Source of the DNA: Candidatus Daviesbacteria bacterium
GTDB taxonomy: Bacteria; Patescibacteriota; Microgenomatia; Daviesbacterales; UBA10151
Direction of reading: 5' to 3'
Assembly (NCBI GenBank): GCA_016187025.1
Contig: JACPKM010000004.1
Location: 35,212 to 99,211, forward strand
DNA length: 64,000 bases
Both the position numbers and the translations under genes were made by a program. The notes under the pieces are model-generated. The model was not told where the DNA came from, ran no database searches, and saw only the letters and a list, made by a program, of their open reading frames with translations. This document shows, piece by piece, positions 1 to 64,000 of the stretch (positions within the stretch are counted from its first letter, which is position 1; each line of letters starts with the position of its first letter).

Positions 1-256
1 CAGAGAGTGTACTTTCAGTTGCCTCTTCTATTTCCTGAATACCAGAATATGCCGCACTAAAATCAAGGTCTTCAGAAAATCTTGGACTTTTATATAACAT
101 CCGGAGTGCAGTCCCACCCTTAAAATAAACTGTATTGGTTTGTGGTTGTTGGTAAAAATATGATAAAAAGAGGTTTTGAAAATATTCCCTCCATATATTG
201 ACCTCATTAGTTTGGTATTTGTTTACAAGTTTAGTTAACTCTTCTTGAACAATCAT
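1..256 (-). CDS. AbiEii-like nucleotidyltransferase toxin (DUF1814), 5' part only; continues beyond window start
   Basis: Manual translation of minus strand from ATG at 256-254 gives MIVQEELTKLVNKYQTNEVNIWREYF...VYFKGGTALRMLYKSPRFSEDLDFSAAYSGIQEIEE. GGTAL and RFSEDLDF are hallmark motifs of the AbiEii/DUF1814 nucleotidyltransferase family. The start overlaps the stop of the upstream AbiEi-like gene. Confidence 0.6.
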   Translation of the reverse strand, partial: MIVQEELTKLVNKYQTNEVNIWREYFQNLFLSYFYQQPQTNTVYFKGGTALRMLYKSPRFSEDLDFSAAYSGIQEIEEATESTLS

Positions 257-876
257 ACTATCCTCTCTTTTCGGGGTGAGCTAAATAAATTTTCTATTTT
301 CTCACTAAGACTTTTTCTATCATACAGTTTTGCATACCTCAAGGCTTTTTCTTTACTAAGAGAGGCGATATTGAGCCTATCTAGTGATGGTCCTCTCCCG
401 AGCGTTGCAAAATAAACATAGTCCACTAATGCTTTCTCGGGATCAGCTACCAGGAAGCTCTTGTCTCCTTCTTGTTTAAATAAGTAGCCAGTAAATGCCT
501 TTTCTTTAATGCTGTAGTAAGAAAAAGTTTGGTTAGTTGCAGTAAACACCCTTGTTGGTTTTGTAGTAGCAGAGGTAATTTGATATGGCATCTCGGGGAG
601 GATATTGTAATATGCGAGAGCATAAGCAAAAGAAATATATGAGGGTTTATACAGTCTATTGGCTATTTCCCTTTCGTTTGGTGGGTTTGTTCTGAGAGTA
701 TATAATCCTTGTTTTAATCTTAAGAATAAACCCTCTTGCACTTGGGTTTCCAAGAAGTATTTAATACTGTGCGGTGGAGCTTGGAAAATTCTGCTAAATT
801 CAAGTGGCGTAAACATCCGTATCCCTCTTCGCAACAATTCTTCTCTAACTAATAATGGTTTCTGTAAAGTATACAT
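253..876 (-). CDS. AbiEi-like antitoxin / wHTH transcriptional regulator (type IV TA partner)
   Basis: 207-aa ORF immediately upstream of, and overlapping by 4 nt, the AbiEii-like gene. Size and position fit AbiEi. No catalytic motifs. Confidence 0.45.
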   Translation of the reverse strand: MYTLQKPLLVREELLRRGIRMFTPLEFSRIFQAPPHSIKYFLETQVQEGLFLRLKQGLYTLRTNPPNEREIANRLYKPSYISFAYALAYYNILPEMPYQITSATTKPTRVFTATNQTFSYYSIKEKAFTGYLFKQEGDKSFLVADPEKALVDYVYFATLGRGPSLDRLNIASLSKEKALRYAKLYDRKSLSEKIENLFSSPRKERIV

Positions 877-967
877 TTTTATCCTTTTCTGAAATGATTA
901 TACCATATATGAATAATCTTTGTCGAGACCTTGACAAAGTCATCTGATATATGCCAATAATAAATTA

Positions 968-1219
968 ATGCCTAAAATATCACAAAATGGTATTATTCAT
1001 ATAAGTTCCCTTTTACCAATTGTAATTCTTCTCCTGGGTCTTGCTGCAGCTTTATACCTTATTGCAAATCCGGCAGTTTTTAGTCCCAAGGCAGATTATA
1101 AATCAGACCCTTCGCAGGCAGTTTCTATTAATGGCAAAAAATGCCAAAACAGTAGCTGTGAGGTTGAAGCAACAGATGTTGAGTTGATAATTGATGTAAA
1201 TGGTTTGAATTCGCAGTAA
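968..1219 (+). CDS. small membrane-anchored/secreted protein, unknown function
   Basis: 83 aa with an N-terminal hydrophobic helix (LLPIVILLLGLAAALYLIA) and a Cys pair. It lies 4 nt upstream of the Cys-rich protein gene, so it is likely co-transcribed. Confidence 0.3.
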   Translation: MPKISQNGIIHISSLLPIVILLLGLAAALYLIANPAVFSPKADYKSDPSQAVSINGKKCQNSSCEVEATDVELIIDVNGLNSQ

Positions 1220-1223
1220 ATTT

Positions 1224-3158
1224 ATGAAAAAAGGGCTTTTATCTTTAGCTTTCTTTCTTGCATTAGGGTTATTTTTATTTCCTGTTAATGTGCAGGTTGT
1301 TGAAGCTGCAGAAGAATGTCCTCCAGCTTGGGGAAAGCCTTACCCTTGGTGGGAAGAAGGATGTTACGAACAAGGCAAAGGTATTTTTGGTCAATGCCAG
1401 ATGCCACTCCTTACTTTCGATCTTGACCCTCTCGCTAAGCGATTTCCGGCAAGTGCATGTGGTAGAGACGAAAAAAGCGTCCCAGTTACTCCTAGCCAAC
1501 CATCCAAACCTAATGAGATTTTAAATCTTAATGCTATGCAGATTTCTACAGCTATAAGGGATTTGTGTGGTGAGGATAAGGAAAAATGTAGAGATGAAGT
1601 AAAATCTTGTGTAAGCGGACTAAAGGAGGACATTACTAAAAGCACAATTGAATCTTGTTTCAAGGTATACACAGTGAAAGCTGAGCAAGAAAGAACCTCT
1701 GTGCAACCTCTACCCGAAGTAAGACAAGCCTCTGAAGGGAATAGTGTAATAACTGGTAACTACGATTGTGAGAAAGCAACAGATAATAATGCTTTTTGTA
1801 GTAATAAATATGGTAATGGGTCTTTGTGTATCCCTGCTGGCAGAAAAACTGATGATGGTTGCACTGCTCCAAGTCAGACATCGCAATCAACAGAAAGAAC
1901 AGACACTAGAGAAGTTTCACCACCCCAGGTAGCTCCCAGGGCTGCTGTTTCTCCCACTGAAGAAGAAGGGCCTGGATGTGACGGGGTAGATTCTGTTTGG
2001 GGTATTTGGGAAAAGGGGGATGATGGTACTTTCAGTAAATTAAAACAAGTCAAATCAAGGTCTACAAATGATCCTCAGTGCGGATTCAAACTTTCCCAGG
2101 CACAACAAGATGAAATAGCTGTTCTAGAAAAAGACAGGCAGCAAGCCCAGCAGCAGGCCGAAAAACCAAAAATAAAAGAGGTCAAGGTAAATGGTAACCA
2201 GGTTGATATAAAAAATACTAAGGTTAAGCTTAATCTTTTGGATCTATGTAAAAAGTTAGATTCCAGCTGTACAGAAAAAACACTGAAACCAGTTACACTT
2301 GATATTGAATTAAAATTTACTGATGGCTCAACCAAAAGAATTGCTTTAATCCTTAAGCCTGCCGGGTCTTTAGGTAAGAAGGATGAGGCTAAGGGTTTGA
2401 TTCAAATTGGCCAAAGTGGTTGTACCCAAGATTCTCAATGCCAAATTCCTTCAGGAGATAGTAGGGGTTATTGTTGTACAGGTAGTAGCTGTGGAGACAA
2501 AAAAGGAAAATGTACAACTAAAGACGGAAGTTTAACCTCTTCCTCCTCAAACAGCGGTAGTTCAGCCCCTTCCAGTAACAAAGGGTCTGGAGAGTCCTGC
2601 AAAAGCAACAAGGAATGCCGTGATGGTTTGATTTGTATTGGGGAGAATGATTCGAGAGATTTCGGCTTGCCTAAAGATAAGTGTTACCCAAACCCTAAAA
2701 CTAGCAGTAAGCTGCCGGATGGGGCAGATTGCGTGTCAAATGCCCAATGTGTATCAGGTGATTGCAGGACAGGAGGTACATGTGATACTCCGGGGGGATG
2801 CAAGGGTAAATGTATAGGAGGGGGAAAACCCGGGGAGTTTTGCAGGCATGATTCGGAGTGCCCTTCAGGGTATTTCTGTCCCGGGAATAATGAGGCTGCG
2901 AAGTTAAATATCCAAAACGACAGATGCACCCCCTTATCTGTCAGAGGTTCCGGAGGAGGCAGTACGTCAGGAGGAAATTCCGGAGGTAGCAGCTCTTCAT
3001 CTTCAAACAGTTGTGGAACAACTCAAAGGCAGCCTTCCGGAAGTAAATGCTTGGGTGAATCATGCTCACAGGACTCTGAATGTAAAACAGGATACTGTTG
3101 TACTGGATCCAGCTGCACCAATAGAGGAAAGTGTACCAATGCAAATGGTAGTATATAA
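1224..3158 (+). CDS. secreted cysteine-rich modular protein
   Basis: Signal-peptide-like N-terminus (LLSLAFFLALGLFLFPVNVQVVEA). Several small Cys-rich modules (CKSNKECRDGLICIG, CVSNAQCVSGDCRTGGTCD, CRHDSECPSGYFCPG) and a twice-repeated GYCCTGSSC..GKCT module at ~2461-2520 and ~3090-3150, separated by Ser/Gly-rich linkers. Confidence 0.6.
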   Translation: MKKGLLSLAFFLALGLFLFPVNVQVVEAAEECPPAWGKPYPWWEEGCYEQGKGIFGQCQMPLLTFDLDPLAKRFPASACGRDEKSVPVTPSQPSKPNEILNLNAMQISTAIRDLCGEDKEKCRDEVKSCVSGLKEDITKSTIESCFKVYTVKAEQERTSVQPLPEVRQASEGNSVITGNYDCEKATDNNAFCSNKYGNGSLCIPAGRKTDDGCTAPSQTSQSTERTDTREVSPPQVAPRAAVSPTEEEGPGCDGVDSVWGIWEKGDDGTFSKLKQVKSRSTNDPQCGFKLSQAQQDEIAVLEKDRQQAQQQAEKPKIKEVKVNGNQVDIKNTKVKLNLLDLCKKLDSSCTEKTLKPVTLDIELKFTDGSTKRIALILKPAGSLGKKDEAKGLIQIGQSGCTQDSQCQIPSGDSRGYCCTGSSCGDKKGKCTTKDGSLTSSSSNSGSSAPSSNKGSGESCKSNKECRDGLICIGENDSRDFGLPKDKCYPNPKTSSKLPDGADCVSNAQCVSGDCRTGGTCDTPGGCKGKCIGGGKPGEFCRHDSECPSGYFCPGNNEAAKLNIQNDRCTPLSVRGSGGGSTSGGNSGGSSSSSSNSCGTTQRQPSGSKCLGESCSQDSECKTGYCCTGSSCTNRGKCTNANGSI

Positions 3159-3169
3159 CTGCTGGTAAC

Positions 3170-3210
3170 GAAAAAACCGTCACTCTTTTTAGGAAATGGC
3201 GGTTTTAATT
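3170..3210. terminator. bidirectional Rho-independent terminator between convergent genes
   Basis: Stem accgtca (3176-3182) pairs with tggcggt (3197-3203): 7 bp including one G-U. An A-run lies 5' and TTTAATT 3' on the plus strand. The reverse complement gives a hairpin followed by UUUUUUCG for rplL. Confidence 0.5.
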
Positions 3211-3226
3211 GGTTTAATTACCAAAC

Positions 3227-3679
3227 TTACTGCAACTCTACAGTTGCACCTGCGGCTGTTAATTTGGTCTTTGCTTCTTCAGCGGTAGCCTTGTTTACTG
3301 ACTCCAAAACCGGTTTTGGAGCAGCCTCTACCAAATCTTTAGCTTCTTTCAAGCCTAAAGTTGGTACAAGTTCTCTCACTGCTTTAATCACTGCAATTTT
3401 ATTGGCGCCTGCGCCCGATAAAATAACATTAAAAGAAGTTTTTTCCTCAACTGGTTCACCTGCTGCAGTACCATTTGAAGGAGCTGCTACAGCGACTGCT
3501 GCTGATGCAGAAACACCAAACTTATCTTCTAATGCATGAACCAAATCAGCTAACTCCAATACAGAGAGTTTTTCGATTGACTCCATGATTTTTTCTAAGT
3601 TAGCAGAAATCTGTTTACCAGCTTTCTTTTCTTCAGCTGGTGACTCTTCGGCTTGTTGGTTTTGTGTATCGTCTGCCAT
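3227..3679 (-). CDS. rplL: 50S ribosomal protein L7/L12
   Basis: Classic L7/L12 sequence ([21 protein letters not shown]...[31 protein letters not shown]...) with a ~25-aa acidic N-terminal extension. Confidence 0.95.
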
Positions 3680-3758
3680 TTGGTTGGGTTGTAGGTTTTA
3701 GGTGGTAGGTGGTAGTTTTCTTATAATTACTACAACCTACTCACTACACACTACAATC

Positions 3759-4322
3759 TTACTGTTCACCTCCCTTCTTCTTTTGAATTTCTGATAACGC
3801 ATATACTAAATTACGTAAATTACCTTGTAAAACTCCGACAATTCCTTTTAATGGAGCAGCTAAAACACCCACCACCTGCCCTCTTAACTCGTTTTTTCCG
3901 GGTAAGCTGGACAGTTGGGTAACTTTGCTTGCAGATAGGGCATCACTACCTAAAAAGCCACCTAAAACCTTGCCAAGCTCGTTATCTTTGAATGTTTTGA
4001 CCAAAATTTTTATAGGAGTAATTTCATCATCATATGCAAACAGGGTGGCGGTAGGGCCGTCTAAGAGGGAATTTTCAACGCTTCGATCTTTCGAAAGGGA
4101 AGCTCCGCTTATTTTCAATTTACAATTTTCAATTGATCTCTGAAGAAGCGTATTCTTAGTAATATTAAACTCGGCATTTTGTTCACGCAGCTTATTCCTT
4201 AGATCAGACAGCTGTTTCATAGTCATGCCTTTGTAATCGGCAAAAACCAAGGCTTTAGCCCTTGTTAGCTTTTCTTGTAATTTTGTAACTGATTCGATCT
4301 TTTGTGCTCGTGTTTTTGGCAT
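3759..4322 (-). CDS. rplJ: 50S ribosomal protein L10
   Basis: L10 family similarity across the full length. It sits upstream of rplL in the conserved order. Confidence 0.93.
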   Translation of the reverse strand: MPKTRAQKIESVTKLQEKLTRAKALVFADYKGMTMKQLSDLRNKLREQNAEFNITKNTLLQRSIENCKLKISGASLSKDRSVENSLLDGPTATLFAYDDEITPIKILVKTFKDNELGKVLGGFLGSDALSASKVTQLSSLPGKNELRGQVVGVLAAPLKGIVGVLQGNLRNLVYALSEIQKKKGGEQ

Positions 4323-4372
4323 TTTTTGCTTCGGTAGGATTTAGTTGGGCACCTACTGTCTTAAGCTAAAAT

Positions 4373-4401
4373 ATTCTACCTTACGTTTGTTTGCTTGTCA
4401 A
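4373..4401 (-). promoter_or_regulatory. sigma70-like promoter for rplJ-rplL
   Basis: On the minus strand TTGACA (4401-4396), a 17-nt spacer, then TAGAAT (4378-4373), about 50 nt upstream of the rplJ ATG. Confidence 0.45.
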
Positions 4402-4402
4402 T

Positions 4403-5302
4403 CTATTTTGGTACCCAGATCCAATAACCTGACTGGTTTGAAGGATGAATCGAAGGTGGGTTATTAGGGCCTCCAATGGCTTTAGTATCTGGTACCAAAT
4501 ATGCAGATGAGGATGATTCTTGTCTGGGGGTAGAGCTCCAGACTCCGGTTGCTCCAACTGCTCCTTGGTTTTTTAGGATGATTGAAAGATCCATGTTGTT
4601 TATCACGCCGTCCTTGTTTAAATCTATATTATCATTCCAACTGGTAGAGGAGGGTGTTGTTCCAAAAGCAGATTTCGCAATATCTGAATCTGCAGTATTT
4701 ATCATATTGTCTTCATTTAAATCTCCACTTAACAGATTCACAACATCTCCGTTATTTAGATTTGTTTTGGTAGGTGACATTAAGAAAGCTGATGCTGTAG
4801 CAATTTGAGCAGGCCCTTTAATAATTGCTGTATAGGTATTGTTTGGGGTAAGTCCAGCCAGGGAGATATTGTCAAATTCACCAGATGTCGGTAGGTCAAT
4901 GGTAAAGCTTAATAGATACTTAGGGCTGGTATTTACTGCGCCCTCTATTATTCCTACAAACATCTTTGCATTTTGCTTATCCCCTGGCCTTCCTTGTAAA
5001 CTCAATTTAATACTTAAAGTAGGTCCAAATGATACAGAAAGTGTAGGCGGGTCTGATGATTGGGGAGTGGGAGAAGCCTCAGTGGTATCCTGTTCTGAAA
5101 GAAGTTTTAGTTCATCAATTGGTGATAGCTTCTCCTCAGGTATGGCAGAAGGGGTACTGATGGTAAAAGTCTTTTTAACAGCTTGAGAGGCTGATGATTT
5201 AATTGTTTGGTTTTGTGAGGCAAGATATGCTCCCACAGGAATAGAAAGCACTAAAAAAATATACACTCCTAAAATAACCCTGATCTTAGTAGAGGAGAAC
5301 AT
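4403..5302 (-). CDS. secreted protein with a type-I dockerin-like double Ca-binding repeat
   Basis: N-terminal signal/TM (ILGVYIFLVLSIPVGAYLA). The paired segments DLNEDNMINTADSDIAKSAFG and DLNKDGVINNMDLSIILKNQG (approx. nt 4570-4735) match the dockerin D.N.DG.IN..D pattern. Confidence 0.6.
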   Translation of the reverse strand: MFSSTKIRVILGVYIFLVLSIPVGAYLASQNQTIKSSASQAVKKTFTISTPSAIPEEKLSPIDELKLLSEQDTTEASPTPQSSDPPTLSVSFGPTLSIKLSLQGRPGDKQNAKMFVGIIEGAVNTSPKYLLSFTIDLPTSGEFDNISLAGLTPNNTYTAIIKGPAQIATASAFLMSPTKTNLNNGDVVNLLSGDLNEDNMINTADSDIAKSAFGTTPSSTSWNDNIDLNKDGVINNMDLSIILKNQGAVGATGVWSSTPRQESSSSAYLVPDTKAIGGPNNPPSIHPSNQSGYWIWVPK

Positions 5303-5429
5303 ACCTTAATCATACAATTTACAATTCACAATTTTCAATTTACGTTTTTGTTTACAAAAAGGAAAGCTATGCTTACGTTTTAATCCGTTGATTAAAAGGA
5401 ATGCTTTGCATACAATCTAAATTAGATAA

Positions 5430-6431
5430 ATGAATAAAAGCTCTATCTTAAAAATACTAATTAATACTGTAATAGGCGTTGTCTTAATCCTAATTTGGCT
5501 TCAGTTTGTTGATATCAATCAAATTATAGGCGCTATTTTAAAAGCCAATTTTGTTTTGCTTTTGCCTGCATTTTTATTTATGTTTTTGTCTTTGTTTGTC
5601 AGGTCAGTCCGTTTAAAGATATTTTTGGCACCAGTAAAGAAAGTGAGTTTAAAAGATTTAACTTTATTAAATGGGGTAGGAATTATGCTGAATTTTTTAA
5701 TCCCTATCAGGGCAGGGGAGGTGGCAAAGGGGCTGTATCTTAACACTCAATATGGCCTGCCTTTGGGAAAATCAATTATTTGGATATTTTTAGATAGGTT
5801 CATAGATTTTATGATGGTTTTGGTAATGGCCTCAGTTTTACTATTTGTTGTTCCTACTAAACTGAATGAAACATTTACTCTGACACTTACTGTCATTGCT
5901 TTAGGAGTAATAATGATAACTTATTTGATGATCTATCAAGTAGATTTTACTAAAAAATTAATCAAATTTTTGAAGCCTTTACTAATAATAAATATTATAA
6001 AGATATACTTTGATAGGTTTACTAACTTCTTTCTGGATACTTTTTCCATCTTAAAAAGATCTCCGCTGGATATAACAAAATTTGCCTTTTTATCCTTTTT
6101 ATCCTACATAGCTGATGCTCTTATTTGGTATTTTACTTTTTTGTCTTTGGGATATCCCCAGCAGTTTCCAAAGATGTTTTTAGGACAGGTTTTATCTGCT
6201 TTGACATACTTAGTACCTGCTGCCCCTGGATACGTTGGGTCAGCTGAGGCCTCAGGATCTTTAATTTTATCAGGGGTTTTTGATGTACCAGTAAATATTG
6301 CCTCAGCCATGGTAGTTTTATTTCATATGGCCTCAGCCATCTATATAATTTTGTTTGGTATAATCTCACTTTACGGGATAAAAATTGACCTGAGTTTAAT
6401 CTTCAACAAAGCCCTTAAGAGGGAAAAATAA
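5430..6431 (+). CDS. integral membrane protein, lysylphosphatidylglycerol-synthase TM-region / flippase-like (UPF0104) family
   Basis: 333 aa, about 8 TM helices. N-terminal pattern ILKILINTVIGVVLILIWLQFVDINQI...RSVRLKIFL is typical of the UPF0104/flippase-like family. Confidence 0.6.
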   Translation: MNKSSILKILINTVIGVVLILIWLQFVDINQIIGAILKANFVLLLPAFLFMFLSLFVRSVRLKIFLAPVKKVSLKDLTLLNGVGIMLNFLIPIRAGEVAKGLYLNTQYGLPLGKSIIWIFLDRFIDFMMVLVMASVLLFVVPTKLNETFTLTLTVIALGVIMITYLMIYQVDFTKKLIKFLKPLLIINIIKIYFDRFTNFFLDTFSILKRSPLDITKFAFLSFLSYIADALIWYFTFLSLGYPQQFPKMFLGQVLSALTYLVPAAPGYVGSAEASGSLILSGVFDVPVNIASAMVVLFHMASAIYIILFGIISLYGIKIDLSLIFNKALKREK

Positions 6432-6477
6432 CCGGTATTGACATCTTTTCATATTCCTTGGTACGTTTAATATAATA

Positions 6478-9400
6478 ATGAATTTTCTTACTGCCTTCAG
6501 GAAGAGGGTTTTTTCTTTTTTCCTGAACCACCGCTTAAGTTTAAGTAAACCTCAGCAAATTGTTTTGATTGCTACAACTGGTTTGTTAATGACATCAGCC
6601 GCAGCATTGGGAGTAAGGGAAATGCTGATTCAATCTCAAACCAGCTTAAAAGCTCAACCAGAATCAAAAGATGTTCTAGCAGCTACCTCAGAAAGATTAA
6701 GGCTTACTGGAAATATCTCATTTAATCTACCAGCCTCATTTAATGATCTGATTAAGCTAAAATCAGGCCAGGTGGTAGAAGGGGTATCGGTGTTTAAGGG
6801 GGCTGTCAAATTCGAAGGGGATGTGCAATCTCTAGAGATTGAAAATGGTACTATCACCGCCTCAACCATCACTGCCTCAAACTTAGTTTACTCTCTTACA
6901 GCTGGGGATGGAATTTCTGTGACTACCGGACAAAGTCCGACTGTCAAAAATACCGGAGTGTTATCTTTGCAATCTAAAACAGGGGCATTAAAGCTTGAAG
7001 AAGGTACGGATATCACAATTGACGGACTTAAGATTACTGATAAATCCACATTATCAACTGTTTATTCAAGAGGAGGGTGTTCCTCATGCATCACAGATGC
7101 AGATGTGGCAGCAGGACTGACTATCTCAGGAGGAACAGTTGATAACTCTCCGATTGGAGCAACTACTGCCTCAACCGGTGCCTTTACTACTTTAACTGCC
7201 TCATCAACCCTTGCTGTGACAGGTAATTTATCAGCTGCAGCACAGGTGTTAGGTAAAAATGGTTCAGCGTCCTCACCCTCATATTCTTTTACCAATGACA
7301 CGGATACCGGTATCTATAGATTCGGAGCCAATTCTTTGGGCATCATTACCGGTGGCTCTGCCACATCCGGTTTAACCATTGATTCATCAGGTAATGTAGG
7401 TATTGGCACCACCTCACCATCTTCTGGTCTAGATGTGGTAGGCAGTGCCAATATTTCAGGTTCTTTAACAGTTTTGGGCAATTTAATAGCTGCCTCTTCC
7501 GGTACCTCAGGTTATTGGCAGAGATCAGGCACAACTATCTCACCATCAACCTCAGGTGATGCCATCACCACATCAGGTAATATTTCTACGTCTGGCTCCG
7601 GTACTATTACATCAAATTCCCTGCTTACTGCATCAAATGGACTCACTTTAACCACTGGGGCTTTAAATTTAACCTCAACTTCTGGTCAGGCAAATCTTGC
7701 TTTAACTGGTAATACAAATGCCTTTAGTATTAATGGATTATTTGGGGTAGATACCACTAGCAATAGAGTTGGCATTGGTACTACTGCTCCAACTACGGCA
7801 TTACAAGTTTTAGGAGGTAATGTTGGCATTGGTACATCCGGAGCAGGAGCTGCATTACAGGTTAATGGGGGAGGATTATTTGGCTGGGGAACAGCCTCTT
7901 CTGCCTTGTCCTCAGGAGCTATCCTGGGAGTAAATGGTAATGTGGGGGTTGGTACCACTTCCCCCATTGGAGCCCTGCATGTTGTAGGACAGTGTGTGGC
8001 TCGGGGGACAAGAATTAGGAAAAGGCGTAAAGGGTCAAGGGGTAAGGGTGAAGATGAATGGGAAGATGTGCCTGTGGAAGATATCAAACCTGATGATGAA
8101 GTATTATCCTTAAATGATACTACTGGTGAATGGGAATGGCATAAAGTAGAAAAAACCTTAAATAAAGGAATCCAGGAAACAATTAAGATTGTTACCCAGT
8201 CAGGCAAATGGATTGAAACCACTGATGAACACCCTTACTTAACTATTGAAAAAGATATCAAACCACTACCTGAATCTGGGAAATTTGAGGTAGATCTTTC
8301 CACCAGAATGGAAAAGAATGCTGATACCTTTGTAGCTATAGCCAACAACAAAGCTGCAGCAGTCATTAAAGTTAGTGTCAAAGATAAACAAAGCTTGAAA
8401 AAACTCTTTGCTAAATCCCCCAGACTGTTTGCTCCCACCCTTTATGCCCTTTGTATTATAGAGATTATTAAAAAGGGTAAGATCAGTCCATCACAACTAA
8501 AGATTGATACTGACTATCTGGGTTACGAAAGAAGAATTGAAAAATTAATTCATAATTTCTATCCGGAGATTGTCATCACTTTTGCGGAAGTTGGTCACGG
8601 AATAGGCTCATATGCGGACAGGGCTGTCTATCAGGCTTTTAGCCAAAAGAAAAAGACCGGGGCCGGCTTGAATCTCTATGGATTCCCGACTGCAGAATGG
8701 TTACACCATGACTGGTTACACGGATCCGCCACCCACACGGTCTTAACAAGCAAAGCCTATCACAAATTTACTGATTTGTCAATGGCCAGCGCTGTCTGGA
8801 AAAAGGTTAAACACCTAAAACCGGGAGATGTGATCGCCACCTCTGCCGGTTGGGAAAAAGTCCAAAATATATACTCTACCGGCAGAAAACAAACCTATGA
8901 CTTACAGATTGAAGGCACACATAACTTTGTAGGCAATGATATTGTTGCCCATAATACATATATTTCCGGTAATTTAGGGATAGGAGTGTCTTCTCCTACC
9001 AGTTTTGCCCTGCAGGTAGCAGGTAATATTGGTCCAAATGTTGATAATTCCTATGATTTAGGCTCAACATCAAATAGATGGAGAACTTTGCATGTAGGTC
9101 CGGGATCAGTGGTTGTCCACAATGATGCAGCAGATACACTTAAGGCTACTTTAGGTTTTACCGGATCAACAGCCCAGCTTATTACAGACTCATCCTCCCC
9201 CTTACAGCTTGTTACCGGTACAAACAACTTAGGATTATATCTAAATACCTCAGGCAATGTGGGTATTGGCAAGACCAATCCAAATTCTGCTTTAAATGTA
9301 ATCGGTAATGTTGGCATTGGTACATCCGGAGCAGGAGCAGCCTTACAGGTAAATGGTGGGGTAGTATTAGGCTGGGGGACTGCATCTGTTGCAGCACCAA

Positions 9401-12400
9401 GCAATGGTCTGGCTATTAATGGCAACCTAGGTATTGGTACCACTTCCACTAATGCCATGTTGGATGTCAGGGGTTCAACCATTATTGCTCCAACCACCAA
9501 TGGTACTACCAATGCCTTAATTGTGAGGGCTGCTCCAGGATCAACAGGCAATATCTTTAATCTAACAGATACAACAGGTTCAACCTCTTACCTTTCTGTC
9601 TCATCAGCCGGGGCCTTAACAGTTGGAGGCTCTACTTTAACAAATTCCGGACTTTTAGCCTCATCCGGAGCCATTAATCTGACCTCTTCTGCCAATGCCA
9701 TTGTAGGTACTGCTGTGGAAGGTGGCTGGACCATGAACTCTAATACTTTCACCTACAGGAGGGTGATGACTGTTGTAAACAATGATGGCTCAAATGCCCT
9801 GCCTTCAAACTATGAAGTGAGTGTCTCTTTATCCGGCTCAACTGCTTCCCAAATCTATTCTAACTCCCAGACAGACTATGATGATTTCAGGATAGCTTAC
9901 TCTACCAATGGCACAACTTTTACAGAAGTTACCAGAAATGTTTCATCCTTTACTTCCTCATCTGTTGCTTTCACCTTCCAAACCCAGGCCTCTATTGCAG
10001 CCTCCGGTTCTACCTCAAACTATTACATCTATTACAAAAACTCTTCTTTAACATGCTCATCCTGTACATATACCGGTAATGTGCAGCTGGATTCTATGGA
10101 TTCATCTGTTGGATCCTGGACTAGTGCTGATACCACTCAGTTTCCCTTAGCTCAGGAAACAGCCTCTATCTATACAGAAGGCACAGGTTCTTTAAAAGCC
10201 TCAGGGACTGTTGATAATATCGGGACTTTCTCAACCACCAACCAAAATGCCCTCTCCGGCGCCAGGACTAACTTTGGATTTAATGCCTCCAGTATTGGAG
10301 GAACTACTTATCTATATGCAGTCGGAGGTTCAACAGACGGAACAGCAGGCAATGCCCAGTCAACTGTATTTAGGACCTCAGCTGCAGCAGCCACCGGCCA
10401 TGTAGCTGCTTGGACAACTAACTCAAACTCTATCTCTGAGGCAAGATTAGATAACTCTGTAGCAGTAGCTACACCACCAGTTGATGGGGGAGATGGAACT
10501 GATGGGGCTATTGATTTAACTAATGGTTCTGGTGCAGGAGGATGTACAGGCACAGGACTTTCCTGGAGTGGATCTACCTGTACTATTGCCACAGCTACCA
10601 AATCTACCTTTAACTTTACAACAATTAATATTCCTTCTGGAACCACTCTAACCACAGATGGGCCAAAAACTACCACAAACTTTGTCACTATTAAAGCAAC
10701 TGGTAACGTAACTGTAGCTGGAACCATTAATTTAGCAGGAAAAGGGTATAGCGCACCTGTAAGCGGCCAAACCGCAGGAAGAGGTCCGGGAGGAGGGGCT
10801 TGTAGCTCATGTCAAGCTGCAGGAGGCGCCGGCCATGGGGGTGCTGGTGGTCAAGGTGGAGGTTACTCTGCTAGAACAGCAGCTGGTGCAACATATACTA
10901 CAGATGATTCTGGTAGCTCAGGCGCAACAGGGCAGGGCGGTGTCGGAGGAGCTGGCGGAGGAGGAATAAAAATTTCAAGCGGGGGTACAGTTATTGTATC
11001 AGGAACAATAAATACCAATGGTTCTAGTGGAACTGGTGATAGCAATACTGGAAGTGGAGGTGGAAGTGGGGGGAGGATTGCATTACAAGGAGGTACTCTT
11101 ACGATTAGCGGATCATTAACTGCAAATGGTGGAAACGGGGCAGATGGCACTCCTTCTGTAAATTATGGAGGGGGAGGTGGAGGTGGAGGAAGGATCACCT
11201 TTGAGTATTCAGGATCTGCCGATACCACTGGTTCAACAATAACTGTAACGGGGGGTAATGGAGGCGCTGGAACATGGACAGCAACTGCTTCAGGCACAGC
11301 TGGTTCTTCAGGAACAAATACATCAACGGCCTCAAGCCCTACTTTGTATGTATTAGGTGGTAAAAATACTTCAGGGACTGCACAGTCCGGGATATCTCAG
11401 GGGACTGTTTCTTCATCAGATGGGTCAGTGGGGGCATTTTCTGCTTCAGGTACTTCTTTATCCCAAGCACTTTATGGGCATACATCTAATGCAATCACCA
11501 TCAGTACTACTAATTATCTGTATGTAATTGGCGGTAATAATGGCACTACTGACCAGACCACTGTCTACAAAGGCTCTTTTTCCGATGCCAATATTTCCTC
11601 TTTTACCACCACTTCCCAGACCCAACTTAGTACAGGTATTTCCTATCATGCTGTGGCAACAGGGAGTATCTCATCAACTAATTATCTTTGGGTAATTGGC
11701 GGGTTAAATGGTTCTACTGCCCAGAGTACAGTTTACAAAGGTACATTTGATGCATCAGGAAACTTAACTTTAACTACCACCTCACAAAATGCTTTGCCCC
11801 AGGGGTTATATGGCCATCAGGCTATCTTTGCCACAGTTGGCTCTAATAACTATCTTTATGTTTATGGCGGGATAACCACAGGCGGGACCAGGCAGACCAC
11901 TGTTTACAAAGCAAGTGTAGATGCATCAGGGAATGTTGGTGCATGGAGTACAGTCGGCCAGACACAGCTATCCACAGCCATCTCCAACTTTGGAGCCTTT
12001 AACTTTACAGATTCTGATTCTAATCAGTATGCATATATAGTTGGCGGTAATACCGGTACTGCCCAAACTGCTGTTACTAAAGCTTCATATTCACCAATTG
12101 ACCAGACAGGCTATTCTGCCTCAAGGACTATTACCTCCAGTAACTGGTCAAACAAAAATGATTTGCAGTACAAAGTCTATTCCTCCAGGACAGGCTCATA
12201 TATGGTGCTGGAATACTCAGAAGATGGTTCTACCTGGCAGACCTGTACCTTTACAGTGTCTAGTGCCAATACCTGGGAAACCAAGACCTGTGATCTGACA
12301 GGTGTGGCTACCACAGGCAGGGATGCTGTGACTAATTTAAGGTTAAGAGTCACCTCCTCAACTACCACTGCCTGGACAGCTTATGTTGATGATATTAATG

Positions 12401-14718
12401 CTGTTACCAATGCCTCAACTATCTCAAACACTGCCTCATCAGGATCTCCACTTTCAGGTGCAGCCAATCTAACCTTAAATGCCCAGGGTACAGGATTAAT
12501 TTTACTAAACTATGATGCAACATCAGGTCTGGCAGGCACCGGAGGATTGGCACTTTACAACGGCGGCACCAGCCCGCTATTTTCTGTAGACAGTAGTGGC
12601 AATGTGGGTATTGGCACTACCTATATATCAGCCAAACTTCAGGTTAAAGGTGCAGGCACCGGAACCGGAATATCATTTATCACTGCAGACTCAAATGGAT
12701 TACACCGCTTTGCCATACTGGATAATGGTAATGTGGGTATTGGTACAACTAATCCATTATCCACTTTCCACATTGGTACAGGGTTGGCCATTGGTTCTAA
12801 CACTTTATCTTTCTCAACCTCAACAGGCAGACTAGGTATTGGTACAACATCTCCCGGTGCCACCTTAGGTATTACAGGTAATCTAGGTATTGGGGCCTCA
12901 TTTGCCAATTCAGCTGCTCCATCATTTGGTTTAGCAGTGCAGGGTAATGTAGGTATCGGGACAACCTCTCCTGATTACCCCTTACATGTCATAGGTAATG
13001 TAGGAATAGGCAGTAGTTTAACTGTGACAGGATTAGGTGTGTTAAATGGTGGCCTGCAAACAACCAATATTAATGCTACTTCTTTAACCACCTCAGGAAA
13101 TGTGGGAGTTGGTGGATCAATCACCGGCTTTGGGGCATTAAATGGCTTAAATGTTACAGGGTTAACAAGTTTAGCAGGGCTAAACGCCAGTGGTAATGTA
13201 GGTATTGGCTCTTCATTAACAGTTACTGGTCTTTCGGTATTAAATGGTGGAATAGCTGCTCCAACGCTATCTTTAACAAACTTGACCTCAGGTGGAGCAT
13301 TGTTTACCGGTCCTAATGGGTTAGTATCACAAAATATACCAAACTACTACTGGGATAATACCAATAACAGATTAGGGATTGGTACCTCTGCACCAGGTTC
13401 TCAGTTGGCGATAATCGGTAATGTAGGTATTGGTACCTCTGGGGCAGGGGCTGCTTTACAGGTTAATGGAGGAGGATTATTTGGCTGGGGGACTGCATCT
13501 ACTGCCCTGTCATCCGGGGCTATATTGGGGGTTAATGGAAATGTGGGTATTGGTACTACCTCTCCTACAGCTTTGTTACAGGTCCAGGGGAGCGGTAGCA
13601 TGCCTTCCTTGCTGGTAACTTCCGGTGGAAATATAGGGATAGGGACTTCTGTGACATCAAACCCCATCACTGTTGGCACAGACGGCTCAACCGGTAATGG
13701 GGCATATCTGTCTACAGGAGGAACGTGGACAAATGGGTCATCCTTTGAATTTAAAGAAAACTTTGAATCTTTAAATAACTTGGATATTCTATCAAAGATT
13801 ATTGAGTTAGATATATCTTCTTGGAACTATAAACTGGAACCGGGCATAAAACACATTGGGCCTGTGGCTGAGCAGTTTTACTCTGTGTTTGGACTGGGAA
13901 ATGATAATAAACATATCTCAACCATTGATCCAGCAGGTATAGCACTGTTAGGAATACAAGGCTTGTCAGGACAGATTAATGATTTAAGAATAAGACTTAA
14001 TGAATCCACCCCTTCTGCCAAGCTATCTTTGGAAGATAAAATAGCTTCACTTGAGGCCAGGATCAAGAATCTGGAATCAAAAGAAGGTACATCTTCTGCA
14101 GAGGCCACATCATCTGCTCAGGAGTCTTCCGCTTCTGCGCTCTTGGCTCAAAGCCCTCAGCTTACCTTAACTCCTCCTGATGTATTACTTGCAACAGGTT
14201 CTGCTACTTTGGCAAATCTAGCTGTTACTTCTGAAGCAACTTTTTCAGGTAAACTTGCAGCATATAACCTAAATGTCTCTGAATCATTTAAAGTATTCGG
14301 GGAAACTTCTCTTGGTAAAACCAGTATTGCGGGGGATGTAAATATAGATGGAACTATGAATATCAATGGTAATTCTTTGTCAGTGATTGGCACACTTTTT
14401 ATACAAAACAGTCCATTTTCCAAGGATATAGATTTGTTTAATGGTAAAGTAAAAATAGATAATACGGGTAATTTAACTGTTCAAAAACTTACAGTTTCCC
14501 AAAAGACCTTGGGGACAGTGACAATTCCTGCAGGGCAGAATCAATTTACAATTTACAATTTACAATTTACAAATAAATCCAAAGTATTTGTGACTCCTGA
14601 AAAACCGGTGGCAATTGGGGTCAGCAAAGACGCTGCCAACTCCCAATTTACTATCCAATTAGACAAAGCCCAAAGCAGTGATTTGAAAGTAGACTGGTGG
14701 ATCGTAGATGTTGAGTGA
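6478..14718 (+). CDS. giant (2746 aa) membrane-anchored fibre-like surface protein with an intein
   Basis: Single long ORF with an N-terminal TM anchor and many GN(V/L)GIGTTSP..L.V.G repeats. It carries an intein (7993-8955), a Gly-rich beta-helix-like region (~10740-11290), 5-6 Kelch-like Y.YV.GG...T.VYK repeats (~11500-12100), a C-terminal peptidase-S74/intramolecular-chaperone-like segment (FKENFESLNNLDILSKIIELDISSWNYKLEPGIKHIGPVAEQFYSVFGLG..., ~13740-14000) and a coiled coil. Confidence 0.85.
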   Translation: MNFLTAFRKRVFSFFLNHRLSLSKPQQIVLIATTGLLMTSAAALGVREMLIQSQTSLKAQPESKDVLAATSERLRLTGNISFNLPASFNDLIKLKSGQVVEGVSVFKGAVKFEGDVQSLEIENGTITASTITASNLVYSLTAGDGISVTTGQSPTVKNTGVLSLQSKTGALKLEEGTDITIDGLKITDKSTLSTVYSRGGCSSCITDADVAAGLTISGGTVDNSPIGATTASTGAFTTLTASSTLAVTGNLSAAAQVLGKNGSASSPSYSFTNDTDTGIYRFGANSLGIITGGSATSGLTIDSSGNVGIGTTSPSSGLDVVGSANISGSLTVLGNLIAASSGTSGYWQRSGTTISPSTSGDAITTSGNISTSGSGTITSNSLLTASNGLTLTTGALNLTSTSGQANLALTGNTNAFSINGLFGVDTTSNRVGIGTTAPTTALQVLGGNVGIGTSGAGAALQVNGGGLFGWGTASSALSSGAILGVNGNVGVGTTSPIGALHVVGQCVARGTRIRKRRKGSRGKGEDEWEDVPVEDIKPDDEVLSLNDTTGEWEWHKVEKTLNKGIQETIKIVTQSGKWIETTDEHPYLTIEKDIKPLPESGKFEVDLSTRMEKNADTFVAIANNKAAAVIKVSVKDKQSLKKLFAKSPRLFAPTLYALCIIEIIKKGKISPSQLKIDTDYLGYERRIEKLIHNFYPEIVITFAEVGHGIGSYADRAVYQAFSQKKKTGAGLNLYGFPTAEWLHHDWLHGSATHTVLTSKAYHKFTDLSMASAVWKKVKHLKPGDVIATSAGWEKVQNIYSTGRKQTYDLQIEGTHNFVGNDIVAHNTYISGNLGIGVSSPTSFALQVAGNIGPNVDNSYDLGSTSNRWRTLHVGPGSVVVHNDAADTLKATLGFTGSTAQLITDSSSPLQLVTGTNNLGLYLNTSGNVGIGKTNPNSALNVIGNVGIGTSGAGAALQVNGGVVLGWGTASVAAPSNGLAINGNLGIGTTSTNAMLDVRGSTIIAPTTNGTTNALIVRAAPGSTGNIFNLTDTTGSTSYLSVSSAGALTVGGSTLTNSGLLASSGAINLTSSANAIVGTAVEGGWTMNSNTFTYRRVMTVVNNDGSNALPSNYEVSVSLSGSTASQIYSNSQTDYDDFRIAYSTNGTTFTEVTRNVSSFTSSSVAFTFQTQASIAASGSTSNYYIYYKNSSLTCSSCTYTGNVQLDSMDSSVGSWTSADTTQFPLAQETASIYTEGTGSLKASGTVDNIGTFSTTNQNALSGARTNFGFNASSIGGTTYLYAVGGSTDGTAGNAQSTVFRTSAAAATGHVAAWTTNSNSISEARLDNSVAVATPPVDGGDGTDGAIDLTNGSGAGGCTGTGLSWSGSTCTIATATKSTFNFTTINIPSGTTLTTDGPKTTTNFVTIKATGNVTVAGTINLAGKGYSAPVSGQTAGRGPGGGACSSCQAAGGAGHGGAGGQGGGYSARTAAGATYTTDDSGSSGATGQGGVGGAGGGGIKISSGGTVIVSGTINTNGSSGTGDSNTGSGGGSGGRIALQGGTLTISGSLTANGGNGADGTPSVNYGGGGGGGGRITFEYSGSADTTGSTITVTGGNGGAGTWTATASGTAGSSGTNTSTASSPTLYVLGGKNTSGTAQSGISQGTVSSSDGSVGAFSASGTSLSQALYGHTSNAITISTTNYLYVIGGNNGTTDQTTVYKGSFSDANISSFTTTSQTQLSTGISYHAVATGSISSTNYLWVIGGLNGSTAQSTVYKGTFDASGNLTLTTTSQNALPQGLYGHQAIFATVGSNNYLYVYGGITTGGTRQTTVYKASVDASGNVGAWSTVGQTQLSTAISNFGAFNFTDSDSNQYAYIVGGNTGTAQTAVTKASYSPIDQTGYSASRTITSSNWSNKNDLQYKVYSSRTGSYMVLEYSEDGSTWQTCTFTVSSANTWETKTCDLTGVATTGRDAVTNLRLRVTSSTTTAWTAYVDDINAVTNASTISNTASSGSPLSGAANLTLNAQGTGLILLNYDATSGLAGTGGLALYNGGTSPLFSVDSSGNVGIGTTYISAKLQVKGAGTGTGISFITADSNGLHRFAILDNGNVGIGTTNPLSTFHIGTGLAIGSNTLSFSTSTGRLGIGTTSPGATLGITGNLGIGASFANSAAPSFGLAVQGNVGIGTTSPDYPLHVIGNVGIGSSLTVTGLGVLNGGLQTTNINATSLTTSGNVGVGGSITGFGALNGLNVTGLTSLAGLNASGNVGIGSSLTVTGLSVLNGGIAAPTLSLTNLTSGGALFTGPNGLVSQNIPNYYWDNTNNRLGIGTSAPGSQLAIIGNVGIGTSGAGAALQVNGGGLFGWGTASTALSSGAILGVNGNVGIGTTSPTALLQVQGSGSMPSLLVTSGGNIGIGTSVTSNPITVGTDGSTGNGAYLSTGGTWTNGSSFEFKENFESLNNLDILSKIIELDISSWNYKLEPGIKHIGPVAEQFYSVFGLGNDNKHISTIDPAGIALLGIQGLSGQINDLRIRLNESTPSAKLSLEDKIASLEARIKNLESKEGTSSAEATSSAQESSASALLAQSPQLTLTPPDVLLATGSATLANLAVTSEATFSGKLAAYNLNVSESFKVFGETSLGKTSIAGDVNIDGTMNINGNSLSVIGTLFIQNSPFSKDIDLFNGKVKIDNTGNLTVQKLTVSQKTLGTVTIPAGQNQFTIYNLQFTNKSKVFVTPEKPVAIGVSKDAANSQFTIQLDKAQSSDLKVDWWIVDVE
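7993..8955 (+). other. intein (321 aa) inserted in the giant surface protein; +1 extein residue Thr
   Basis: Starts with Cys (CVARGTRIR...), has block B TDEHPYL, and C-terminal blocks F/G TYDLQIEGTHNFVGNDIVAHN followed by Thr. The flanking exteins continue the NVGIGTTSP repeat pattern. The central ~200 aa has no LAGLIDADG or HNH motifs that I can see. Confidence 0.8.
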
Positions 14719-14790
14719 AATCGAAACATCGTAGATAGTGAGCCTTAGTCGAACTATTGTAGATACTGAGTGAAACTGAAGCCTCTCTCA
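14696..14790 (+). repeat. three direct repeats of (A)TCGTAGAT(G/A)(T/C)TGAGTGAAA spanning the giant-gene stop and the atp-operon upstream region
   Basis: atcgtagatgttgagtgaaa (14701-14720), catcgtagatagtgagcc (14727-14744) and attgtagatactgagtgaaact (14756-14777). Confidence 0.5.
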
Positions 14791-14795
14791 AGTTC

Positions 14796-14824
14796 TTGCT
14801 AATGCTGTAGAAATTACCTATATT
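14796..14824 (+). promoter_or_regulatory. candidate sigma70-like promoter upstream of the c-like/atp operon
   Basis: TTGCTA (14796-14801), a 17-nt spacer, then TATATT (14819-14824). The ATG lies only 9 nt downstream, so the leader is very short. Confidence 0.3.
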
Positions 14825-14833
14825 AAATAATAG

Positions 14834-15637
14834 ATGAAAAAACTGCCCATTTTAATATTTGCTGCAATACTTGTTTTCTCCATTGTTTTTCCTGTATTTG
14901 CTCAGGAAGAGCAGGAACAAGAGGCAACAGGGTCATCAGATGCCTCCATGGGGGTTGCAAATTATTTGGTTATTGAAGGGGATGTGAGGCCTGGAAATAT
15001 TATTTGCTCTGCAAGTAATGGGTATTCACTGTGTGATGAAGCCTATGATTCCAGTATGCTGGGGGTAGTGGCAGAAAATCCAGCAGTGTCTTTTAATTTA
15101 ACAGGTTCAGATGAGTCTTCTCATCCTGTTATCTCCTCAGGCACAACTTATGTTTTAGTAAATAGTGAAGGCGGAGAAATTAAAAAAGGAGATTTAATAA
15201 CTACATCTGCTACAAACGGCGTTGGAACAAAAGCTTCCAAAAGCGGTTTTGTTCTGGGCTCTGCCATTGAAGGTTTTAATCCCGGTAAACCAACAGATTC
15301 AGGGACAATCGCAGTTTCACTGTATATGCACTACAGCAACCTCCAATCTGCAAAAGTTCAAGGCCAGCTGCAGGATGTATTTAAGCTAAGCGCCATTGCT
15401 GCTACAGAATCTCCCAGTGAAGTTTTTAAATACTTTTTGGCAGGGCTTGTAATCATGTCTTCTGTGGCAGCAGGGCTTTATACCTTTGGCAGGACAGCCA
15501 GCAGGGGTTTGGAGGCTTTAGGCAGAAATCCGATGGCCCAAAGAATCATTCAGATGGGGATTGCCATGAATGTGGTATTGACTGTAGCGATAGTTAGTGC
15601 AGGAGTAGTGATAGCCTATTTCATCTTACGGCTTTAA
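14834..15637 (+). CDS. atypical ATP-synthase c-subunit-like protein: signal peptide + ~180-aa extracytoplasmic domain + C-terminal c-type TM hairpin
   Basis: N-terminus MKKLPILIFAAILVFSIVFPVFA|QEE. The C-terminal 70 aa (LAGLVIMSSVAAGLYTFGRTASRGLEALGRNPMAQRIIQMGIAMNVVLTVAIVSAGVVIAYFIL) align with the F/V-type c subunit helix-loop(R-N/Q-P)-helix. The gene sits first in the alpha-gamma-beta-epsilon operon. There is no Asp/Glu at the helix-2 position 18 residues after the loop Pro. Confidence 0.5.
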   Translation: MKKLPILIFAAILVFSIVFPVFAQEEQEQEATGSSDASMGVANYLVIEGDVRPGNIICSASNGYSLCDEAYDSSMLGVVAENPAVSFNLTGSDESSHPVISSGTTYVLVNSEGGEIKKGDLITTSATNGVGTKASKSGFVLGSAIEGFNPGKPTDSGTIAVSLYMHYSNLQSAKVQGQLQDVFKLSAIAATESPSEVFKYFLAGLVIMSSVAAGLYTFGRTASRGLEALGRNPMAQRIIQMGIAMNVVLTVAIVSAGVVIAYFILRL

Positions 15638-15639
15638 TT

Positions 15640-17096
15640 ATGGATAAGTTTAAAAAATATCAAAATCACTATTTGGGTCAAGTTGTTGAGATTAAGTTTC
15701 CCTTGGTAAAGGTTGCAAACTTAGTAGGAGCATCTTTAAATGAAATAGTAGTATTTGAGAGAAATCAGGCAGGTCAAATCTATAGTCTGGAAGATCATAC
15801 AGCAGAGGTGTTGGTTTTTGATAAGCGCCCGGTAACCACAGGCTCAAAGGTTGCTTTAACAGGAGAAAAGAGCCGTATACCTGTTGGAAACCAGCTGTTG
15901 GGTGAGTTAATTGATCCTTTAGGAAACCTTTTAAAAAAACGCAGGTCTTATAAAAGACCTAAGCAGTTTTACCCATTGGAAGTAAGGCCCTTGGGAATTG
16001 GAAAAAGAGCCAGAATAAAGCAACCCTTTGTAACTGGTGTATCAATGGTCGATCTTCTAGTACCGCTGGGCAAAGGTCAAAGAGAGCTTATCTTAGGTGA
16101 TAGAAAAACCGGTAAAAGCTCCTTTTTAATATCCATTGTTAAAGGACAGCTTATACTGGAAAAAAACCCTCCAGTTGTAATTTATGCCTGCATTGGCAAA
16201 AGAAAAAGTGAAATCAAAGCTTTGGAAGAATATTTTAGCAAAGAAGGGTTAATGGAGAAAATGGTCATGGTGGCAACAAGCTCTTTAGATTCACCCAGCT
16301 TGATTTATTTAACTCCGTTTTCTGCTATGGCTGTTGCTGAGTATTTCAGGGATTTAGGAAAAGATGTGTTAGTAATTATGGATGATTTATCAACTCATGC
16401 CAAATTTTATAGAGAGATTTCTCTTCTTGCCAGACGCTTTCCAGGCAGGGATTCCTATCCTGGGGACATTTTCTACACCCATGCCAGGCTTTTGGAAAGA
16501 GCAGGTAATTTTAAAGTAGGGAGTAGAGAAGTATCTATTACCTGCTTGCCTGTTGCAGAGACCATGGAAGGGGATTTAACAGGTTATATCACTACCAACT
16601 TAATGGGTGTTACAGATGGGCATATCTTTTTTGACTCAAACGTTTTTTACAAAGGCAGAAGACCTGCGATTAATGTTCCTTTGTCTGTGACCAGGGTTGG
16701 TAAACAGACTCAAAATAAACTGGAGCAGTCAATCTCTGGGGCAATTTATGAGTTTTTAAACAAATACGAAACAGCTATAAACTTGTCCCACTTTGGGGCA
16801 GAATTGTCTGATGAGACAAGAAAAAATCTTATTCTGGGGGAAAAACTTGCTCAATTTTTTGACCAGCCTTATTCACTTTCTTTGCGGGAAGAGTTGCAAA
16901 TTCTGCTGCTTTCTTTAATCTGGCTTGGACTGGTAGGAGATGATCCGGTATTTCCAGTTTCAATCTGCAAGATAAACTTAATTAAGAACTTTGAAAAACC
17001 CCATATTAAAACACTTATCTTATCAGTTATCAGCGCTGATGATTTTGATAGTTTACTAGATAACATTGCAAAGAAAAAAGAGGAGCTTATAATTTT

Positions 17097-17112
<16 letters not shown>
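15640..17112 (+). CDS. atpA: F-type ATPase alpha subunit
   Basis: Strong similarity to alpha: GDRKTGKSS P-loop, ...ISLLARRFPGRDSYPGDIFYTHARLLERAG. Confidence 0.9.
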
Positions 17113-19613
<2,501 letters not shown>

Positions 19614-19616
19614 GCT

Positions 19617-20501
19617 TTAGACACTGGTTAAATCCAGTTTCACTCCAGCACCCATGGTGGGTGAAAGGGTTAGTTTTTTGACTCTGGTTTTTCCAACAGT
19701 TTGTACCAGTGTTTTTATATTTGCAGCAATCTCTTCACTTGCCTGATCCACTTTGCCAACAGATAAATGCAGCACAGCAGCTTTATTCTCGGTCTTGTAT
19801 TCAGTTTTACCAGCTTGGAAGCTTGCAACAGCCTTTTTTAATCCGTCAGCTGACGGACTTGTAATGGTGCCGTTTTTAGGATTTGGCATAAGGCCTCTTG
19901 GGCCTAAAATCCGGGCTACTTTAGCAAGCTTTGGCATCCATTCAGGGGTTGTTACTATGATGTCAAAATCTACCTTACCTTTATTAATCTCCTCAATTAC
20001 CCCATCTGTTCCTGCTGTATCTGCACCGGACTGATCTGCATCTTTACCAAAAGCTAAAATTCTCAGTTTTTTACCAGCTGTAAAGGGAAGTGAAACCAGA
20101 CCTCTGATCCCAGTTTTGTCAGTGTTAATATGAGCTTCCATGGTTGCGCTAAATTTAGTATATGAGGATTTTTTGACTAGCTCAATAGCTTGCCCAACAG
20201 GATAAAACTTGGTTTTATCTATCTCAGCTGTGGCTTCTTGATATTTTTTTGATCTAACCTTTTTGGATATAGGTACTTTAGATTTGGCTTTCTTTTTGGT
20301 TTCTGGTTTTTCTTCTTTTTCTTGCTCCGTAGTCTGTTTGACCTCTTTTTTCTGAGGTGTTTGCTCCTCAACCCCTAGTTCTGCATTAATTTTGGCAATT
20401 AAATCCTCTCCTGGTTTTTGTTCAGGTTTTTTGCTTTCTGTTTTCTTGACTTCTTTTTGAGGAAGGGAATCATCTATAACAATAGTCTTTGTTTTACCCA
20501 C
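19617..20501 (-). CDS. rplA: 50S ribosomal protein L1 with a ~95-aa Lys/Glu-rich N-terminal extension
   Basis: C-terminal 200 aa is typical L1 ([18 protein letters not shown]...[17 protein letters not shown]...). The N-terminus is a low-complexity KE-rich tail. Confidence 0.93.
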
Positions 20502-20922
20502 TTACTTTTACCCCCATTGATCTTGCTGTGCCTTCCACAATCTTCATGGCAGCCTCAACTGAGTTGGCATTCAAATCCGGCATCTTGGCTTTGGCTATTT
20601 CCTCAACTTGAGCCTTAGAAAGTGTGCCTACAGGTTCTTTTAAAGCCTTTCCTGAACCTTTTTCAAGTTTTAATGCTTTTTTGATCATTTCAGCAATAGG
20701 AGGCTCTTTGGTAATAAAAGAAAAAGTTCTGTCTTCATAGACAGTTACCACAACAGGCAAAATTGAGCCTTGCTTGTCTTTGGTTTTTTCATTAAAGCTT
20801 TTAACAAAGTCCATTATTGGCAGGCCGTGTTGACCCAAAGCAGGACCAATAGGAGGAGCAGCAGTTGCTTGTCCTGCTGGTGCATTTAACTTAATGTATG
20901 TCTTTATTTTTTTCTGAGCCAT
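20494..20922 (-). CDS. rplK: 50S ribosomal protein L11
   Basis: [29 protein letters not shown]... is a canonical L11 sequence. Confidence 0.95.
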
Positions 20923-20932
20923 ATTAGTTAGG

Positions 20933-21571
20933 TTATATCTTCTGAACCTGCAAAAAATCTAACTCTACCGGTGTTTCTCTTCCAAAGATGGACACCAAAA
21001 CTTTAACTTTACCTTTTTCCTCATCAACTGAGTCAACTTTGCCAATAAACTCTGCAAATGGTCCGTCGGTAATTTTGACAGTATCATTTGCCAAAAATAC
21101 CTGTTTATAAACTGGTTCTTTAGACTGAGTGAATTTAATAATAGTTTGTACTTCAGCATCAGAAATTGGTGTTGGTTTGTTACCCATACCTACAAACGAG
21201 GTGACTCCTTGAGTGGTTCTTACTGCCAACCAGGAACTATCATCCAAAACCATCTTTACCAGAATATATCCAGGAAAGATTTTTTCTTTGATACCAACCC
21301 GTTTGCCACCCTTGATTTCAATTTTGTCTTGCGTTGGAACCAGTACGTCTAAGATTTTATTTTCCAAATGTTCAGATTCCACTCGTTGCTTTAGGGTTGT
21401 CGCCACTTTATTCTCATGTCCTGAGTAGGTATGTACTACATACCAGCGTGCACCTGGAGTATTTTTGGATGAATCTGCACTACTCTCAGTTGTTGGTTTA
21501 GGTTCGGTAGCCCCTTGTTGGGTCTCAGGTTGTGTCTGACTATTTAGTTGTTGGTTGTCATCACCACTCAT
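20933..21571 (-). CDS. nusG: transcription antitermination factor NusG (with ~40-aa N-terminal extension)
   Basis: [14 protein letters not shown]..., a KOW region, and its position between secE and rplK. Confidence 0.9.
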
Positions 21572-21572
21572 G

Positions 21573-21824
21573 TTAGGTTTGGTTGATCAGGAAGGTAGTA
21601 AGTAAAGTTAGCAAATAGTCCAGTCCTCCTAACACACCTCCAGATACCAAGGTTACTAAAATTACTAAAATAGTATACCTTATGGTTTGCTCACGGGAAG
21701 GCCAGGCTACTTTATCTAACTCTTCCTTTACCTCCTTAAAAAAGCTAATTATTTTGGACATTAAAAAAAGGTCGAATTTCCGACCCACTTTGTCAAGTAT
21801 AACAAAAGGGTCAGAATTTGACAA
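21573..21824 (-). CDS. secE: preprotein translocase subunit SecE
   Basis: 83 aa with FFKEVKEELDKVAWPSREQ followed by a single C-terminal TM, immediately upstream of nusG. Confidence 0.8.
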   Translation of the reverse strand: MSNSDPFVILDKVGRKFDLFLMSKIISFFKEVKEELDKVAWPSREQTIRYTILVILVTLVSGGVLGGLDYLLTLLTTFLINQT

Positions 21825-22185
21825 GGGTTGGTTTTATCTCCATTTTGCCGAAGAATTTGAGTTTTAAAAGTTTTTCATCTGCAGTTAAAAAAGCATCACA
21901 TTCAGCTGTTGAGCCGGAAAGCAGTTGCACATTGTCTTCAAAGTCTGCAGTTGGGCCTTCTAGCGCTCTGTAAGCAGTATCACCATCAAACGATATAAGG
22001 TGAAACCTAGCCACAATGTTAGTCAATCTATCATATGGAATTTTCTTTTTTGTAACATACAATAAAATATGGATAGAAAGAGGGGACAGGAAAAGATCAT
22101 GGTTTTCCAGGTTCTCTTCTACAGCAGAACGTCGTTGTTCTACCAGATCAATGAAGATATTTGTATCAAGAAAGACCCTTGCCAT
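21811..22185 (-). CDS. vapC: PIN-domain toxin (VapC family)
   Basis: N-terminal FLDTNIFID PIN signature and conserved acidic residues. It overlaps the antitoxin gene by 20 nt. Confidence 0.8.
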   Translation of the reverse strand: MARVFLDTNIFIDLVEQRRSAVEENLENHDLFLSPLSIHILLYVTKKKIPYDRLTNIVARFHLISFDGDTAYRALEGPTADFEDNVQLLSGSTAECDAFLTADEKLLKLKFFGKMEIKPTLVKF

Positions 22186-22426
22186 ATTTTTTCATTAGAT
22201 GAGCACGATAGATCTTTTCTCTTTGAGCATAAGTTGTTTTGGGGAGTTTAAGGTTTTTCACAAGTTTTTCAAATTTTTTGGCATCAAAAGGTTTAGGTTC
22301 ATAAATGGGCATAATCTGTCCAATTACCTTGGAACGGTGAATCAGACGTAAAGTCCCTCCCCCTTTTAAGGTTTTAACAAGCTTGCTGGATTTTGTTCTA
22401 AGTTCGGTAGTAGTGATATATTGCAT
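22166..22426 (-). CDS. Phd/YefM-family antitoxin
   Basis: 86 aa. N-terminal YITTTELRTKSSKLV resembles Phd/YefM. It lies upstream of and overlaps the PIN toxin. Confidence 0.6.
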   Translation of the reverse strand: MQYITTTELRTKSSKLVKTLKGGGTLRLIHRSKVIGQIMPIYEPKPFDAKKFEKLVKNLKLPKTTYAQREKIYRAHLMKKYGKGLS

Positions 22427-22431
22427 ATTTC

Positions 22432-22455
22432 AAATGTACACTTAAATATACATTT
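22432..22455. promoter_or_regulatory. inverted repeat AAATGTA-N10-TACATTT just upstream of the antitoxin start; candidate autoregulatory operator
   Basis: Perfect 7-bp inverted repeat at 22432-22438 / 22449-22455, 6-29 nt upstream of the antitoxin ATG on the minus strand. Confidence 0.3.
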
Positions 22456-22551
22456 TGTCAAGGAGGACAGGTGTAGAGATAAAGAGGGGTTAGGTTATTC
22501 CAGACTGAATTTAAGATCAAAATATGGTATACTATAAGGTATATTATACCT

Positions 22552-23667
22552 ATGGCTGTTGAAGTAACTGCACTTTCCAGAAGAAGTTTTTTAGGGATTG
22601 ATTCTGCTTTAGAGGCAGCTAATGACTTTGCTGGAAAAAGCAGAGGAAAACAAGGTCGAAGACCAATTCGTTTATCTTCAGGGTCAACCCCTCCACCTTC
22701 TCGACCAACACCTCCTGATTGGAGGTCAGTAGTTACTTCCAGAAGAGTAGCCCTTGGTGTAACGGCAGGTGGAGCTGCTTTGATTTTACTTCAACCTTGG
22801 CAATGGTTTGTTCGCAGACCTGTACCACCAGACGCTATCCCATCAGTAGTGCCACCAACTCCAGACGCAGAATTAGATCAGGCTTTAATCCGATTAGCCG
22901 AAGCAGAAGTATTTAATTTGGCTTATTATCCAAAAAATTTACGGCAAAAGATGGTCTCTCATTGGAAGTTTGGTCATACAAGTTTAGTCAACTACTCTAA
23001 GCCTAATAGAGAGTTATTTTATTTGGAGTTCAAGCCTGCTCAGCCTCGTGATCAGATGATCAACTTGGCTGCAACTAACATCCAACTCCGCAGGGTTGAG
23101 ACAGCTCCAAACCAAACCTCCCTGGTGCTTTCCCTTCAAGGAGAGTATGTACGATCTCTAGGTGTGGGTATACCACGAGATATTGAAAGAAGGCTTGAAG
23201 AGATGAATTTTGAACATGAAGCCATAGTCAGCCTTGCTTACATAAATGCACTGACCACTATTGCTGGAGCCCTTGGCCTTGATTTAAAAGCTGATAGCCC
23301 TAAGTCTCCAAAAGAAAATGAATTAATCTTAATGGTAAAAGCATATAACCCTGCCATTGTGGCTATGGCAGAAGCAGTAGCAGAAATAAATGATTATCTC
23401 TTAACAGAACCTTTAGTGGATAAAGATCCATCCTCGGGGCAAACAGTTTGGTCTCCTCAGAATTTACCTTTGATAGCACAAGGGATGGTTTTTATGGAAG
23501 GTGGATTACACCATTTGGTAGATTCAGCCATTGGTTCTGCTTTAAAAGGTATACCTGATCTTGAAGTTTTTGCAGGAAGGTATAAGAGCCTAGGGGAGAT
23601 ACCAAACTCTGATCAATATTATCAAAAAATCAAAGAGCATTATCAAAAACATCCGCCAGTTACGTGA
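22552..23667 (+). CDS. hypothetical protein, Pro-rich N-terminal region with SRRSFLG (twin-arginine-like) motif and one hydrophobic segment
   Basis: 371-aa ORF with coding-like composition and GC (~45%) above the local mean. No recognisable catalytic motifs. Confidence 0.5.
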   Translation: MAVEVTALSRRSFLGIDSALEAANDFAGKSRGKQGRRPIRLSSGSTPPPSRPTPPDWRSVVTSRRVALGVTAGGAALILLQPWQWFVRRPVPPDAIPSVVPPTPDAELDQALIRLAEAEVFNLAYYPKNLRQKMVSHWKFGHTSLVNYSKPNRELFYLEFKPAQPRDQMINLAATNIQLRRVETAPNQTSLVLSLQGEYVRSLGVGIPRDIERRLEEMNFEHEAIVSLAYINALTTIAGALGLDLKADSPKSPKENELILMVKAYNPAIVAMAEAVAEINDYLLTEPLVDKDPSSGQTVWSPQNLPLIAQGMVFMEGGLHHLVDSAIGSALKGIPDLEVFAGRYKSLGEIPNSDQYYQKIKEHYQKHPPVT

Positions 23668-23743
23668 TTTAATGAACTTCCGCGATTTGTACGTCTGCCT
23701 TGAAAAGTCAACAATATATCTCGGAGTGATATAATCCAAATTA

Positions 23744-24148
23744 ATGACAAAGCATTTGGCTATTTTTAAAGGGGATACTGCTAAACTTATTCTTTCCGGA
23801 CAAAAAACTATAGAATCTAGGTTTTCTAAATCCAAGATTCCTCCATTTGGAGTTGTTGCAGCCAATGATTTAGTTTATATCAAACCTTCGGGCAAAGATA
23901 TTATCGGTCAGTTTAAGGTTAAAAAGGTTATTTTCTATGATGGGTTAACCAAAGATGATCTGGAAGATATCAAAGAAAGGTACGGTGAAAGAATTGCCAT
24001 AGAAGAAAAGTTTTTTGAAGATAGGGGGGATTGTAAATATGGAACTTTGATATTTGTCGGGGATTCAGCCAGGTTTATCGCTTCCCCGGTAAGTTTTAAT
24101 AAAAAAGATCAACGAGGTTGGGTTGTGTTAAATGATAGACTATTTTAG
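23744..24148 (+). CDS. ASCH (PUA-like) domain protein
   Basis: N-terminal AIFKGDTAKLILSGQKTIESRF matches the ASCH pattern. Confidence 0.55.
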   Translation: MTKHLAIFKGDTAKLILSGQKTIESRFSKSKIPPFGVVAANDLVYIKPSGKDIIGQFKVKKVIFYDGLTKDDLEDIKERYGERIAIEEKFFEDRGDCKYGTLIFVGDSARFIASPVSFNKKDQRGWVVLNDRLF

Positions 24149-26439
24149 TTATTAGTATTCTCACTTGAGGCCACAGTGGCAGAGGAAGTAGCATATGAGG
24201 AGAAGGCGTCAAAATACTTGGTGGTATCTTTCTCAGCCCTGATTCTCACTAGCTCTTTTGGTAGTATTCCAGCAACAGCGATATCTTTTCTGCCATCTAC
24301 AGTCACCTCAACAATCCCTCCTGGGCGGATAAAGTGTGTATCCGGGTTTGCTGTAAGCAGTCCTTTCATAATCTTGCTCCAAATAGGTGCGGCCCCTGTT
24401 ATTCCGGAGGTTAAAGTTGGATCCATTGGCATATTATTATTGTTGCCTACCCAAACTCCTACTACAAAATTAGGAGTATAGCCAAATGTCCAGTTGTCTC
24501 TTTTATTGTCTGTTGTACCTGTTTTTACAGCTACTCCTGGTAAGTTTAGTAGGGAGTTAGGTCCAAAAGCAGGGATTCTGGCTGCGTTGTCTGATAAGAT
24601 GCTGGTTATCAGAAATGCCAGCTCAGGTTGCAGCACTCTTTGGCCATTTTCTTTATACTCTTCCAAGATATTACCTTCTGAATCAACAACCTTAATAATG
24701 GAGGAGGAAGGATTATATATCCCATTTGTTGCAAATGATCCATATACTGACATCATATCAATCATTTTTACCTCTGCCCCTCCCAAAGTCAGAGATAGAC
24801 CATATCTTTTTGGATCTGTAAAAGTGGTTATTCCTAAGTCTTTGGCAGTTTGCACTACCTCATCTACCCCGACTGTTGCCAAAATTTTAACTGCCGGTAC
24901 ATTGTAGGAACTACCCAAAGCTGTTCTTATAGAAACTGGTCCATGAAATGTGCCATCATAGTTAACAGGTGCATAGGAATTACCCCATTCATCCCTAAAA
25001 ACCACTGGAGTATCTAAAACTGTATTTCCAGGACTAAAACCTTTTTTAAACGAAGTTACATAAGTGACAGGCTTGATAGAGGATCCAGGTTGGCGTAAAG
25101 ATAAAGTGGCATTAAAGTTGCCAAAATCTGACTGGAAGTAATTTTTGCTACCAACCATTGCCAAAATTTGTCCTGTTTTACTATCTGTTATGAGGGCTGC
25201 CCCATTTGTAACATTGAGTCCTGAAAGCTTACTGACCTCATCAGCTACAATCCTTTCAACCTCTTTTTGCAAGCCTAAATCAAGAGTGGTATGGATTTTT
25301 AATCCGCCTTGCGAAACAACCCGGTCACCGTATTTTTGAGCCAGTAAGTTTTTTACATACATTACAAAATGAGGAGCTTCTATGTTGGTAACTGGAGGTA
25401 TGATTTTAAGCTTTTCTTTTTTGGCTTTTTCTGCTGTGTTTTTGGTGATGTATTTTTCCTCTACCATTCTATCTAACACTTGCTCTTGACGAGCTTTTCC
25501 AAGATGAGGTTTAGTGCCATAAGGAGAAAACTCAGATGGGGAAGCAGGCAGCCCGGCAAGCAGGGTTGACTCTGCCAAGCTTAGATCTTTTACGCTTTTA
25601 CCAAAATAGGCTCTGGCTGCAGCATCTACTCCCCAGTTAGGACCACCGTAAGGGGCTTCATTAAAATACATTGCCAATATATCTTCTTTTGGATAAATCA
25701 GTTCTGCCCAGACTGCCAGAATAACCTCTTTTACTTTTCTGACATAGGTTTTTTCTGGACTAAGCAAGCTGTTTTTAATTAACTGCTGAGTTAAGGTGGA
25801 TGCTCCTTCTTGTGTTCCTTTTTTTTGGTTGTGGTAGAAAGCTCTGATAATGGCTGCTGGATCAACCCCAAAGTGGTGATAAAAGTTTTTGTCCTCTATG
25901 GCAATAGTTGCTTTTTTTAGATGATCTGGTATCTCATCAAATTTTACTAAAGTTCTGTTTCTGCCTTCGTATAATCTATAAAGCAAATTTCCGTTCCGGT
26001 CAAAAATTTCTGTAGTTAACGGACGCTCCTGGGCAGTGAGTCTGTTGGGGGAAGGCAGCTGGTAGGCAGCTGTTAGGATGAAAGAGGTATAACTTACCAA
26101 AATTGCCAGCAATATAAACAGAGCAAAACCAACCTTTACTCTTTTTGGCACTTTTTTCTTGATAAAATAAGCTAATCTATGTTTATAAAAAACCAGAGCG
26201 GGATTTTTTCTGGGGCGGCCACGCTTGTGTAAGTTAAGAGTTGGTAGATTCAGCAATAGCTTCCGAACATTTACAAAAATATTCCATAGACTATTTACTA
26301 TGAACAAAGGCATCTTGCCTATCATGATCAAAATTACCTGTAATACCAAGAAAGGCAGGGGAATTTTTTTCCCCAAAGAAGATACGACGTATTTCTTCGG
26401 ACGTGTTAAACTAAGTTTTGTTGTATTTTCCTTGGGCAT
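24145..26439 (-). CDS. class A penicillin-binding protein (transglycosylase + transpeptidase)
   Basis: GT51 motifs (EDKNFYHHFGVDP, GASTLTQQL). Transpeptidase motifs S*xxK (PGSSIKP), SYN and KTGT. Long N-terminal cytoplasmic extension before the TM. Confidence 0.9.
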   Translation of the reverse strand: MPKENTTKLSLTRPKKYVVSSLGKKIPLPFLVLQVILIMIGKMPLFIVNSLWNIFVNVRKLLLNLPTLNLHKRGRPRKNPALVFYKHRLAYFIKKKVPKRVKVGFALFILLAILVSYTSFILTAAYQLPSPNRLTAQERPLTTEIFDRNGNLLYRLYEGRNRTLVKFDEIPDHLKKATIAIEDKNFYHHFGVDPAAIIRAFYHNQKKGTQEGASTLTQQLIKNSLLSPEKTYVRKVKEVILAVWAELIYPKEDILAMYFNEAPYGGPNWGVDAAARAYFGKSVKDLSLAESTLLAGLPASPSEFSPYGTKPHLGKARQEQVLDRMVEEKYITKNTAEKAKKEKLKIIPPVTNIEAPHFVMYVKNLLAQKYGDRVVSQGGLKIHTTLDLGLQKEVERIVADEVSKLSGLNVTNGAALITDSKTGQILAMVGSKNYFQSDFGNFNATLSLRQPGSSIKPVTYVTSFKKGFSPGNTVLDTPVVFRDEWGNSYAPVNYDGTFHGPVSIRTALGSSYNVPAVKILATVGVDEVVQTAKDLGITTFTDPKRYGLSLTLGGAEVKMIDMMSVYGSFATNGIYNPSSSIIKVVDSEGNILEEYKENGQRVLQPELAFLITSILSDNAARIPAFGPNSLLNLPGVAVKTGTTDNKRDNWTFGYTPNFVVGVWVGNNNNMPMDPTLTSGITGAAPIWSKIMKGLLTANPDTHFIRPGGIVEVTVDGRKDIAVAGILPKELVRIRAEKDTTKYFDAFSSYATSSATVASSENTNN

Positions 26440-26562
26440 ACTTTTTAATTAAGTACCGTCAAACCACAAGGGATAAAAACTTTACAGGCTCTAAATGTAT
26501 TGTAGATAAAAAGTTTGAACCTAGTAAGTAGCACTATATAGATCTAATTCAGTCAAACCAGA

Positions 26563-28380
26563 TCAAAAGAGGGTTTTGGCGTATTCCAGATATTCTGGAC
26601 GGCCATTTTCTTTCATAAAGTACCACCATTCAACTCCCCACAATAAAGCTTTATCAAATCCTATATCTTTGACAAAGGTAATATTTTTGCTAAATTTTGA
26701 TACTGAAAACTGTTTTGTAAGCTGATCAATGGGTACATCTTTGACACTTTGATGTCCTGTAATCCATGGTTCTGCCTGCAACTCAGAGATGAGAATTTCT
26801 TGTTTTAACTTTCCGGCAATAAACTTAGAAATATTTGCCTTTAAGCTATAAAAAACTGATGGAAAAGGGTAATCTACCAGTCCAAAGTAAGGATTCCAGA
26901 CAGTTTTATAAAATGTAGTACCTAAGATATCTGCTCTTTTCCGGGCTTGAATCCAGGTAGATAGCTCACCACTATCTGTTACCATTATTTTTCTGTCATC
27001 TAGGCTTTTAACAGTGTTTATTTCTTGCTCCAGTAGTTTGCTACTAATATCATCCGGAGGGATGCATAGCCCAAAAGGCACAAATGGTTCATTTTCTACC
27101 TGCCAATAGATAATATTAGGATATTTTTTAAAATAGTTTATCTCTTCGTTAACAAGCTTTAAGATTTGTTCGTTTTTGTCTGTTCTGGAAAGATTGGCTG
27201 CCCATTGCGGGGTAAAACACTCCGGCCATCTGGGCTGTTTAAACCCAACTACCAACACTACCTTTACATCTTTTTTTAAACTTTCCTGCAAATAAAAATC
27301 GAGTTTTGAAAAATCCTTTTGCCCTTTAACTTTTTCAACCTCATCCCAATAAACTGGTAAACGCACCAGTTTTACATTCAGGTTATCCAGCATATCTACA
27401 AAAGTTTGCTCAGGATTTAGCTCTAAACTTTGAGCATAGCGGGGAGAAAAGCTTACCCCAAACTCAACTTTAGGTTTGGCAAAGTCAGTAAAAGACAATA
27501 TATAAAGACCGAAGCCGATTAAAATTATGCCAAACAGCTTACCCAGCAAATTTAACTTAGAAAAACTTTCTTTAAATATTTGAGGGTATTTGCGTGCCAG
27601 CATCAAACTAAAGACAAACAAAAATATATACTGTGTGCCTTGTAAAGAATTTACAACAGCTGGATTTGCCAAAGCAACAGAAAAGATTATCAAAAGCTCA
27701 GAAGATCCACCAGCAATCTGGCTTGCTATAAACAATAGTCCAGCAAATGAAATAAGCTTAAAATTGGGGTTATTGTTTCCCGACAGAATTCTTTTTCTTA
27801 GACTTGGAACTAAAACTATAACGAGCCCTAATGGCAGAAGGATAATTCTTGACCAGATAAACACGCTGGTATAGTCATGTTGTAAAAAAGCCTGCCGGAT
27901 TAAAATATATGAGTAGGCAAAAAGAATGGAAGAGGCAATCTCGTAAAAAACCTCTTTTTTGCTGATTCCAACTTTCCAATCAGGTAATGTTAAAAATATT
28001 AGTCCCAGTATCAAAGTAATAACTGCCCAAACCTCATCTATTTTAACTGTTTCCTCAGTAATAGCATGCCCCAGTAGTACCAGGGGAATAAGAGTGCCTA
28101 TGATAGGAATGACTCTGGCAACATGCCCTTTTTGTAAAGCTTTGAACATAAAATATGCCCCAGTAGTCCAAAGGAGGGTTGAGATGGAGGCAAGAAAAAG
28201 GGGAAAAGGTGGTGGGATAGAAGTAAAAGGAAGAGCAGCAAGAGCAATCAGGCTTACCAGACTAAAATAGAAAATATAGACCAAAGGGTCGGGGATATGA
28301 CGAACAAGTAAGAATTTATTAATGGTGACAGCAACAGCATTTAAAAAATATGCTACTATAGCAAAAGGTAGGTGAGACAT
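26563..28380 (-). CDS. polytopic membrane protein with C-terminal clan GH-A (GH5-like) glycoside hydrolase domain
   Basis: ~300-aa multi-TM N-terminus. The C-terminal domain carries YWQVENEPF (acid/base NEP motif) and ISELQAEPW (nucleophile-like). Confidence 0.55.
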   Translation of the reverse strand: MSHLPFAIVAYFLNAVAVTINKFLLVRHIPDPLVYIFYFSLVSLIALAALPFTSIPPPFPLFLASISTLLWTTGAYFMFKALQKGHVARVIPIIGTLIPLVLLGHAITEETVKIDEVWAVITLILGLIFLTLPDWKVGISKKEVFYEIASSILFAYSYILIRQAFLQHDYTSVFIWSRIILLPLGLVIVLVPSLRKRILSGNNNPNFKLISFAGLLFIASQIAGGSSELLIIFSVALANPAVVNSLQGTQYIFLFVFSLMLARKYPQIFKESFSKLNLLGKLFGIILIGFGLYILSFTDFAKPKVEFGVSFSPRYAQSLELNPEQTFVDMLDNLNVKLVRLPVYWDEVEKVKGQKDFSKLDFYLQESLKKDVKVVLVVGFKQPRWPECFTPQWAANLSRTDKNEQILKLVNEEINYFKKYPNIIYWQVENEPFVPFGLCIPPDDISSKLLEQEINTVKSLDDRKIMVTDSGELSTWIQARKRADILGTTFYKTVWNPYFGLVDYPFPSVFYSLKANISKFIAGKLKQEILISELQAEPWITGHQSVKDVPIDQLTKQFSVSKFSKNITFVKDIGFDKALLWGVEWWYFMKENGRPEYLEYAKTLF

Positions 28381-28381
28381 A

Positions 28382-29677
28382 TCAGGTTTTCATCTTTTCT
28401 AAGACCTCTTTTGCATTTACAGTATGTCCGATAAAACGCATGAGATGATGAGGAATACCGTTATGTTTGATAACACTTTTATAAACTTGCGCAGACAACC
28501 TGGGGATTCTTTGTTTGGTATTGTAATCGATCCCAATTAGTCCAAATCTTGGTTTAAACCCATCTGCCCATTCAAAATTATCGGTCAGGCTCCAATGAAA
28601 ATATCCTTTCACATCAACTCCAGATTCAATTGCATGGTAGATTTCTTTTAGATAAGAAATTAAAAACCTGCATCTTCTGTCATCATTGGTTGATGCCAGT
28701 CCGTTTTCAGTAATATAAATTGGTAGTTTAAATCCGGCCAAATCCCGCAGGGCATCAAAAATCCCTTCAGGATAAAGTTCCCAGCCCATATCAGAAACAT
28801 CTTTTTTAGTCAAAGAAGCATCCAAAAGCTGGGGGAGCTTTCTGCCATGCAAAACCCCTATTCTTTCATGGAAGTAATAATTTAACCCCAAAAAATCATG
28901 GGCATGTGGGGTAAGGATATAAAAGAAATGATTGTAGGCTATGTCATGAAGCCAAACCAGAACATGTTGTAAAATAGAATGAGATTGTTGGGCTCCAAAC
29001 GAAACCACATTTTGGGCCATACCCACTTTGGCAGAAGGGATAATTTTATGGATTGTTTTGTATGCTTTTCTGTGGGCAGCAGCTAAGTTTAAAGTAACCA
29101 AAAGGGCTTTCCAAATACTTTTTTGCCCTGGTGGAAACCTGCCATCTAGATATCCACCCCAAGTATAAATTCCCGGCTCGTTTATGGTAATCCATAAATC
29201 AATGTATTCTTTATACTCTTTGACTACTCTACTAACAAACCTATTGAAATAAAAAGGGGTTTTACCATTTTGCCAGCCTCCAATTTTAGTTATCCATAGT
29301 GGATCAGTAAAGTGATGAAGTGTGAGCATAATCTTCATACCCCTTTGCCTAAGAGCTTTAAAAACTTCCCGGTAATGGTCAATCTCAAACTGGTCAAATT
29401 TGCCTTCAAAGGGCTCAATTCTTGACCATTCTATAGAAAGCCGGTGTGCATTATGGCCAAATTCTTTGGCAAGATCAAAATCCTCCTTAAACCTGTGGTA
29501 TTGGTCTGCAGTTTCTCCGGAGCGGTATTGCTCAGGCAAATTTTGCTCCCAGTTCCACCACTGGTTGTTAACGTTGTTTCCTTCTACTTGGTGAGCAGAT
29601 GTTGCTGCTCCCCATAAAAAATCCTCAGGAAAATTGAGGATATGGTGGTTATGTTTTGCTGGTGGTAGATTTACCAT
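28382..29677 (-). CDS. glycoside hydrolase family 1 (beta-glucosidase-like)
   Basis: FPEDFLWGAATSAHQVEGN, TLHHFTDPLW, YITENGLAS and other GH1 signature motifs. Confidence 0.9.
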   Translation of the reverse strand: MVNLPPAKHNHHILNFPEDFLWGAATSAHQVEGNNVNNQWWNWEQNLPEQYRSGETADQYHRFKEDFDLAKEFGHNAHRLSIEWSRIEPFEGKFDQFEIDHYREVFKALRQRGMKIMLTLHHFTDPLWITKIGGWQNGKTPFYFNRFVSRVVKEYKEYIDLWITINEPGIYTWGGYLDGRFPPGQKSIWKALLVTLNLAAAHRKAYKTIHKIIPSAKVGMAQNVVSFGAQQSHSILQHVLVWLHDIAYNHFFYILTPHAHDFLGLNYYFHERIGVLHGRKLPQLLDASLTKKDVSDMGWELYPEGIFDALRDLAGFKLPIYITENGLASTNDDRRCRFLISYLKEIYHAIESGVDVKGYFHWSLTDNFEWADGFKPRFGLIGIDYNTKQRIPRLSAQVYKSVIKHNGIPHHLMRFIGHTVNAKEVLEKMKT

Positions 29678-29747
29678 TGGTTAAAAAAATTCCTATCCTA
29701 TATAGATTAATATAGCAGAAAACTGATTATAGCTGTATTATTGATAT

Positions 29748-30476
29748 ATGATCCGGTTTTTGCCCATTGGTATCATAGCAATTCTGGTTATAAGTGGACT
29801 TGTTTATTTTAGATTTTTTTACATTAAAGATAGTTTAGAAGAACCACAACAAAGAGAAGTTCCAAAAGAAGTTCCGTTTGATACGCTCTTAACCAAAGAT
29901 CCGGGTGGAGTAACAGATAATCTAAATATCTTAGCTACCCAAATTTTGAATTTAAAATCTGCCAATGAAAATCTAGTTAAAACAGCAGATAGTAAAAACG
30001 CTGATTTGGAAAGAAGGATTAAGGCCCTTGAGGCCTCGGTTACCCAGCTTCAGGGACAAGTTAATAGTTCATCTACCACTGCTCAGTCCTCAACCCAGAC
30101 TACAACATCAGAAAGTAAGTTTCCAGTCTATATTCCTTTGGGATCTGCTGGAACAAGCACAGATCAAAACTGGTATAGTATCCCGGGATTTGAGGTTTCT
30201 CTTGATCCAGCTGAGTATAGCGGTTATGCCAGTATGCAGCTTGAGATAAACATGAGAATGATTGAAAAAGCTGGAACAGCATATGCAAGGCTTTACAACT
30301 CAACTGATGGATCAGCCACTTCACCAGAGGTATCAACCACACAGGATACTTTTCAGCTTTTGGCTTCTGGGACCTTTAAATTACCAAGCAGTAGAAAAAG
30401 TTATAAACTACAGCTTAAAACCTCACAAGGAAAAGAAATTCATATCCAAAACGCCAGGATTAAAGTAAACTTTTAG
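29748..30476 (+). CDS. membrane-anchored coiled-coil protein, unknown function
   Basis: N-terminal TM, heptad-like region (LERRIKALEASVTQLQGQV) and a C-terminal beta-rich domain. Confidence 0.4.
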   Translation: MIRFLPIGIIAILVISGLVYFRFFYIKDSLEEPQQREVPKEVPFDTLLTKDPGGVTDNLNILATQILNLKSANENLVKTADSKNADLERRIKALEASVTQLQGQVNSSSTTAQSSTQTTTSESKFPVYIPLGSAGTSTDQNWYSIPGFEVSLDPAEYSGYASMQLEINMRMIEKAGTAYARLYNSTDGSATSPEVSTTQDTFQLLASGTFKLPSSRKSYKLQLKTSQGKEIHIQNARIKVNF

Positions 30477-31395
30477 GATTACTTTTTACACTGAAAGGTA
30501 AGCCTGAATTAGCTGGTAAATTGGCATAATCGTAAGGCGAGAAGGTAAGGTGTAGAGTATCGGCCGGGTTATTTTTTTGCTCCATAGCTTCATAATAAAG
30601 CACGTGAGGAGCTTTGAGCCCCCGCCAAACTAAAGTGTCTGCTACAGTGTGGCAAACTGCAGTTTTTGCAAAAGCTGTTAAAGCGGCAGCGTTGATTGGC
30701 TGTTGAGGTTTTAATTGAAAAACAGCCGAAACATCGATAAGGCCTCCGCATAAAGTTTCAAGTAGCTCCCTGCCGGCGATCTGCTCTGATTTGGTAAACA
30801 TATGATCATATATTCCTGCTTGGGCTTCCTGAGCCGAGGGGACGGGTATGTACAACCAATAAGAGTCTTGGGTTCTATATAGTAAAGTAGGCCTGATTCT
30901 TTGCACCCAGGGAGGTGGGGTAAGGTTAGTTGGTGTTAAGACCACAGCCAGCTCTTGCATATTCCTCTTGGGAAGCATGAATGCCGTAAAAACGCGGTTG
31001 TTAAAGTTACCTTGTAAATCAGGTGAACCTGCCCTAACTTGTGCTAGATACCCTAAGCTTTGTTCTATGCTTGAAGGGTTAACACCTAAGTTCTGATCAA
31101 AGTTGAACCATCTTAGATGAGTAGTTTGCACTCTTATCTCGCCTGATGAGTGTATAGAACCTGCTTGAGCAGGGTATATTTCAGAGATTCCCGGTTGTAA
31201 AGAGCGTGCTCGGGTATCTTTTGAAACAAGAGTTGGGGTAGGTTTTGAGGCAGGTTTTGGAGATTTTCCCGTATGTTGGTCTCCTGATACAGGAGTGCAG
31301 GCTAAAATAAGTGCAAGGCCAGCTGATCTCAGCAAAAGTGAGGCTGTTTGGACTATCTTTTCTTTGGGTGATGCTGAACGTTTTTCAATATACAT
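30460..31395 (-). CDS. putative lipoprotein, unknown function
   Basis: Possible lipobox (LALILAC) after a positively charged N-terminus. GC ~47%. Confidence 0.45.
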   Translation of the reverse strand: MYIEKRSASPKEKIVQTASLLLRSAGLALILACTPVSGDQHTGKSPKPASKPTPTLVSKDTRARSLQPGISEIYPAQAGSIHSSGEIRVQTTHLRWFNFDQNLGVNPSSIEQSLGYLAQVRAGSPDLQGNFNNRVFTAFMLPKRNMQELAVVLTPTNLTPPPWVQRIRPTLLYRTQDSYWLYIPVPSAQEAQAGIYDHMFTKSEQIAGRELLETLCGGLIDVSAVFQLKPQQPINAAALTAFAKTAVCHTVADTLVWRGLKAPHVLYYEAMEQKNNPADTLHLTFSPYDYANLPANSGLPFSVKSNPKSLL

Positions 31396-31456
31396 GAAGA
31401 AAATATTCTAACAGAAAGCATAAAATTAATCAACTATAGGGTGTAAATATAGTTAT

Positions 31457-33094
31457 TTAATTCGGGGTTTGAAGCTGCCTAATCTGCTCTTGTAACCACA
31501 CAATCTGCTCTGCTATGTCAGAGGGAGGAAGGGGAACATCAACCTCTCCTTCAGCAGAAGATGTTAGCTGTTCTACTAGTCTTTGGTTTGCCCAGGCTGC
31601 ATTTTTGTCCATCCAATCAGCCGTAAAACCTCTTAGCTCTTTCAAGACCTCCCTTGTTGCAGGCATAATTTTTACCCCTTTTTTGGCAAACTGCTCAGAT
31701 GCTTTATCTGAGATATCCCATACAAGCTCTTCAAAAGGTTTTCCAGCCCTAGCTTCTACTAGAGATGATAAGTCTCGGCGGTTTTGCGTTGGCAATATCA
31801 TTAGTAAAGCTCTAATTTGTTGATCTAATACCTGATGTTGCGCAGGATAATGCTCTTTTAAAACTGCCCATATACCTGTTGCAAAACTATTGCTCCCTTC
31901 CATTACATCTAGAAGGTTACTGAGCATCCCTATGTGGTTATCAGCCAATGGAGCTGTGACAGTGTCAATAACTTGAGCCCTAGTTAGTATCTTTTCTAAA
32001 TATAGCGCTAATATTTCAGGGCTGGGGGTAGTTTCCTGTCTGTCTGCAAAAACCTGGATATGGTTTCTTCTGTTGCGGTCCGGGTGTATCTTCCTTCTTT
32101 CCAGCTCTTCTACCAGCTGATCACCTTCAGCTTTTAACTTAAGGATTGTTTGTGGATCAAGGGGGATGGGATGGTATTCTCCGGTAGCTTCTAAAAAGAT
32201 AACTAGGTTTAAAAACGAGTCAATAGGTGCAGGAAATGCTTGTCTTCTTCCTTCTTCAATTGCTGCAATAGTCTTGAGCAGAGCCTGCTTATTTAACCCT
32301 ACCAGGTCATTAAACTCTAAAGTTCTACACTTCAGTGCCTGTCCAATTACTTCTAGCTCATGCTCATCTTTGTCCCATTCAGCTTTGACTATATCATCAT
32401 CTGGAGCCTGGCCCGATTCTTCCGCTTCTTTAAACCATACCGGTTTATTTTCCAAACTGGTAGTTGGAGGATCATTTCGGTTGTACTGAAACAGTCTTGA
32501 AAAATACACATGCTTCACTGCCCAAAACCGCCAATCCTCCATGCCAAATCCTTTAGTGGTAAAACATGCAGGGGGATTATCAAGTACGTTTCTAAATACG
32601 CTATCAAGGCCAAATTTTCTAGCCAGTGGTCCAACTGCCAGATCTCCTAACGCTTCGGCTTTTCTGGTTCTGAGAAGCTCTGTAAACGTAGTAGGTGTAG
32701 CGGGAGAGTTTAAGAGGCAGTTAACAATAAAAGCTTTCTGGAAAAAAGCAAAAGCTTCTTGGTTTGATCCGCCTCTTGATATGATCTCATTCAGAATTTG
32801 GGCGTAAGCTGCAGAGGCGGTAATACGCTCGCTGATCTGTTTTCTTTGTCCACTCAGTGATTCTTTTTGAGCTTTAACTTGTTCTCCTAGCCCATGTATT
32901 TGGTTATCAAAAACATGAGTATAAAGGTCATCTATACCGTCAAACTCCCGACTAAACCTGCTTGCAGCAGCAACCTGCACCCTAGCATTTCTAAGGGTGT
33001 CTCCACTAAAGCGAAATAAACTTAATCGGGTAGGTTGGTCTGGACCCACCCTTGCTCGTGTTAATTCTTCTTCAGCAATAGCCATGGGTAGCAA
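31457..33094 (-). CDS. hypothetical cytoplasmic protein (545 aa), unknown function
   Basis: Long ORF with no TM or signal peptide and GC ~45-48% against ~38-40% locally. I recognise no motifs. Confidence 0.5.
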   Translation of the reverse strand: MLPMAIAEEELTRARVGPDQPTRLSLFRFSGDTLRNARVQVAAASRFSREFDGIDDLYTHVFDNQIHGLGEQVKAQKESLSGQRKQISERITASAAYAQILNEIISRGGSNQEAFAFFQKAFIVNCLLNSPATPTTFTELLRTRKAEALGDLAVGPLARKFGLDSVFRNVLDNPPACFTTKGFGMEDWRFWAVKHVYFSRLFQYNRNDPPTTSLENKPVWFKEAEESGQAPDDDIVKAEWDKDEHELEVIGQALKCRTLEFNDLVGLNKQALLKTIAAIEEGRRQAFPAPIDSFLNLVIFLEATGEYHPIPLDPQTILKLKAEGDQLVEELERRKIHPDRNRRNHIQVFADRQETTPSPEILALYLEKILTRAQVIDTVTAPLADNHIGMLSNLLDVMEGSNSFATGIWAVLKEHYPAQHQVLDQQIRALLMILPTQNRRDLSSLVEARAGKPFEELVWDISDKASEQFAKKGVKIMPATREVLKELRGFTADWMDKNAAWANQRLVEQLTSSAEGEVDVPLPPSDIAEQIVWLQEQIRQLQTPN

Positions 33095-33313
33095 TTATAC
33101 AGATACAAGAGGCTAAAAGCAAAAATTAGGGGTAGCACTTTGTAAGACAAATTGGTAGGATTAAGTTGAGAGATACAAGAGAATAAGCTGAGGATTTACT
33201 ATGGCAGGTGTAACTATCCCAAGGTTGAGTAGAAAAGATATAAGGGTGGGGAACATCCCCAGAATTTATGTGAGAAAATACCCTAACTCCATGTATTACA
33301 CCTAACATTGAGT

Positions 33314-33387
33314 TGGCAGGCCTGCAGGGATTCGAACCCCGAAAAACGGTTTTGGAGACCGTTGTGATACCATTTCACCACAGGCCT
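33314..33387 (-). tRNA. tRNA-Trp (anticodon CCA), CCA 3' end encoded
   Basis: Reverse complement folds as a cloverleaf. Acceptor AGGCCTG/CAGGCCT (7 bp), D-stem GTGA/TCAC, anticodon stem ACGGT/ACCGT with loop CTCCAAA, T-arm CGGGG-TTCGAAT-CCCTG, discriminator G, then CCA. Confidence 0.85.
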
Positions 33388-33406
33388 AATTAAGATAACT
33401 TGGTAA

Positions 33407-33435
33407 ATTGTACGCGAAAAGGTTGATAGATTCAA
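33407..33435 (-). promoter_or_regulatory. candidate promoter for tRNA-Trp
   Basis: On the minus strand TTGAAT (33435-33430), a 17-nt spacer, then TACAAT (33412-33407), about 19 nt upstream of the mature tRNA 5' end. Confidence 0.35.
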
Positions 33436-33589
33436 CGAGACAAGAAATTTTATATCTTGGCCTCGTTGTGAGAAGTCTGCTTTCTGCAGTGTTGACAAAA
33501 TTTACTCAAAGCAAGTTTATCTTTTGTATTTATCACGTTTTTCTCAGTAGTGTAATTTTTGATTTTACAAACTGAACACTGTAATCCTG

Positions 33590-34543
33590 TTAAGATCCGG
33601 TTTCCTTTTTTTGCCACGGAAGTGATTTTACATTATTATGGACAACTTTTGCAACCGTCTCCAAATGAGCAAATTTTTTTACCATCCAGTTTGAGTATGT
33701 AAACTTATAAAGTACTAGAGTCATAAAGAAAAAAACAGTTGCATAAACAGCTCCTATTAATACATCAACTGCATAATGTTCCCCAAGATAAACTATAGAG
33801 AGCCACACTCCTGCTACATAAGGGCTAAACCATAAGGCTCTAATACCAAAAAAATAAAGGGATAGAAGTAGTACCAGTAATGGATATGCTGCATGCAAAG
33901 AAGGTATAGCTGCCACAGGATTAGGATTAAACTGATGATAGATAGTAGGTAAATGAAACTTGTCAGGAAAAAGGTTAGTGGATTTATCCATAATTTTATA
34001 AACCTTTGGCAGCAGATTTTCATTGCTTGCCATCCAAGGAGGAGCAGCTGGATAGGATAAATATGTTACCCACCCTGCATATGAAAGCAGCAGTATTGCC
34101 ACAGTAAATTTTTTAAAGTGCGCCCGGTTATAAATCCAGAGAATATATCCAAAAGCCAAAGGCAGGGCAAAATGGAGAAAGTAAAAAACAGTAGCAACAA
34201 AATCAAGAAAACCTAATTTATCAGGATTATAAAACATAGCTTGTAATGTCAAAGTTGGTACTTGCCCAAAGAGCCATTTATCAGCCTCAATTAATTCATT
34301 AATATGCACCCTTCCTGCTAAATTATCAGCAAAGCCCCGCAAGAAATCATAAGAAAGTAAAATAAATAAAAAGGGGAGCCAGTCAAACAAAAAAGCCCTG
34401 GTTTTTTTAATAAGGAGGCTTCCTAATAGTAGAACAAAAGCATATCTGTCTGGGGCAATACCAATTCCTTGCCAGATCATCAAAGCAGTCATTGCCAGAA
34501 TATATGCAATAAAAAGTGAAATATTAAATAATTTATGCTTCAT
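33590..34543 (-). CDS. PAP2-superfamily membrane protein (inositol-phosphotransferase/AUR1-like)
   Basis: Multi-TM protein with PSLHAAYP and YLGEHYAVDVLIGA motifs, matching the PAP2 signature. Confidence 0.6.
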   Translation of the reverse strand: MKHKLFNISLFIAYILAMTALMIWQGIGIAPDRYAFVLLLGSLLIKKTRAFLFDWLPFLFILLSYDFLRGFADNLAGRVHINELIEADKWLFGQVPTLTLQAMFYNPDKLGFLDFVATVFYFLHFALPLAFGYILWIYNRAHFKKFTVAILLLSYAGWVTYLSYPAAPPWMASNENLLPKVYKIMDKSTNLFPDKFHLPTIYHQFNPNPVAAIPSLHAAYPLLVLLLSLYFFGIRALWFSPYVAGVWLSIVYLGEHYAVDVLIGAVYATVFFFMTLVLYKFTYSNWMVKKFAHLETVAKVVHNNVKSLPWQKKETGS

Positions 34544-34719
34544 CTAGTGTATAAATTAAGTTTAACAAGAAGTTTGATTACTTTGCAACCTATTCTGAGC
34601 TCAATATAAGCTAAAAAGATTTTAGCACAAGGAGTTATTTTTTCTGACAGACTTCTTACTCTTTTTATCTCTATTTCTTGGAATATTCAGGAATAATGAA
34701 ACAAAGGGGGTGAGGATGT

Positions 34720-34947
34720 ATGCAAAATATCGCTGGGGCAATGGACCATCTGAAAAATCATCAGATGTATCCTGCTACTAAAGAGGAGTTGGTCAAAACC
34801 TGCAATGAGTTGTCAGATTTTTCCAAAGAAGACAAACAATGGTTTATGGAAAACCTTCCGGCAGGGACATATGAGTCCCCTGAAGAGGTTATGATGGCAC
34901 TGGGTTGGAGTAAGGATCAGATGAGTCAAGCCCAACCATCAATGTAA
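34720..34947 (+). CDS. DUF2795-like small protein
   Basis: 75 aa with the YPATKEELV...LPAGTYESPEEV pattern. Confidence 0.5.
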   Translation: MQNIAGAMDHLKNHQMYPATKEELVKTCNELSDFSKEDKQWFMENLPAGTYESPEEVMMALGWSKDQMSQAQPSM

Positions 34948-34971
34948 TAAACCAACCCACTCTTTCTTATG

Positions 34972-35043
34972 AGCCGAAGACGGGAATCGGACCCGTGACC
35001 CCGTTCTTACCAAGAACGTGCTCTACCACTGAGCCACTTCGGC
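34972..35043 (-). tRNA. tRNA-Thr (anticodon GGU), no encoded CCA; non-canonical T-loop UCCGAUU
   Basis: Reverse complement: acceptor GCCGAAG/CTTCGGC, D-arm GCTC-AGTGGTA-GAGC, anticodon stem CGTTC/GAACG with loop TTGGTAA, T-arm ACGGG-TCCGATT-CCCGT, discriminator T. Confidence 0.75.
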
Positions 35044-35122
35044 AAAAGTGCTCTTCCGGGGAGTCCACAGGACTCCCGTTCAACTGTCCGCTGGACACTT
35101 GAACCCACTGAGCCACTTCGGC
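35044..35122 (-). other. duplicated tRNA-Thr 5' fragment (18 nt identical) interrupted by two strong hairpins
   Basis: The minus strand reads GCCGAAGTGGCTCAGTGG, then a 12-bp hairpin (GTTCAAGTGTCC-agc-GGACAGTTGAAC), then an 8-bp hairpin (GGGAGTCC-tgtg-GACTCCCC), then GAAGAGCAC, TTTT, and the intact tRNA-Thr. ccactgagccacttcggca occurs at 35023-35043 and at 35104-35122. Confidence 0.4.
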
Positions 35123-35165
35123 ACATTGGTTATTTTAACAAACAAATATAAATCAATCTAGGGTA

Positions 35166-36074
35166 TTATTTGAGGGTTTGTCTGGATTTAAAGAAGAAAT
35201 ATCCTACTATAATAAATGTAGCAATAGGTGAGAGCCATTCTGGAATATCCAAACCAAAACTATGCATCACCATAACATACCCTAGAATCAAGATTGAATA
35301 CATTGCTCCATTTTTTAAATAAATATACTTTTTAATTCTTTCAATATTTCCAACGGTGATTTGGCGGACAACTACTGCTCCGATTCCGTTTCCAAGTAAA
35401 ATTAAAGGTACAGATAGAGTAAATGCAAATGCCCCCAAAACTCCATCTATGGAAAAAGTTGCATCAATTACTTCTAGATAAAAGATTTTACTCCAATCAG
35501 ATAGATTAGCTTTGATTAGTTTTTTCTCAGCTTGTTCTGCATTTTGCTTAAAACCATGAGTAATAAAAAATGCAGTAGATCCTACTACTGCTCCAAATGC
35601 CATTAAAGGATGATCTTGTATTGCAAACCAAACAATGATAGCCAGAATAACTGAAATAACTGCATAAAACCAAACGCCTTGAGAATGAAGAAACCTTTCA
35701 CCCTTGAGTCCATAATGTTTAGGTTCCATAAAAAGCCAGTGAAAAAACAGAAACAGTAAAAATACTCCACCTCCAACAAGTAAAATCGGCGCAGACTGCT
35801 CAATTGCATGAGCAACTTGAGGATCTGAAGAAAATGTGGCAGTAATTGTGCCAATAAGACCCAAAGATGGGTTTAGGCTAAACACTATTAAGAACGGCAA
35901 AACTCCCCGAATAAGAAAGACCGCTAAAAAAAGTCCCCATACCAAAAACCACCTTCTCATCTTTTGGCCCATGGTAGATAAGACTTCTGCATTGATAATA
36001 GCATTATCAACAGACGAGATAGTTTCAAATAAAACCAAGCCTGAAATTATAAGTAGTGCTGAGAAAATATCCAT
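35166..36074 (-). CDS. TerC/DUF475-family integral membrane protein
   Basis: ISSVDNAIINAEVL matches the TerC/DUF475 SxDNA motif, with multiple TM helices. The track ORF extends to 36143, but the upstream 23 codons overlap a tRNA gene, so the start is set at the internal Met (MDIFSALL). Confidence 0.55.
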   Translation of the reverse strand: MDIFSALLIISGLVLFETISSVDNAIINAEVLSTMGQKMRRWFLVWGLFLAVFLIRGVLPFLIVFSLNPSLGLIGTITATFSSDPQVAHAIEQSAPILLVGGGVFLLFLFFHWLFMEPKHYGLKGERFLHSQGVWFYAVISVILAIIVWFAIQDHPLMAFGAVVGSTAFFITHGFKQNAEQAEKKLIKANLSDWSKIFYLEVIDATFSIDGVLGAFAFTLSVPLILLGNGIGAVVVRQITVGNIERIKKYIYLKNGAMYSILILGYVMVMHSFGLDIPEWLSPIATFIIVGYFFFKSRQTLK

Positions 36075-36086
36075 AGTGTTATTATG

Positions 36087-36157
36087 AGCCTCCTGACAGA
36101 ATCGGACTGTCGTCGACGGTTTACAAAACCGCTGCTTTGCCACTAAGCTAAGGAGGC
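36087..36157 (-). tRNA. tRNA-Thr (anticodon UGU), no encoded CCA; same non-canonical T-loop UCCGAUU
   Basis: Reverse complement: acceptor GCCTCCT/AGGAGGC, D-arm GCTT-AGTGGCA-AAGC, anticodon stem GCGGT/ACCGT with loop TTTGTAA, T-arm GACAG-TCCGATT-CTGTC, discriminator T. Confidence 0.8.
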
Positions 36158-36625
36158 AAACTATGATATTTTACCAATTTTTAATGACTAATTTCTAGTG
36201 AAGGTGTTTTATCTTGGTTTGAGAGGGAGGTCGTAATGGATAATTCTGCAACGTGACTATATCTGCAGATAAAAAATACGTCAGAATTTGTCCAATAAAA
36301 AAATAATTTCTCCCTACGTAGCCGAGAGCAGAAAGATCTTCCCCCCGAAAAACCAAGTGGGAATCCTGCTCCACTCGGCATAAAAGCTTTGTGGAGACTC
36401 CAGATCGCCCTTCGGAAAACAAATAGTGGAGGAAAAATTCTTCGGCTGTAAACGAGCTAGGTAGGGATGTCCTTCGACTATGCTCAGGACCTTCCTTTAG
36501 GCCATCTACTGAAAACGTCCTAAGGATAAATAAATCATACCTTTTTTGAGGCTAAATTGTCAAGCTAAATGCCCCGCACAAAGGTTTACCTTTAGCCTCA
36601 CAGGACAATCCAAAAGGCATCTTGT

Positions 36626-37261
36626 TTAAAAGCCGAGTAGAGCAGAGAAGATCCCTATAAAAAAGCCTAAAACTGCATTCAAAAGAGAGGTTCCTCCAAC
36701 TGGAATAAAAAGTAACATCAGTAGTATCAAAAAGCCGTATGGCTCAATCTTTTGGTACTCTCTTGCTAAATTATATGGAAGCTGGCTTAGAAGTATTTTT
36801 GATCCATCCAGTGGTGGAATTGGGAATAAATTAAACACTCCTAAAACCAAATTAATTAGTACCATGAATCTCAAGGCCCTAAGAAGAAGTAATGGTGTTT
36901 CAGGAAATGTATTGAGAGTATGAAATAAAACTGCAGCTACTATTGCCAAAGAAAAATTTGCTAAAACTCCTGCAGCTGATACAAGCAATTCCCCTCTTCT
37001 AATATTAGAAAAGTTCAGTGGATTTACCGGGACTGGTTTTGCCCATCCAAACAGTATTGGAGAATTTGAAATAAAGAGCAGGGCAGGTAACAAAATTGTT
37101 CCAATAGGATCTACATGAGGTATTGGATTTAGGGTGAGCCTGCCGGCTCTTTCTGCAGTTCTATCACCAAATTTGAGTGCAACCACCCCGTGCATTACCT
37201 CGTGGATAATAACAGAAAAAAGTAATATTAATACTCTGATTGCTGCAAGCTCAGGATTCAT
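36626..37261 (-). CDS. site-2 protease family (peptidase M50) membrane metalloprotease
   Basis: HEVMHGVVA (HExxH) within the first TM, plus multiple TM helices. Confidence 0.8.
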   Translation of the reverse strand: MNPELAAIRVLILLFSVIIHEVMHGVVALKFGDRTAERAGRLTLNPIPHVDPIGTILLPALLFISNSPILFGWAKPVPVNPLNFSNIRRGELLVSAAGVLANFSLAIVAAVLFHTLNTFPETPLLLLRALRFMVLINLVLGVFNLFPIPPLDGSKILLSQLPYNLAREYQKIEPYGFLILLMLLFIPVGGTSLLNAVLGFFIGIFSALLGF

Positions 37262-37314
37262 TGAAATTTTAAATCTATCATGGTATAGTTTACCAACTTA
37301 GGAGAAAAAATACT

Positions 37315-37548
37315 ATGTTAATTTGTACCCGTTGCGGTAAAGGTAAAAATATTTTAGCTTATTCAAGACATAAGAAAGGTTCATCCGGCGCAGGAGGAAC
37401 TTGGGCTTTGCGTGCTCCAATTCACAAAAGAGTACAAAAACCCAACCTTCATATTTTTAAAGGTCAAAAATACTGTACCAAATGTTTAAGGACCGTTAAA
37501 ACCAAATTTACTCCTGCTCCACTAGAACAATCTACAGTTCAGGCTTAA
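37315..37548 (+). CDS. rpmB: 50S ribosomal protein L28 (with small Gly-rich insertion)
   Basis: CTRCGKGK...RHKKG...KR.QKPNLH...YCTKCLR resembles L28, which carries a conserved Cys, a PNL motif and a Cys-pair near the C-terminus. Confidence 0.6.
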   Translation: MLICTRCGKGKNILAYSRHKKGSSGAGGTWALRAPIHKRVQKPNLHIFKGQKYCTKCLRTVKTKFTPAPLEQSTVQA

Positions 37549-37606
37549 GCTTTCCAATTAATCCCTATCTTGGATTTCTTATAGTTATTTGATATAAATA
37601 CTGGAT

Positions 37607-38341
37607 ATGTCGCAAGGCGAACAGTTATCCAGATTGACTATTTTTGATCCTACAGTTAGAGCTGCAATAACAGAAGCCGAAAAAGTTATCAGGCAATCGC
37701 GTACAGGGAAGGGTAATTTATCGATTAATCCAGATTATGACTCCGCGCTTCCAATTAGCGGCAGGTTAGAAACTAGAGGTTTTGAAATATTTACTTTAAG
37801 TAGTGGTACTTTGAGAGAAACCTTAAGAGAATTTGGAGCCAAAGTGCGTTTTCAAGATTTAACTGAGGAAGGTATTATAGCTTTATTATCTTCCCATGGG
37901 TCTGGTAGTAGAGTGGCAATTTCCAGAAGTTTACCGCTTCTTCCTATAAGTCATGTTGCTTCATTAGGTGAGCAAGAACAAAGACTTAATAGTGGTGCAC
38001 ACTATCTTTTAGGGGTTGATAATAGGATTAAAGCATCTTTAAGACCTTGTGCTGATGTGATCCAAACTATTTTGATGTATGGTCAAGTACTGGGTAGATC
38101 TCCGTTTGATGTAATGGCACGTCTGTCTGAAGATGTCGGGCAAGAAGAATTTATAGCTGCGACTAATACTGCTGTTGAGTCTCAACTAGTACACGGAGGA
38201 AATCACGGTACTTCTTATGTTGTTTTAATAGGGACACAGGGTAAGAATTCCGGGGCAGATGTGCTATCTGTTAGGGTTAGAAATAGCCAGCGTGTCCCTA
38301 TAGGAACACGTCCGCCTTTGCTATTAGAAGTTATGCGCTAA
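37607..38341 (+). CDS. hypothetical protein (244 aa)
   Basis: ORF with coding-like composition and no recognisable motifs. Confidence 0.4.
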   Translation: MSQGEQLSRLTIFDPTVRAAITEAEKVIRQSRTGKGNLSINPDYDSALPISGRLETRGFEIFTLSSGTLRETLREFGAKVRFQDLTEEGIIALLSSHGSGSRVAISRSLPLLPISHVASLGEQEQRLNSGAHYLLGVDNRIKASLRPCADVIQTILMYGQVLGRSPFDVMARLSEDVGQEEFIAATNTAVESQLVHGGNHGTSYVVLIGTQGKNSGADVLSVRVRNSQRVPIGTRPPLLLEVMR

Positions 38342-39043
38342 TTCTTTTAGGGGAAAATCTGGATAGCCATTTAAAAAGTCTTTTAAGGATAAAATCTTTT
38401 TACCTTCCATCTGAATTTTTCCTTCCGGGTAGAATTTGACGATTTTGTTATTCCACTTAGTCCAAGTAGTCGGCCAGGGGTAATACGCCCTGATCATCCT
38501 GTTCAGGGTTTCTCCATCAGGAGGGGTAGTAATGTCAAAATACCCAGCTTCTTTAGTGATCAATTTACAATAATTGGCTTGGCTGTCATCTTGAGGGACT
38601 GGTTTGATTTTGCCGGCCATAAAATCTTCTATAACTTGGGGTAAAAATTCATTAGCTCTTAAAAACATTTTTTTACTCAAAGATTCAAAAGTATCTTGGT
38701 CTGACAATATAAACTCTTCTGCATAAATTATTGGTCCATGATCAACTTCTTGGTCTATTTTGATAATAGTGATCCCGGAAGTTTTGTCTCCATTGATAAT
38801 AGCTTCTTGGATGGGAGAAGGTCCTCGGTACTTGGGCAAAAGAGATGGATGCACATTAATACATCCAAATTTTGGAGCGTTTAACTGCTGAGTTGTTAAA
38901 ATCTTTCCATAAGCTGCTATCACTGCCAAGTTAGCCTCTGTTAGCTGATTAACTAAGTTAAAATAAGAAGCAAGTGTATCTTTAATTGGTTTTACGAAAT
39001 CTGGTGTGCCTAAAAAAGCAACTTTTAATTTTGAATTTTGCAT
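38324..39043 (-). CDS. fmt: methionyl-tRNA formyltransferase (short form)
   Basis: Formyltransferase N-domain motifs (NVHPSLLPKYRG, ITIIKIDQEVDHGPII). It sits downstream of def. Confidence 0.85.
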   Translation of the reverse strand: MQNSKLKVAFLGTPDFVKPIKDTLASYFNLVNQLTEANLAVIAAYGKILTTQQLNAPKFGCINVHPSLLPKYRGPSPIQEAIINGDKTSGITIIKIDQEVDHGPIIYAEEFILSDQDTFESLSKKMFLRANEFLPQVIEDFMAGKIKPVPQDDSQANYCKLITKEAGYFDITTPPDGETLNRMIRAYYPWPTTWTKWNNKIVKFYPEGKIQMEGKKILSLKDFLNGYPDFPLKELAHNF

Positions 39044-39049
39044 TTTGCT

Positions 39050-39565
39050 CTATATAGTCACCTCTTCAAACATGTCCCGGCCGGTTTTATCTTTGCCGGT
39101 AAATTTATAAAATTTTCCTTTCTGTTCCAAAACCCGGTCAGGGAAAAGGATTCCGTTTAGATGGTCTACTTCATGCTGGAAAATCCAGGCATCAACCCCT
39201 TTTAAGCTTTCAGTATGCATTTGCCCCTGCAGGTCTTGATAAGTTGCCTTTAAAGATAGGGATCTGTTGATTTCCCCATAATAATTAGGGATGGATAAAC
39301 AGCCTTCAAAATACTTTTTTGTCTTTTTACCCAAACTAACTATTCGGGGGTTAATAAAGGTTTTAAAATCCCCGCCTATTTTTCCCACAAAAAAACATTC
39401 CCCTAAACCAATTTGAGTAGCTGCAAGTCCTACACCCTCTGGATCCTGAAAACTTTTGGTCAGTTTGATCATTTCCTCAGTTAGCTTTTTTAGCCCTGAA
39501 TTAACTTTCTTAACTACCTTGGTTTTCACCCGTAATTTTTGATCTGGCGCTTGGACAACTTGCAT
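39050..39565 (-). CDS. def: peptide deformylase
   Basis: GVGLAATQIG, EGCLSIP and HEVDHLNG motifs. Confidence 0.92.
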   Translation of the reverse strand: MQVVQAPDQKLRVKTKVVKKVNSGLKKLTEEMIKLTKSFQDPEGVGLAATQIGLGECFFVGKIGGDFKTFINPRIVSLGKKTKKYFEGCLSIPNYYGEINRSLSLKATYQDLQGQMHTESLKGVDAWIFQHEVDHLNGILFPDRVLEQKGKFYKFTGKDKTGRDMFEEVTI

Positions 39566-39628
39566 GGCATAAAGTTTATCATTGTCAGAAAGGTTTTTCC
39601 AATTGTTGGTAGAAGAGAGTTAGATGTT

Positions 39629-39886
39629 TTATGTTTTTAACTGTTTAAGTCTCCACATAAATACACGAGCTTTTGACTTGGCCTTTAAATAGCCTTTGGT
39701 GTAGCTTAAGGCTTCATCTAAAAGATGTCTGGGAGTGTTTTTTGCAAGCTTTATGTATAAAGAATAGTGTTTAGTATCATCTAAGCTTTCTGCCAAGAAA
39801 CAGCCATAAAATTGAAACTCATGAGAAATATTTTTGGGTCGGTCTTTGTATAAAACCTCATCAAGAATTTTATTTATTTGTTTCAT
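39629..39886 (-). CDS. small hypothetical protein
   Basis: 85-aa ORF overlapping the end of the upstream gene by 17 nt. No motifs. Confidence 0.3.
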   Translation of the reverse strand: MKQINKILDEVLYKDRPKNISHEFQFYGCFLAESLDDTKHYSLYIKLAKNTPRHLLDEALSYTKGYLKAKSKARVFMWRLKQLKT

Positions 39887-42056
39887 AATCAGCTGATTTT
39901 GTGGCTACGCCTTGTTTACCCCATTCATTAAGATAATCCAGTGCTTCCGGATCATTTGGAACAAGCTTTAAAACAATATTCATAGTTTCCACTGCTTTTT
40001 TGGTAAGTTCTTGATCAAAGTGAGCTGAAGCTTTTTTGCCAGCTGCGCTGTCAAAATAGAACAGTCCTAATGCAAGATATCCTTCCCGATAGTTGGGTTT
40101 TAGCTCCAAAGCTTTATCTAAAGCCTTAATTGCTTCTTCGTTTTTGTTTAATTGGCCTAAGATTATTGCTTTATTGTAATAAAGCTTTGGATCAGTAGGA
40201 GCCAGTTTAATTGCTGCATCAACTGTATCAAGAGTCTTTTGATTAAATTCAGGATCAATGCTGGCCAGCTGATAATAGGTTCTAATGGCTGTTCTTAAAA
40301 AAGAAACATTATTGGGGCTTTTTTCGATTGCTTGTTTTATTTCCTCTAAAGCCTGCCTTTTTAGCTGCGCAGATAAAGTAGCATCAGAATCTTCCAAGGC
40401 AACTGCTGCTTGGGCTGCTGCATAGCCCAGTTCACTTCTGTAAAATGGTTCATTGGGATTTATATCTACTGCCTCTGATAAAAGATTATATGCTCTACCT
40501 GCATTTCCAGCCTCAGAGCTTTTTTGCCCTAAGGCAAAAAGGGTATCAGCAGTCCAGAGTCGATAAATAGAAAAGGTAGTTAAAAAAGCAATTATTACCA
40601 GAGCGATTTTTCCACTTTTTTGATAAATCGGACGAAGAGAAAATTTTAACAGCTTTGGAAGCTTTAGATCACCGGTTGTGCCAGATGATACAAAAACAAG
40701 GGCTGGAAACAGATAGAAAAAAATAGCAATAATCACAACTGAAAAGCCGAATAAGTTTTGCACAAGATAGCTTATATAACTTGCTAGCAAACTGGCATAA
40801 ATAAGGTCATTTTTACCAGATATAATCTGTTTTAAACTCCATATTAAAAAGATAATGATGATAAGGAGATAGGTAGAAAAACCAATGATACCAGTATTAG
40901 CCAAGTAATTTAAAAACTCGTTGTGGGCTTTGTTATACAAAAAATCCCATTCTGAGGTTAGATTATGAGTTTTAGGTCTAAACTGGTAATATGAATAAGC
41001 AAAGGTTTCTACTCCTGATCCAAATAAAGGATACTTTTTAAATATCTCTAAGGCTCCCTGCCAAACAATCAGACGAATTTGTCCTGATTCTGTACCACCA
41101 TTTTCAAGCTGAGTGCCAACACTTGCTGGAATGGAAGATGAAGTATTTTGATTGATTGGAGAAGTAGGTGATTTGATAAACAAATTATCCAGCTGAAATC
41201 TGGTAAAGGCAGAACCAAATAATAAATTTATGATTAAAAATCCAAATAAAACCGTCAGCACAGGTTTTGGTTTGGGAACCTTGAGTATGTTTAAGCCTAA
41301 AAATGTAACAAAGGCTGCTACCAATCCTAGGGTAGCGCCTCTTGAGTAGGTAAAAGTAAATGAAAGATACAAGGAAACAAGAAGTGTATAGTACAAAGTT
41401 TGTAAGGTGCGGCTGGAGGAAGTTAAAAACATAAAAAGCGCAGGAAAGATTAACATTCCGAGATAAGCAGCTAACCAATTTGGTTGACCTAAGCTTGCAA
41501 ATACTCTGGCTTGGACATCTTGTACCCAACAGCTAGCATTAAACTCTTGTCTTAGTAATACACATGAGGGTGAGACTCCGAAATGTTCTGAGATAGCATA
41601 AAGGGAAATGATAGCACCAGACGAAAGGGCAGAAATCAACATTTTTGGAATGTGTTTTGCCTCAATATTTGAAACAAGTGCCCAGTAAAGCATAAGATAG
41701 GAAGTAAGTGATAAAAGTCCTCCATTTGACCTGCTGTAATATCCCCAGATTGAGATATGCTGATCAATTGAGAAAATAGTTGATAAAATATTGGCAATTA
41801 AAAACAATATTAAGGGAATATCAAGCGGAGTTTTTTTAAAGATAATCTTTTTTTCATCAATCATTCTATATATCCATGAGGAAACTATCACAACAGTTAG
41901 AAAATAGGTAAAAAGCATTTTGTTATATTCAAAAAGCTCAAAGTTTTTAGATGTCCAAATTAAGGGGGTGAGAAAAAAGAGAAGATAGAAAGAGTAAATA
42001 ATGACTTTGCGCACCATGTTATCCACTATCCTACTAAACTTCTTGTTTGGCCGCAA
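39870..42056 (-). CDS. O-antigen-ligase/Wzy-like polytopic membrane protein fused to C-terminal TPR repeats
   Basis: About 10 TM helices in the N-terminal 470 aa, then multiple TPR-like repeats (AEALYNKAI..., KALDKALELKPNY...). Confidence 0.65.
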   Translation of the reverse strand: MRPNKKFSRIVDNMVRKVIIYSFYLLFFLTPLIWTSKNFELFEYNKMLFTYFLTVVIVSSWIYRMIDEKKIIFKKTPLDIPLILFLIANILSTIFSIDQHISIWGYYSRSNGGLLSLTSYLMLYWALVSNIEAKHIPKMLISALSSGAIISLYAISEHFGVSPSCVLLRQEFNASCWVQDVQARVFASLGQPNWLAAYLGMLIFPALFMFLTSSSRTLQTLYYTLLVSLYLSFTFTYSRGATLGLVAAFVTFLGLNILKVPKPKPVLTVLFGFLIINLLFGSAFTRFQLDNLFIKSPTSPINQNTSSSIPASVGTQLENGGTESGQIRLIVWQGALEIFKKYPLFGSGVETFAYSYYQFRPKTHNLTSEWDFLYNKAHNEFLNYLANTGIIGFSTYLLIIIIFLIWSLKQIISGKNDLIYASLLASYISYLVQNLFGFSVVIIAIFFYLFPALVFVSSGTTGDLKLPKLLKFSLRPIYQKSGKIALVIIAFLTTFSIYRLWTADTLFALGQKSSEAGNAGRAYNLLSEAVDINPNEPFYRSELGYAAAQAAVALEDSDATLSAQLKRQALEEIKQAIEKSPNNVSFLRTAIRTYYQLASIDPEFNQKTLDTVDAAIKLAPTDPKLYYNKAIILGQLNKNEEAIKALDKALELKPNYREGYLALGLFYFDSAAGKKASAHFDQELTKKAVETMNIVLKLVPNDPEALDYLNEWGKQGVATKSADYETNK

Positions 42057-42078
42057 TCCTGTATGTTAAACTCCATTT

Positions 42079-43158
42079 ATGTTTAGCAGGATCTGGGAGT
42101 GTTTATCTTATGATATAGGTATAGATTTAGGTACAGTTAATACTTTGGTTTTGGTAAAAGGGAAGGGAATTGTTATTAGAGAACCGACTGTTGTAGCACT
42201 ACACAAAAAAACCCGCCAAATTTTAAGTATCGGATCTGAGGCAAAAAGAATGCTGGGCAGAACTCCTGCTGCAATTGAAGCCGTAAGACCTTTGCGGGAT
42301 GGGGTAATCTCTGATTTTGATACTACTGAGGCTATGCTGCGCTTTTTTATAGATAAAGTTCATCAGATGCCTGGTAAGGGCAAATGGTTTTTACCAAAGA
42401 TTCCCCGTCCTAGAATTGTGGTGGGAATTCCATCAGGAGTAACTGAGGTTGAAAGAAGGGCAGTGCAGGATGCTTGTTTGTCAGCAGGTGCGAGGGAGGC
42501 CTATTTAATTGAGGAGCCTATGGCTGCAGCCATAGGAGCAAAGCTTCCGATTGAGGAGCCTGATGGAACAATGGTTGTAGATATTGGTGGCGGGACTACT
42601 GAGATAGCAGTCATTTCTTTAGGAGGGATGGTTATAAACAGGTCTTTGCGCATCGCCGGAGATGAACTTGATCAAGATATTGTTAACTACATGAGGACAA
42701 GGTACGGGCTGTTAATTGGAGAAAAAACGGCAGAGGAAATCAAAATCGAGCTGGGATCTGCTCACCCAGACTTTGGTAAAGAAAAAGACAAGAAAGAAGT
42801 ATTGGCAACCATAGTCAGAGGAAGAGATCTAGCAACAGGACTTCCAAAATCCATTAAAATTACCTCCGATGAGATAAGAGAGGCCCTTTCCCCTACAATT
42901 TATGAGATGATCCAGGCAATTCAAGATGCCCTACAAGAAACTCCCCCTGAGCTGTTAACAGATATTGTGGAAAGAGGAATTTATCTTGCAGGAGGAGGGG
43001 CACTTATCAGAGGTTTAGATAAGAGGATAGTAGAAGATACCAAAATTCCTGTTTGGGTAGCAAATGATCCTTTGACAACAGTAGTAAGAGGCTGTGGTGA
43101 GGTCTTGGATAACCTAAATCTTTTATCAAAAGTTAAAGTAACAGGTGGACTACGGTAA
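42079..43158 (+). CDS. mreB: rod-shape determining actin homologue MreB
   Basis: IGIDLGTVNTLV, DIGGGTTEIAV and the rest of the actin-fold motifs. Confidence 0.9.
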   Translation: MFSRIWECLSYDIGIDLGTVNTLVLVKGKGIVIREPTVVALHKKTRQILSIGSEAKRMLGRTPAAIEAVRPLRDGVISDFDTTEAMLRFFIDKVHQMPGKGKWFLPKIPRPRIVVGIPSGVTEVERRAVQDACLSAGAREAYLIEEPMAAAIGAKLPIEEPDGTMVVDIGGGTTEIAVISLGGMVINRSLRIAGDELDQDIVNYMRTRYGLLIGEKTAEEIKIELGSAHPDFGKEKDKKEVLATIVRGRDLATGLPKSIKITSDEIREALSPTIYEMIQAIQDALQETPPELLTDIVERGIYLAGGGALIRGLDKRIVEDTKIPVWVANDPLTTVVRGCGEVLDNLNLLSKVKVTGGLR

Positions 43159-43161
43159 GTC

Positions 43162-44304
43162 TTAGGATTTCATTAATCTATACTCATAAGCCAAAAGAGG
43201 ATTGGCTAATACTGCAGCTGCTATTTGAACCATATCTGCTCCTGTATTTAGAAACTTATCAACATCTTGAGGTTCAATAATTCCACCTCCACCTAAAATT
43301 TCATATTTTAATCCTTCCTCTTCTCTTATTTCTGCAGCCCATTTAGTGTGTTCTAGGGCAATTTCCTGATCAGCAATGCCGCAAACCCCCGAGGTTCTTC
43401 TGCCTGGTAGGATATCTGATCCATCTATTGCTAAGACTGTCATTTTTAAAGCATTAATTCCTGAGACATAATTTAGGTTGTCTCCTGCTGCATAAAAGAC
43501 TTTTTTCATCTGCTCTTTTGATTTGAAAACACCAAATTTTACTCCCACTGGGACTTTAGGAAACCTTCTTTTAAATTCTGATAAAACATAATTTACAAGT
43601 TTGATGTTTTGAAACATCTCACCTTCCTGTGGATTTTCTGTCACATTTGGACAAGCTAGATTCAGCTCAATAATATCTGCTCCGCCGAGGACTGCAGCAG
43701 TTGCTCCAATTAACAAATCAGAAGCTGTTTCTATAATTTGAGCATCTGCACTATGACCTTGTCGATCTTCAGGAGTAGTTGCAGTTACGCTGCATGTTAA
43801 AATCTGTCCATCTTTCATAACTTTTCTTTGCTCAGGTAACTCTTTGGCCCAGGTTAAAATATCAGAAGAAGGATTTCCAAAAGAATTAGTCATGCTTTTA
43901 TAATTTTCCCACGCTTTGGGATTTATACTGGCAGATAAGCTGTCTTCTAAGTGAGGTTTGGAAACTGGATTTTCCTGATGGACTATTGCAATATTGGGCT
44001 CTTTATTTGATTTCCTGGGAACAGTTCTTCTGGTTTTTTGTATTACCATCCCAAAACCCATTTTAAAATAAAAATCAGTCCAGATTTTTCCGGATGCAGG
44101 TCCTGCAGCTATCGCAATAGGAGAGATTAATCTATGGCCTAAAAACTTAAATTTCTTTTGGGCGGAAAGTGGAGGGAATTTATTGGAAAGCCAAACAGGA
44201 GGTTTGGAAATTACCTTTTCCCAAGGAGCCTTAATATTATAAATAAGAGATGGTTGCTCAGGATGACGGTAATATTGAGCTTTTTTTAAATTATTTTTTG
44301 CCAT
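43162..44304 (-). CDS. pyrD: dihydroorotate dehydrogenase-like (class 1, Cys active site)
   Basis: IELNLACPN, VGVKFGV and GGGGI...TGADMVQIAAA motifs. It is last in the pyrE-pyrB-pyrC-pyrD gene string. Confidence 0.65.
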   Translation of the reverse strand: MAKNNLKKAQYYRHPEQPSLIYNIKAPWEKVISKPPVWLSNKFPPLSAQKKFKFLGHRLISPIAIAAGPASGKIWTDFYFKMGFGMVIQKTRRTVPRKSNKEPNIAIVHQENPVSKPHLEDSLSASINPKAWENYKSMTNSFGNPSSDILTWAKELPEQRKVMKDGQILTCSVTATTPEDRQGHSADAQIIETASDLLIGATAAVLGGADIIELNLACPNVTENPQEGEMFQNIKLVNYVLSEFKRRFPKVPVGVKFGVFKSKEQMKKVFYAAGDNLNYVSGINALKMTVLAIDGSDILPGRRTSGVCGIADQEIALEHTKWAAEIREEEGLKYEILGGGGIIEPQDVDKFLNTGADMVQIAAAVLANPLLAYEYRLMKS

Positions 44305-44365
44305 TTTTGATTTTTTCTACAATAGAGTTTTGAGGCTTAGTTGTCAATAGGTAGCCACAAAAGTC

Positions 44366-45436
44366 TTAATTTACCGGATAGATAACTTGACCCTTTGGAG
44401 GTTTCACTACGCTTCCATTCTTAAAAACAACGTTACCTCTTAAAATGATCCTTTTTATCTTTCCTGTAACCTTGATTCCTTCAAAAGGGGTCCAGGCGCA
44501 TTTGGTATATAAGTGTCTAGCGTCTAGCGTATAGCGCAAGTTTGGGTCGACTTCTACAAAAGTATCAGGTTGCTCGGGAATATTAAAGATCTTTCTAGGA
44601 TTAGTATTTGTCAGTTCAATCAATCTTTCTATTGTTAATCTACCCTCGTTTACTGCTGTTAGAAGTAAAGGTAGGGTAGTTTCCAAACCTGGAACACCGT
44701 TTGGAGGCTGGATAGTATTTAATTTTTCTTCTCGGGTATGTGGAGCATGATCTGAGGCAATGGTATTGATAGTCCCATCTGCAATTGCTTCCCAAAGAGT
44801 ATCCTGATCTGTTTTTGTAGACAGGGGAGGGCGCATAATAGCAAAGGGACCAAGTCTTTTACGTTCTTTTTCTGTTAAAAATAAATGGTGACAGGAAACT
44901 TCACAGGTAATTTGTACGCCTTCTTTTTTTGCTTGTTTTATTAATTCAATTTCTTCTTTTAAGCTAATATGACAGATATGTAACTTGTTGCCATTTTTCT
45001 TTGCTAACTTTATAGCATTTTTTAAAGTTTCGTCTTCTGCGTGGACCATCAAAACCTTTTCTTTAGGCCAAGAGGAAAAGATAATCTGTAAAGCTTTTGG
45101 ATCTTTTTGAAGTAATGTTCCTGTTGTGTGATTCATGTAAACTTTAAGTGCAAAAACTTTATCGACTATTTCTTTGAAAAAATTACTGCTTTCTCGGGTA
45201 GCGCCAAAGTGCAAACCAACATCAGAGTATATTCTGCCTGTTGCAAGTTTAACTTTTTTACTGATTGCATCCGGTGTAATTGTGGGTTCCGGGTTGTTGG
45301 GCATATCTAAAATGAGCGTATAACCGCCGGCAATTGCAGCTTTTGTGCCCGTTTCAAAATCTTCTTTTTGAGTGGCACCAGGTTCCCTTAAATGAACATG
45401 AGTATCAATAAGCCCCGGGAGAATTAAATTCTTCAT
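44366..45436 (-). CDS. pyrC: dihydroorotase (amidohydrolase)
   Basis: GLIDTHVHLREPG metal-binding start and the amidohydrolase fold. Confidence 0.8.
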   Translation of the reverse strand: MKNLILPGLIDTHVHLREPGATQKEDFETGTKAAIAGGYTLILDMPNNPEPTITPDAISKKVKLATGRIYSDVGLHFGATRESSNFFKEIVDKVFALKVYMNHTTGTLLQKDPKALQIIFSSWPKEKVLMVHAEDETLKNAIKLAKKNGNKLHICHISLKEEIELIKQAKKEGVQITCEVSCHHLFLTEKERKRLGPFAIMRPPLSTKTDQDTLWEAIADGTINTIASDHAPHTREEKLNTIQPPNGVPGLETTLPLLLTAVNEGRLTIERLIELTNTNPRKIFNIPEQPDTFVEVDPNLRYTLDARHLYTKCAWTPFEGIKVTGKIKRIILRGNVVFKNGSVVKPPKGQVIYPVN

Positions 45437-46404
45437 CCTTTTAAAACAAGCTTAAGAAGCGCCATTCGCACATACATTCCATTCCGAACCTGTGCTTTTA
45501 AATAAACTGCTCTCGGATCATTGTCAATCTCTGTTGATATTTCTCCTACCCGAGGTAGGGCATGCATGATAATACTTTCTTTTTTCATTTTGTTTACTAA
45601 TTTTTTATCTACTGAATACTTTCCTTGAATCTGTTTGTATAACTTCGCCGGTAAAAACTCCTTTTTAACCCTTGTAACATACAATACATCAGCTTCACCA
45701 ATAACATCATCAATATTTACCAATTCCTGAAACTGAATATTTCTCTCCTTCAGGTAACTATATACCTCTTGATTTAACTTTACCTGAGGTGGTGAGACAA
45801 AACTGATTTTGATTCCAGGGTATAAAGATAAAAGCATAGCAAGAGAATTAACAGGTCGGTAATGAGCCAGCTCCCCAAAAAAAACAACATGAAGTTTATT
45901 TACATTAGGAAACTTTTCCTTAATTGTATAGAGATCATAGAGAGCTTGTGTGGGATGTTCGCCAATGCCATCTCCTGCATTAATAATTGGCACATATTTT
46001 GCTATTTCTGCAGCTTTTTGAACCGATCCCACTTCTGGATGACGTATTACAATTAAGTCACAATAGGCCTCATATGTTCTAATTGTATCCTCAAATGATT
46101 CTCCTTTTGCCATAGATGAGGAGCTAATTGTCATTTCAATTGTTTGTCCACCAAGTTGTTTCATAGAAGCTGAGAATGACCCAAAAGTTCTAGAAGAAGG
46201 TTCAAAAAAAAGTAAGGTAGAGATTTTGCCTTTTAGAAGATCAGAAGGGCGAGCATTTTTGGCGATTGCAGCCATTTGTCCAGTTACAGAAAAAAGTTTT
46301 TTAATTGATAAAAGATCGAATTGTTCAGACGAGAGAATATCTTTTCCCTTAAAGTCTCCGTTAATTTTAGTATAGTTAGTAGTCAACACTTTTTGGTTTT
46401 TCAT
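45433..46404 (-). CDS. pyrB: aspartate carbamoyltransferase catalytic subunit
   Basis: FFEPSSRTFGSF (STRT motif), HPTQAL and HALP. Confidence 0.9.
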   Translation of the reverse strand: MKNQKVLTTNYTKINGDFKGKDILSSEQFDLLSIKKLFSVTGQMAAIAKNARPSDLLKGKISTLLFFEPSSRTFGSFSASMKQLGGQTIEMTISSSSMAKGESFEDTIRTYEAYCDLIVIRHPEVGSVQKAAEIAKYVPIINAGDGIGEHPTQALYDLYTIKEKFPNVNKLHVVFFGELAHYRPVNSLAMLLSLYPGIKISFVSPPQVKLNQEVYSYLKERNIQFQELVNIDDVIGEADVLYVTRVKKEFLPAKLYKQIQGKYSVDKKLVNKMKKESIIMHALPRVGEISTEIDNDPRAVYLKAQVRNGMYVRMALLKLVLKG

Positions 46405-47062
46405 CTAATTTATTCTTCTCTGCCCAGTTCCAGGGATCATCGCGCCATTTCAAAATCACTTCTTTTTCTTTTGAGCCGATTAATTTCAGACTCATTGCTT
46501 CATCCACCAGCTCATCTAAATTTGTCAAAGTGAATAAGTTTATACTTTTTTGTTTATATTTTTTAGAAGTATCTTTAAATCCATAATCAAGAAATGCCAA
46601 GCAGGTATTTATTTTTCCTCCTTCTTCCCGGATTGTATCTATTGCAGACAAAGAGCTTTTACCCGTACTAATTAAATCCTCTATCAGCAGTACCTTTGCT
46701 CCTTTTTTCATTACTCCTTCTACCAGTTTTCCTTTACCATGGTCTTTTTTCTCACCTCTGACATAAACCATTGGCAAGTTTAAAAGCTCTGCCAGCCATC
46801 CTGCAGGAGGAATCCCAGCAGTTGATGTGCCGGCAATAACTTCAAAATCAAGTTTATTTTCATCAATTAGATGTGATAGATAAAAAGTGATTTCTTTTCT
46901 TTTTAAAGGATATCCCATCAGCAGTCTGTTGTCTGTATAAATTGGAGAGATAATTCCGGAGACAAATTTGTAAGGTTTGTTAGGGGAAAGGGTGACTGCT
47001 TTAATTTCTAAAAGAATCTTTGCTACTCTTTGTGCTGTACTTAAGCTACTATTCCCTACCAT
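46376..47062 (-). CDS. pyrE: orotate phosphoribosyltransferase
   Basis: PRPP-binding VLLIEDLISTGKS. Confidence 0.85.
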   Translation of the reverse strand: MVGNSSLSTAQRVAKILLEIKAVTLSPNKPYKFVSGIISPIYTDNRLLMGYPLKRKEITFYLSHLIDENKLDFEVIAGTSTAGIPPAGWLAELLNLPMVYVRGEKKDHGKGKLVEGVMKKGAKVLLIEDLISTGKSSLSAIDTIREEGGKINTCLAFLDYGFKDTSKKYKQKSINLFTLTNLDELVDEAMSLKLIGSKEKEVILKWRDDPWNWAEKNKLDEKPKSVDY

Positions 47063-47412
47063 TTCTTCTGCCTTCTCCAGAGGCTCTAGGAGCTACACTG
47101 CAGGGTAAAACGAAAGGTCCATCAATTGGGCTACCAGGAACAAATGATGGAGGTAATAATACACTAAGACCTGACTCAGGGTCTTTAAATATTCTTGCTC
47201 CTGGGATACCTACACGTGCAGTTCGTTCTTCTGTTGCTGAGGCTAAAACGGTTACATTCCATCTTTGACCTCCAGATCTGACGTAATATATAGGTTTGCA
47301 TGCACTTGACTGTTTATTTTCTGCCCCATTAGGGTCTACTTGAACTCGCCCGTTATCTGTCTCTGGCATAGTTTTAGAATTTCCTAATGACTATACGAAA
47401 TAAAAAATTGCT

Positions 47413-48237
47413 TTGTCAAGACATCAATTTAGTGATATATTGGGCAGGATGGAAAAGGTCTTTCCTAATCTTCAACTTTTCTTAATTTTAATTTTGATTT
47501 CTGTACTTATCTTTGCTGGGGATAGTTTTAGGCTGTTTAACTATCCACAACAGGGAGTGTATTTTTTAACAAATCCAATTTCTTTTGGACTATATAACCT
47601 AAAACAAAAAATTGGGAAACAACTCCATTTTATTGTTGCAGCTAGGTTTGCTGCCCAAGAAAATAAAGCTATGCAAAACCAGCTGGCAGGATTGCTATCT
47701 GAAATTGCTCAGTTGAAAAGGAAACTGGCAGAAACCGAGAGCTTGCTTTTACAACAACAACACCTAGATCCCAGAACTTACAATCTAAAAGCGGCAAGGC
47801 CAATTGGTCTTGACAGGTATTTAAGAATAGATAAAGGTGAGCAGGATGGTTTAAAGGTAGGTCAGGCAGTGATTTTTAAAGATAACTATATTGGGAAAAT
47901 CATTAGCATTTCTTCTTCCTCTTCGAATATTCAAATACTTACAGACCCTGATTCTAAAATATCGGCCTTTTCGATAAATAAAAATGGTAAAGCAATGGGT
48001 TTGTTAGCTGGTCAATTTGGCACAGAGACACTTCTTGATAAAATTTTACATGAAGAGGCAGTTGAGGAAGGTGATTTAGTGTATTCAGAGGGTACTGAGG
48101 GGTTTTTACCCAGGGGACTTATTTTAGGAAAAGTAGTTAAAGTTCTGGTAAGAGAAAACGAGGTATTCAAGCAAGCGCAAGTTGTTCCGGTATTGGATAT
48201 CAGGGATTTAGATTTAGTATTTGTTATGACTGAGTAA
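47413..48237 (+). CDS. mreC: rod-shape determining protein MreC
   Basis: N-terminal TM, a coiled coil, then an MreC beta-domain pattern. It precedes the mreD-like and pbp2 genes. Confidence 0.7.
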   Translation: MSRHQFSDILGRMEKVFPNLQLFLILILISVLIFAGDSFRLFNYPQQGVYFLTNPISFGLYNLKQKIGKQLHFIVAARFAAQENKAMQNQLAGLLSEIAQLKRKLAETESLLLQQQHLDPRTYNLKAARPIGLDRYLRIDKGEQDGLKVGQAVIFKDNYIGKIISISSSSSNIQILTDPDSKISAFSINKNGKAMGLLAGQFGTETLLDKILHEEAVEEGDLVYSEGTEGFLPRGLILGKVVKVLVRENEVFKQAQVVPVLDIRDLDLVFVMTE

Positions 48238-48238
48238 T

Positions 48239-48700
48239 ATGAAGACTTTACTGGCTTTACTGATTATTGTTGCTTTTTTGCAGACTACAATTTTGCCATT
48301 CGATTTGGTGGTAGTTATTCTAATATTGCGCTCAGTTGTTAAAGCTGACCAGTTAAATCTATATTTAGGGTTTGGAATGGGTTTGTTGGTTTCTCATCTG
48401 TCTGCTATACCAATTGGAGTAGATAGCATTATATATTTGGTATTAATACAGATTACCAGAAGCTTTGCAAAGTCTCAATTTTCTGAAAATATCTTTTTGT
48501 TTTTGCCTTTGGCTGTTGTACTTTTGATTATCAGTAATGTTTCCAAGGCGTTGATTTTTAATCAGTCGATAAGCTTGTGGCCGGAGGTTGCAACTCAAAT
48601 ACTTTTGGCAATCCCAGTTTACTATGCCCTTAAGCTTTGGGAAGAAAGATTCATCTTTAAAAAAGAGATAAAGTTAAGATATAGTGAAAAGTTTCGTTAA
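48239..48700 (+). CDS. mreD: MreD-like small polytopic membrane protein
   Basis: 153 aa with 4-5 TM helices, between mreC and pbp2. Confidence 0.5.
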   Translation: MKTLLALLIIVAFLQTTILPFDLVVVILILRSVVKADQLNLYLGFGMGLLVSHLSAIPIGVDSIIYLVLIQITRSFAKSQFSENIFLFLPLAVVLLIISNVSKALIFNQSISLWPEVATQILLAIPVYYALKLWEERFIFKKEIKLRYSEKFR

Positions 48701-48712
48701 AGTAAGTTTTTT

Positions 48713-50581
48713 ATGAAGAAGAAAAAAAAATTAGGTTTAGGATTTGCAGATGAAATAGCAAAGGTAAGAGCACAAACAAACCGTTCAGAAAGGTACATAT
48801 CAGCTAATTGGACAGAGAATTTAATCCCAAATTTTAATCCTGAAACATCTGAACTTGAAGGAAAAAATAAATGGGCAGTTACGATCTTTTTATCCTTTGT
48901 GTTATTTGCTTTTTTTATCATTTTTTTAAGGTTATTTCACTTGCAAATTGTGTTAGGAAAGCAAAATAAAGAGTTGGCAGATGGTAACAGAATCCAGGTG
49001 AAAGTTATTCATGCACCACGGGGGGTAATTTATGATAGGAACGGTAAAGTCCTGGCTTCTAATTCCCCTGGATTTAGAGTTTATGATCCGGAAACTAAAA
49101 AAATACGCATATTAGATCGTGAGCATGCTTTTGAAATGGAGGTTAAAAACGATCCTCGAGCCAAAAATCTTGAGGTAGACAATATCAGAAGCTATGCTTT
49201 AGGAGAAACAACTGCACATATAGTAGGATTTTTAGGAGAAATTTCCCAGGACCAACTAAAGCAAGCAACATATAAAACACATAAAGCAGGAGACTGGATT
49301 GGAAAAGAAGGAATAGAGGCTCAATATGAATCTATTTTAAAAGGAATAGATGGTGGAGAAATTATTGAGGTTGATTCAAAGGGTAATAAAATCAGAACGC
49401 TGAGGACAAATGCGCCTATTCCTGGACAAAATATATATTTAACAATTGATGCTGATTTTCAAAAGCTAGTTTTTGAAAAGTTAAAAGAAGCTATACAAAA
49501 ATCTGGGTCTTGCTGTGGATCTGCTCTTTCAGCAGATCCACAAACAGGCCAGATACTTGCTTTGGTGTCTTTCCCCTCTTATGACCCAAATTTGTTTACC
49601 AAAGGAGAAGATGATGGAATTTTGGGCGAGATTTTAACAGACCCCAACTCACCTATTTTAGACAGAGCAATTGGTGGTAGCTATCCGCCTGGTTCTACTT
49701 ATAAGATTATTTCATCAATTGCTGCTTTAGAAAGTGGGAAAGTTACTCCTCAGACTCTGGTTGAAGATACAGGGGTTGTTAATTTGGGTACCTTTAGTTT
49801 TTCAAATTGGTATTTTTCTCAATATGGCAAAACAGAGGGACCTGTTAATTTAGTCAAAGCATTGCAAAGATCAAATGATACATATTTTTATCAAATAAGC
49901 AGACAAATTGGCGAAGAGGCCTTGACGAGTTGGTCCAAAAGTCTATATTTGGGAAAGAAATTAGGAATAGATTTACCAGGAGAGGTTGAAGGTCTGGTTC
50001 CTTCAAATGACTGGAAAAAGCAAACCTTTGGAGAGGTTTGGTATCCAGGAGATACTCTGCATATGTCAATTGGTCAAGGTTTTCTTTTAACAACCCCGGT
50101 GCAGGTTTTAGGTTTTACTTCTTTTATTGCTGCAGATGGAATCTTAAACAAACCCCAGCTTATTTTGAAGGTAACCAGAGGAAATACCGTTACTTCTGAG
50201 TTTAAAACTAAGGTTATCGCCTCAGGTTTGGTTAAGCCAGATAATCTTAAGGTGATAAAAGAGGGATTGGAGCAAGTTGCCAAAAACGGTGGTACAGCCT
50301 GGCCATTTTTTACTTTTCCTATTTCTACTGCAGGTAAAACTGGAACTGCTGAGTTTGGGCATCCCAAAAACAAGACTCATGCTTGGTATACCGCCTATGC
50401 ACCTTCGGATGATCCAAAAATTACTATGACAGTGTTAATAGAAGCAGGAGGTGAAGGGTCTACAAATGCTTCACCTGTGGTCAAGGAAGCTTTCAGATGG
50501 TTTTTCTCACCAGATAAAACTAGCTTATTAAAAGATGTATACCCAGTTTCTACTGAGTCAGCCCAGCAACTGGGAGAATGA
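48713..50581 (+). CDS. mrdA: penicillin-binding protein 2 (class B transpeptidase)
   Basis: N-terminal TM plus a dimerisation domain. Transpeptidase motifs SxxK (GSTYKII), SxN-like and KTGTA. Confidence 0.85.
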   Translation: MKKKKKLGLGFADEIAKVRAQTNRSERYISANWTENLIPNFNPETSELEGKNKWAVTIFLSFVLFAFFIIFLRLFHLQIVLGKQNKELADGNRIQVKVIHAPRGVIYDRNGKVLASNSPGFRVYDPETKKIRILDREHAFEMEVKNDPRAKNLEVDNIRSYALGETTAHIVGFLGEISQDQLKQATYKTHKAGDWIGKEGIEAQYESILKGIDGGEIIEVDSKGNKIRTLRTNAPIPGQNIYLTIDADFQKLVFEKLKEAIQKSGSCCGSALSADPQTGQILALVSFPSYDPNLFTKGEDDGILGEILTDPNSPILDRAIGGSYPPGSTYKIISSIAALESGKVTPQTLVEDTGVVNLGTFSFSNWYFSQYGKTEGPVNLVKALQRSNDTYFYQISRQIGEEALTSWSKSLYLGKKLGIDLPGEVEGLVPSNDWKKQTFGEVWYPGDTLHMSIGQGFLLTTPVQVLGFTSFIAADGILNKPQLILKVTRGNTVTSEFKTKVIASGLVKPDNLKVIKEGLEQVAKNGGTAWPFFTFPISTAGKTGTAEFGHPKNKTHAWYTAYAPSDDPKITMTVLIEAGGEGSTNASPVVKEAFRWFFSPDKTSLLKDVYPVSTESAQQLGE

Positions 50582-50630
50582 AGGTAAGCGTATACTGGAT
50601 GAGGTTGGTAAGTTCTGATAGAATTAAATT

Positions 50631-50996
50631 ATGGGTAAAACTGCTCTATTGATTCTGGTATTGTCAGTAATTTTGATCACCGCTGTTTTAACCATCCTTT
50701 TTTTAACTGATAAGAGTAAGTCGGAGCAGTATCGTCCCGGAGAGAGAAGTGAGATAGATGCTGTAATCAATCAAGCCAAGCATATTTATGGTCTTAGGAA
50801 AAAAGAGGATACTGATTTTTCTCAAGGCCCATGTCTTACTAATGCTTTAATGCCTGGTTGGGTTTTAGATCTGGTTCACAGTCCAAGACTAGAAATTGAT
50901 GACTTGGAAGAAAACCAATGTAAGAGTTTTTTGGAAGGAAGTGCTACTCATTTTGTAGAGCTTGATTTAGAAGGAAATCTGGTCAGAGTACGATAG
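50631..50996 (+). CDS. small membrane-anchored hypothetical protein
   Basis: 121 aa with an N-terminal TM. Confidence 0.35.
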   Translation: MGKTALLILVLSVILITAVLTILFLTDKSKSEQYRPGERSEIDAVINQAKHIYGLRKKEDTDFSQGPCLTNALMPGWVLDLVHSPRLEIDDLEENQCKSFLEGSATHFVELDLEGNLVRVR

Positions 50997-53510
50997 ATGA
51001 ACAAATACTTACTCCTGCCTATCCACTTAATAAAGTTTTGGTACCCAGAGAGTTTGTTTACAATTTTGCGTTCATGGAAAAACACCATTTTATTTTTAGA
51101 AGAAGATTTAGCAGTAATATTGATGTGGAAGCTTTTATTTGTTCCTTTATTTCATGATGCCTCAGTTGTAGGAAGGATACTCAGCTTTCTTTTTAGATTA
51201 ACTAGAATCTTAATCGGGCTTCTTGCCTTTATTGTTTCCTCAGCACTCATTTTATCTTTAGGCCTGTACTGGTTTTTGCTACCATTTTTACAAGTTTTTA
51301 ACTTGGGATTTTTCTCACTAATAAACCAAGCTTTTCTTTTTTCCGGAGTTGGCTTTTTCATTATTCATGTGTTTTTAAATCCTCATAAAAAAGTTTGGCA
51401 AGTACAGGAAAATAGTTTATGGCAAGCATCACAAATTAGTAAAAAAGATTTGTCTTTAAAAAAGCTTTTTAAAAGTCATTTAGTACAAATTCTTATTGAG
51501 CATTTGGAGCTTAAGGTAAAAGACCTTGATTTTTTAAGTTTCCAGGATAAGGATCAGATGGGATTGACTGCATATAATTTAGCAAAAATTACAGAGTCAG
51601 ACTATATAAATGCAAACCATTTTTTTGTAGCTTGTGTTCAAAATAGTCTAAATTACGAAAGCTTGTTGGCCAAATTTGAGCTTTCTTTAGAAGATTTTAT
51701 TGAAACTCTCAAATACCTTGAAAGGAAAAGAAAAGTTTGGAGAGCAAAATATGTCTGGGATGATGATTTTGTAGTACATCATCTAAAAGGCACGAATCGT
51801 GGTTGGCTAGGAGTACCGACTCCTGTTTTAAATCAGATGTCACAAGATTTAACAACACTTGTATCCCAAAAAGAAACTATAGATTATGTTGGAAATGTTA
51901 ATACCATCAAACAGCTCATCAGTAATTTATCCACACAAGGTAATCCCAATGTCATTTTAGTAGGACCACCTGGTTCAGGCAAAAGCGCATTAATTAGTCA
52001 CTTGGCAAAGCAGATTGTGACAGGAGATGCTCCAGAAGCTTTAGCAACCAAAAGGATTGTGCGACTTGATATTACCAGTCTTTTATCTGGAATCAGTACT
52101 CAAGGCCATTTGGCAGAAAGGGTTAAATCTATTTTTGAGGAGATAGGCTTTGCTAAAAACGTTATCTTGGTCATAGATGAGATTCATAATTTGGGAATAG
52201 GTGAGGTTAGTACCCAGATGAATCTTTACTCACTTATGCTGCCCTTTTTAGAATCTTCCAACTTTCAGTTTATTGCAACCACAGATTCTACCTCTTATAG
52301 CAGAATTATTGAAAAAAATGGCAGTTTTGCCAGACTTTTTTCCAAAGTAGAAATTCTTCAGCCCACAGAACAAGAAGTCATGGAGGTACTGGAAAAAAAG
52401 GCAATTTATTATGAAAGAAATGAAAAAGCACAAATTAGTACTCCTGCGCTCAAACTTATTATTCATTTGGCTAAAAGATATATTCATGACAGGTCTTTAC
52501 CAGATTCAGCCCTTAGTGTCTTAGAGCAAGCAGTTGCATATGCAAAAGGAGGTTTGCTAAACCGGGACTTGGTAAAAGAGGTGGTTTCCCACAAGGTTGA
52601 GGTGCCTTTACTTGATATAAAAGAGGCAGACAAGCAAAAGCTACTTAATCTAGAAGATAAAATCCATGAAAGATTAATAGATCAAAATGAGGCTGTGCAT
52701 GCAGTTTCAGATAGTTTAAGAAGATCTGCAACAGGAATAAGAGAAGAAAATAGACCAGCAGGATCGTTTCTGTTTGTCGGTCCAACAGGGGTGGGTAAGA
52801 CTGAGCTTGCCAAGATTTTGGCCGATATATATTTTGAAAAACAGGGTGCTTTTCTCAGGATTGATATGTCTGAGTATCAGAGCAGTGAATCAGTTAATCG
52901 CCTAATAGGCGTTTCAGGGGAAGGGGGAATATTAACAGAAGAGATAAGAAGAAATCCTTACTCGCTCTTGTTGCTTGATGAGTTTGAGAAAGCAGATCCT
53001 AAAATTTTAACTCTCTTTTTGCAAGTTTTGGAAGATGGGAGGTTAACTGATGGAGCAGGTAGACTAGTTGATTTCACCAACACCATAATTATTGCAACAT
53101 CCAATGCAGCTTCTTTAACCATTGCAGATGGTTTAGAGCAAAGCCTTGCCTTAACTGAGATCAATAAAAAAGTAAATACCGAGCTTTTACAGGTATTTAA
53201 GCCTGAACTTGTTAACAGATTTGATGATATTATTATATTTAAACCTTTGTCAAAAGAAGATTTGAGCAAAATAGTTAATTTAAAGCTTAAAGATTTAAAA
53301 ACCAGGTTAAAAGGGCAAGGTTATTTGCTAGATTTTGATAAAGAACTAATTGAAAAGTTAGCAGAAGATGGTTTTGATCCAGTTTTAGGAGCAAGGCCTT
53401 TAAGAAGACTTATTCAAGACAGTTTAGAATCGCAAGTTTCAAAATTAATTTTGGAAAATAAACTAGTTAAAGGACAACCTTTTTCATTAGGAGTTGAATT
53501 ACTAAGATGA
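50997..53510 (+). CDS. membrane-anchored double-AAA+ ATPase of the ClpA/ClpB family (no N-domain, no M-domain, no ClpP-binding loop)
   Basis: N-terminal ~130 aa with 3-4 TM helices. D1 has Walker A GPPGSGKS and Walker B VIDEIH. D2 has GPTGVGKT, LLLDEFEKA and a sensor region (GARPLRR). I see no IGF/IGL tripeptide. The D1-D2 linker is short. Confidence 0.8.
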   Translation: MNKYLLLPIHLIKFWYPESLFTILRSWKNTILFLEEDLAVILMWKLLFVPLFHDASVVGRILSFLFRLTRILIGLLAFIVSSALILSLGLYWFLLPFLQVFNLGFFSLINQAFLFSGVGFFIIHVFLNPHKKVWQVQENSLWQASQISKKDLSLKKLFKSHLVQILIEHLELKVKDLDFLSFQDKDQMGLTAYNLAKITESDYINANHFFVACVQNSLNYESLLAKFELSLEDFIETLKYLERKRKVWRAKYVWDDDFVVHHLKGTNRGWLGVPTPVLNQMSQDLTTLVSQKETIDYVGNVNTIKQLISNLSTQGNPNVILVGPPGSGKSALISHLAKQIVTGDAPEALATKRIVRLDITSLLSGISTQGHLAERVKSIFEEIGFAKNVILVIDEIHNLGIGEVSTQMNLYSLMLPFLESSNFQFIATTDSTSYSRIIEKNGSFARLFSKVEILQPTEQEVMEVLEKKAIYYERNEKAQISTPALKLIIHLAKRYIHDRSLPDSALSVLEQAVAYAKGGLLNRDLVKEVVSHKVEVPLLDIKEADKQKLLNLEDKIHERLIDQNEAVHAVSDSLRRSATGIREENRPAGSFLFVGPTGVGKTELAKILADIYFEKQGAFLRIDMSEYQSSESVNRLIGVSGEGGILTEEIRRNPYSLLLLDEFEKADPKILTLFLQVLEDGRLTDGAGRLVDFTNTIIIATSNAASLTIADGLEQSLALTEINKKVNTELLQVFKPELVNRFDDIIIFKPLSKEDLSKIVNLKLKDLKTRLKGQGYLLDFDKELIEKLAEDGFDPVLGARPLRRLIQDSLESQVSKLILENKLVKGQPFSLGVELLR

Positions 53511-53887
53511 AGATTATTAGTATAACAATTTTAATTTTTATAACCGTTATAACTATTATATTCCCGACCCCGCTTTTTGCTCAGACTAATATTTCAGACG
53601 TAAACCAAAAGGTTTGCAACAGGTTTGAGGACGATGTCAGAAAGTTGGCAGCTATTATGGAGGAGCTCAGACGAAGAAAAGGAATAACAGAAACAAGGGT
53701 TGCGTTTGGTGGAATTGACAACCAAATAGAGTCTGCTGATTATTGGATCACTTATGCTGCAGAGGCTGTAGCATTTCAGAGAGCTCAAAAGTATTCATCT
53801 AGTAATCAACTGCGCTACAGTTTAGAAACCCTAAAAACTAAAATACTAAAAGCAAAAAATGAGGCAAGAAAGGCTTTAAATGATTAG
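53507..53887 (+). CDS. small secreted hypothetical protein
   Basis: Signal-peptide-like start ISITILIFITVITIIFPTPLFA|Q. Confidence 0.4.
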   Translation: MKIISITILIFITVITIIFPTPLFAQTNISDVNQKVCNRFEDDVRKLAAIMEELRRRKGITETRVAFGGIDNQIESADYWITYAAEAVAFQRAQKYSSSNQLRYSLETLKTKILKAKNEARKALND

Positions 53888-54140
53888 ATTAAATTGGGTA
53901 ACCTTCACCATTATTGCAGTAGCTGTGGTTACTTTAGGAACTATTATTAATGTAGGCAAAAGTAAAAACTTAGTTAGTCCAAATCCTGATGAAGCTGATA
54001 GTCAAATTACAACTCCTTCCCCAACTGCTACTCCACAAGTATTTAAACAATATCAATTTGATTCAGCAACAAATTTGGAACAAGAGCTTGACAGCATCAA
54101 TCCGCAGATTTTGGAAACTGATTGGATACTTGACAGATAG
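53880..54140 (+). CDS. small membrane-anchored hypothetical protein
   Basis: 86 aa with an N-terminal TM. Confidence 0.3.
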   Translation: MIRLNWVTFTIIAVAVVTLGTIINVGKSKNLVSPNPDEADSQITTPSPTATPQVFKQYQFDSATNLEQELDSINPQILETDWILDR

Positions 54141-54166
54141 TTTACAATCCCCTTAAGGTTAATTAA

Positions 54167-56161
54167 ATGAACAACTTGGTAATCGTAGAAAGTCCAACCA
54201 AATCAAAAACTTTGCAAAAATTCTTAGGCTCAGGTTATAGAGTTGAGGCCTCCATGGGTCATATTAGGGATTTACCAAAAAGTGATTTTGGAGTTGATAC
54301 AGAAAACGATTTTGAACCTAAATATATTATACCCCGGGATAAAAAAAAGAGGGTAAACGAGTTAAAAAAAACTGCGCAGAATGCTAAAACAATTTGGCTG
54401 GCTACAGACCCTGACCGGGAAGGCGAGGCAATTGCTTGGCATATATCTGAATTAATTAGTAATCCAGAAGCTCAGAACTCAAAGTCTCGTCCAAATATTC
54501 ACCGAGTTGTTTTTCATGAGATTACAGAGGAAGCCATAAAGCAGGCTTTTGATTATCCACGAAGTATAAATATTAAGCTTGTTGATGCGCAGCAAGCCAG
54601 AAGAGTTTTGGATAGACTGGTAGGTTATAAACTATCACCACTTCTATGGAAAAAAGTCAAAAGAGGGTTATCTGCAGGTAGGGTTCAGTCTGTTGCGCTA
54701 AGGCTTATTGTAGAAAGAGAAAAAGAGATTATTGCTTTTAAAACAGAAGAATACTGGACAATTGAGGCTTTGCTGGAAAAACAGGACAAGAGCGCAAGTT
54801 TTTATGCAGAAGTTTTGGAAAAAGATGGCAAAAAAATCACTATCAGTAATCAATCTCAAGCTGAAGGTCATGCCGAAGAGCTAAAAAAGCTTGATTACCA
54901 AATTGAAAAGGTTACTCAAAAGCAGGTAAAAAGATATCCTTATCCGCCCTTTACTACATCAACTTTACAACAAACAGCAGCTTTTAAATTAGGGATGTCT
55001 GCCAAGAAAACCATGAGTATTGCCCAAGCTCTTTATGAAAGAGGATTTATAACTTATATGAGAACAGATTCTGTTAATTTATCAGTATCTGCTGTTTCGG
55101 CAGCCAGAAAATATATTGGTCAAGAAATTGGTTCAAAATACTTGCCTGCTTCTCCCCGGGTTTATAAATCTAAATCAAAAAATGCTCAGGAGGCACACGA
55201 GGCAGTCAGACCTACCAATGTTGGTTTTAAAAGTGAACAGCTAAAATCAGTTGAGGGAATAACCCGTGATCACCTCAGACTTTATGAGCTTATTTGGAAA
55301 AGATTTGTTGCTTGTCAAATGAGTGAGGCAATACTTGACCAAACCAGTGTTGATGTAACAGCTGGGAGCTACAAACTCAGAGCAAGTGGTTCTGTAATTA
55401 AGTTTGAAGGATGGCTGAAGATATTTGGAAAAGATGCGCAAGATGTAAGTGAAGATACAACAGAAGAAAAAAAGTCAAAAAGCCAAGTTCTTCCTTCTTT
55501 ATCAGATGGAGAGATGGTGGATTTGGAGCAAATAACTCCCCAGCAACATTTTACTCAGCCTCCCCCAAGATATTCAGAGGCAACTTTAATTAAAAAGTTA
55601 GAGGAGTTAGGGATAGGCCGTCCTTCTACTTATGCACCAATTCTTTCAACTATTGTAGAGCGTTTTTATGTAGAAAAAGAAAAGAAAAAGCTTATTCCTA
55701 CAAATTTGGGAATGACAGTTACTGAATTTTTGCTGGAGTATTTTTCTGATATTGTTGATTACTCATTCACTGCCCAAATGGAGGATAATTTAGATGATAT
55801 AGCAAAAGGGGAAAGGCAATGGAAACCAATTATAAGAGAGTTTTTCACCCCTTTTGAAAAGAAGATAGAACAAACATCCGAGGTTGCCCAAAAGGTTCAA
55901 ATGGAGATTGAGCATACAGGACGTATGTGTCCTAAATGCGGAAAAGAACTCATTGTGAGAATTGGAAGATTTGGTAAGTTTTTGGCATGTAGTGGATTTC
56001 CTGAATGCAAACATACAGAAAGTGTTGAGGAGAAAGTAAATGTTAAATGTCCTGATTGTGGTGGGGAGATTATCATCAGGAAAACCAAACGTGGTAAGAC
56101 TTTTTATGGATGTAAAAATTGGCCTGGCTGCAAATTTGCTTCTTGGACTAAACCCAAATAA
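54167..56161 (+). CDS. topA: DNA topoisomerase I with two C-terminal zinc ribbons
   Basis: TOPRIM start (LVIVESPTKSKTLQKFLG), type IA core, and Cys4 ribbons CPKCG...CSGFPEC and CPDCG...CKNWPGC. Confidence 0.9.
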   Translation: MNNLVIVESPTKSKTLQKFLGSGYRVEASMGHIRDLPKSDFGVDTENDFEPKYIIPRDKKKRVNELKKTAQNAKTIWLATDPDREGEAIAWHISELISNPEAQNSKSRPNIHRVVFHEITEEAIKQAFDYPRSINIKLVDAQQARRVLDRLVGYKLSPLLWKKVKRGLSAGRVQSVALRLIVEREKEIIAFKTEEYWTIEALLEKQDKSASFYAEVLEKDGKKITISNQSQAEGHAEELKKLDYQIEKVTQKQVKRYPYPPFTTSTLQQTAAFKLGMSAKKTMSIAQALYERGFITYMRTDSVNLSVSAVSAARKYIGQEIGSKYLPASPRVYKSKSKNAQEAHEAVRPTNVGFKSEQLKSVEGITRDHLRLYELIWKRFVACQMSEAILDQTSVDVTAGSYKLRASGSVIKFEGWLKIFGKDAQDVSEDTTEEKKSKSQVLPSLSDGEMVDLEQITPQQHFTQPPPRYSEATLIKKLEELGIGRPSTYAPILSTIVERFYVEKEKKKLIPTNLGMTVTEFLLEYFSDIVDYSFTAQMEDNLDDIAKGERQWKPIIREFFTPFEKKIEQTSEVAQKVQMEIEHTGRMCPKCGKELIVRIGRFGKFLACSGFPECKHTESVEEKVNVKCPDCGGEIIIRKTKRGKTFYGCKNWPGCKFASWTKPK

Positions 56162-56215
56162 CTTACAAGTTAATTACTTATCTTTAGCTCAATTTTAATT
56201 CTATTAAACTAGCAT

Positions 56216-56869
56216 TTGTTTATGGCCAGTTTAGTATTAGGTGTGTTTACAAACGTCTTAAACGCAAAAAATGTTGTTTTGGAATTGGAAAGAAAGGGTT
56301 ATACCCCTTCTCATATTCCTATAATTACCAAAGAAGACGGAAAGGAAAAAATAGTTGTTGAAGAGCAAGGATTAAAAGATATATTCGAGATAGCATTATC
56401 TGGAATGTTTTTAGGAAGCTCAATAGGTGCTATTGTAGGGTTGCTGGTTTCACTTGGTCCCTTACCGGCTCTAAATTTTCTTTTAATAGGAGAACCGGTG
56501 GCGCGCAGTTTAGGGATTGTTAATGGAATGCTTGCAAATATCTTATCTGGTGCAATTACCGGGTTTTTAGTGGGTGGAATTTTAGGAGCAATACTTGCAT
56601 TTATTAACAGCCAGGAACGCTCTGCATTGTTAGAAGACTCAGAAGCTTTAGGGCTGGTTGTTGTTCCTGTAAGAGTGACTGAAGAGGGTGAGGCGCGTTT
56701 AATCATAGAGGAGTTTGGGGCTGACAGTGTCAGAAGAGTGGATTGGACACAAACACAACGGGAGCTAGAGCAAGAAAGCTACAGGGAGGATGAGCATATT
56801 CCTGCTTTTTATCATGATCTTAAATCTGATGAGGATTGGGATAAATTAAAGAAAAAACCTCGCTCCTAA
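56216..56869 (+). CDS. general-stress-protein-17M/YflT-like domain membrane protein
   Basis: N-terminal V.GVF.N...A...V..L...G.....I.II pattern, then a Gly-zipper hydrophobic segment and an acidic C-terminus. Confidence 0.4.
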   Translation: MFMASLVLGVFTNVLNAKNVVLELERKGYTPSHIPIITKEDGKEKIVVEEQGLKDIFEIALSGMFLGSSIGAIVGLLVSLGPLPALNFLLIGEPVARSLGIVNGMLANILSGAITGFLVGGILGAILAFINSQERSALLEDSEALGLVVVPVRVTEEGEARLIIEEFGADSVRRVDWTQTQRELEQESYREDEHIPAFYHDLKSDEDWDKLKKKPRS

Positions 56870-56902
56870 ACCCTTGACAAATCCTGCCTTTTCTAAGATT
56901 AT

Positions 56903-58540
56903 ATGTGGGGTTTTGAATCCATGAAATATATTTTTGTTAGTGGTGGTGTTATATCTGGTATTGGAAAAGGCATTGCCAGCGCTTCTGTCGCTTTTTTACT
57001 CAAATCCGCTGGATTTAAGGTTGCTCCCCTTAAAATGGACCCATATTTGAATGTAGACGCAGGGACAATGAACCCTTTAGCTCATGGAGAGACTTTTGTG
57101 TTAGATGATGGACGGGAAACCGATCAAGATCTGGGCCACTATGAAAGGTTTTTAAACGAAAGTTTGGATTCAACAAACATTGCTACTCAAGGATCAATCT
57201 ATCTTTCAGTTATCCAAAAAGAAAGAAACTTAGAATATGAAGGTGACTATGTAGATATTCACAATGTTACTCAAGAGATTATAAATAGGATACAAAATGC
57301 AGGCAAGGCACGGAATGCAGACATAGTCTTGATTGAAATTGGCGGAACAGCAGGTGAGTATCAGAATGTGCTATTTCTGGAAGCAAATAGACTTCTAAAG
57401 TTAAAAAAGCATGATGATGTGTTACATATTCACATTAGCTATTTACCGGTTCCTTCAACTTTAGGAGAGATGAAAAGTAAGCCAGTTCAAATGTCTGTTA
57501 GGGATTTGAATGCGGTTGGAATTCAACCAGATATTCTTTTGGCAAGATCTTCCCTGCCAATTGATGTGCCAAGAATAAAAAGATTATCTTTTAATACAGG
57601 TATAGAGGATCAAGACATTATTCCAGCACCTGATGTGACAAATGTATACGAGATTCCTCTTGATTTCGAAGCACATAAACTAACAGATAGAATACTTCAA
57701 AAACTAAAGCTTAAAAGAAAAAAGAAAAAAGGTTTATTAAAAGAGTGGGGGTCGTTTGTCAAAAAGGCAAATGGAGCCAAAAAGACTATAAAGATTGGTA
57801 TAGTTGGCAAATACTTTACTAGCGGCAATGGTGTGCTAACTGACTCGTATATTTCTGTTATAGAAGCTATCAAACATGCCAGTTTCAGTTTTGGACTAAA
57901 GCCTGAGGTAACCTGGCTTGATTCTGGAAAAATAACCAGCAAGATAGATATTCTTAAAGAATACCAAGGTATTATTGTTCCGGGTGGGTTTGGATCAAGA
58001 GATGTTGAAGGAAAAATTACTACTATCCAGTATGCAAGAGAAAATAAAATTCCTTATTTTGGCTTGTGTTATGGAATGCAGCTTGCGGTAGTAGAATATG
58101 CCAGAAACGTTTTGCGATTATCTGGTGCTCATACTACCGAAATTGACCCTGAGACCAAATATCCGGTAATCCATATTATGCCAGATCAAACCAAAAAACT
58201 GCTTAGCAGAGAATATGGCGCAACCATGAGGTTGGGCGCATGGGATTGTAAACTAAAACAAAACACCCTTACCTTTAAGCTTTACGGGAAAAAATCTACT
58301 ATTTCTGAAAGACACAGGCACAGATATGAGTTTAATAATGACTTTCTGGAATCTTTTTTGACAAATGGATTTTTAATATCAGGGACAACAACAGATGGTA
58401 AACTGGTAGAGATTATTGAACTTAAAGACCATCCGTTTTTCATAGGAACCCAGTTTCATCCTGAGCTAAAATCCAGACCTCTAGACCCTCATCCGCTGTT
58501 TATGGGATTTATTAAAGCAGCGTCTCAAGTAAAGGTATGA
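56903..58540 (+). CDS. pyrG: CTP synthase
   Basis: KYIFVSGGVISGIGKGIASAS N-terminus and glutamine amidotransferase C-domain motifs (GLCYGMQ). Confidence 0.95.
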   Translation: MWGFESMKYIFVSGGVISGIGKGIASASVAFLLKSAGFKVAPLKMDPYLNVDAGTMNPLAHGETFVLDDGRETDQDLGHYERFLNESLDSTNIATQGSIYLSVIQKERNLEYEGDYVDIHNVTQEIINRIQNAGKARNADIVLIEIGGTAGEYQNVLFLEANRLLKLKKHDDVLHIHISYLPVPSTLGEMKSKPVQMSVRDLNAVGIQPDILLARSSLPIDVPRIKRLSFNTGIEDQDIIPAPDVTNVYEIPLDFEAHKLTDRILQKLKLKRKKKKGLLKEWGSFVKKANGAKKTIKIGIVGKYFTSGNGVLTDSYISVIEAIKHASFSFGLKPEVTWLDSGKITSKIDILKEYQGIIVPGGFGSRDVEGKITTIQYARENKIPYFGLCYGMQLAVVEYARNVLRLSGAHTTEIDPETKYPVIHIMPDQTKKLLSREYGATMRLGAWDCKLKQNTLTFKLYGKKSTISERHRHRYEFNNDFLESFLTNGFLISGTTTDGKLVEIIELKDHPFFIGTQFHPELKSRPLDPHPLFMGFIKAASQVKV

Positions 58541-58553
58541 TTAACTGTTACCT

Positions 58554-59276
58554 ATGAACCAAGTTAAGAAAAGGGGTTATTTTATTGTTATAGATGGAAC
58601 TGATGGTTCTGGTAAGGCTACCCAAATTAAGCTGCTAACAAACTCCTTCAGGCAAAAAGGCATAGATTTTGAGACCATAGATTTTCCGAGATATGAAGAT
58701 AATGTATATGGAATGTTAATTGGTAGGTATTTGAGTGGAGAATTTGGTCGAGTGGATGATGTTAATCCCTATCTTATGTCTCTTGCTTTTGCTGGAGATA
58801 GAAAGGTGGCTGCTCCAAAAATAAAAAAGTGGTTGGATCAAGGAAAGCTTGTTATTACCAACCGGTATGTATCCTCAAATAAAGCACATATGGGAGCAAA
58901 TCTTTCTTCTAAGGAAAGACCAGCATTTCTTAAATGGCTTGAAGAGCTGGAATATAAAACAAATGAAGTTCCCAAAGAAGATTTGACAATACTTTTACAC
59001 GTTGACTCTAGGCTGGGTCAACAAAATGTTGACAGCAAACACACAAGAAATCATTTAAAAGATGTCAAAAGAGATATACATGAAGCTAGCCTAAAGCATT
59101 TAGAAGAGGCAAATAGGATCTATTTAGAACTATCCAAGACTGACCCGTCTTGGATAGTTATAGAATGCATGGCAAATGGTTCTATGAAATCTCCAGACAA
59201 AATTCATGATGAGATTACGGAAGTTTTACAAAAGAAAGCGAAATTCCTACTTGAAAAAGTATCGCTAACCAATTAA
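58554..59276 (+). CDS. tmk: thymidylate kinase-like
   Basis: P-loop IVIDGTDGSGKATQ. Confidence 0.75.
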   Translation: MNQVKKRGYFIVIDGTDGSGKATQIKLLTNSFRQKGIDFETIDFPRYEDNVYGMLIGRYLSGEFGRVDDVNPYLMSLAFAGDRKVAAPKIKKWLDQGKLVITNRYVSSNKAHMGANLSSKERPAFLKWLEELEYKTNEVPKEDLTILLHVDSRLGQQNVDSKHTRNHLKDVKRDIHEASLKHLEEANRIYLELSKTDPSWIVIECMANGSMKSPDKIHDEITEVLQKKAKFLLEKVSLTN

Positions 59277-59293
59277 ATTGTTTCCATTAAGCT

Positions 59294-59962
59294 ATGCCAC
59301 GAACCTCTACAAATATTAATACATCTGCTTTTGATTTAATAGGTGCATTACCTGACTGGGCAATAAGAGAACATATTAAAGAAGGAATAATAAAAATAGA
59401 CCCACTACCTGATAATTGGGAAGAAAAACTTGATGAGGTGACGATTGATTTTCATCTGGGTTCGGTTTTAAAGGTGTTTACAAATGAGGGGCTAAATACG
59501 ATTGATACCCGTTTCACATCCAAAGAGGATATGGAGAAAATGATGAAAATTATTGAGCTAAAGCCTGGTCAACCGTTTATTTTAACTGAAAATGATTTTG
59601 TTATTGCCACTACCAAAGAAAAGTTAACTATTCCTGAGGATATTATTGGTCATTTACATGGTAAGTCTTCTTTGGCAAGGCTTGGTATTGTAGTGCACTC
59701 TACTGCTGCCAGATTTGATCCAGGGTGGGATGGCTGCCCGGTTTTGGAATTTGGAACATTTCTAAAGGGTAAAAAGATAGTAATTTATGAAGGAGCCCCA
59801 ATTTGTGCTTTTTCCTTTGAAAAAATGTCAGCAAGAACAGAAAAATCATATAAAGACAATCCTTTCACATACAGTGGCTCAAGGCTTCCAGAAGTATCAA
59901 ATATATCCAGGTTGACAGCTGGGAAAGGAGCAAAAGGAAATGGCCGTCCTAGGGTTAGATGA
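59294..59962 (+). CDS. dcd: dCTP deaminase / dUTPase-fold protein (copy 1)
   Basis: IDPGWDG...LEFG motif region of the dCTP deaminase/dUTPase superfamily. Confidence 0.7.
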   Translation: MPRTSTNINTSAFDLIGALPDWAIREHIKEGIIKIDPLPDNWEEKLDEVTIDFHLGSVLKVFTNEGLNTIDTRFTSKEDMEKMMKIIELKPGQPFILTENDFVIATTKEKLTIPEDIIGHLHGKSSLARLGIVVHSTAARFDPGWDGCPVLEFGTFLKGKKIVIYEGAPICAFSFEKMSARTEKSYKDNPFTYSGSRLPEVSNISRLTAGKGAKGNGRPRVR

Positions 59963-60506
59963 AGTTCTAAAGTTGGTCAAGGAGGAGAATTTAGTAGAGG
60001 ACTTGGGAGACAGAGAATTAAACAATCCTGAAGGAGTAGGGGTAGATTTAAGAATTGGTGAGATACATAAAATTATTGAGGGTGGGGCTTTTATTGAAGC
60101 GGATGGGAAAAGCGGACTGGGAAAAAGGAAAGGTGTTAAAACAGAATTAATTGCAAAATATGATCCGAGCTCAGAAATACAAGAAGAAGTTGTAATTGAA
60201 CCTGGAGAATATTATTTGGTATCAACCGTCGAAAAAATAAATACACCAAAGAATTTAATGCCAATGGTATATCCAAGATCAACTCTTTTTAGAGCAGGAG
60301 TATTGCTTTTAAATACTAAAATTGATCCAGGATATAGCGGAAGCTTAACAGGAGGATTAATAAATCTTTCTAAGTTTCCACTAAAAATCCAAATGGGTGC
60401 AAGAATCTATAACTTAGTGTTTTATAAAATCGATGGAGAGATAGTTTCTTATAGAGGTCAGCATCAAGGAGGCAGAATCTCCTTTGAAGAAGAACAGCAA
60501 GTGTGA
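59940..60506 (+). CDS. dCTP deaminase / dUTPase-fold protein (copy 2, overlaps copy 1 by 23 nt)
   Basis: IDPGYSGSLTGGLINL motif. It is a tandem paralogue of copy 1 and could be the dUTPase step. Confidence 0.55.
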   Translation: MAVLGLDEVLKLVKEENLVEDLGDRELNNPEGVGVDLRIGEIHKIIEGGAFIEADGKSGLGKRKGVKTELIAKYDPSSEIQEEVVIEPGEYYLVSTVEKINTPKNLMPMVYPRSTLFRAGVLLLNTKIDPGYSGSLTGGLINLSKFPLKIQMGARIYNLVFYKIDGEIVSYRGQHQGGRISFEEEQQV

Positions 60507-60524
60507 GGCTATAATAAAAAAATT

Positions 60525-61517
60525 ATGAAAAATGGTAAGCAAAAGTTAAGACATCCAGAGTATCAGTATCTAGATCTTTTAGAAGAGATTTTAAAAACTG
60601 GTGTTAAAAAAGTTGATCGGGGTACAGATGTGGTGTTATATTCTTTGTTTGGTAAACAAACCCGTTATGATTTATCTCAAGGCTTTCCCCTGTTAACTAC
60701 CAAAAAGGTCTATTGGAAAGGTGTTTTACATGAGCTTTATTGGTTTATGTCAGGGCAGACCAATATTAAATATTTAGTAGATAATAATGTGCATATTTGG
60801 GACGATTATCCTTATAAATATTACCAGAGAGCTGTTAAATCCAAAAGGGAAAAGTCTTTAACCAAAGATGAATTTATAACGAAAGTTGCTACTAACAAAT
60901 CATTTGCCAAAACTTGGGGAAACTTGCCTAAAATCTATGGGGAGATGTGGAGGAGATGGCCCACCAGAAAGCCTAAAAAAACAGTTGATCAGCTAAAGTG
61001 GGCTTTGCAAGAACTAAAAGATGATCCTGATGCAAAAAATCTGATAGTCAACTCCTGGAACCCGGAATATTTATATACCATGGCAGATCATGAGGATGCA
61101 TCACTTTTTCCAATTTGTCACAATATGTATCAGTTTTCCAACAGAAACGGAAAACTATCTTTACAGCTTTACCAAAGAAGTGCAGACATATTCTTAGGAG
61201 TACCATTTAATATTGCAAGCTATGCTCTTTTGACAATAGTTTTGGCAAAGATTGCAGGACTTGAACCAGGGGAGTTTATTCATACTTTTGGAGATGTACA
61301 TATTTATGAAAATCATATTGAACAAGTTAAAGAGCAGCTAAAAAGAAAACCACGAAAATTTCCTACTGTAACAATTGATAACTCTGTCAAGAGTTTGGAA
61401 ACCTTCCACCCGGATGAGGTTACTCTAGAAAACTATGACCCTTATCCTATGCTCAAAGCCGAGCTTACTGTTGCCGGAGGATTATATGATCCCAAAACCG
61501 GTAAAATGGCAGTATAA
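60525..61517 (+). CDS. thyA: thymidylate synthase (ThyA type, with insertions)
   Basis: FPICHNMYQF (catalytic Cys), LQLYQRSADIFLGVPFNIASYALLT and DVHIYENH. Confidence 0.9.
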   Translation: MKNGKQKLRHPEYQYLDLLEEILKTGVKKVDRGTDVVLYSLFGKQTRYDLSQGFPLLTTKKVYWKGVLHELYWFMSGQTNIKYLVDNNVHIWDDYPYKYYQRAVKSKREKSLTKDEFITKVATNKSFAKTWGNLPKIYGEMWRRWPTRKPKKTVDQLKWALQELKDDPDAKNLIVNSWNPEYLYTMADHEDASLFPICHNMYQFSNRNGKLSLQLYQRSADIFLGVPFNIASYALLTIVLAKIAGLEPGEFIHTFGDVHIYENHIEQVKEQLKRKPRKFPTVTIDNSVKSLETFHPDEVTLENYDPYPMLKAELTVAGGLYDPKTGKMAV

Positions 61518-61519
61518 AT

Positions 61520-62002
61520 ATGAACAACCCTAAAATATCGATGATTGCAGCTATTGCATCTGGGAACAGAGCTTTGGGAAAAGATGGAGATTTAATCTAT
61601 AAAATTCCTGATGACTTAAAAAGATTTAGAGAAATAACCTCAGGGCATGCAATTATTATGGGAAGAAAAACATATGAAGCAATCGGGCGTCCCTTGCCAA
61701 ACCGCAAAAATATAATTATTACTAGAAACCCGGACTTAAAAGTGGAAGGATGTATTGTAGTAAATTCTTTAAACGAGGCTTTAGAAAAAGCTGAAGAAGA
61801 TAATGAAATATTCATAATAGGTGGAGGGGAAATTTTCAAACAAGCTTTCCTTATTGCCGATAAATTGTATCTAACAATAATAGAAGGTAACCCTGAAGCT
61901 GATGCATATTTTCCAGATTATCCGGAATTTAAAAAGGTAGTTTTTGAACAGGATCATGAGTGGAATGGATTAAAGTACAAATATATAGATCTGGAAAGAT
62001 AG
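61520..62002 (+). CDS. folA: dihydrofolate reductase
   Basis: ISMIAAIASGNRALGKDGDLIYKIPDDLKRFREITSGHAIIMGRKTYEAIGRPLPNR. Confidence 0.85.
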   Translation: MNNPKISMIAAIASGNRALGKDGDLIYKIPDDLKRFREITSGHAIIMGRKTYEAIGRPLPNRKNIIITRNPDLKVEGCIVVNSLNEALEKAEEDNEIFIIGGGEIFKQAFLIADKLYLTIIEGNPEADAYFPDYPEFKKVVFEQDHEWNGLKYKYIDLER

Positions 62003-62054
62003 ATTGACTTTTTGAACTTAACAAGCTAAACTTACCCCATTACACACTCGTAGC

Positions 62055-62831
62055 ATGAAAGTCTCTGATTCTACTTGCTACGGGGAGGAAAAGAGACTTA
62101 TGTATAAATTACCTAGTTTACAAGAATTATTAGAAGCCGGTGTTCACTTTGGACATCAGGTAAGACGCGGCCATCCTAGAATGCGCCCATTTCTCTATGG
62201 TGCACGCGATGGTGTCCATATTATTGATCTCACTCAATCAGAAAAACTTTTAAAAGAAGCCTGTGACTATGTCAATACACTGGGTAAAGAAGGTAAGGTG
62301 CTGCTTTTTGTCGGTACAAAAAAACAAGCAAGACCAATTGTTGAAGAAGCGTGTAAAAGAGTTGGTGCACCTTATATGGCAGAGCGGTGGATAAGTGGAT
62401 TTTTGACAAACTATGAAGAAATCTCCAAAAACATAAAAAAGCTGAAAGAGTTACAGGAACAAAAGGAAAAAGGAAAACTGTCAAAGTACACTAAAAAAGA
62501 ACAGCTTTTACTAGACAGACAAATGGAAAAGCTGAAAAGGGATTTTGCAGGTGTAATGGAGATGGATAGACTACCGGATGCTATCTTTATCTTAGATACA
62601 GTGGCTGATAATACTGCGGTAAGAGAGGCAGTAAGAAAAGGAATGCCAACCGTAGCTATATCAGATAGTAACTCTGATCCTACAATAATCAACTACCCTA
62701 TACCAGGAAATGATGATGCAATAAAATCTATAAAAGTGCTGGTGGAGGCTGTTGCAAATTCTTATGAAGAGGGTAAAAAAACAGCTTCAAAAAAGCAAGC
62801 AGAAGAAGCATTAAAAAAAGAAAAAGCTTAA
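62055..62831 (+). CDS. rpsB: 30S ribosomal protein S2 (true start may be the internal Met at ~62101)
   Basis: LLEAGVHFGHQVRRGHPRMRPFLYGARDGVHIIDL is a canonical S2 N-terminus. Confidence 0.9.
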   Translation: MKVSDSTCYGEEKRLMYKLPSLQELLEAGVHFGHQVRRGHPRMRPFLYGARDGVHIIDLTQSEKLLKEACDYVNTLGKEGKVLLFVGTKKQARPIVEEACKRVGAPYMAERWISGFLTNYEEISKNIKKLKELQEQKEKGKLSKYTKKEQLLLDRQMEKLKRDFAGVMEMDRLPDAIFILDTVADNTAVREAVRKGMPTVAISDSNSDPTIINYPIPGNDDAIKSIKVLVEAVANSYEEGKKTASKKQAEEALKKEKA

Positions 62832-62834
62832 GTT

Positions 62835-63290
62835 ATGGCAGTAGCTGTTGATGAAATTAAAAAATTAAGAGAAGAAACTGGAGCAGGTATTGCCGACTGT
62901 AAGGAGGCCCTGAGCTTGTCGAAGGGCAATTTTGATAAAGCAAAGGAGGTATTAGCACACAAGGGTTTTGATAAAGCAGGCGAGAAAGCAGAAAGAGATG
63001 TAAAAGCTGGGGTGGTTGAGGTTTATTCGCACGCAGGAAGAGTGGGGGTATTGGTTGAGGTTTTGTGTGAAACTGATTTTGTTGCCAAAACTGATGATTT
63101 TAAAAGCCTGGCTCATGAACTCGCTCTTCAAATTGCTTCCATGAACCCATCATCTGTTGAAGAGTTGTTAAACCAGGAGTATATTAGAGATAGCTCCCAG
63201 ACAATTGATCAGTTAGTTAAAGCGAAGGTAGGAAAGCTTGGGGAAAATATCCAAATAGGTAGGTTTGAAAGAATTGCCTTGGGAGATTAA
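62835..63290 (+). CDS. tsf: elongation factor Ts (short ~150-aa form)
   Basis: UBA-like N-terminus (IKKLREETGAGIADCKEAL) plus a single core domain. It follows rpsB. Confidence 0.8.
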   Translation: MAVAVDEIKKLREETGAGIADCKEALSLSKGNFDKAKEVLAHKGFDKAGEKAERDVKAGVVEVYSHAGRVGVLVEVLCETDFVAKTDDFKSLAHELALQIASMNPSSVEELLNQEYIRDSSQTIDQLVKAKVGKLGENIQIGRFERIALGD

Positions 63291-63845
63291 ATGGATCCAA
63301 CTCTGACGGAACCTGATCAAAAAATCCAAAGTGCTCTAGATTATTTTAAAGCTGATATGTCGGCGATTCGTGCTGGCAGAGCCAATCCTACATTGGTTGA
63401 AAACGTATCTGTTGAAGCATATGGTTCTAGGATGAAGCTGGTAGAGGTTGGTACAATTTCTGCTCCACAGCCTTCTTTACTAACAGTTCAAGTTTGGGAT
63501 GCATCAATTGTAACTAATGTTATAAAAGCTATCCAAGAGGCAAATTTAGGGTTAAATCCTTCCAATGAGGGTAATTTAGTAAGACTACCAATACCTCCTT
63601 TGACTGAGGAAAGAAGGCAAGAGTATGTCAAGCTTTTGCACCAGAAAATGGAAGATGCCAGGGTTCAAATCAGACAAATCAGGCAAGATACAAGAAATGG
63701 TTGGAAAAATCAAATGGATGCTGGAGAATTTGGAGAAGATGAGCTAGGAAGAAGAGAAAAGCTTTTGCAGGATTTAATAGACAAAAACATGCAAGAGATA
63801 GATCATTTGGGTAAGGCAAGAGAAGAAGAGCTTATGCAAATATAA
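63291..63845 (+). CDS. frr: ribosome recycling factor
   Basis: Full-length RRF similarity. Confidence 0.9.
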   Translation: MDPTLTEPDQKIQSALDYFKADMSAIRAGRANPTLVENVSVEAYGSRMKLVEVGTISAPQPSLLTVQVWDASIVTNVIKAIQEANLGLNPSNEGNLVRLPIPPLTEERRQEYVKLLHQKMEDARVQIRQIRQDTRNGWKNQMDAGEFGEDELGRREKLLQDLIDKNMQEIDHLGKAREEELMQI

Positions 63846-63875
63846 TATTCCCAGGGTAGTATATAATATATCTTC

Positions 63876-64000
63876 ATGTTAACTTCCGTAATAATTTTTA
63901 TCATCACACTGCTTTTTTTAGTTTTAATCCATGAACTTGGACATTTTCTGATGGCCAGAAAATTCAATATTAAAGTGGAAGAGTTTGGGTTTGGTATTCC
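63876..64000 (+). CDS. rseP: RseP-like site-2 protease (M50), N-terminal fragment; continues beyond window end
   Basis: Manual translation gives MLTSVIIFIITLLFLVLIHELGHFLMARKFNIKVEEFGFGI (HExxH within TM1). Confidence 0.55.
   Translation, partial: MLTSVIIFIITLLFLVLIHELGHFLMARKFNIKVEEFGFGI

Follow-up and report, generated by a model that had tools for sequence, protein, structure and literature searches.

A predicted class-1 intein with an RNase HII-like insert in a giant fibre-like precursor of a CPR bacterium

Introduction

Does a giant, repeat-rich fibre protein of a CPR bacterium carry a genuine intein, and what is the domain inserted into it? Inteins are biased towards replication and repair proteins (review, PMC7765530). 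Bacterial intein-like (BIL) domains of types A and B (Amitai et al. 2003, summarised in PMC7765530) occur in hypervariable bacterial proteins, and the review places only these domains, not inteins, in proteins of this kind. From sequence alone, an intein had been predicted at positions 7993-8955 of the window (the whole stretch of 64,000 nucleotides that was analysed), inside a giant surface or fibre protein, and this host was called unusual. Measured against the literature (PMC7765530) the host is indeed unusual, but within CPR bacteria the pairing turned out to be common, with 456 related stretches. If our reading is true, giant surface-type proteins throughout the CPR are host to a fully canonical intein family, with about seven copies at one gene locus.

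In this study, we describe the element, its host gene and its relatives. The likely reading is a canonical class-1 intein in a giant fibre precursor, with an RNase HII-like insert as its likely DNA nuclease. The RNase H-fold insert and an Arg/Lys tract are the most distinctive features of the element, and both were overlooked in the original prediction.

The host gene encodes a giant fibre-like protein

The following features of the host were located:

6478..14718, + strand: host open reading frame, giant fibre-like precursor of 2746 aa (ORF list, translation and exact look-up)
6478..7992, + strand: N-extein, aa 1-505, ending ...GNVGVGTTSPIGALHVVGQ with Gln at -1 (translation)
6559..6615, + strand: N-terminal hydrophobic segment, aa 28-46, with basic residues before it (Kyte-Doolittle)
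8956..14718, + strand: C-extein, 1920 aa plus stop, with fibre repeats, a Gly-rich region and weak Kelch-like repeats
13741..13890, + strand: Peptidase_S74 domain in the C-extein (Pfam PF13884, 24.5 bits against a cut-off of 22)

The host protein is GenBank MBI2600974.1 (HYW42_03395, Candidatus Daviesbacteria), annotated as 'hypothetical protein'. Its reading frame is uninterrupted, the intein forming in-frame residues 506-826, and the predicted mature protein after splicing has 2425 aa. The hydrophobic segment at aa 28-46 (mean of 2.0 in a 19-residue Kyte-Doolittle window) is predicted to be a single N-terminal signal anchor, and the same window revealed no second comparable segment elsewhere in the protein. 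Because of this predicted anchor the fibre beyond it is presumably extracellular. Host homologues carry a MerR-type HTH and a transmembrane segment ahead of the same fibre, and many of them are annotated as tail fiber domain-containing proteins.

Peptidase_S74, present in many homologues as well, is an intramolecular chaperone of tail fibres and endosialidases and constitutes a second self-processing module of the host protein. This domain and the fibre repeats of GNVGIGT type are shared with phage tail-fibre and endosialidase proteins, from which the host differs in being chromosomal in a CPR bacterium (its gene adjoins the ATP synthase operon), membrane-anchored, 2746 aa long and intein-bearing. 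The view of the host as a giant repeat-rich surface or fibre protein is thus borne out by the N-terminal anchor, the repeats and the tail-fibre-like S74 domain.

The inserted element has the complete set of class-1 intein sequence features

Within the host, the element comprises the following parts:

7993..8955, + strand: intein of 321 aa, host residues 506-826 (matches to Pfam, TIGR01443, TIGR01445 and PDB mini-inteins)
7993..8016, + strand: block A, CVARGTRI, with the Cys1 nucleophile (translation, alignment)
8011..8049, + strand: Arg/Lys tract RIRKRRKGSRGKG in the first hairpin past block A (alignments; a family hallmark)
8215..8241, + strand: block B, ETTDEHPYL, with T77 and H80 of the TxxH motif (invariant in two family alignments)
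8275..8739, + strand: central inserted domain, intein aa 95-249, RNase H-like and closest to RNase HII, a putative homing nuclease
8893..8955, + strand: blocks F and G, TYDLQIEGTHNFVGNDIVAHN, with D303, H310, H320 and N321 (translation, profiles, alignment)
8956..8958, + strand: +1 Thr, host T827, the trans-esterification nucleophile (translation)

Translation of 7993-8955 gives exactly the 321 residues that had been described, followed by Thr, and the splicing hallmarks named in the original prediction (CVARGTRI with Cys1, TDEHPYL, TYDLQIEGTHNFVGNDIVAHN and the +1 Thr) are all present. The profile search that it had proposed gave scores above the cut-offs for Pfam Intein_splicing (PF14890; 53.7 bits against 35.8), for the intein N-terminus (TIGR01445; 24.6 against 24.5) and for the intein C-terminus (TIGR01443; 27.6 against 15.6). 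Blocks A, B, F and G are accordingly recognised by curated profiles, Cys1 and the block B TxxH are in place, H320-N321 at the C-terminus is followed by Thr, and the in-frame insertion is absent from homologous host sequences. Judged by these sequence features, the element is a real, canonical class-1 intein inside a giant fibre precursor of a CPR cell. The window holds no second intein and no second RNase H-like domain. G+C content was uninformative (intein 40.7%, host gene 44.0%, window 38.5%).

In phmmer searches of PDB sequences the best matches were the Spl DnaX and DnaB mini-inteins (PDB 7cfv, 1mi8; E 3e-10 to 1e-8), the nearest sequences among canonical class-1 inteins. Inteins with a +1 Thr are exemplified by Mxe GyrA. 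With canonical inteins that carry a homing endonuclease the element shares the Hint blocks A, B, F and G, Cys1, TxxH, the terminal HN and the +1 nucleophile, as well as the in-frame position at a conserved motif and a nuclease that separates the two halves of the splicing domain; its family further shares their sporadic distribution and decaying inserts. In contrast to them, it resides in a giant membrane-anchored fibre rather than in an enzyme of replication, repair or nucleotide metabolism, its family places several copies at equivalent repeat positions of one gene, its insert is RNase H-like (NYN in sister copies) and not LAGLIDADG or HNH, and an Arg/Lys tract follows block A.

Removal of the intein from the sequence restores the repeat register

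As had been claimed, removing the element restores the repeat phase: the spliced junction ...GNVGVGTTSPIGALHVVGQ|TYISGNLGIGVSSP... preserves the GNxGxG repeat spacing of about 20 residues across the joined flanks. Versions without an intein, which were also sought, exist at two levels. The first lies in the same gene:

13417..13565, + strand: paralogous DNA free of an intein, 83% identical to 7816-7964, the stretch directly before the insertion site

This paralogue runs on ...GNVGIGTTSPTALLQVQGSGS with no intein. Secondly, metagenomes contain natural uninterrupted, or empty, sites, e.g. LHVVGDTYISGNTGIGTT and LHVVGDTYISGN. The residue at -1 of the empty sites is mostly Asp, not Gln, which counts against the intein and homing reading; the commonest N-terminal junction in the family is VVGQ (44 copies). 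No uninterrupted site was seen in the retrieved loci and proteins, and the metagenome scan yielded 20 natural uninterrupted sites; the idea that Q(-1) and TY(+1,+2) always travel with the intein was dropped.

Most of the 247 host homologues lack the Hint domain, and the homologue P0011 reads through the equivalent motif without an intein. Together with the paralogue and the empty sites, this does not fit a conserved, non-excised Hint module in all homologues, the pattern that would have spoken against an intein.

A family of related inteins in CPR bacteria

A scan of one genome per species recovered the 456 related stretches, almost all of them from CPR bacteria. Most of them are inserted at one and the same point of the repeat, LHVxGQ|C...AHN|TY(I/L)xGN, and related inteins occupy this motif in many phylum-level CPR lineages. 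In a census that covered over 100 copies at about 70 loci in various CPR species, Cys1 was found in all 89 copies that cover the position, T77 in 117/120, H80 in 117/118, D303 in 123/123, H310 in 121/123, and H320 and N321 in 113/113 each. The +1 residue is Thr at all of the 111 C-terminal junctions (71 loci). The near-invariance of the catalytic positions across the family argues for selection for splicing. We found no description of this intein family in the literature (one lead to a tail fibre, phage MIJ3, turned out to be about an intein of DNA polymerase and was set aside), and the family is large and, it appears, previously undescribed.

Could the Hint module be a self-cleaving protease of the BIL or pretoxin-HINT kind instead, cutting the exported fibre at one or both junctions and so releasing or remodelling its distal part without religation? 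The host is what one would look for, since a non-conserved, hypervariable and probably exported repeat protein is the typical home of BIL domains (PMC7765530), and Peptidase_S74 already provides it with one self-cleaving module. The Pfam pretoxin-HINT model (PF07591) reaches 27.6 bits, just under its cut-off of 27.7, and covers the N-terminal half only. A pretoxin-HINT domain would score above the gathering cut-off and lie just upstream of a C-terminal toxin domain; here 1920 aa of fibre and no toxin follow the Hint domain. A BIL domain would be a Hint domain without the +1 nucleophile or without the C-terminal Asn, free of an endonuclease and located in a hypervariable bacterial host; of these traits the host type alone fits. 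Thus the element resembles both groups in being a Hint domain of a hypervariable, non-conserved, probably extracytoplasmic bacterial protein, but differs in that its family always retains the +1 nucleophile, a residue needed for splicing and not for cleavage, keeps C1, TxxH and HN as well, and carries a nuclease insert that would have no role in a processing module. Moreover, it gives a full match to the intein model, true inteins are matched at E 1e-10 and the solved BIL domain 2lwy only at E 0.054 (phmmer, PDB sequences), and the exteins on either side continue the same repeat array in register. We therefore regard a self-cleaving module as improbable, in agreement with the original preference for an intein over a BIL domain.

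Even less probable is that the insert has become fixed, no longer splices and persists in the mature fibre as a relic that forms an additional globular domain. The central regions of some close relatives are degenerate, which would suit such a relic, but every catalytic residue is intact here and family-wide, the insert is rich in charged residues (Lys/Arg make up 15% of it and Asp/Glu 13%, whereas either pair reaches 4-5% in the fibre around it), and retention would break a regular beta-repeat.

We consider it very probable, from the conserved residues and junctions, that the intein splices. An N-S acyl shift at Cys1 would act on the Gln505-Cys506 bond, helped by T77 and H80 of block B; the hydroxyl of the +1 Thr827 would then attack the thioester and form a branched ester. 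Cyclisation of Asn826, helped by H825 and by D808 and H815 of block F, would free the 321-aa intein, and an O-N shift would leave a normal Gln-Thr bond in a 2425-aa fibre with its repeat register restored.

The central insert has an RNase H-like fold

The core of the insert runs beta1-beta2-beta3-alpha-beta4-alpha-beta5-alpha, with beta1 and beta4 ending in acidic residues, the arrangement by which we assign it to the RNase H-like superfamily at the level of fold. Its best structural match is RNase HII. Where strands beta1 and beta4 end, the insert family invariably has D, E and D, and the candidate catalytic residues of the window copy are D101, E107, D172 and D209 (His in the family). At the level of sequence the insert is not an RNase HII, showing neither a profile match nor the complete DEDD set: the second acidic position of the RNase HII motif is occupied by Gln in the family and by Leu in the window copy. 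Pfam and PDB searches gave no sequence match to RNase HII; against Pfam and NCBIfam there was only noise and no match at E up to 1, the central-domain profile matched no PDB sequence, and PHROGs yielded nothing. In contrast to RNase HII and the wider superfamily (RNase H2/H3, retroviral integrase core, Argonaute PIWI, endonuclease V), to which it has no detectable sequence similarity, the insert measures only about 150 aa and is found within inteins or in tiny free-standing genes. Nor did it match the LAGLIDADG, HNH, GIY-YIG or His-Cys box families in the Pfam and NCBIfam searches.

The window copy departs from the consensus at three near-invariant positions (Q->L at 102, E->D at 174 and H->D at 209). 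Each substitution recurs in other members (VDLS in P0139, DTDY in P0131, SPAD in P0130), and for this reason the notion that the window nuclease is clearly decayed was abandoned. Sister inteins bear an NYN nuclease at the same position, and in the nearest relatives of the window intein the insert is shrunken and unrecognisable. The endonuclease of inteins is known to decay after fixation, and the shrunken inserts fit this cycle. The presence of either an NYN or an RNase H-like domain at one position points to interchangeable nucleases, as expected of mobile inteins.

The Arg/Lys tract (family consensus CVTGDTxLRRRRRRKK) is present in 29/29 sampled inteins whose insert is a nuclease domain, large or degenerate, and missing from four inteins without a recognisable nuclease. 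AF2 confidence is low at residues 15-20. The Arg/Lys hairpin probably aids nucleic-acid binding.

Homing, export and spread of the element

In the excised intein the RNase H-fold domain would sit between the Hint halves, the site of LAGLIDADG or HNH domains in other inteins. Its most likely role would be that of the element's DNA nuclease, which would let the intein copy itself into intein-free LHVxG(D/Q)-TY(I/L)xGN repeat motifs. We lean towards the insert being an active nuclease, on the strength of its fold and acidic residues; that it mediates homing is a closer call, which we put slightly below even.

RNase HII cleaves RNA-DNA hybrids, and most NYN domains are RNases, so that DNA homing is not the sole reading. 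The intein may splice while its central domain is either an RNA or RNA-DNA-hybrid nuclease (cellular, defensive or toxic) freed by splicing or an inactive remnant, the element spreading by duplication of extein-plus-intein units and by repeat recombination. The structural match to RNase HII and the NYN domains of the sister inteins agree with this, as do the three off-consensus positions of the window copy. The same domain family comprises about 200 free-standing genes of about 150 aa each, which lie among housekeeping genes and not obviously within target genes. At one sister locus (L001) the copies resemble tandem duplications of extein-plus-intein units of about 1.65 kb, a unit duplication that would allow spread with no need of a nuclease. 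Export also bears on the matter: if the fibre is exported unfolded via Sec, folding and splicing of the intein would take place outside the cell, and a homing nuclease, removed from the chromosome, would be useless there. Against this stand the two unrelated nuclease folds at the same position of closely related inteins, a pattern of selfish endonuclease acquisition, together with the occurrence of related inteins at one motif across CPR lineages, the correlation of the Arg/Lys tract with nuclease presence and the decay of inserts in close relatives. A non-homing insert is possible, though doubtful.

Returning to the insert as the element's DNA nuclease, the tract could reconcile homing with export. 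The poly-Arg hairpin might be the arm with which the nuclease binds DNA, or its positive charge might make it a brake on translocation at the Sec channel. Such a brake would keep the intein cytoplasmic until spliced, so that the nuclease would stay with the chromosome while export of the ligated fibre continued. The broader proposal, which we advance tentatively as a rather unlikely one, is that of an undescribed CPR-wide family of Thr+1 inteins on one exported-fibre motif, with interchangeable RNase HII-like and NYN homing enzymes and the poly-Arg hairpin as an adaptation to the host. If the insert is a homing nuclease, a new fold would join the four classical homing endonuclease families, and the unannotated CPR gene family of free-standing homologues would gain a function. 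The mechanistic question would then be how and where splicing occurs in a fibre that is probably exported unfolded, and how the nuclease gains access to DNA. In practical terms, the family would offer a great many natural Cys1/Thr+1 inteins whose flanking needs (Q | TY) are short and known.

Sister loci hold between one and about seven copies, the latter number at one sister-genome locus; JACPKL010000001.1 carries one of the multi-intein loci. Some inteins of L001 are interrupted, the breaks being indels in a variable linker just past a 77-nt stretch in which the copies do not differ at all. These might be natural split inteins, but it is no less likely that they are assembly chimeras or pseudogenes. 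Current CPR annotation labels the host genes 'hypothetical' and often splits them at the inteins.

Identification and predicted splicing of the intein

The original prediction of an intein inside a giant repeat-rich protein was borne out at its exact coordinates. The intein lies in frame within a single ORF (6478..14718, 2746 aa), of which it forms residues 506-826. The gene and its surroundings contain the following features:

4403-5302, minus strand: dockerin-domain protein (29 bits)
7993-8955, plus strand: intein of 321 residues, with the start CVARGTRI, the internal motif ETTDEHPYL and the end TYDLQIEGTHNFVGNDIVAHN, followed by Thr (from the translation)
10500-11200: Gly-rich stretch (GGAGHGGAGGQGGG..., GSGGGSGGRI...) with weak Kelch-like repeats after it, in the C-extein (aa ~520-750)
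13741-13890: Peptidase_S74 tail-fibre chaperone domain in the C-extein (24.5 bits versus 22), with ~270 residues beyond it
14834-15637, plus strand: weak phage minor capsid match (XM1_gp53), sub-threshold at 21.9 bits versus a cut-off of 27

The intein is confirmed by its translation and by curated profiles, all of which scored above their cut-offs: Pfam Intein_splicing with 53.7 bits (cut-off 35.8), TIGR01445 for the N-terminal splicing region with 24.6 (24.5) and TIGR01443 for the C-terminal region with 27.6 (15.6). Among solved structures, the top sequence matches were the Spl DnaX mini-intein (E 3e-10) and DnaB inteins (1e-8), whereas a solved bacterial intein-like (BIL) domain reached only E 0.054. 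The pretoxin-HINT profile (PT-HINT) remained just under its cut-off (27.6 versus 27.7 bits) and covered the N-terminal half alone. On all criteria testable in the sequence, the element is a canonical intein, neither a BIL domain nor a pretoxin-HINT.

According to established intein chemistry, a thioester would form at Cys506 and be attacked by Thr827; Asn826 would then cyclise, assisted by His825 and block F, and the ester would rearrange to a Gln505-Thr827 peptide bond. This would yield a 2425-aa fibre with its repeat register intact and a free 321-aa intein carrying a putative RNase H-fold nuclease. We consider the window intein very probably competent for splicing.

Size, spread and conservation of the intein family

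A word-indexed search with the window intein returned only eight relatives, all from the Candidate Phyla Radiation (CPR), all in GNVGIGT-repeat proteins and all sharing the junction HVVGQ/C...AHN/TYI (slashes mark the intein boundaries). More sensitive searches found at least 33 inteins in cluster representatives, whose giant host proteins reach 7694 aa and in some cases carry two. Scanning one genome per species gave 456 stretches encoding relatives. Nearly all of the best 71 loci belong to CPR/Patescibacteria, including Daviesbacteria, Gottesmanbacteria, Woesebacteria, Shapirobacteria, Kaiserbacteria, Saccharibacteria, Peregrinibacteria, WWE3 and others. Labels of the type 'uncultured Gammaproteobacteria ... 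binchicken' look doubtful, since these records (loci L007, L009, L017, L024, L028 and others) hold the fibre gene of CPR type together with its intein.

At the C-terminal junctions of the best 71 loci, the +1 residue is Thr in 111/111 cases, and TY(I/L) follows the intein in 75 of the 111; the N-side junction in the family loci is mainly VVGQ or VEGQ. An HMM-based census, which did not presuppose any motif, revealed near-invariance of the splicing residues.

Residue conservation in the intein family (window intein numbering; copies keeping the residue/copies covering the position)
C1: 89/89
T77: 117/120
H80: 117/118
D303: 123/123
H310: 121/123
H320: 113/113
N321: 113/113

Such conservation over phylum-level CPR lineages would be hard to explain unless these elements must splice. 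A giant host of a different kind, P0135 (7694 aa), lacks GNVGIGT repeats and holds an intein with poly-basic tract and RNase H-like insert at aa 3630-3971. As its junction reads ...TSPEAQ/C...AHN/TQVGS, the family does not keep strictly to a single motif.

Empty sites and copy number

The original prediction had suggested looking for intein-less alleles in related genomes, and intein-less versions of the site do exist. Most of the 247 host homologues lack a Hint domain; one of them, P0011, is uninterrupted at the equivalent site (...SPSQALHVIGTSQFNGN...). The window's own gene contains an intein-less paralogue (13417-13565), 83% identical to the 149 nt upstream of the insertion site. Among the family loci and proteins examined, HVxG(Q/H/E)-T(Y/F)(I/L) never occurred uninterrupted. 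In metagenomes, a degenerate DNA pattern scan detected 20 natural uninterrupted sites, e.g. GIGTTTPLSKLHVVGDTYISGNTGIGTT and LHVSGQTYL; the sequence at the insertion point is therefore one of the forms that the fibre repeat takes naturally. The residue at -1 is usually Asp at empty sites and Gln at occupied ones. Because of these Hint-free homologues, paralogue and empty sites, the element is not a Hint module conserved in all homologues. Its pattern of presence and absence is what a mobile element, or at least one that is expanding, would leave. True homing is conceivable, though we hold it slightly less probable than its absence.

Copy number also appears to be raised by duplication of extein-plus-intein units, as the tandem structure of the sister Daviesbacteria locus L001 (JACPKL010000001.1) shows. 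Its giant gene (L001:6036-21611), which adjoins ATP synthase, contains about seven inteins in ~15 kb, arranged in ~1.65-kb units of 60-94% DNA identity. The number of intein copies in a metagenome-assembled genome is uncertain because the repeats are long and near-identical. Four L001 inteins are broken by indels in a variable linker, and gene calls begin within one intein and finish within the next. These interruptions could reflect genuine decay, naturally split inteins or a chimera created by the assembly; they may be artefacts of assembly because they are located just past a 77-nt stretch identical in all copies.

The central domain and the basic tract

The insert between the two halves of the splicing domain (intein residues ~95-249) has an RNase H-like fold, as assigned from its predicted structure, and found no match in Pfam, NCBIfam, PHROGs or PDB sequences. 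Among 1.84 billion representatives, a full HMMER scan detected 87 relatives, some inside inteins of giant proteins and others free-standing (140-200 aa); a profile search with the domain gave 197, nearly all free-standing and unnamed, mostly from CPR genomes. Two free-standing homologues of 150-175 aa (L002:6001-6522 / L004:6001-6474) are surrounded by housekeeping genes: one is flanked by the genes for EF-G and DnaJ and has a DUF559 (Vsr-like) gene close by, and the other adjoins a 23S_rRNA_IVP gene and giant LamG proteins. Three near-invariant residues of the domain (Q17, E89 and H124 in domain numbering) are replaced in the window copy by Leu, Asp and Asp; as each substitution occurs in other members, this copy cannot be called inactive. 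On the predicted fold, we rate an active nuclease as somewhat likely.

In sister inteins the corresponding position is occupied by a bona fide NYN domain (Pfam 95 and 67 bits):

L001:13300-14500: NYN-bearing intein
P0139 aa 1894-2250: NYN-bearing intein
P0177 aa 1178-1523: NYN-bearing intein

Further sister inteins hold other unrecognised inserts, and the nearest relatives of the window intein, L024 and L028, combine highly similar splicing blocks with shorter, unrecognisable central regions.

Block A is followed in the family by a run of 4-9 Arg/Lys (RIRKRRKGSRGKG in the window; consensus CVTGDTxLRRRRRRKK). This tract is present in 29/33 inteins, all of which have a large insert (RNase H-like, NYN or another) or what is left of one. 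The four without it all lack a recognisable nuclease, and three of them share their host protein with a tract-bearing intein; the tract is thus dispensable for splicing in this host and goes together with the nuclease. Its simplest reading would be nucleic-acid binding; a delay of Sec translocation is a speculative alternative.

Compared with described inteins, this family differs in host type, in its multiplicity at equivalent repeat positions, in its basic tract and in its predicted RNase H-like insert, which falls outside the homing endonuclease families listed in a review (H-N-H, His-Cys box, GIY-YIG, LAGLIDADG; PMC7765530). A full-text literature search of incomplete coverage, which leaves novelty unproven, gave no account of CPR surface proteins that contain inteins, or of inteins whose insert is RNase H-like or NYN.

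The host protein and its neighbourhood

The host (GenBank MBI2600974.1, HYW42_03395, from a Candidatus Daviesbacteria MAG) is annotated as 'hypothetical protein'. Many homologues are named tail fiber domain-containing or beta-strand repeat proteins. Gly/Ala/Ser/Thr make up 51% of the exteins and each charge class only 4-5%; the intein contains 15% Lys/Arg and 13% Asp/Glu. Weak Kelch-like YLYV(I/L)GG repeats (Pfam Kelch_1, 21.7 bits) follow the Gly-rich stretch, and the fibre as a whole is pieced together from several types of repeat. With the self-cleaving Peptidase_S74 and the intein, two different autoprocessing modules therefore occur in one protein. The sole strongly hydrophobic segment (aa 28-46) is preceded by basic residues and has no comparable counterpart elsewhere in the protein. 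A membrane-anchored, mostly extracytoplasmic fibre is a well-supported, though not proven, reading of the protein. If the precursor were exported unfolded, the intein would splice outside the cell, where a homing nuclease could no longer reach the chromosome. Possible ways out are splicing before, or pausing, export, another role of the nuclease, or a host that is not exported.

In homologues (P0009, P0011, P0013, P0027, P0131; L024) the N-terminus is often a MerR-type HTH with a membrane segment behind it, which oddly joins a DNA-binding head to a huge extracellular fibre; the window host lacks the HTH and starts at the membrane anchor.

The window DNA is of cellular origin. Downstream, the giant gene borders on the genes for ATP synthase alpha, gamma and beta (15640-19360), and ribosomal protein L1, a class A penicillin-binding protein and a lysyl-phosphatidylglycerol synthase-like protein are encoded nearby. 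The ATP synthase genes neighbour the fibre gene in both Daviesbacteria genomes; in the window the fibre gene lies upstream of ATP synthase, in L001 downstream of it (ATP synthase at L001:2517-6039).

Follow-up and report, generated by a model that had tools for sequence, protein, structure and literature searches.

A probable giant surface-fibre precursor of Candidatus Daviesbacteria, interrupted by an intein and bearing a Peptidase_S74 domain and a nested nuclease-fold domain

Replication, repair and ATPase proteins are the main known hosts of inteins, whose endonucleases are of the LAGLIDADG or HNH type and classically occupy the slot between the Hint halves. The canonical examples, among them the DnaB and DnaX mini-inteins and the LAGLIDADG-bearing PI-SceI and PI-PfuI, share with the element described here the Hint fold, Cys1, the TxxH motif, the terminal His-Asn, the +1 nucleophile, a nested domain between the Hint halves and a conserved host motif into which the element is inserted in frame. 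Four homing-endonuclease families have been described in inteins, namely LAGLIDADG, HNH, GIY-YIG and His-Cys box (PMC7765530). Bacterial intein-like (BIL) and pretoxin-HINT domains, which occur in hypervariable regions, have neither the complete set of splicing motifs nor an endonuclease (PMC7765530).

A second described system is the intramolecular chaperone of phage endosialidases and tail fibres (Peptidase_S74; T5 pb1, K1F endoNF), which forms one family with the MYRF ICA, has a conserved Ser-x4-Lys dyad and, as here, comes after a repetitive fibre shaft. In the simple phage picture the terminal S74 chaperone is cut off and then discarded.

We analysed a 64,000-nt stretch of a Candidatus Daviesbacteria genome (the window), in which a single unbroken ORF encodes 2746 aa (Table 1). 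The ORF had been proposed from the sequence alone and is real, to judge from its uninterrupted frame and from the 99% identity, in a homology search, between its product and the NCBI 'hypothetical protein' HYW42_03395 of Candidatus Daviesbacteria bacterium. The gene probably encodes the precursor of a giant Daviesbacteria surface fibre, interrupted by an intein and bearing an S74 domain and a nested nuclease-fold domain. The first-pass annotation had read it as a giant anchored surface fibre with a Kelch head and a self-cleaving S74 chaperone, a reading that is upheld and agrees with the naming of homologues at NCBI; it had missed the intein within the repeats. Because the intein interrupts the repeats, the translation of the ORF represents the precursor and not the mature protein.

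Table 1. Features of the fibre gene and its product (positions counted from the first nucleotide of the window)
Feature	Residues	Position	Strand	Remarks
Fibre precursor ORF		6478..14718	+	2746 aa; 2425 aa once the intein is removed
N-terminal hydrophobic anchor	28-46	6559..6615	+	IVLIATTGLLMTSAAALGV; from hydropathy; basic residues just before
Repeat block 1	305-505	7390..7992	+	ends ...GNVGVGTTSPIGALHVVGQ, the N-extein junction
Predicted intein (321 aa)	506-826	7993..8955	+	Cys506; block B T582-D-E-H585; His825-Asn826; +1 Thr827
Hint, N-terminal half	506-595	7993..8262	+	basic RKRRK strand after block A
RNase H-like-fold domain, intein endonuclease position	600-723	8275..8646	+	family-invariant D606, S608, E612, D677
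Low-confidence intein linker	724-769	8647..8784	+	pLDDT <50
Hint, C-terminal half	770-826	8785..8955	+	blocks F and G (THNFVGNDIVAHN)
Repeat block 2	827-1000	8956..9477	+	begins TYISGNLGIGV, the C-extein junction
Conserved beta-rich domain	1075-1240	9700..10197	+	kept in 10 family members; no Pfam match
Kelch-like unit, candidate sixth blade	~1245-1325	10210..10452	+	YLYAVGG at aa 1278
Gly-rich block	~1340-1612	10495..11313	+	from composition; short strands in model
Kelch beta-propeller blades	~1613-1905	11314..12192	+	propeller of four-stranded blades
Beta-sandwich-like domain	1906-1985	12193..12432	+	after propeller; all-beta model, pLDDT 76-86
Repeat block 3	2041-2400	12598..13677	+	repeat motif
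S74-type intramolecular chaperone domain	2421-2500	13738..13977	+	PF13884; candidate Ser2421/Lys2426 dyad (NG, predicted cut, SSFEFKEN)
Heptad-like stretch and Ser/Ala-rich linker	2501-2560	13978..14157	+	read from sequence; length varies in family
Conserved C-terminal module	2561-2746	14158..14715	+	LTLTPPDVLLAT ... DWWIVDVE; no Pfam or PDB match

In the scheme that we propose, a single N-terminal transmembrane segment would anchor a shaft of GNVGIGT-type repeats with a possible role in attachment at the cell surface, the head would comprise the Gly-rich block, the Kelch propeller and the beta-sandwich domains, and the S74 domain would lie near the C-terminus. Splicing would first remove the class-1 intein and join ...ALHVVGQ to TYISGNLGIG..., restoring the repeat shaft; the S74 domain would then promote trimer folding of the shaft and cut at Ser2421 by means of the Ser2421/Lys2426 dyad, leaving the last 326 residues freed or attached non-covalently. 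Maturation of such a fibre would thus need protein splicing as well as S74 autocleavage, two autocatalytic steps.

The segment at aa 506-826 matches Pfam and NCBIfam intein models above their cut-offs and has the Hint fold. It begins with Cys506, contains the block B TxxH motif and ends in His-Asn before a Thr; the Thr and His of block B and the terminal His and Asn are invariant in the homologue alignment, as are all splicing residues across the 7 aligned homologues, and at every readable junction a Thr follows the terminal His-Asn (His-Gln in one). The GC content of the intein (40.7%) is slightly under that of the exteins (43.5-44.1%). From these motifs we infer a class-1 intein that is predicted to be self-splicing. 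Since BIL and pretoxin-HINT domains, too, are Hint domains of secreted or variable bacterial surface proteins, the segment might instead only cleave, so as to release or diversify portions of a secreted protein in the manner of polymorphic toxins and hypervariable surface proteins. However, all intein motifs are present, the element sits in the most conserved repeat motif and not in a hypervariable region, and in structure comparison a BIL structure scores below inteins for the Hint segment, which makes such a cleavage-only domain improbable. The predicted spliced junction reads ALHVVGQ-TYISGNLGIGV (junction peptide ALHVVGQTYISGNLGIGVSSPTSFALQVAGNIGPNVDNSYDLGSTSNR).

Compared with canonical inteins, the predicted intein differs in its host, a secreted repetitive structural fibre instead of a replication, repair or ATPase protein, in its nested domain, which is RNase H-like and not of the LAGLIDADG, HNH, GIY-YIG or His-Cys box type, and in its target motif, which is repeated inside the gene. 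In a related Daviesbacteria locus (L001) the DNA matches the N-junction at seven places and the C-junction at seven more, and the junction DNA is the best-conserved part between the intein copies there. Because the target motif is repeated, one gene may hold many intein copies.

The extein context is the same for all 8 close intein homologues, and 47 of the 49 long proteins with the middle domain have Hint motifs adjoining it. The readable junctions mostly show ...LHVxGQ followed by CVTGDT on the N-terminal side and IVAHN followed by TY(I/L)xG on the C-terminal side, and related inteins occupy this same junction in fibre genes of the candidate phyla radiation (CPR) across distant CPR lineages. 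The intein lineage was found almost only at one spot in the fibre-gene repeats, and the flanking residues seem to travel together with the intein. An intein-free HVxGQ-TYxxGN site was found in none of the 128 proteins retrieved to that point, and 185,579 genomes scanned for such a junction yielded one chance match, in Runella, that holds a stop codon; homing into an empty allele is therefore putative. At the DNA level the extein flanks of the intein site are GCCCTGCATGTTGTAGGACAG on the upstream side and ACATATATTTCCGGTAATTTAGGG on the downstream side.

Some relatives have ORFs that start inside one intein and end at the start of the next, which resembles the arrangement of naturally split inteins; we consider this explanation the less likely one, as one copy reads through in frame. 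The ORF breaks are frameshifts or deletions that fall at differing points in short-read metagenome-assembled genomes rich in repeated intein copies, and they are therefore more probably due to faulty assembly or to decay. The string 'GIEPV', present in some mini-inteins, was considered as the mark of an antisense tRNA, but ARAGORN found none in the locus scanned (L006), and the idea was dropped.

The domain between the Hint halves has the core order of an RNase H-like fold (beta1-2-3, alpha, beta4, alpha, beta5, alpha) in an AlphaFold model built from a 7-sequence alignment (domain pLDDT 75-85), and the modelled fold matches RNase H-like proteins. The D, S, E and D positions are invariant across 71-152 sequences of the domain, the acidic residues being strictly conserved in intein-borne copies; D606, E612 and D677 are candidate residues of a carboxylate metal-binding site. 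Neither LAGLIDADG, HNH, GIY-YIG nor His-Cys box motifs or Pfam matches were found in the domain, which has no Pfam match of any kind even at E <= 10; its profile likewise has no sequence link to solved structures at E <= 10. In this it differs from RNase HII and the wider RNase H-like superfamily (integrases, RuvC, PIWI), with which the likeness is one of fold, and also in its size and setting: it is ~125 aa long and occurs inside inteins or as free-standing CPR proteins of ~150 aa. The named free-standing relatives are all from CPR, and ten of them gave nothing significant against Pfam. Sister inteins that share this extein site have other nuclease-type domains at the same internal position, NYN (E 5e-27) or DUF3800 (E 2.6e-9). 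A relationship between the nested domain and DUF3800 was rejected, since hhalign, run with the 71-sequence profile against DUF3800 as found in the P0059 intein, returned a probability of 0.06.

Free-standing homologues are also known for homing-endonuclease families, and the nested domain most likely is, or once was, the homing nuclease of the intein. The intein would then be a selfish element at one fixed repeat position, in which the RNase H-like domain replaces LAGLIDADG or HNH and which would find near-identical sites for targeting or recombination in plenty along the conserved repeat DNA. Alternatively, a real intein could carry an RNase H-like housekeeping protein of CPR that was captured and has another role, for instance in splicing regulation or, once released, on nucleic acids, or it could carry an inactive remnant, and could spread by repeat recombination only. 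Such an origin would fit the free-standing homologues, which lie among housekeeping genes (EF-G, DnaJ, NusA, leuS) and not in obvious mobile contexts, and the failure to find an empty target site; it would also fit the window copy, which is changed at two near-invariant positions (L607 where the family has Q, D714 where it has H), whereas the relatives P0001 and P0027 retain both Q and H. We nevertheless regard it as somewhat unlikely, given the classical endonuclease slot that the domain occupies, the NYN and DUF3800 domains of the sister inteins, the strictly conserved acidic residues of the intein-borne copies and the recurrence of the same junction across distant CPR lineages. Because of the changes to L607 and D714, the nuclease of the window copy, if it was one, may be decaying with splicing retained.

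A further point in favour of a role other than homing is that export of the precursor would take the domain outside the cell. If the precursor were translocated unfolded, the intein would be exported with it, nuclease included, and a homing nuclease is useless there; this counts against the explanation favoured here. Should both export and homing hold, the puzzle would be how a homing nuclease works from an exported protein.

It is a tentative proposal, which we hold at somewhat less than even chance, that these elements form an undescribed CPR intein lineage that parasitises fibre repeats with nuclease domains new to inteins (RNase H-like, NYN, DUF3800) and multiplies within single genes, such multiplication being open to it because the target is a repeat. 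Under this proposal a fibre could be built only after one to many splicing events, which may gate or diversify its assembly, and both the host range of inteins and the set of nuclease folds recruited for homing would widen. Such genes would offer a natural system for intein spread within repeats, and the sizes and architectures predicted for CPR 'tail-fibre-like' giant proteins, prime candidates for host attachment, would be those of precursors. The ~150-aa free-standing relatives constitute an uncharacterised family that now has a testable fold prediction. Literature searches covering the inteins, the fibres and their repeat motif found nothing relevant.

The proposed membrane anchor was borne out by hydropathy: aa 28-46 (Kyte-Doolittle 2.0) form the one hydrophobic stretch, the sole 19-aa window above 1.6 in the protein. 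The GNVGIGT-type repeats are present as well, though not by the dozens as had been stated; the motif G[NR][VLI]G[IV]G occurs in 18 copies arranged in three blocks (aa 305-505, 831-1000 and 2041-2400). That they are typical of phage tail fibres receives weak support, as the whole protein matched no PHROG tail-fibre family (the only match was to an intein in terminase) and the block of repeats plus S74 matched 4 of 50,697 phage records at ~30% identity. An uninterrupted fibre repeat reads …CATGTTATTGGTAATGTTGGTATTGGT….

Within the head, four-stranded blades that bear the hhhGG signature make up a propeller, in agreement with the Kelch propeller first proposed; Pfam Kelch scores for the protein fall under the cut-off. 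Known Kelch-domain proteins include KLHL12 and bacterial YjhT/NanM; here the blades are embedded in a giant fibre. The Kelch-like unit at aa ~1245-1325 is modelled with strands at low confidence (pLDDT 50-60) and may be a sixth blade, split from the other five by the ~270-aa Gly-rich insert. The glycine richness noted for this insert is evident (34.6% Gly at aa 1420-1604); the beta-helix assigned to it is plausible but unconfirmed by the model, which has short strands (pLDDT 60-88) flanking a disordered 60-aa stretch. The beta-sandwich-like domain that follows is kept in 5 homologues.

The gene setting is cellular, with rplJ/rplL, rplA and ATP synthase genes around the fibre gene, and no further fibre genes or inteins were found in the window. 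There are 378 fibre homologues at E <= 1e-10, and those named to organism are almost all CPR; they are chromosomal in many CPR genomes, on contigs of up to 1.1 Mb, and often start with a MerR-type HTH and a membrane segment. The S74 domain with its phage tail-fibre matches, together with the NCBI label 'tail fiber domain-containing protein' on some homologues, might suggest a prophage or phage-derived tail-fibre gene instead of a cellular surface structure. However, the flanks are ribosomal-protein and ATP-synthase genes with no phage genes nearby, the N-terminus has a membrane anchor, neither a phage context nor a PHROG tail-fibre match was found, phage records with the repeat and S74 block are few, and the homologues are chromosomal; a phage origin is therefore extremely improbable.

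The dockerin protein gene (4403-5302, minus strand) and the secreted Cys-rich protein gene (1224-3158) noted at first pass are indeed present in the window. Their proposed functional tie to the fibre is unsupported because it has proximity alone in its favour, with ribosomal-protein genes of the opposite strand in between: rplJ/rplL and an LPG-synthase-like membrane-protein gene lie between the fibre gene and these two. One could still picture one continuous fibre polypeptide that forms an attachment apparatus with the two neighbours, the Hint segment being meaningless, given that the Kelch, S74, repeat and anchor assignments were all confirmed and the secreted neighbour genes exist. This is very improbable, since aa 506-826 passes intein models above cut-off with every splicing residue in place, the neighbours lie on the opposite strand or beyond the intervening genes, and in L001 the neighbours differ and the fibre gene comes after ATP synthase genes.

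Returning to the precursor, its S74 assignment is backed by a PF13884 match at aa 2422-2471 (23.9 bits, just above the Pfam cut-off of 22). A 19-member family profile reaches the phage T5 L-shaped tail fibre pb1 (E 3e-4), the tail fibre 8jov (E 9e-4) and MYRF (E 0.26), and the C-terminal 352 aa by themselves had no PDB match in phmmer, phage fibres being reached by the family profile only. Ser2421 and Lys2426 form a Ser-Lys dyad with four-residue spacing, are invariant across the 19 family members and align with the S..K of T5 pb1. Trimerisation-dependent autoproteolysis may be expected from membership of the S74 family. The terminal position claimed for the domain did not hold, as ~246 residues follow it. 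Unlike in the other Peptidase_S74 systems, the domain gives way to a conserved coiled coil, then to a linker and lastly to a module of ~190 aa that is conserved too, and the protein is a chromosomally encoded, membrane-anchored cellular one; with these parts after the domain, the cut-and-discard picture is not directly transferable. Of the 128 proteins retrieved to that point, 29 matched the module (no Pfam or PDB match), at least 14 with E <= 3e-37. One member of the fibre family carries a Peptidase_G2 domain in place of S74.

The fibre gene reads as one ORF of 2746 codons (6478-14718, plus strand), and within its fibre repeats lies an intein of 321 residues that the first-pass annotation had missed. 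At the N-junction the repeat runs ...GNVGVGTTSPIGALHVVGQ and then CVARGTRIR...; at the C-junction, 321 residues on, ...THNFVGNDIVAHN gives way to TYISGNLGIGV. Pfam Intein_splicing matches above its cut-off (E = 2.2e-13), the NCBIfam intein N-terminal and C-terminal models both match, and a phmmer search of PDB found the DnaX and DnaB inteins. The class-1 splicing residues (Cys506, T582xxH585, His825-Asn826 and the +1 Thr827) are all present and are invariant among relatives. Bacterial intein-like (BIL) domains score lower than true inteins against this segment, in sequence as well as in structure, and the insertion interrupts the most conserved host motif rather than a hypervariable region. 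Because of these model matches, splicing residues, better-than-BIL scores and insertion point, the Hint segment (aa 506-826) is filed as an intein, with splicing predicted from its sequence; its removal would leave a mature fibre of 2425 aa.

About 175 residues separate the two Hint halves. They match no Pfam family, even at E<=10, and no sequence link to any solved structure or to DUF3800 was found. In the structure model, aa 600-723 are arranged as beta1-2-3/alpha/alpha/beta4/alpha/beta5/alpha (pLDDT 75-85). A profile search of 1.84 billion cluster representatives retrieved 658 relatives of the nested domain (E<=1e-3); among the best 150 of them, 103 are free-standing proteins shorter than 200 aa, most of ~145-190 aa, and 49 are long proteins, with Hint motifs flanking the domain in 47 of the 49. 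In sets of 71-152 sequences, D606, S608, E612 and D677 (window numbering) are invariant and Q607, E679, Y683 and H714 nearly so; the family motif D-Q-S-G-(K/R)-x-E resembles that of RNase HII, DEAGRG. The window copy bears two minority states, L607 (7 of the 152 sequences) and D714 (3 of them), and the putative nuclease of this intein may, judging by its residues, be degenerating. The free-standing family, for which no Pfam family or annotation was found, is predicted to adopt an RNase H-like fold; its named members are all CPR (Jacksonbacteria, Gottesmanbacteria, Roizmanbacteria, Levybacteria and Microgenomates), and their gene neighbours are housekeeping genes (leuS/comEC; fusA/dnaJ/nusA).

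Features of the fibre locus in the window and of related loci and proteins
Feature	Location	Strand	Description
Secreted Cys-rich protein	1224-3158	+	644 aa; near fibre gene, across intervening ribosomal-protein genes
Dockerin protein	4403-5302	-	near fibre gene, across intervening ribosomal-protein genes
rplL, rplJ	near fibre gene	-	cellular neighbours
LPG-synthase-like membrane protein	directly upstream of fibre gene		neighbour gene
ATP synthase alpha, gamma, beta and rplA	downstream of fibre gene		cellular neighbours
Conserved C-terminal module	14158-14715 (aa 2561-2746)	+	LTLTPPDVLLAT ... FNGKVKID ... DWWIVD
L001, Ca. Daviesbacteria GCA_016187035.1	JACPKL010000001.1, L001:6036-21611		homologous fibre locus adjoining ATP synthase operon
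L006, Microgenomates GCA_007376405.1	VMGD01000021.1, L006:1-5513		multi-intein fibre gene, same junction pattern as L001
Sister intein, P0032	aa 994-1377		...GQ↓C...HN↓T junction; NYN domain in endonuclease slot, E 5e-27
Sister intein, P0059	aa 109-501		...GQ↓C...HN↓T junction; DUF3800 domain in endonuclease slot, E 2.6e-9
Free-standing family	P0133-P0384; contexts L002, L004, L005		~145-190 aa; M..EIDQSGKIE ... ID.EYPG.E ... IGK.S.AH..AY

The intein belongs to a lineage tied to this extein site. All eight of its close homologues lie in the same extein context, and distant intein-borne copies with readable junctions mostly read ...LHVxGQ↓CVTGDT and IVAHN↓TY(I/L)xG, in hosts most of which contain GNVGIG repeats. 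Beside the NYN and DUF3800 domains of the sister inteins, other inserts without an assigned family occupy P0031, P0045 and the second intein of P0125, and neither LAGLIDADG nor HNH was found in sister inteins at this site. Comparison of these sequences suggests that nuclease modules have been swapped on one intein scaffold. A review names four families of homing endonuclease and notes that inteins are biased towards proteins of replication and repair (PMC7765530), and we therefore rate the host class and the nested, putative nuclease fold as unusual, on a scaffold that is canonical and with a lifestyle that targets repeats. Full-text searches of the literature gave no account of CPR fibre proteins that contain inteins, of RNase H-like, NYN or DUF3800 domains inside inteins, or of the GNVGIGT-type repeat motif.

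In the fibre locus of the second Daviesbacteria genome (L001), DNA comparison with the window intein gave seven matches to its N-junction and seven to its C-junction (73-89% identity), the junctions being the best-conserved DNA between the two. One copy there reads through in frame; the locus is fragmented, with every ORF beginning within an intein and stopping shortly after the next intein has begun (IntC-extein-IntN). Frameshifts following a basic RRRRRK stretch and a 'TMDDGEIEDGDLK' insertion account for the breaks, which may reflect misassembly of the repeats, decay or inteins that are genuinely split. The Microgenomates gene (L006) is split across three ORFs, the breaks falling in the N-terminal parts of inteins, and one of its inteins seems to contain a further Hint segment, either nested or fused. 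Within the L001 fibre locus, ARAGORN predicted a tRNA-Glu(CTC) opposite to the fibre-coding strand (20365-20434, minus); it falls between the last intein C-junctions that can be recognised, a short way upstream of the S74-carrying ORF.

Inteins are absent from about 110 of the top 120 fibre-family members. No intein-free site with the same flanks was found in the first 128 proteins retrieved; 185,579 species-representative genomes gave a single match, which has a stop codon and is due to chance. Since repeats without an intein read ...HV(I/V)G-NVGIG..., the sequences suggest that the Q and TYIxG residues travel with the intein. Recombination between repeats and homing with co-conversion are both possible routes of spread; the GC content of the intein is only slightly below that of the exteins. 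Because the precursor carries an export anchor, the nuclease poses a puzzle: it would be released outside the cell unless splicing comes before translocation.

The membrane anchor proposed in the first-pass annotation is borne out by aa 28-46, the sole hydrophobic stretch of the whole protein (Kyte-Doolittle 2.0), with basic residues before it. The GNVGIGT-type repeats are real, but "dozens" was an overstatement, as there are 18 copies in three blocks (aa 305-505, 831-1000 and 2041-2400). Glycine enrichment holds as composition (34.6% of aa 1420-1604); the beta-helix fold is a guess, the model giving short strands at moderate confidence and a disordered 60-residue stretch. The S74-type chaperone domain was likewise recovered, though not at the C-terminus. 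PF13884 scores 23.9 bits over aa 2422-2471, slightly more than its cut-off of 22, and a profile built from 19 family C-termini matches two tail-fibre chaperone domains, that of the L-shaped fibre of phage T5 (E = 3e-4) and one from a different tail fibre (E = 9e-4), with the Ser..Lys motif aligned, and MYRF weakly (E = 0.26). Ser2421 and Lys2426 (NG↓SSFEFKEN) are invariant in the fibre family. After S74 come a heptad-like stretch, a linker rich in Ser and Ala, and a module of ~190 aa. Of the first 128 proteins retrieved, 29 have a match to this module, which has no known relatives. The intein-bearing homologues P0045 and P0059 have this module, and their precomputed Pfam lists contain no S74. 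One family member, P0082, has a Peptidase_G2 autoproteolytic chaperone domain (aa 1302-1367) and a K1-lyase_C-like end in place of S74; by its sequence, different phage-type intramolecular chaperones appear interchangeable in these fibres.

The domain identities and motifs are the observed part of the following scheme. The precursor would be made and then inserted via its N-terminal anchor; by analogy with the respective families, self-excision of the intein would restore a continuous repeat shaft, S74 would first nucleate the folding of the last repeat block as a trimer and cut at Ser2421 afterwards, and the Kelch, Gly-rich and beta-sandwich modules would form a ligand-binding head at the surface.

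Likeness to phage tail fibres is weak: no PHROG tail-fibre family matches the protein, and the last repeat block with S74 has matches in only 4 of 50,697 phage records (~30% identity). No phage genes were found among the neighbouring genes in the window. With the intein-free sequence as query, NCBI [quoted passage not shown] is of equal length and 99% identical, and the window is thus from a CPR/Patescibacteria genome. The protein and its Pfam intein match are already in public databases, where homologues are auto-named "tail fiber domain-containing protein". The suggested assembly with the dockerin and Cys-rich neighbours has proximity in its favour, but ribosomal-protein genes intervene and no other support was found. 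The Cys-rich protein, which has no Pfam match, contains many Cys-rich modules (CxxGSSC...GKC) besides a signal peptide and linkers rich in Ser and Gly.

Directly downstream of the fibre gene, the 267-aa product of 14834-15637 (plus) combines a signal peptide with membrane helices at the C-terminal end; its match to the XM1_gp53 minor capsid protein is weak and sub-threshold (21.9 bits vs a cut-off of 27). A sigma-70-like hexamer pair (TTCATA-17-TATAAT, 10/12; 6448-6476, plus) ends two bases upstream of the annotated start codon (ATG, 6478). Transcription from it, if it is used, would begin no earlier than that codon; such pairs are no more numerous in the region than expected by chance. The window fibre is without a MerR/HTH_17 domain. 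Many homologues (P0012, P0014, P0016-P0019, P0021, P0022 and others; L001:6117-6400) begin with one, followed by a membrane segment, so that one polypeptide combines a cytoplasmic HTH with a giant extracellular fibre; hence the NCBI name "MerR family transcriptional regulator" on some proteins of 2-4 kaa.

Follow-up and report, generated by a model that had tools for sequence, protein, structure and literature searches.

Results

Two minus-strand genes fill the interval between u242 and tRNA-Trp

Which genes lie beside tRNA-Trp in this Candidatus Daviesbacteria genome, and how did they come to be there? A first, sequence-only reading of the window (the whole 64,000-nt stretch of DNA analysed here) had proposed two unrecognised genes at this place as a GC-elevated candidate for a horizontally acquired cassette, perhaps with a toxin/immunity, effector or defence function. 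Our analysis makes it fairly probable that the block is accessory cargo and that its site is a chromosomal hotspot where Candidatus Daviesbacteria carry variable genes. We offer proposals for the functions of the two genes below; the cassette exists, but it is of an ordinary kind.

The features of the locus are collected in Table 1. The two minus-strand open reading frames, u311 and u545, were found as first read; they are adjacent, co-directional, and 61 nt apart. The last nucleotide of the block (33313) directly adjoins the first of tRNA-Trp (33314), and the distance from u545 to the tRNA gene, earlier put at 220 nt, is 219 nt if counted from TTG and 228 nt if counted from ATG. The convergent overlap of u242 and u311 was also borne out at 17 nt (30460-30476), and the last five codons and the stop of u311 lie antisense within the 3' end of u242. 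An Rfam scan of the locus returned the tRNA only. None of the proteins u242, u311, and u545 matched Pfam, NCBIfam, PADLOC (E ≤ 1), or PHROGs, in agreement with the initial impression that u311 and u545 carry no recognisable motifs. Literature searches turned up nothing specific to the tRNA-Trp/u242 locus.

Table 1. Features of the tRNA-Trp/u242 locus in window coordinates
Feature	Position	Strand	Description
u242	29748..30476	+	242 aa; stop is the left-hand boundary of the insertion
u311	30460..31395	-	311 aa; putative exported protein/lipoprotein
Inserted block	30477..33313	.	2,837 nt, from the end of u242 to the tRNA-Trp 3' end
Promoter-like site TTGATT-17-TAGAAT with TG	31405..31433	-	candidate from a consensus scan; u545-u311 spacer
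u545	31457..33085	-	542 aa from ATG 33085 (likely start); ORF opens at TTG 33094 (545 aa)
TATAAT -10-like box	33094..33099	-	candidate, read from the sequence; 8 nt upstream of the u545 ATG
tRNA-Trp(CCA)	33314..33387	-	ARAGORN; Rfam tRNA 65.7 bits; 3' end is the right-hand insertion boundary
rpmG (ribosomal protein L33)	33450..33617	-	55 aa, GTG start; from the translation

The interval is a variable slot between conserved flanks

We compared synteny in loci drawn from genome and metagenome collections. The order PBP1A, GH5-like, GH1, u242(+), slot, tRNA-Trp(-), rpmG, tRNA-Thr, M50 is kept in Daviesbacteria relatives, with rpmG homologs at the equivalent position, and the slot sits within an rpmG - tRNA-Trp ... 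secE - nusG cluster. Both flanks, u242 and tRNA-Trp, were present in 29 of the 29 loci in which both were captured (26 tabulated loci plus L086, L005, and L007), with GH1 beyond u242 wherever the contig reaches. The u242 protein has an N-terminal TM helix, a coiled coil, a Ser/Thr linker, and a beta-rich C-terminal domain ending ARIKVNF; its homologs (32-62% identity, 70+ loci) always lie between GH1 and the tRNA-Trp side. Rather than a member of the cassette, as had been supposed, u242 is part of the conserved syntenic backbone in every relative.

The length of the slot ranges from 0-9 nt up to 5.2 kb. In eight Daviesbacteria-like loci (L096, L116, L125, L127, L132, L143, L156, and L159) the site is empty, the u242 stop lying 0-9 nt from the tRNA-Trp 3' end, and among them is the closest relative, L096 (identity 80% for PBP, 79% for GH1, and 62% for u242). 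In other relatives the slot is filled with 0.4-5.2 kb of unrelated cargo, including MazE+PIN, Phd+PIN, PIN+antitoxin, PemK/MazF, Fic, GIY-YIG, MBL hydrolase, and others (44 ORFs, 8 of which were scanned against Pfam). Among 67 metagenomic loci with u242, none contained a u545-family member or a u311 homolog.

Taken together, these comparisons show that the block is a lineage-specific insertion and that the junction of the tRNA-Trp 3' end and the convergent u242 is a core-gene-flanked variable hotspot, with equal flanks across genomes, unrelated cargo in some, and empty sites in others. Conserved presence of the pair in all relatives, which the sequence-only reading had named as evidence against acquisition, was not seen. 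The part of its proposal that stood is thus the lineage-specific insertion at tRNA-Trp; the argument from composition proved weak.

Base composition and codon usage are close to those of the host

The GC content of the gene pair had been overstated at 45-48%. The computed values are 43.6% for u311 and 42.9% for u545, against a window mean of 38.5% and 35-40% in the neighbours. This is an excess of 1.7 to 1.9 sd, about 75% of which is supplied by codon positions 1 and 2, i.e. by amino-acid composition; GC3 is 0.337 in both genes (+1.2 sd), compared with 0.300 ± 0.031 for the mean of the window's genes. Segments of equal length match or exceed the GC of the block in 9% of cases, and several other genes also reach 42-44%. 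Synonymous codon usage is mildly atypical (scores of -0.065 and -0.072 versus -0.004 ± 0.036), and the codon-model coding scores (0.125 and 0.148) are inside the host range of 0.175 ± 0.052; for both genes the annotated frame outscores the other five. The windowed GC and codon check therefore confirmed a slight rise in GC but found host-like codon usage; the compositional anomaly is weak and alone is no indicator of transfer. Since codon usage and GC3 are near those of the host, the block may be old and ameliorated, may come from a similar donor, or may be native.

A rival reading is ancestral retention: a fast-evolving u545-type gene would have stood beside tRNA-Trp in the ancestor of this lineage and of L086, and most other Daviesbacteria would since have lost it by deletion, with no horizontal transfer. 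L086 is the second-closest relative by u242 identity, and its order is tRNA-Trp, 125 nt, the u545-family member P0006, and a convergent u242 homolog, again with a 17-nt overlap and without u311. P0006 occupies the same slot in the same orientation and has a TATAAT-N8-ATG promoter resembling that of u545, so that ancestral presence with loss elsewhere is conceivable. Host-like codon usage and GC3 agree with this scenario, as does the lack of mobility genes, att repeat, and phage or plasmid matches described below. However, the junction is tight and remnant-free in L096 and in seven further lineages, which would demand repeated clean deletions; the cargo at the site in other lineages is unrelated; the 67 metagenomic u242 loci contain neither gene; and the intergenic DNA upstream of u545 shows no homology to that upstream of P0006. 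We consider ancestral retention unlikely.

u545 belongs to an undescribed protein family with a predicted all-alpha fold

A HMMER scan recovered 55 representatives that align with u545 over the full length at 21-28% identity and come from Microgenomates-like (CPR) contigs, which places u545, by sequence similarity, in a small undescribed protein family rather than among orphans. An AF2 model from a 54-sequence alignment reached a pLDDT of 92.1 and a pTM of 0.84, while prediction from the single sequence was of no use (pLDDT 37). The model predicts an all-alpha, cytoplasmic protein. No fold relatives of it were found in the PDB or among viral structures, and a PDB sequence-profile search with alignment A1 gave no match; a word-indexed homology search and a profile search with A1 returned u545 itself only. 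The remote-homology check that had been proposed thus yielded a family and a confident predicted fold, novel with respect to the PDB, but no PDB relative.

Gene callers choose the ATG as the start of u545, and this is likely the true one. The TATAAT box upstream of it, with no Shine-Dalgarno sequence, is a candidate leaderless-type promoter of the gene's own, and TATAAT-N6-12-ATG precedes 9 of 10 family genes inspected, with the window copy counted. Of 8 informative contexts, 6 place the family member within 1.5 kb of a tRNA gene. Neither a conserved partner nor a small antitoxin or immunity neighbour was seen in about 10 family contexts.

Most members of the family have an extra C-terminal domain of ~115 aa that is RelE/ParE-like, and u545 ends where this domain begins in the long homologs; Pfam is silent on u545. 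The domain has the motif KxKRGxxRIFY..D...K.I.FF.HQKK...Y, whose alignments to ParE_toxin, YoeB, and RelE share one register. Its Pfam match to ParE_toxin, obtained for 3 of 54 members with a best E of 5e-4, is below the gathering score, its PDB match is YoeB at E 0.18, and hhalign against E. coli RelE gave E 0.021 over 27 columns in the register of K52/K54/R61, while an NCBIfam scan of the long homologs gave no RelE/ParE match. These three sub-threshold matches hint at a RelE/ParE assignment, and the domain would then be a putative mRNA interferase. Since the window's u545 is without it, we infer function for this copy by association. The absence of an antitoxin gene near family members makes cis-regulation by the large N-terminal body plausible, and we tentatively suggest that the family might be single-chain proteins of the toxin-antitoxin or abortive-infection type, in which the body acts in cis as a sensor that regulates or neutralises the effector.

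u311 is probably a species-specific exported protein and has no conserved partnership with u545

u311 is the NCBI hypothetical protein HYW42_03485 of Candidatus Daviesbacteria bacterium. It consists of an N-terminal hydrophobic stretch ending LALILAC, a Pro/Lys/Thr-rich linker, and a globular part of ~240 aa with two further Cys. In the N-terminus (...LLLRSAGLALILAC-TPVSG) hydropathy is maximal at residues 18-34, and the segment fits a relaxed lipobox, with a long n-region (23 aa from the ATG) and an Arg 10 residues before the Cys. These features predict an exported protein and putative lipoprotein. A word-indexed search of 5.8e9 proteins gave only self-hits, the loci retrieved and the phage, plasmid, and viral contig collections contained no homolog, and a PDB sequence-profile search with u311 gave no match, so that u311 is a singleton, probably specific to this species. 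Neither u311 nor u371 is related to the u545 family or its RelE-like domain. The promoter-like site in the spacer stops 9 nt short of the u311 ATG, the count of such sites in the region not being above that in shuffles, and the two genes may each be transcribed independently from candidate promoters of their own.

The adjacency and shared direction of the two genes, the RelE/ParE-like domain on homologs of u545, and the frequent toxin-antitoxin genes in the relatives' slot speak for a two-gene toxin/immunity, effector/chaperone, or defence module. Yet u545 homologs occur in ~10 other contexts, always without a u311 homolog; the family member in L086 is alone in its slot; u311 is unrelated to the family and to its RelE-like domain; a promoter-like element precedes each gene; PADLOC gave no match; and the putative toxin domain is missing from the window's u545. 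A toxin/immunity pairing is unsupported because u311 has no homolog anywhere searched, and the genomic contexts compared show no conserved partnership between u545 and u311. We judge such a module very unlikely. For the defence or toxin idea there remains indirect support from the domain in most homologs and the toxin-antitoxin genes of the relatives' slot, but u545 itself is without that domain.

No mobility functions were found at the insertion

The first reading had pointed to tRNA-Trp as a classic island integration site. By Pfam, integrase and recombinase domains are absent both from the block and from the genes around it (GH1, u242, rpmG, and PAP2). The 25-nt 3' segment of tRNA-Trp, searched with up to 3 mismatches, occurs once in the 64 kb (cores of at least about 12 nt being covered), so the att-like duplication is absent within that span, and no repeats were found at the block ends. 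Phage and plasmid (tblastn) and IMG/VR scans were negative for the block and the u545 family.

A classical integrase island, or a phage or ICE remnant with tRNA-Trp as attB, would account for a block that lies exactly at the tRNA 3' end, is missing from close relatives, and holds a gene whose family is so often tRNA-adjacent. Against it stand the missing integrase, tRNA 3' copy, and boundary repeats, the lack of similarity to phages, plasmids, or viral contigs, and a size of merely 2.8 kb; the inspected cargo of relatives likewise contained no integrase-sized ORF (8 of the 44 slot ORFs Pfam-scanned). This origin is largely refuted, and we hold it to be highly improbable.

That u311 has no homologs and that both proteins are without known domains might suggest that the ORFs arose by chance in a non-coding spacer or are pseudogenes in decay. 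This reading deserves next to no credence given unbroken runs of 311 and 545 codons in ~43% GC DNA, an annotated frame whose score is the highest of the six and typical of the host, and a block that is identical or nearly so in contigs of four further sequencing runs (L001-L004), and for u545 the family of 55 full-length relatives and the pLDDT-92 model refute it. A micro-inversion as the source of 4 clustered SNPs was tested and rejected.

Discussion

We hypothesize that u242 and the tRNA-Trp 3' end abutted in the ancestral state and that lineages gained different small cargoes at this junction, type II toxin-antitoxin genes being common among them. Entry would probably have been by recombination via the conserved flanks after DNA uptake, or by illegitimate insertion. 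In this species the slot would have come to hold two independently promoted genes rather than a conserved pair, and the window's u545 may derive from a family protein that lost its effector; it would then be the remnant of an orphan antitoxin or immunity function, or have taken on a new role. The result for this window is modest, and we infer the route of acquisition and the functions of both genes.

Core-gene-flanked chromosomal hotspots of accessory and defence genes have been described in Enterobacteria and Pseudomonas pangenomes. The slot resembles them in its shared flanks, some empty sites, varied and toxin-antitoxin-rich cargo, and lack of self-mobility genes. It differs from them in its CPR host with a genome of ~1 Mb, in having a tRNA 3' end as one flank, in lying inside an otherwise conserved rpmG - tRNA-Trp - secE - nusG neighbourhood, and, in the window, in a cargo of two orphan genes with no recognised defence system. 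With tyrosine-integrase islands at tRNA genes (e.g. tRNA-Trp, tRNA-Leu) the block shares its place exactly at the tRNA 3' end, its absence from close relatives, and a slightly deviating GC content, but it is only 2.8 kb long and has no integrase, att duplication, or phage or ICE genes. CPR bacteria have tiny genomes, and their gain of accessory genes is little understood; the locus provides a cleanly bounded case of an integrase-free CPR insertion hotspot with empty and filled states over 29 contigs.

The apparent orphan u545 is now placed in an uncharacterised family with a predicted fold absent from the PDB and, usually, a RelE/ParE-like fusion, and this family is a testable candidate for a fused toxin-regulator. 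CapRel is an example of a single-chain (fused) toxin-antitoxin defence protein. Most u545 relatives resemble RelE/ParE-superfamily toxins and such fused proteins in their ~115-aa C-terminal domain. They differ from RelE/ParE toxins in that the matches are below curated thresholds and that an N-terminal body of ~510 aa has a predicted fold for which the PDB offers no counterpart; the window's u545 is without the RelE-like domain. A bolder proposal, which we think rather improbable, would see in the family new single-chain RelE-type toxins restricted to CPR/Microgenomates, in which the body gates the mRNA interferase on a trigger such as phage infection, the effector-less copies being decoys or anti-addiction immunity and integrase-free tRNA-adjacent slots the CPR equivalent of defence islands.

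Colicin-like and polymorphic toxins combine a long helical body with a C-terminal BECR-fold RNase. The long family members recall them with their helical N-terminal part and small RelE-like (BECR-fold) C-terminal domain. A polymorphic toxin with an immunity gene was nevertheless rejected: no immunity gene is conserved downstream of the long members, domains for secretion or trafficking are not recognisable in them, and unlike the polymorphic toxins they carry one uniform C-terminal domain among those aligned.

The junction between u242 and tRNA-Trp is a variable hotspot

The genes for the 311-aa protein u311 and the 545-aa protein u545 lie between u242, which encodes a 242-aa protein, and the tRNA-Trp gene, and all three ORFs and the tRNA stand where the sequence-only reading had placed them (see the table). 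The minus-strand order is M50 - tRNA-Thr - DUF475 - tRNA-Thr - PAP2 - rpmG - tRNA-Trp, continuing as u545 - u311 - u242(+) - GH1 - GH5-like membrane protein - PBP1A and then as ASCH(+) - u371(+) - antitoxin - PIN - secE - nusG - rplK - rplA. For u545, an ATG at 33085 (542 aa), preceded by TATAAT at 33099-33094, is the start that gene callers chose in four independent assemblies from the same population. rpmG shares 28 nt with the 3' end of the PAP2 gene and forms with tRNA-Trp a conserved unit that normally stands ahead of secE-nusG.

Features at the tRNA-Trp slot and at the other variable sites of the window
Feature	Position	Strand	Remarks
rplJ-rplL	3227-4322		
Giant ORF	6478-14718		2,746 aa; 43.6% GC
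rplA	19617-20501		
PIN toxin + antitoxin	21811-22426	-	antitoxin 86 aa
u371	22552-23667	+	371 aa; 42% GC
u242-GH1 intergenic	29678-29747		70 nt; empty
u242	29748-30476	+	242 aa
u311	30460-31395	-	311 aa
u545	31457-33094	-	545 aa counted from TTG
tRNA-Trp(CCA)	33314-33387	-	
rpmG	33450-33617	-	L33, 55 aa, GTG start; below ORF-list threshold

More than 70 related loci (L numbers) came from two scans, one of species-representative genomes with NusG and one of metagenomes with aligned u242 homologs. These loci share a conserved backbone, PBP1A - GH5-like - GH1 - u242 - slot - tRNA-Trp - rpmG, the slot being the junction between the u242 stop and the tRNA 3' end. Since this order is kept across relatives, u242 is a backbone gene and lies outside the cassette with which it had been grouped. 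In eight loci (L096, L116, L125, L127, L132, L143, L156, and L159) the slot measures 0-9 nt; among them is the closest relative, L096 (identity 62% for u242, 80% for PBP, 79% for GH1, 79% for PAP2, and 85% for DUF475). The u545/u311 block, which fills a slot of 2,837 nt in the window, is missing from these relatives and is a lineage-specific insertion. In other loci the slot spans 0.36-5.2 kb and holds cargo unrelated to that of the window, including MazE+PIN, Phd+PIN, PemK/MazF, Fic, GIY-YIG, MBL-fold hydrolases, and a PIN+antitoxin pair; relatives of u545, u311, or u371 were found in none of the 67 metagenomic loci.

The proposal of integration at the tRNA predicts an att-like duplication of its 3' end, and neither a second copy of that end nor a boundary repeat was found. 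No integrase was present in the block or its neighbours, and phage, plasmid, and IMG/VR searches gave no matches. Given the empty junctions, the diverse cargo, and the lack of integrase, att, and phage matches, the u242/tRNA-Trp junction is an integrase-free variable hotspot, and u545 and u311 are its cargo in the window species. Hotspots of this kind, with core genes or tRNAs at their flanks, are already known; this slot adds an example from a CPR genome. The cargo would most likely have entered by recombination via the conserved flanks or by illegitimate insertion.

Composition of the u311/u545 block

The GC content is 43.6% for u311 and 42.9% for u545 (window mean 38.5%), so the 45-48% put forward earlier was an overestimate. 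The block's GC is matched or exceeded by 9% of equal-length windows, and several further window genes have 42-44% GC. About three quarters of the excess comes from codon positions 1 and 2; GC3 is 0.337 in both genes (0.300 +/- 0.031 over 53 window ORFs). Synonymous usage is mildly atypical (about -1.8 sd). The codon-model coding scores are within the host range (0.125 for u311 and 0.148 for u545, host 0.175 +/- 0.052), and of the six frames the annotated one scores highest. Taken together, these measures establish that u311 and u545 are real genes in a slightly GC-rich block, and composition by itself is no proof of foreign origin.

In u545, the window and three Logan contigs from the same population differ by four substitutions within 13 nt (32042-32054). 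They cause V348E and D351E plus one synonymous change, and no other difference occurs across the 5-12.6 kb compared. A micro-inversion as their origin was ruled out by test.

u311 is a putative lipoprotein without homologs

u311 has the same sequence as the entry 'hypothetical protein HYW42_03485, Candidatus Daviesbacteria bacterium'. Searches of 5.8 billion proteins and of the fetched loci, phages, plasmids, and viral contigs turned up no homolog, and u311 is related neither to the u545 family nor to the RelE-like domain described below. Its N-terminal hydrophobic stretch ends in LALILAC; a Pro/Lys/Thr-rich linker and a globular part of ~240 aa containing two additional cysteines follow. Such an architecture would fit a lipoprotein.

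The last codons and stop of u311 lie on the strand opposite the conserved ARIKVNF* end of u242, creating the 17-nt convergent overlap (30460-30476). In locus L086, P0006, a u545-family protein unrelated to u311, terminates at the homologous stop (overlap 1786-1802). Both thus end at the same TAA, antisense to IKVNF* of u242, and the two genomes share an identical overlap of 17 nt. From this alignment of stops, we regard the overlap as a side effect of reading into u242, the conserved neighbour.

u545 belongs to a structurally novel family

Word-indexed searches with u545 returned only the self-match. A full HMMER scan, run over 1.84 billion representatives, yielded 55 relatives at E <= 1e-3 (27 with E <= 1e-10), aligned over their full length at 21-28% identity. 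W185, W217, and E364 are invariant, and an N-terminal PTxLxLF(R)F motif is conserved. The family is uncharacterised, and its confidently predicted fold is novel. Lengths of 607-691 aa in 49 of 54 members are owed to an extra C-terminal domain (consensus GNLxGW...KxKRGxVRIFYxxDxxxKxIxFFxHQKKAxxY); window u545 and four others (503-524 aa) stop short of it, leaving the window copy without the family's sole interpretable domain. The extra domain matches Pfam ParE_toxin (best E 5e-4) and PDB YoeB (E 0.18), and in hhalign it aligns with the K52/K54/R61 positions of E. coli RelE (E 0.021). All three matches are weak and share one register, and the domain probably belongs to the RelE/ParE superfamily.

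In P0009, a very long protein of 2,157 aa, 17 separate stretches match u545 residues 453-506 (E 2e-27). Either P0009 is built from repeats of this helical hairpin, or the matches are an artefact of coiled-coil sequence.

On Microgenomates-like contigs, the family genes stand alone, in varied surroundings of ~40% GC that are rich in housekeeping genes (L094 NusG is 66%, and L090 DUF475 71%, identical to the window's). No neighbouring gene is conserved across these contexts, and neither a small antitoxin-like gene nor a relative of u311 occurs in them. Ten family genes, from loci L085-L095 and the window, were examined for start signals. Because a TATAAT-like box stands 6-12 nt before the ATG without a Shine-Dalgarno sequence in nine of them, among these the window copy, own promoters and leaderless transcripts are suggested; u311 has the same arrangement (box at 31405-31410).

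A tRNA gene lies within 1.5 kb of the family gene in six of eight informative contexts (L086, L087, L090, L091, L094, and the window; tRNAs Trp, Trp, Ser/Arg, Leu, Arg, and Arg). This proximity, a post hoc observation, seems to exceed the expectation from tRNA density.

The most informative context is locus L086, with the order tRNA-Trp - 125 nt - P0006 - convergent u242 homolog, without u311; P0006 is 27% identical to u545 and the u242 homolog 44% identical to u242, and the upstream DNA of P0006 is unrelated to that in the window. Either the slot gained u545-family members twice, as the tight, empty u242/tRNA junctions suggest, or an ancestral copy was lost in L096 and others.

Proposed function

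The suggested toxin/immunity pairing of u545 with u311 finds no support, as u311 has no homologs and family contexts contain no u311. Tentatively, the helical body of the long members would regulate or neutralise the RelE-like domain in cis, making them single-chain toxin-antitoxin or abortive-infection type proteins; window u545 might then be an effector-less derivative, such as an orphan regulator, an immunity remnant, or a repurposed protein. We consider it improbable that the family represents CPR-specific fused RelE-type sensor-toxins in integrase-free, defence-island-like slots.

Other variable sites in the window

A second lineage-specific insertion (21811-23667) separates ASCH and secE, an interval of 71-238 nt in relatives. 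Its u371 carries the twin-arginine-like motifs SRRSFLG and SRRVALG, with a hydrophobic stretch after them, and gave only self-matches in the fetched loci. Homologs of its PIN/antitoxin pair lie inside or next to the tRNA-Trp slot in five loci (L099, L117, L153, L152, and L157); therefore, this module moves between slots. The u242-GH1 intergenic region is another variable slot, empty in the window. Named by sequence reading, its occupants elsewhere are a secreted, conserved protein of ~230 aa (L005, 2984-3661; L007, 2652-3350), a Phd/Doc-like pair (L064, 3149-3792), and a 297-aa sigma-like protein (L010, 2581-3474).

The ribosomal-protein cluster is fragmented (3227-20501), with rplJ-rplL ~15 kb from rplA. 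The gap holds genes for a dockerin-domain protein, an LPG_synthase_TM protein, and ATP-synthase alpha/beta, together with the giant ORF, whose product has intein splicing and Peptidase_S74 chaperone domains.

Follow-up and report, generated by a model that had tools for sequence, protein, structure and literature searches.

What does a two-ring Clp/Hsp100 ATPase do if it sits on a membrane and lacks its pore-loop tyrosines? The question is raised by a gene (50997..53510; plus strand, as are all features specified below) in a 64,000-nucleotide stretch of DNA from a Candidatus Daviesbacteria bacterium, referred to here as the window. The 837-aa product is 100% identical to an NCBI protein of Candidatus Daviesbacteria (P0018) that carries only the name "ATP-dependent Clp protease ATP-binding subunit"; its N-terminus (MNKYLLLP...) agrees with the N-termini of more than 100 full-length relatives. 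It belongs to a class I Clp/Hsp100 subfamily that is specific to CPR/Patescibacteria, and its parts follow one another in the order: membrane module, two membrane helices, divergent Clp N-domain, Trp/Arg-rich linker, D1, D2. Searches of the literature on membrane-anchored Hsp100 proteins, on Clp, ClpB and AAA+ proteins of CPR/Patescibacteria, and on pore-loop loss turned up no description of such a family.

That the protein belongs to the Clp/Hsp100 family and has two AAA+ modules had been noted in a preliminary description made from the DNA sequence alone, and both points hold. Pfam identifies AAA (residues 319-440, E 1.5e-21), AAA_lid_9 (458-519, E 1.5e-10), AAA_2 (586-745, E 5.3e-50) and ClpB_D2-small (751-827, E 6.1e-23); NCBIfam models and alignments concur, and a Foldseek search with the full-length AlphaFold2 model (pLDDT 77.9) places ClpC and ClpB at the top (E about 1e-48 to 1e-42). 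The two tandem modules are those of class I. D1 (aa ~280-520; 51834..52556) has the Walker A sequence GPPGSGKS (323-330) and the Walker B sequence VILVIDEIH (389-397), and its R446 aligns with ClpB R331. Its Walker A and B motifs are variable or lost across the family: the acidic Walker B pair is EE in 38 species and DE in 8, and is lost in the partner ATPases of the split systems to be described below. D2 with its D2-small domain (aa 521-837; 52557..53507) has every catalytic motif intact: Walker A (GPTGVGKT, 595-602), Walker B (LLLLDEFEKA, 657-666), sensor 1 (N703), arginine finger (R741) and sensor 2 (GARPLRR, 798-804). These are kept in almost all aligned members, the exceptions being sensor-2 variants in P0155 and P0274 and a C-terminal truncation in L004.

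Ahead of this Hsp100 body lies a segment that is predicted to anchor it. Hydropathy and AlphaFold2 monomer models agree with the proposed hydrophobic, membrane-anchoring N-terminus, but they support about two transmembrane helices rather than the three or four originally counted. The first 70 residues (50997..51206), with the motifs FWY (14-16), LEEDLAV..PLFHD (34-54) and GRxLSFxFRxxR (59-70), appear to form a cytoplasmic or interfacial part, marked by invariant residues and recurring as a stand-alone protein; the conserved membrane module as a whole comprises residues ~10-100, which AlphaFold2 models as helices 7-37/52 and 57-100. Membrane helix 1 (aa ~71-100; 51207..51296) has a Kyte-Doolittle maximum of 2.54, falls within the second of these modeled helices and includes the conserved W92...P96; the preceding R60, R67 and R70 fit the positive-inside rule. 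Membrane helix 2 (aa ~105-127; 51309..51377), which is evident in hydropathy and as AlphaFold2 helix 107-127, is followed by H130-K131-K132 and lies past the C-terminal end of the stand-alone homologues. Segment 31-58 holds the invariant E35, E36 and D37, and its counterpart in the stand-alone homologues is charged and amphipathic, so that it probably does not span the membrane. A soluble homologue with the same N-terminus, which would count against an anchor, was not found. Pfam and NCBIfam searches with the N-terminal 300 aa and with nine stand-alone proteins gave nothing significant; a homology to PspC was considered (Pfam PspC transmembrane match, E 0.095) and discarded, since hhalign of the module alignment against E. 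coli PspC returned only 2.5% probability.

The preliminary description had the membrane helices followed by a linker of ~150 aa and no N-domain. Instead, a divergent Clp N-domain (aa ~138-248; 51408..51740) begins about 10 residues past membrane helix 2. AlphaFold2 models the region at pLDDT roughly 85-95 and its best PDB matches are Clp N-domains; sequence support is weak, consisting of a lone match of the family profile in the PDB (the ClpC N-domain 3fes, E 0.33), an hhalign match to the E. coli ClpA/ClpB N-domains (E 1.2e-4, probability 55%) and a match to positions 45-145 of the NCBIfam ClpB model (E 0.049); Pfam Clp_N does not match the window ATPase even at E<=10. What is left of the linker (aa 249-279; 51741..51833) is a family-specific motif, W-D-D-D-F....L-K-G-x-N-R-G-W-L-G-x-P-T-P-x-L-N/D, of low pLDDT in the monomer models. 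It is recognizable in nearly all of the 38 family members that were aligned by MAFFT with E. coli ClpA and ClpB (it is weakest in L005), and is absent from these two reference proteins.

The family can thus be defined, for the purposes of this analysis, by four features, all of which the window ATPase has: the module F-W-Y ... P-L-[FY]-x-D ... G-R-x-x-x-F-x-F-R-x-x-R with a membrane helix, fused to the ATPase or encoded directly upstream; the linker W-[DE]-x-[DE]-[FY] ... G-G-[VI]-N-R-x-W ... T-P-x-L-[DN]; neither pore-loop tyrosine; and intact D2 motifs. Named members come from Daviesbacteria, Microgenomates, WWE3, Saccharibacteria and other Patescibacteria, and the Daviesbacteria-type N-terminus is found in at least 92 GTDB species genomes. 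A search with the module profile gave 192 matches; the best 150 of these include 83 stand-alone proteins (at most 160 aa) and 30 fused ones (at least 770 aa). In other CPR lineages the module is a separate protein of ~110 aa, and in five of the five cases with enough contig its gene lies directly upstream of that of a two-ring Clp-like ATPase. Four of the five are clearly split systems, the two genes overlapping by 4-19 nt. (L004 was set aside as a split system: its two ORFs can be connected at a T6 run into one fused reading frame, probably reflecting an assembly frameshift.) Because the module is a separate protein in those lineages, with a gene that runs into the start of the ATPase gene, the Daviesbacteria ATPase is the fused form of a two-gene system. 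The three readable split-system partner ATPases each have two membrane helices of their own, and those of L014 and the JGI contig match Pfam Clp_N.

The feature on which the question of function turns was overlooked in the preliminary description. Clp/Hsp100 unfoldases have a tyrosine in pore loop 1 of each ring (Y251 and Y653 in ClpB), and the window ATPase has neither. Its D1 loop (52086..52109) reads SGISTQGH (364-371) where ClpB has A-G-A-K-Y-R-G-E, with Thr at the position of Y251; MAFFT and, independently, HMMER give this alignment. The KYRG of ClpB is replaced by K[S/T]xG in the family (STQG in the window ATPase), and the column is aromatic in 0 of the 38 members. Of the D2 loop only a remnant is left, R-L-I-G-V-S-G-E-G-G-I-L-T-E (52899..52940), which is six residues shorter than the corresponding 20-residue stretch of ClpB; MAFFT and HMMER both place a 6-residue deletion where a 13-residue ClpB segment has become GVSGEGG, and GYVG is gone. 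The loop has 7 residues, with GYVG deleted, in all of the ~70 readable Daviesbacteria-type species genomes; elsewhere its length and sequence vary, the tyrosine column being aromatic in only one of the 38 aligned members (37 have no Tyr). The loss of the tyrosines is common to the whole family, and is therefore no defect of the window sequence alone.

What, then, might such a ring accomplish? We give roughly even weight to the proposition that the ATPase is a CPR-specific, membrane-tethered Hsp100 variant that remodels some client in the membrane or envelope by means other than canonical threading. The predicted hexamer would lie on the cytoplasmic face of the membrane, its N-domain ring and D1 entrance turned toward the bilayer because the stretch between membrane helix 2 and the N-domain is only ~10 residues long. 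D2 would be the ATP-hydrolyzing motor, and D1, degenerate in many relatives, would serve mainly to bind nucleotide and to support assembly. With both aromatics lost across the family and a D2 loop that is either gone or free to vary, processive translocation of polypeptides by the ring is improbable; the argument is from missing pore-loop motifs. ATP-driven movements of the ring would instead be transmitted through N-domain, linker and membrane module, and the outcome would be the remodeling, assembly or release of a membrane-embedded or envelope-associated client, for which the small membrane and secreted proteins co-encoded in Daviesbacteria are candidates. The conserved D1 loop could still be engaging something. 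By loose analogy, the scheme resembles what has been proposed for Torsins. A more ambitious version, which we advance tentatively and would not bet on, is that these proteins constitute an unrecognized CPR class of Hsp100, a two-ring membrane ATPase with a small membrane subunit, in which D2 does its work in a Torsin-like manner, without threading. As the family is found in several CPR lineages, often among genes of cell envelope and division, it may have a core role in envelope biogenesis or in a surface structure of these ultra-small, host-dependent cells.

The chief alternative is the one that the preliminary description put forward in calling the protein a membrane-associated unfoldase or disaggregase: a canonical threading machine at the membrane, drawing membrane or secreted proteins from the bilayer into an axial channel in the manner of an Msp1 or FtsH without a protease, its tyrosines replaced by polar pore loops. 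The Hsp100 body is, after all, complete and D2 catalytically intact; AlphaFold2 models put the N-domain and the D1 entrance beside the membrane; the D1 loop K-[S/T]-x-G-E is fairly well conserved in the fused forms; and small membrane-anchored proteins are co-encoded. Contact with substrate is possible with non-aromatic pore loops too, as in D1 of p97/Cdc48. Against this stands, first, the D2 loop itself: deleted or variable as it is, it is under no constraint as a substrate-binding element. In ClpB, by comparison, the pore-loop tyrosines contact substrate and the D2 tyrosine Y653 is essential for disaggregation (PMC6593972). Second, the aromatic position of D1 has been vacated throughout the family, and D1, whose loop alone is conserved, has degenerate catalytic motifs in many members. 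Threading therefore seems unlikely, and the label "unfoldase or disaggregase" is undermined.

A second alternative assigns the ATPase a narrower task, that of a dedicated factor for the assembly or turnover of its small membrane-anchored or pilin-like neighbors, in the service of envelope, pilus or competence: in Daviesbacteria the clients would be proteins of 121, 126 and 86 aa, and in another lineage prepilin-type proteins. The small membrane or secreted proteins that had been noted on both sides of the gene are indeed there, each with an N-terminal hydrophobic helix and each conserved in relatives. The upstream 121-aa protein (50631..50996), which has a membrane helix at its N-terminus as well as a two-Cys domain and matches nothing in Pfam or NCBIfam, is 55% identical to a 139-aa neighbor in L007; its ORF ends where the ATPase ORF starts, and in 67 of 80 species genomes it is the ORF immediately before the ATPase, on the same strand. 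Downstream, a 126-aa protein with a signal-peptide-like N-terminus (53507..53887; 61% identity in L007; detected in 42 of the 80 genomes) has a start that overlaps the ATPase stop (ATGA), and an 86-aa protein with an N-terminal membrane helix (53880..54140; 41% identity in L007; detected in 37 of the 80) follows with an 8-nt overlap. Abutting and overlapping stops and starts of this kind suggest translational coupling. (A promoter/terminator scan of 47000-56500 gave counts no higher than those of shuffled sequence and is consequently uninformative about operon boundaries. The GC-richer 350-nt gap at 47063-47412 was considered as an RNA gene and rejected, with no Rfam match at E<=1 and fold z-scores of -0.07 and -0.49.) The wider setting could also be read in favor of such a factor: the Daviesbacteria locus lies between mreCD-PBP2-dprA and topA, ftsEX and an M23 peptidase gene are near family members in two other lineages, and in L014 and the JGI contig the gene of the split ATPase is followed at once by two genes of prepilin type (FTLIELL N-termini). 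But the small neighbors are lineage-specific, with no homologues at the WWE3 or other Patescibacteria loci that were examined; the two pilin contexts are syntenic, with SecG upstream and DHH downstream in both, and therefore probably represent one lineage; and dprA-topA adjacency is common in bacteria, so that the Daviesbacteria context may be incidental. Gene neighborhoods differ between lineages, and the client thus cannot be inferred from conserved context. We consider an ATPase dedicated to these particular neighbors quite improbable.

A nucleic-acid motor, for example one for DNA uptake, in which a polar pore would suit DNA rather than protein, deserves hardly any credence. It would draw on the polar, non-aromatic pore loops, on the presence, in most Daviesbacteria-type genomes, of dprA just upstream of the ATPase and of topA downstream, and on the dprA, RmuC, RadC or PolX genes that lie near family members elsewhere; yet what is left of the D2 loop is acidic and rich in glycine (GSGEGG, ENPGE), neither loop has conserved basic residues, the window lacks dprA at this position, and Clp/Hsp100 members are not known to translocate nucleic acid.

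The name given in the database implies yet another function, that of an unfoldase subunit of a membrane-bound Clp protease. The helix-loop-helix of D2 at the position of the ClpA IGL loop (53124..53159; helix 706-714, loop 715-718 and helix 719-733 in the AlphaFold2 model) has the tip E-Q-S-L-A, and neither a regular-expression scan nor alignments find the tripeptide [LIVM]-G-[FL] anywhere in D2, confirming the suspicion that a ClpP-docking loop is absent. Although its NCBI name and its ClpA-like N-D1-D2 layout without an M-domain would suit it to ClpP, the ATPase is scarcely credible as such a subunit, having the tip QSLA in place of the docking tripeptide, no pore-loop tyrosines with which to feed a protease, a score of 432.6 bits with the ClpA equivalog TIGR02639 (cut-off 993.15), and clpP adjacent at none of the loci examined. 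Pfam scans of its neighbors and of ten of the larger ORFs in the window found no Clp component.

The preferred reading, remodeling without canonical threading, has some bearing beyond this locus. Hsp100/Clp proteins are the standard example of threading by pore-loop tyrosines, and the family would be a natural experiment in doing without it: the two-ring body and a competent D2 have been kept under selection in at least 92 species despite the loss of the tyrosines. It may provide a bacterial system for the Torsin-type mechanism, which is still unsettled. It also amounts to a conserved, lineage-specific membrane machine of the CPR that databases label a "Clp protease ATP-binding subunit", a label that is likely to mislead reconstructions of metabolism and proteostasis.

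How does the ATPase compare with the known systems? With E. coli ClpA it shares the order N-domain, D1, D2, the short D1-D2 junction and the absence of an M-domain (the alignment with ClpA runs unbroken over residues 277-827); it differs in having neither the IGL docking loop nor pore-loop tyrosines, and in its additional membrane module, two membrane helices and conserved linker motif. ClpB/Hsp104 is the best match in sequence, by virtue of D2 (PDB ClpB, E 1.7e-120), has a similar N-domain fold and also lacks the ClpP loop. However, ~115 ClpB residues have no counterpart in the window ATPase, which is predicted to be membrane-anchored, has Thr in place of Y251 and has the Y653 loop deleted; the ClpB equivalog TIGR03346 matches in two stretches with 499.5 bits (cut-off 1232.1). 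The absence of a ClpB-type M-domain had been correctly anticipated, and implies that the ATPase is not ClpB-like, that an M-domain is not available to link it to Hsp70, and that it is probably not Hsp70-coupled. PDB chains of ClpC and ClpE likewise match in two stretches that skip the M-domain, the D2 segment of ClpC being 13 residues longer; the short M-domain of ClpC, ClpE and ClpL and the (V/I/L)GF ClpP loop of ClpC and ClpE are both absent. ClpV/TssH is a soluble protein of T6SS clusters that carries an M-domain and, in D2, a pore-loop tyrosine. None of this holds for the window ATPase, which scores 392.4 with TIGR03345 (cut-off 884.95); T6SS genes were found neither around it in the window nor at the related loci examined.

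In FtsH and Msp1/ATAD1, too, an N-terminal membrane anchor sets a hexameric AAA+ ring on the cytoplasmic face of a membrane, but theirs is a single ring of the classic AAA clade with aromatic pore loops; to FtsH belongs, in addition, an M41 peptidase domain, and Pfam Peptidase_M41 has no match in the window ATPase. ClpI of the Actinomycetota provides a precedent for a double-ring Clp class recognized from bioinformatics alone, whose N-domain varies and of which some sub-classes lack a ClpP-binding motif (PMC10149685); the present family differs from it in its lost pore-loop motifs and in its predicted membrane anchor. A parallel in mechanism may be with the Torsins of the eukaryotic ER and nuclear envelope, which are Hsp100-related, membrane-associated and devoid of aromatic pore loops, so that processive threading is improbable for them (PMC5425593). 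It is an analogy and not membership, and a partial one, because Torsins are lumenal proteins that have one AAA+ domain and depend on LAP1 or LULL1 for their arginine finger, whereas the window ATPase has two rings, must be cytoplasmic and keeps R446 and R741. What the two have in common is the absence of aromatic pore loops, an association with membranes (predicted here) and, in the Torsins' dedicated membrane-protein cofactors, something that recalls the separate or fused membrane module of the CPR family.

The open reading frame at 50997-53510 of the window (+ strand) is genuine, and its 837-aa product, here called the ATPase, is identical to an NCBI protein named [quoted passage not shown]. 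Full-length relatives (~835 aa, 55-67% identity, 100% coverage), over 100 of them, occur in Daviesbacteria, Microgenomates and Patescibacteria assemblies, which places the window in a CPR bacterium. Pfam assigns AAA to aa 319-440, AAA_lid_9 to 458-519, AAA_2 to 586-745 and ClpB_D2-small to 751-827, and matches nothing in residues 1-300. The top NCBIfam models are ClpB (499.5 bits, in two stretches), ClpA (432.6 bits, in the single stretch 277-827) and ClpV (392 bits), all with scores far under their equivalog cut-offs. The AlphaFold2 model of the full-length protein (pLDDT 77.9) has ClpC and ClpB as its top Foldseek matches: at the level of fold and domains the ATPase is a member of the Hsp100 family.

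The pore loops of the two AAA+ modules, D1 and D2, set it apart. Aligned with E. coli ClpA and ClpB (from NC_000913), the D1 loop reads S-G-I-S-T-Q-G-H in place of A-G-A-K-Y-R-G-E, and a D2 segment of 20 residues in ClpA/ClpB is reduced by six, to R-L-I-G-V-S-G-E-G-G-I-L-T-E, without GYVG; HMMER alignment to PDB ClpB independently gives the same result for both loops. Across 38 family members, split-system ATPases (see below) included, no aromatic residue occupies the D1 tyrosine column (17 have Thr, 9 Ser), a single member has Tyr at the D2 column, and the D2 loop is either deleted or differs between members in length and composition; every one of ~70 Daviesbacteria-type species genomes has a D2 segment of 7 residues that is acidic or glycine-rich. 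In ClpB the pore-loop tyrosines touch the substrate backbone; disaggregation requires Y653, while Y251A retains partial activity (PMC6593972). With the essential element deleted and no conservation in what is left of it, the ATPase is unlikely to work by processive threading of polypeptides. The main rival, that it is still a threading extractase which grips its substrates with polar loops, would make use of the catalytically intact D2 described below; set against these loop sequences it is doubtful, though the least improbable of the alternatives.

The preliminary description had denied the ATPase an M-domain and a ClpP-docking loop, and in both respects it was right: the ~115-residue M-domain of ClpB is unmatched in the alignment, the helix-loop-helix tip of D2 reads Q-S-L-A where ClpA has I-G-L, and a regular-expression scan finds [LIVM]-G-[FL] nowhere in D2. 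M-domain, ClpP-docking loop and both pore-loop tyrosines are absent. A partnership with ClpP, which the database name would imply, is unlikely for a D2 with such a tip. That this Hsp100-type protein might instead be a nucleic-acid motor is likewise unlikely.

D2 is otherwise well equipped: Walker A, Walker B (LLDE[FIV]EKA), the sensor 1 Asn, the Arg finger (N-R-F) and sensor 2 (G-A-R-P) are kept in almost all members. D1 of the window's ATPase retains Walker A, a D-E pair and Arg446 (at the position of ClpB R331), and by this pair it belongs to a minority: the acidic pair of the D1 Walker B is E-E in 38 Daviesbacteria-type species and D-E in 8, the window among the latter, and the replacement suggests a change in D1 hydrolysis across most of this clade. 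Split-system partner ATPases have lost the D1 Walker B, and one of them (at L014, a related locus on another CPR contig) lacks Walker A also. Judged by these motifs, D2 is intact in the family and D1 is degenerating.

The region before D1 had been read as 3-4 transmembrane helices followed by a ~150-aa linker, with no N-domain. Its hydrophobicity is indeed strong; hydropathy and two AlphaFold2 models (of the monomer) favour two membrane helices (~71-100 and 105-127) over three or four. Arg60, Arg67 and Arg70 precede the first and His130-Lys131-Lys132 follow the second, as expected of an N-in topology in which the ATPase modules are cytoplasmic; residue ~102 would then lie outside and residue ~135 inside. 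The less hydrophobic stretch 31-58, with its invariant Glu35, Glu36 and Asp37, is probably interfacial, since its equivalent in stand-alone homologues of this membrane module is charged and amphipathic. The supposed linker proved to be in large part a domain: residues ~138-248 form a compact helical unit in the AlphaFold2 model (pLDDT roughly 85-95). The family profile, run against PDB sequences at E<=10, finds the ClpC N-domain as its sole match; an hhalign comparison of the family with the E. coli ClpA/B N-domains has E 1.2e-4; positions 45-145 of the NCBIfam ClpB model match at E 0.049; and Pfam Clp_N is found in the partner ATPases of two split systems (L014 and a JGI contig). This sequence support is weak but consistent; taken with the compact fold, it means that the ATPase possesses a divergent N-domain, tethered ~10 residues past membrane helix 2. 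Between N-domain and D1 lies a Trp/Arg-rich motif of ~30 residues (W-D-D-D-F...G-x-N-R-G-W-L-G-x-P-T-P-x-L-D), detectable in nearly all family members and not in ClpA or ClpB; in the window's ATPase it includes W254, F258 and W270.

The N-terminal membrane module also exists by itself. A profile of residues 1-~250, searched against 1.84 billion representative proteins, gives 192 matches, and the best 150 of these include 30 fused proteins of ~780-880 aa and 83 proteins of <=160 aa that align solely to profile positions ~10-100. The small proteins, for which no Pfam or NCBIfam model was found, share the motifs F-x-x-W-Y, L-[DE]-x-x-x-A, P-L-[FY]-x-D, G-[RY] and F-R-x-x-R, the last followed by a hydrophobic stretch with W-x-x-x-P. 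Wherever enough contig sequence is available (5 of 5 cases), the small gene lies directly 5' of a gene for a two-ring Clp-like ATPase, and at L005/L006 (an arrangement seen on 20 contigs), L014, L015 and the JGI contig it overlaps that gene by 4-19 nt. At L005 the pair occupies 6001-6360 and 6342-8864. The three partner ATPases that could be read each have two N-terminal membrane helices of their own. (The fifth case, L004, resembles a split system, with module and ATPase frames at 929-3227 overlapping in a stretch of six T; continued through this stretch in the +1 frame, translation gives one unbroken fused protein, so that an assembly frameshift probably broke a fusion here.) From the gene order of the split lineages, the Daviesbacteria ATPase is the fused form of a conserved two-gene system. 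The family is conserved across several CPR lineages: named members come from Daviesbacteria, Microgenomates, candidate division WWE3, Saccharibacteria and unclassified Patescibacteria, and the Daviesbacteria-type N-terminus occurs in at least 92 GTDB species genomes. Among the lineages compared, the membrane module is the only universal partner of the ATPase.

Other neighbours are less constant. The small flanking frames are real genes, as had been supposed: those for the 121-, 126- and 86-aa proteins (50631-50996, 53507-53887 and 53880-54140, all +) encode products 55, 61 and 41% identical to those of a relative with a 57%-identical ATPase, and they lie on the ATPase strand in 67, 42 and 37 of 80 species genomes, respectively. 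The first ends with its stop codon directly against the start codon of the ATPase; those downstream overlap by 4 and 8 nt. The consensus Daviesbacteria-type order is mreC, mreD, PBP2, dprA, 121-aa protein, ATPase, 126-aa protein, 86-aa protein, topA; dprA is in place in 66 of the 80 genomes and absent there from the window, where a 49-nt spacer (50581-50631) implies that it is missing or elsewhere in the genome. (Some 40 of these 80 records bear the title [quoted passage not shown]; given their Daviesbacteria gene order, the titles look like placeholders or mislabels.) The WWE3 locus has an S24/S26-like peptidase upstream and a NUDIX gene downstream; L004 and L010 have RF-1, ftsE, ftsX and an M23 peptidase gene downstream, and L011 a class A PBP nearby. 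At L014 (3640-4679) and in JGI 3300050046 (5796-6865) two prepilin-type genes lie directly 3' of the split-form ATPase (N-termini FTLIELLV and FLLIELLI at L014), with SecG upstream and a DHH phosphoesterase downstream in both. Cell-envelope genes thus recur near family members, inconsistently.

The window also encodes pyrimidine biosynthesis genes and an F-type ATPase, which with mreC, mreD, PBP2 and topA is consistent with a CPR bacterium. Between topA and CTP synthase, a 217-aa protein (56216-56869, +) combines a weak N-terminal match to YflT-like heat-induced stress proteins (E 6.8e-5, under the Pfam cut-off) with a glycine-rich hydrophobic region after it. The 350-nt gene-free gap at 47063-47412, from a pyrE-like gene (-) to mreC (+), has a GC content of 0.42-0.47 against ~0.36 locally; Rfam finds nothing in it even at E<=1, and with RNA fold z-scores of -0.07 and -0.49 nothing points to structured RNA. 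At E<=1e-5 the sole Pfam match in a 2746-aa frame (6478-14718, +) is an intein splicing domain (aa 526-826), and the frames at 1224-3158, 22552-23667, 26563-28380 and 31457-33094 (644, 371, 605 and 545 aa) have none.

What might such a motor do? The analysis is computational throughout, with oligomeric state and ATPase activity assumed from homology. The ATPase would assemble as a hexamer at the cytoplasmic side of the membrane, its N-domain and D1 side toward the bilayer and D2 its motor. As a working model, given roughly even odds, it may use ATP to remodel, assemble or release a membrane or envelope client by way of N-domain, linker and membrane module.

A full-text literature search found no prior description of the family; databases label its proteins generically and hold no family model for the membrane module. 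New Clp classes can be defined bioinformatically, as ClpI was in 2023; ClpI, in contrast to this family, keeps its unfolding motifs and M-domain (PMC10149685). The closest mechanistic analogy may be with the Torsins, which are likewise Hsp100-related, membrane-associated and devoid of aromatic pore loops, and for which processive threading has been judged improbable on that account (PMC5425593). Unlike the ATPase, Torsins have a single ring and lack an arginine finger.
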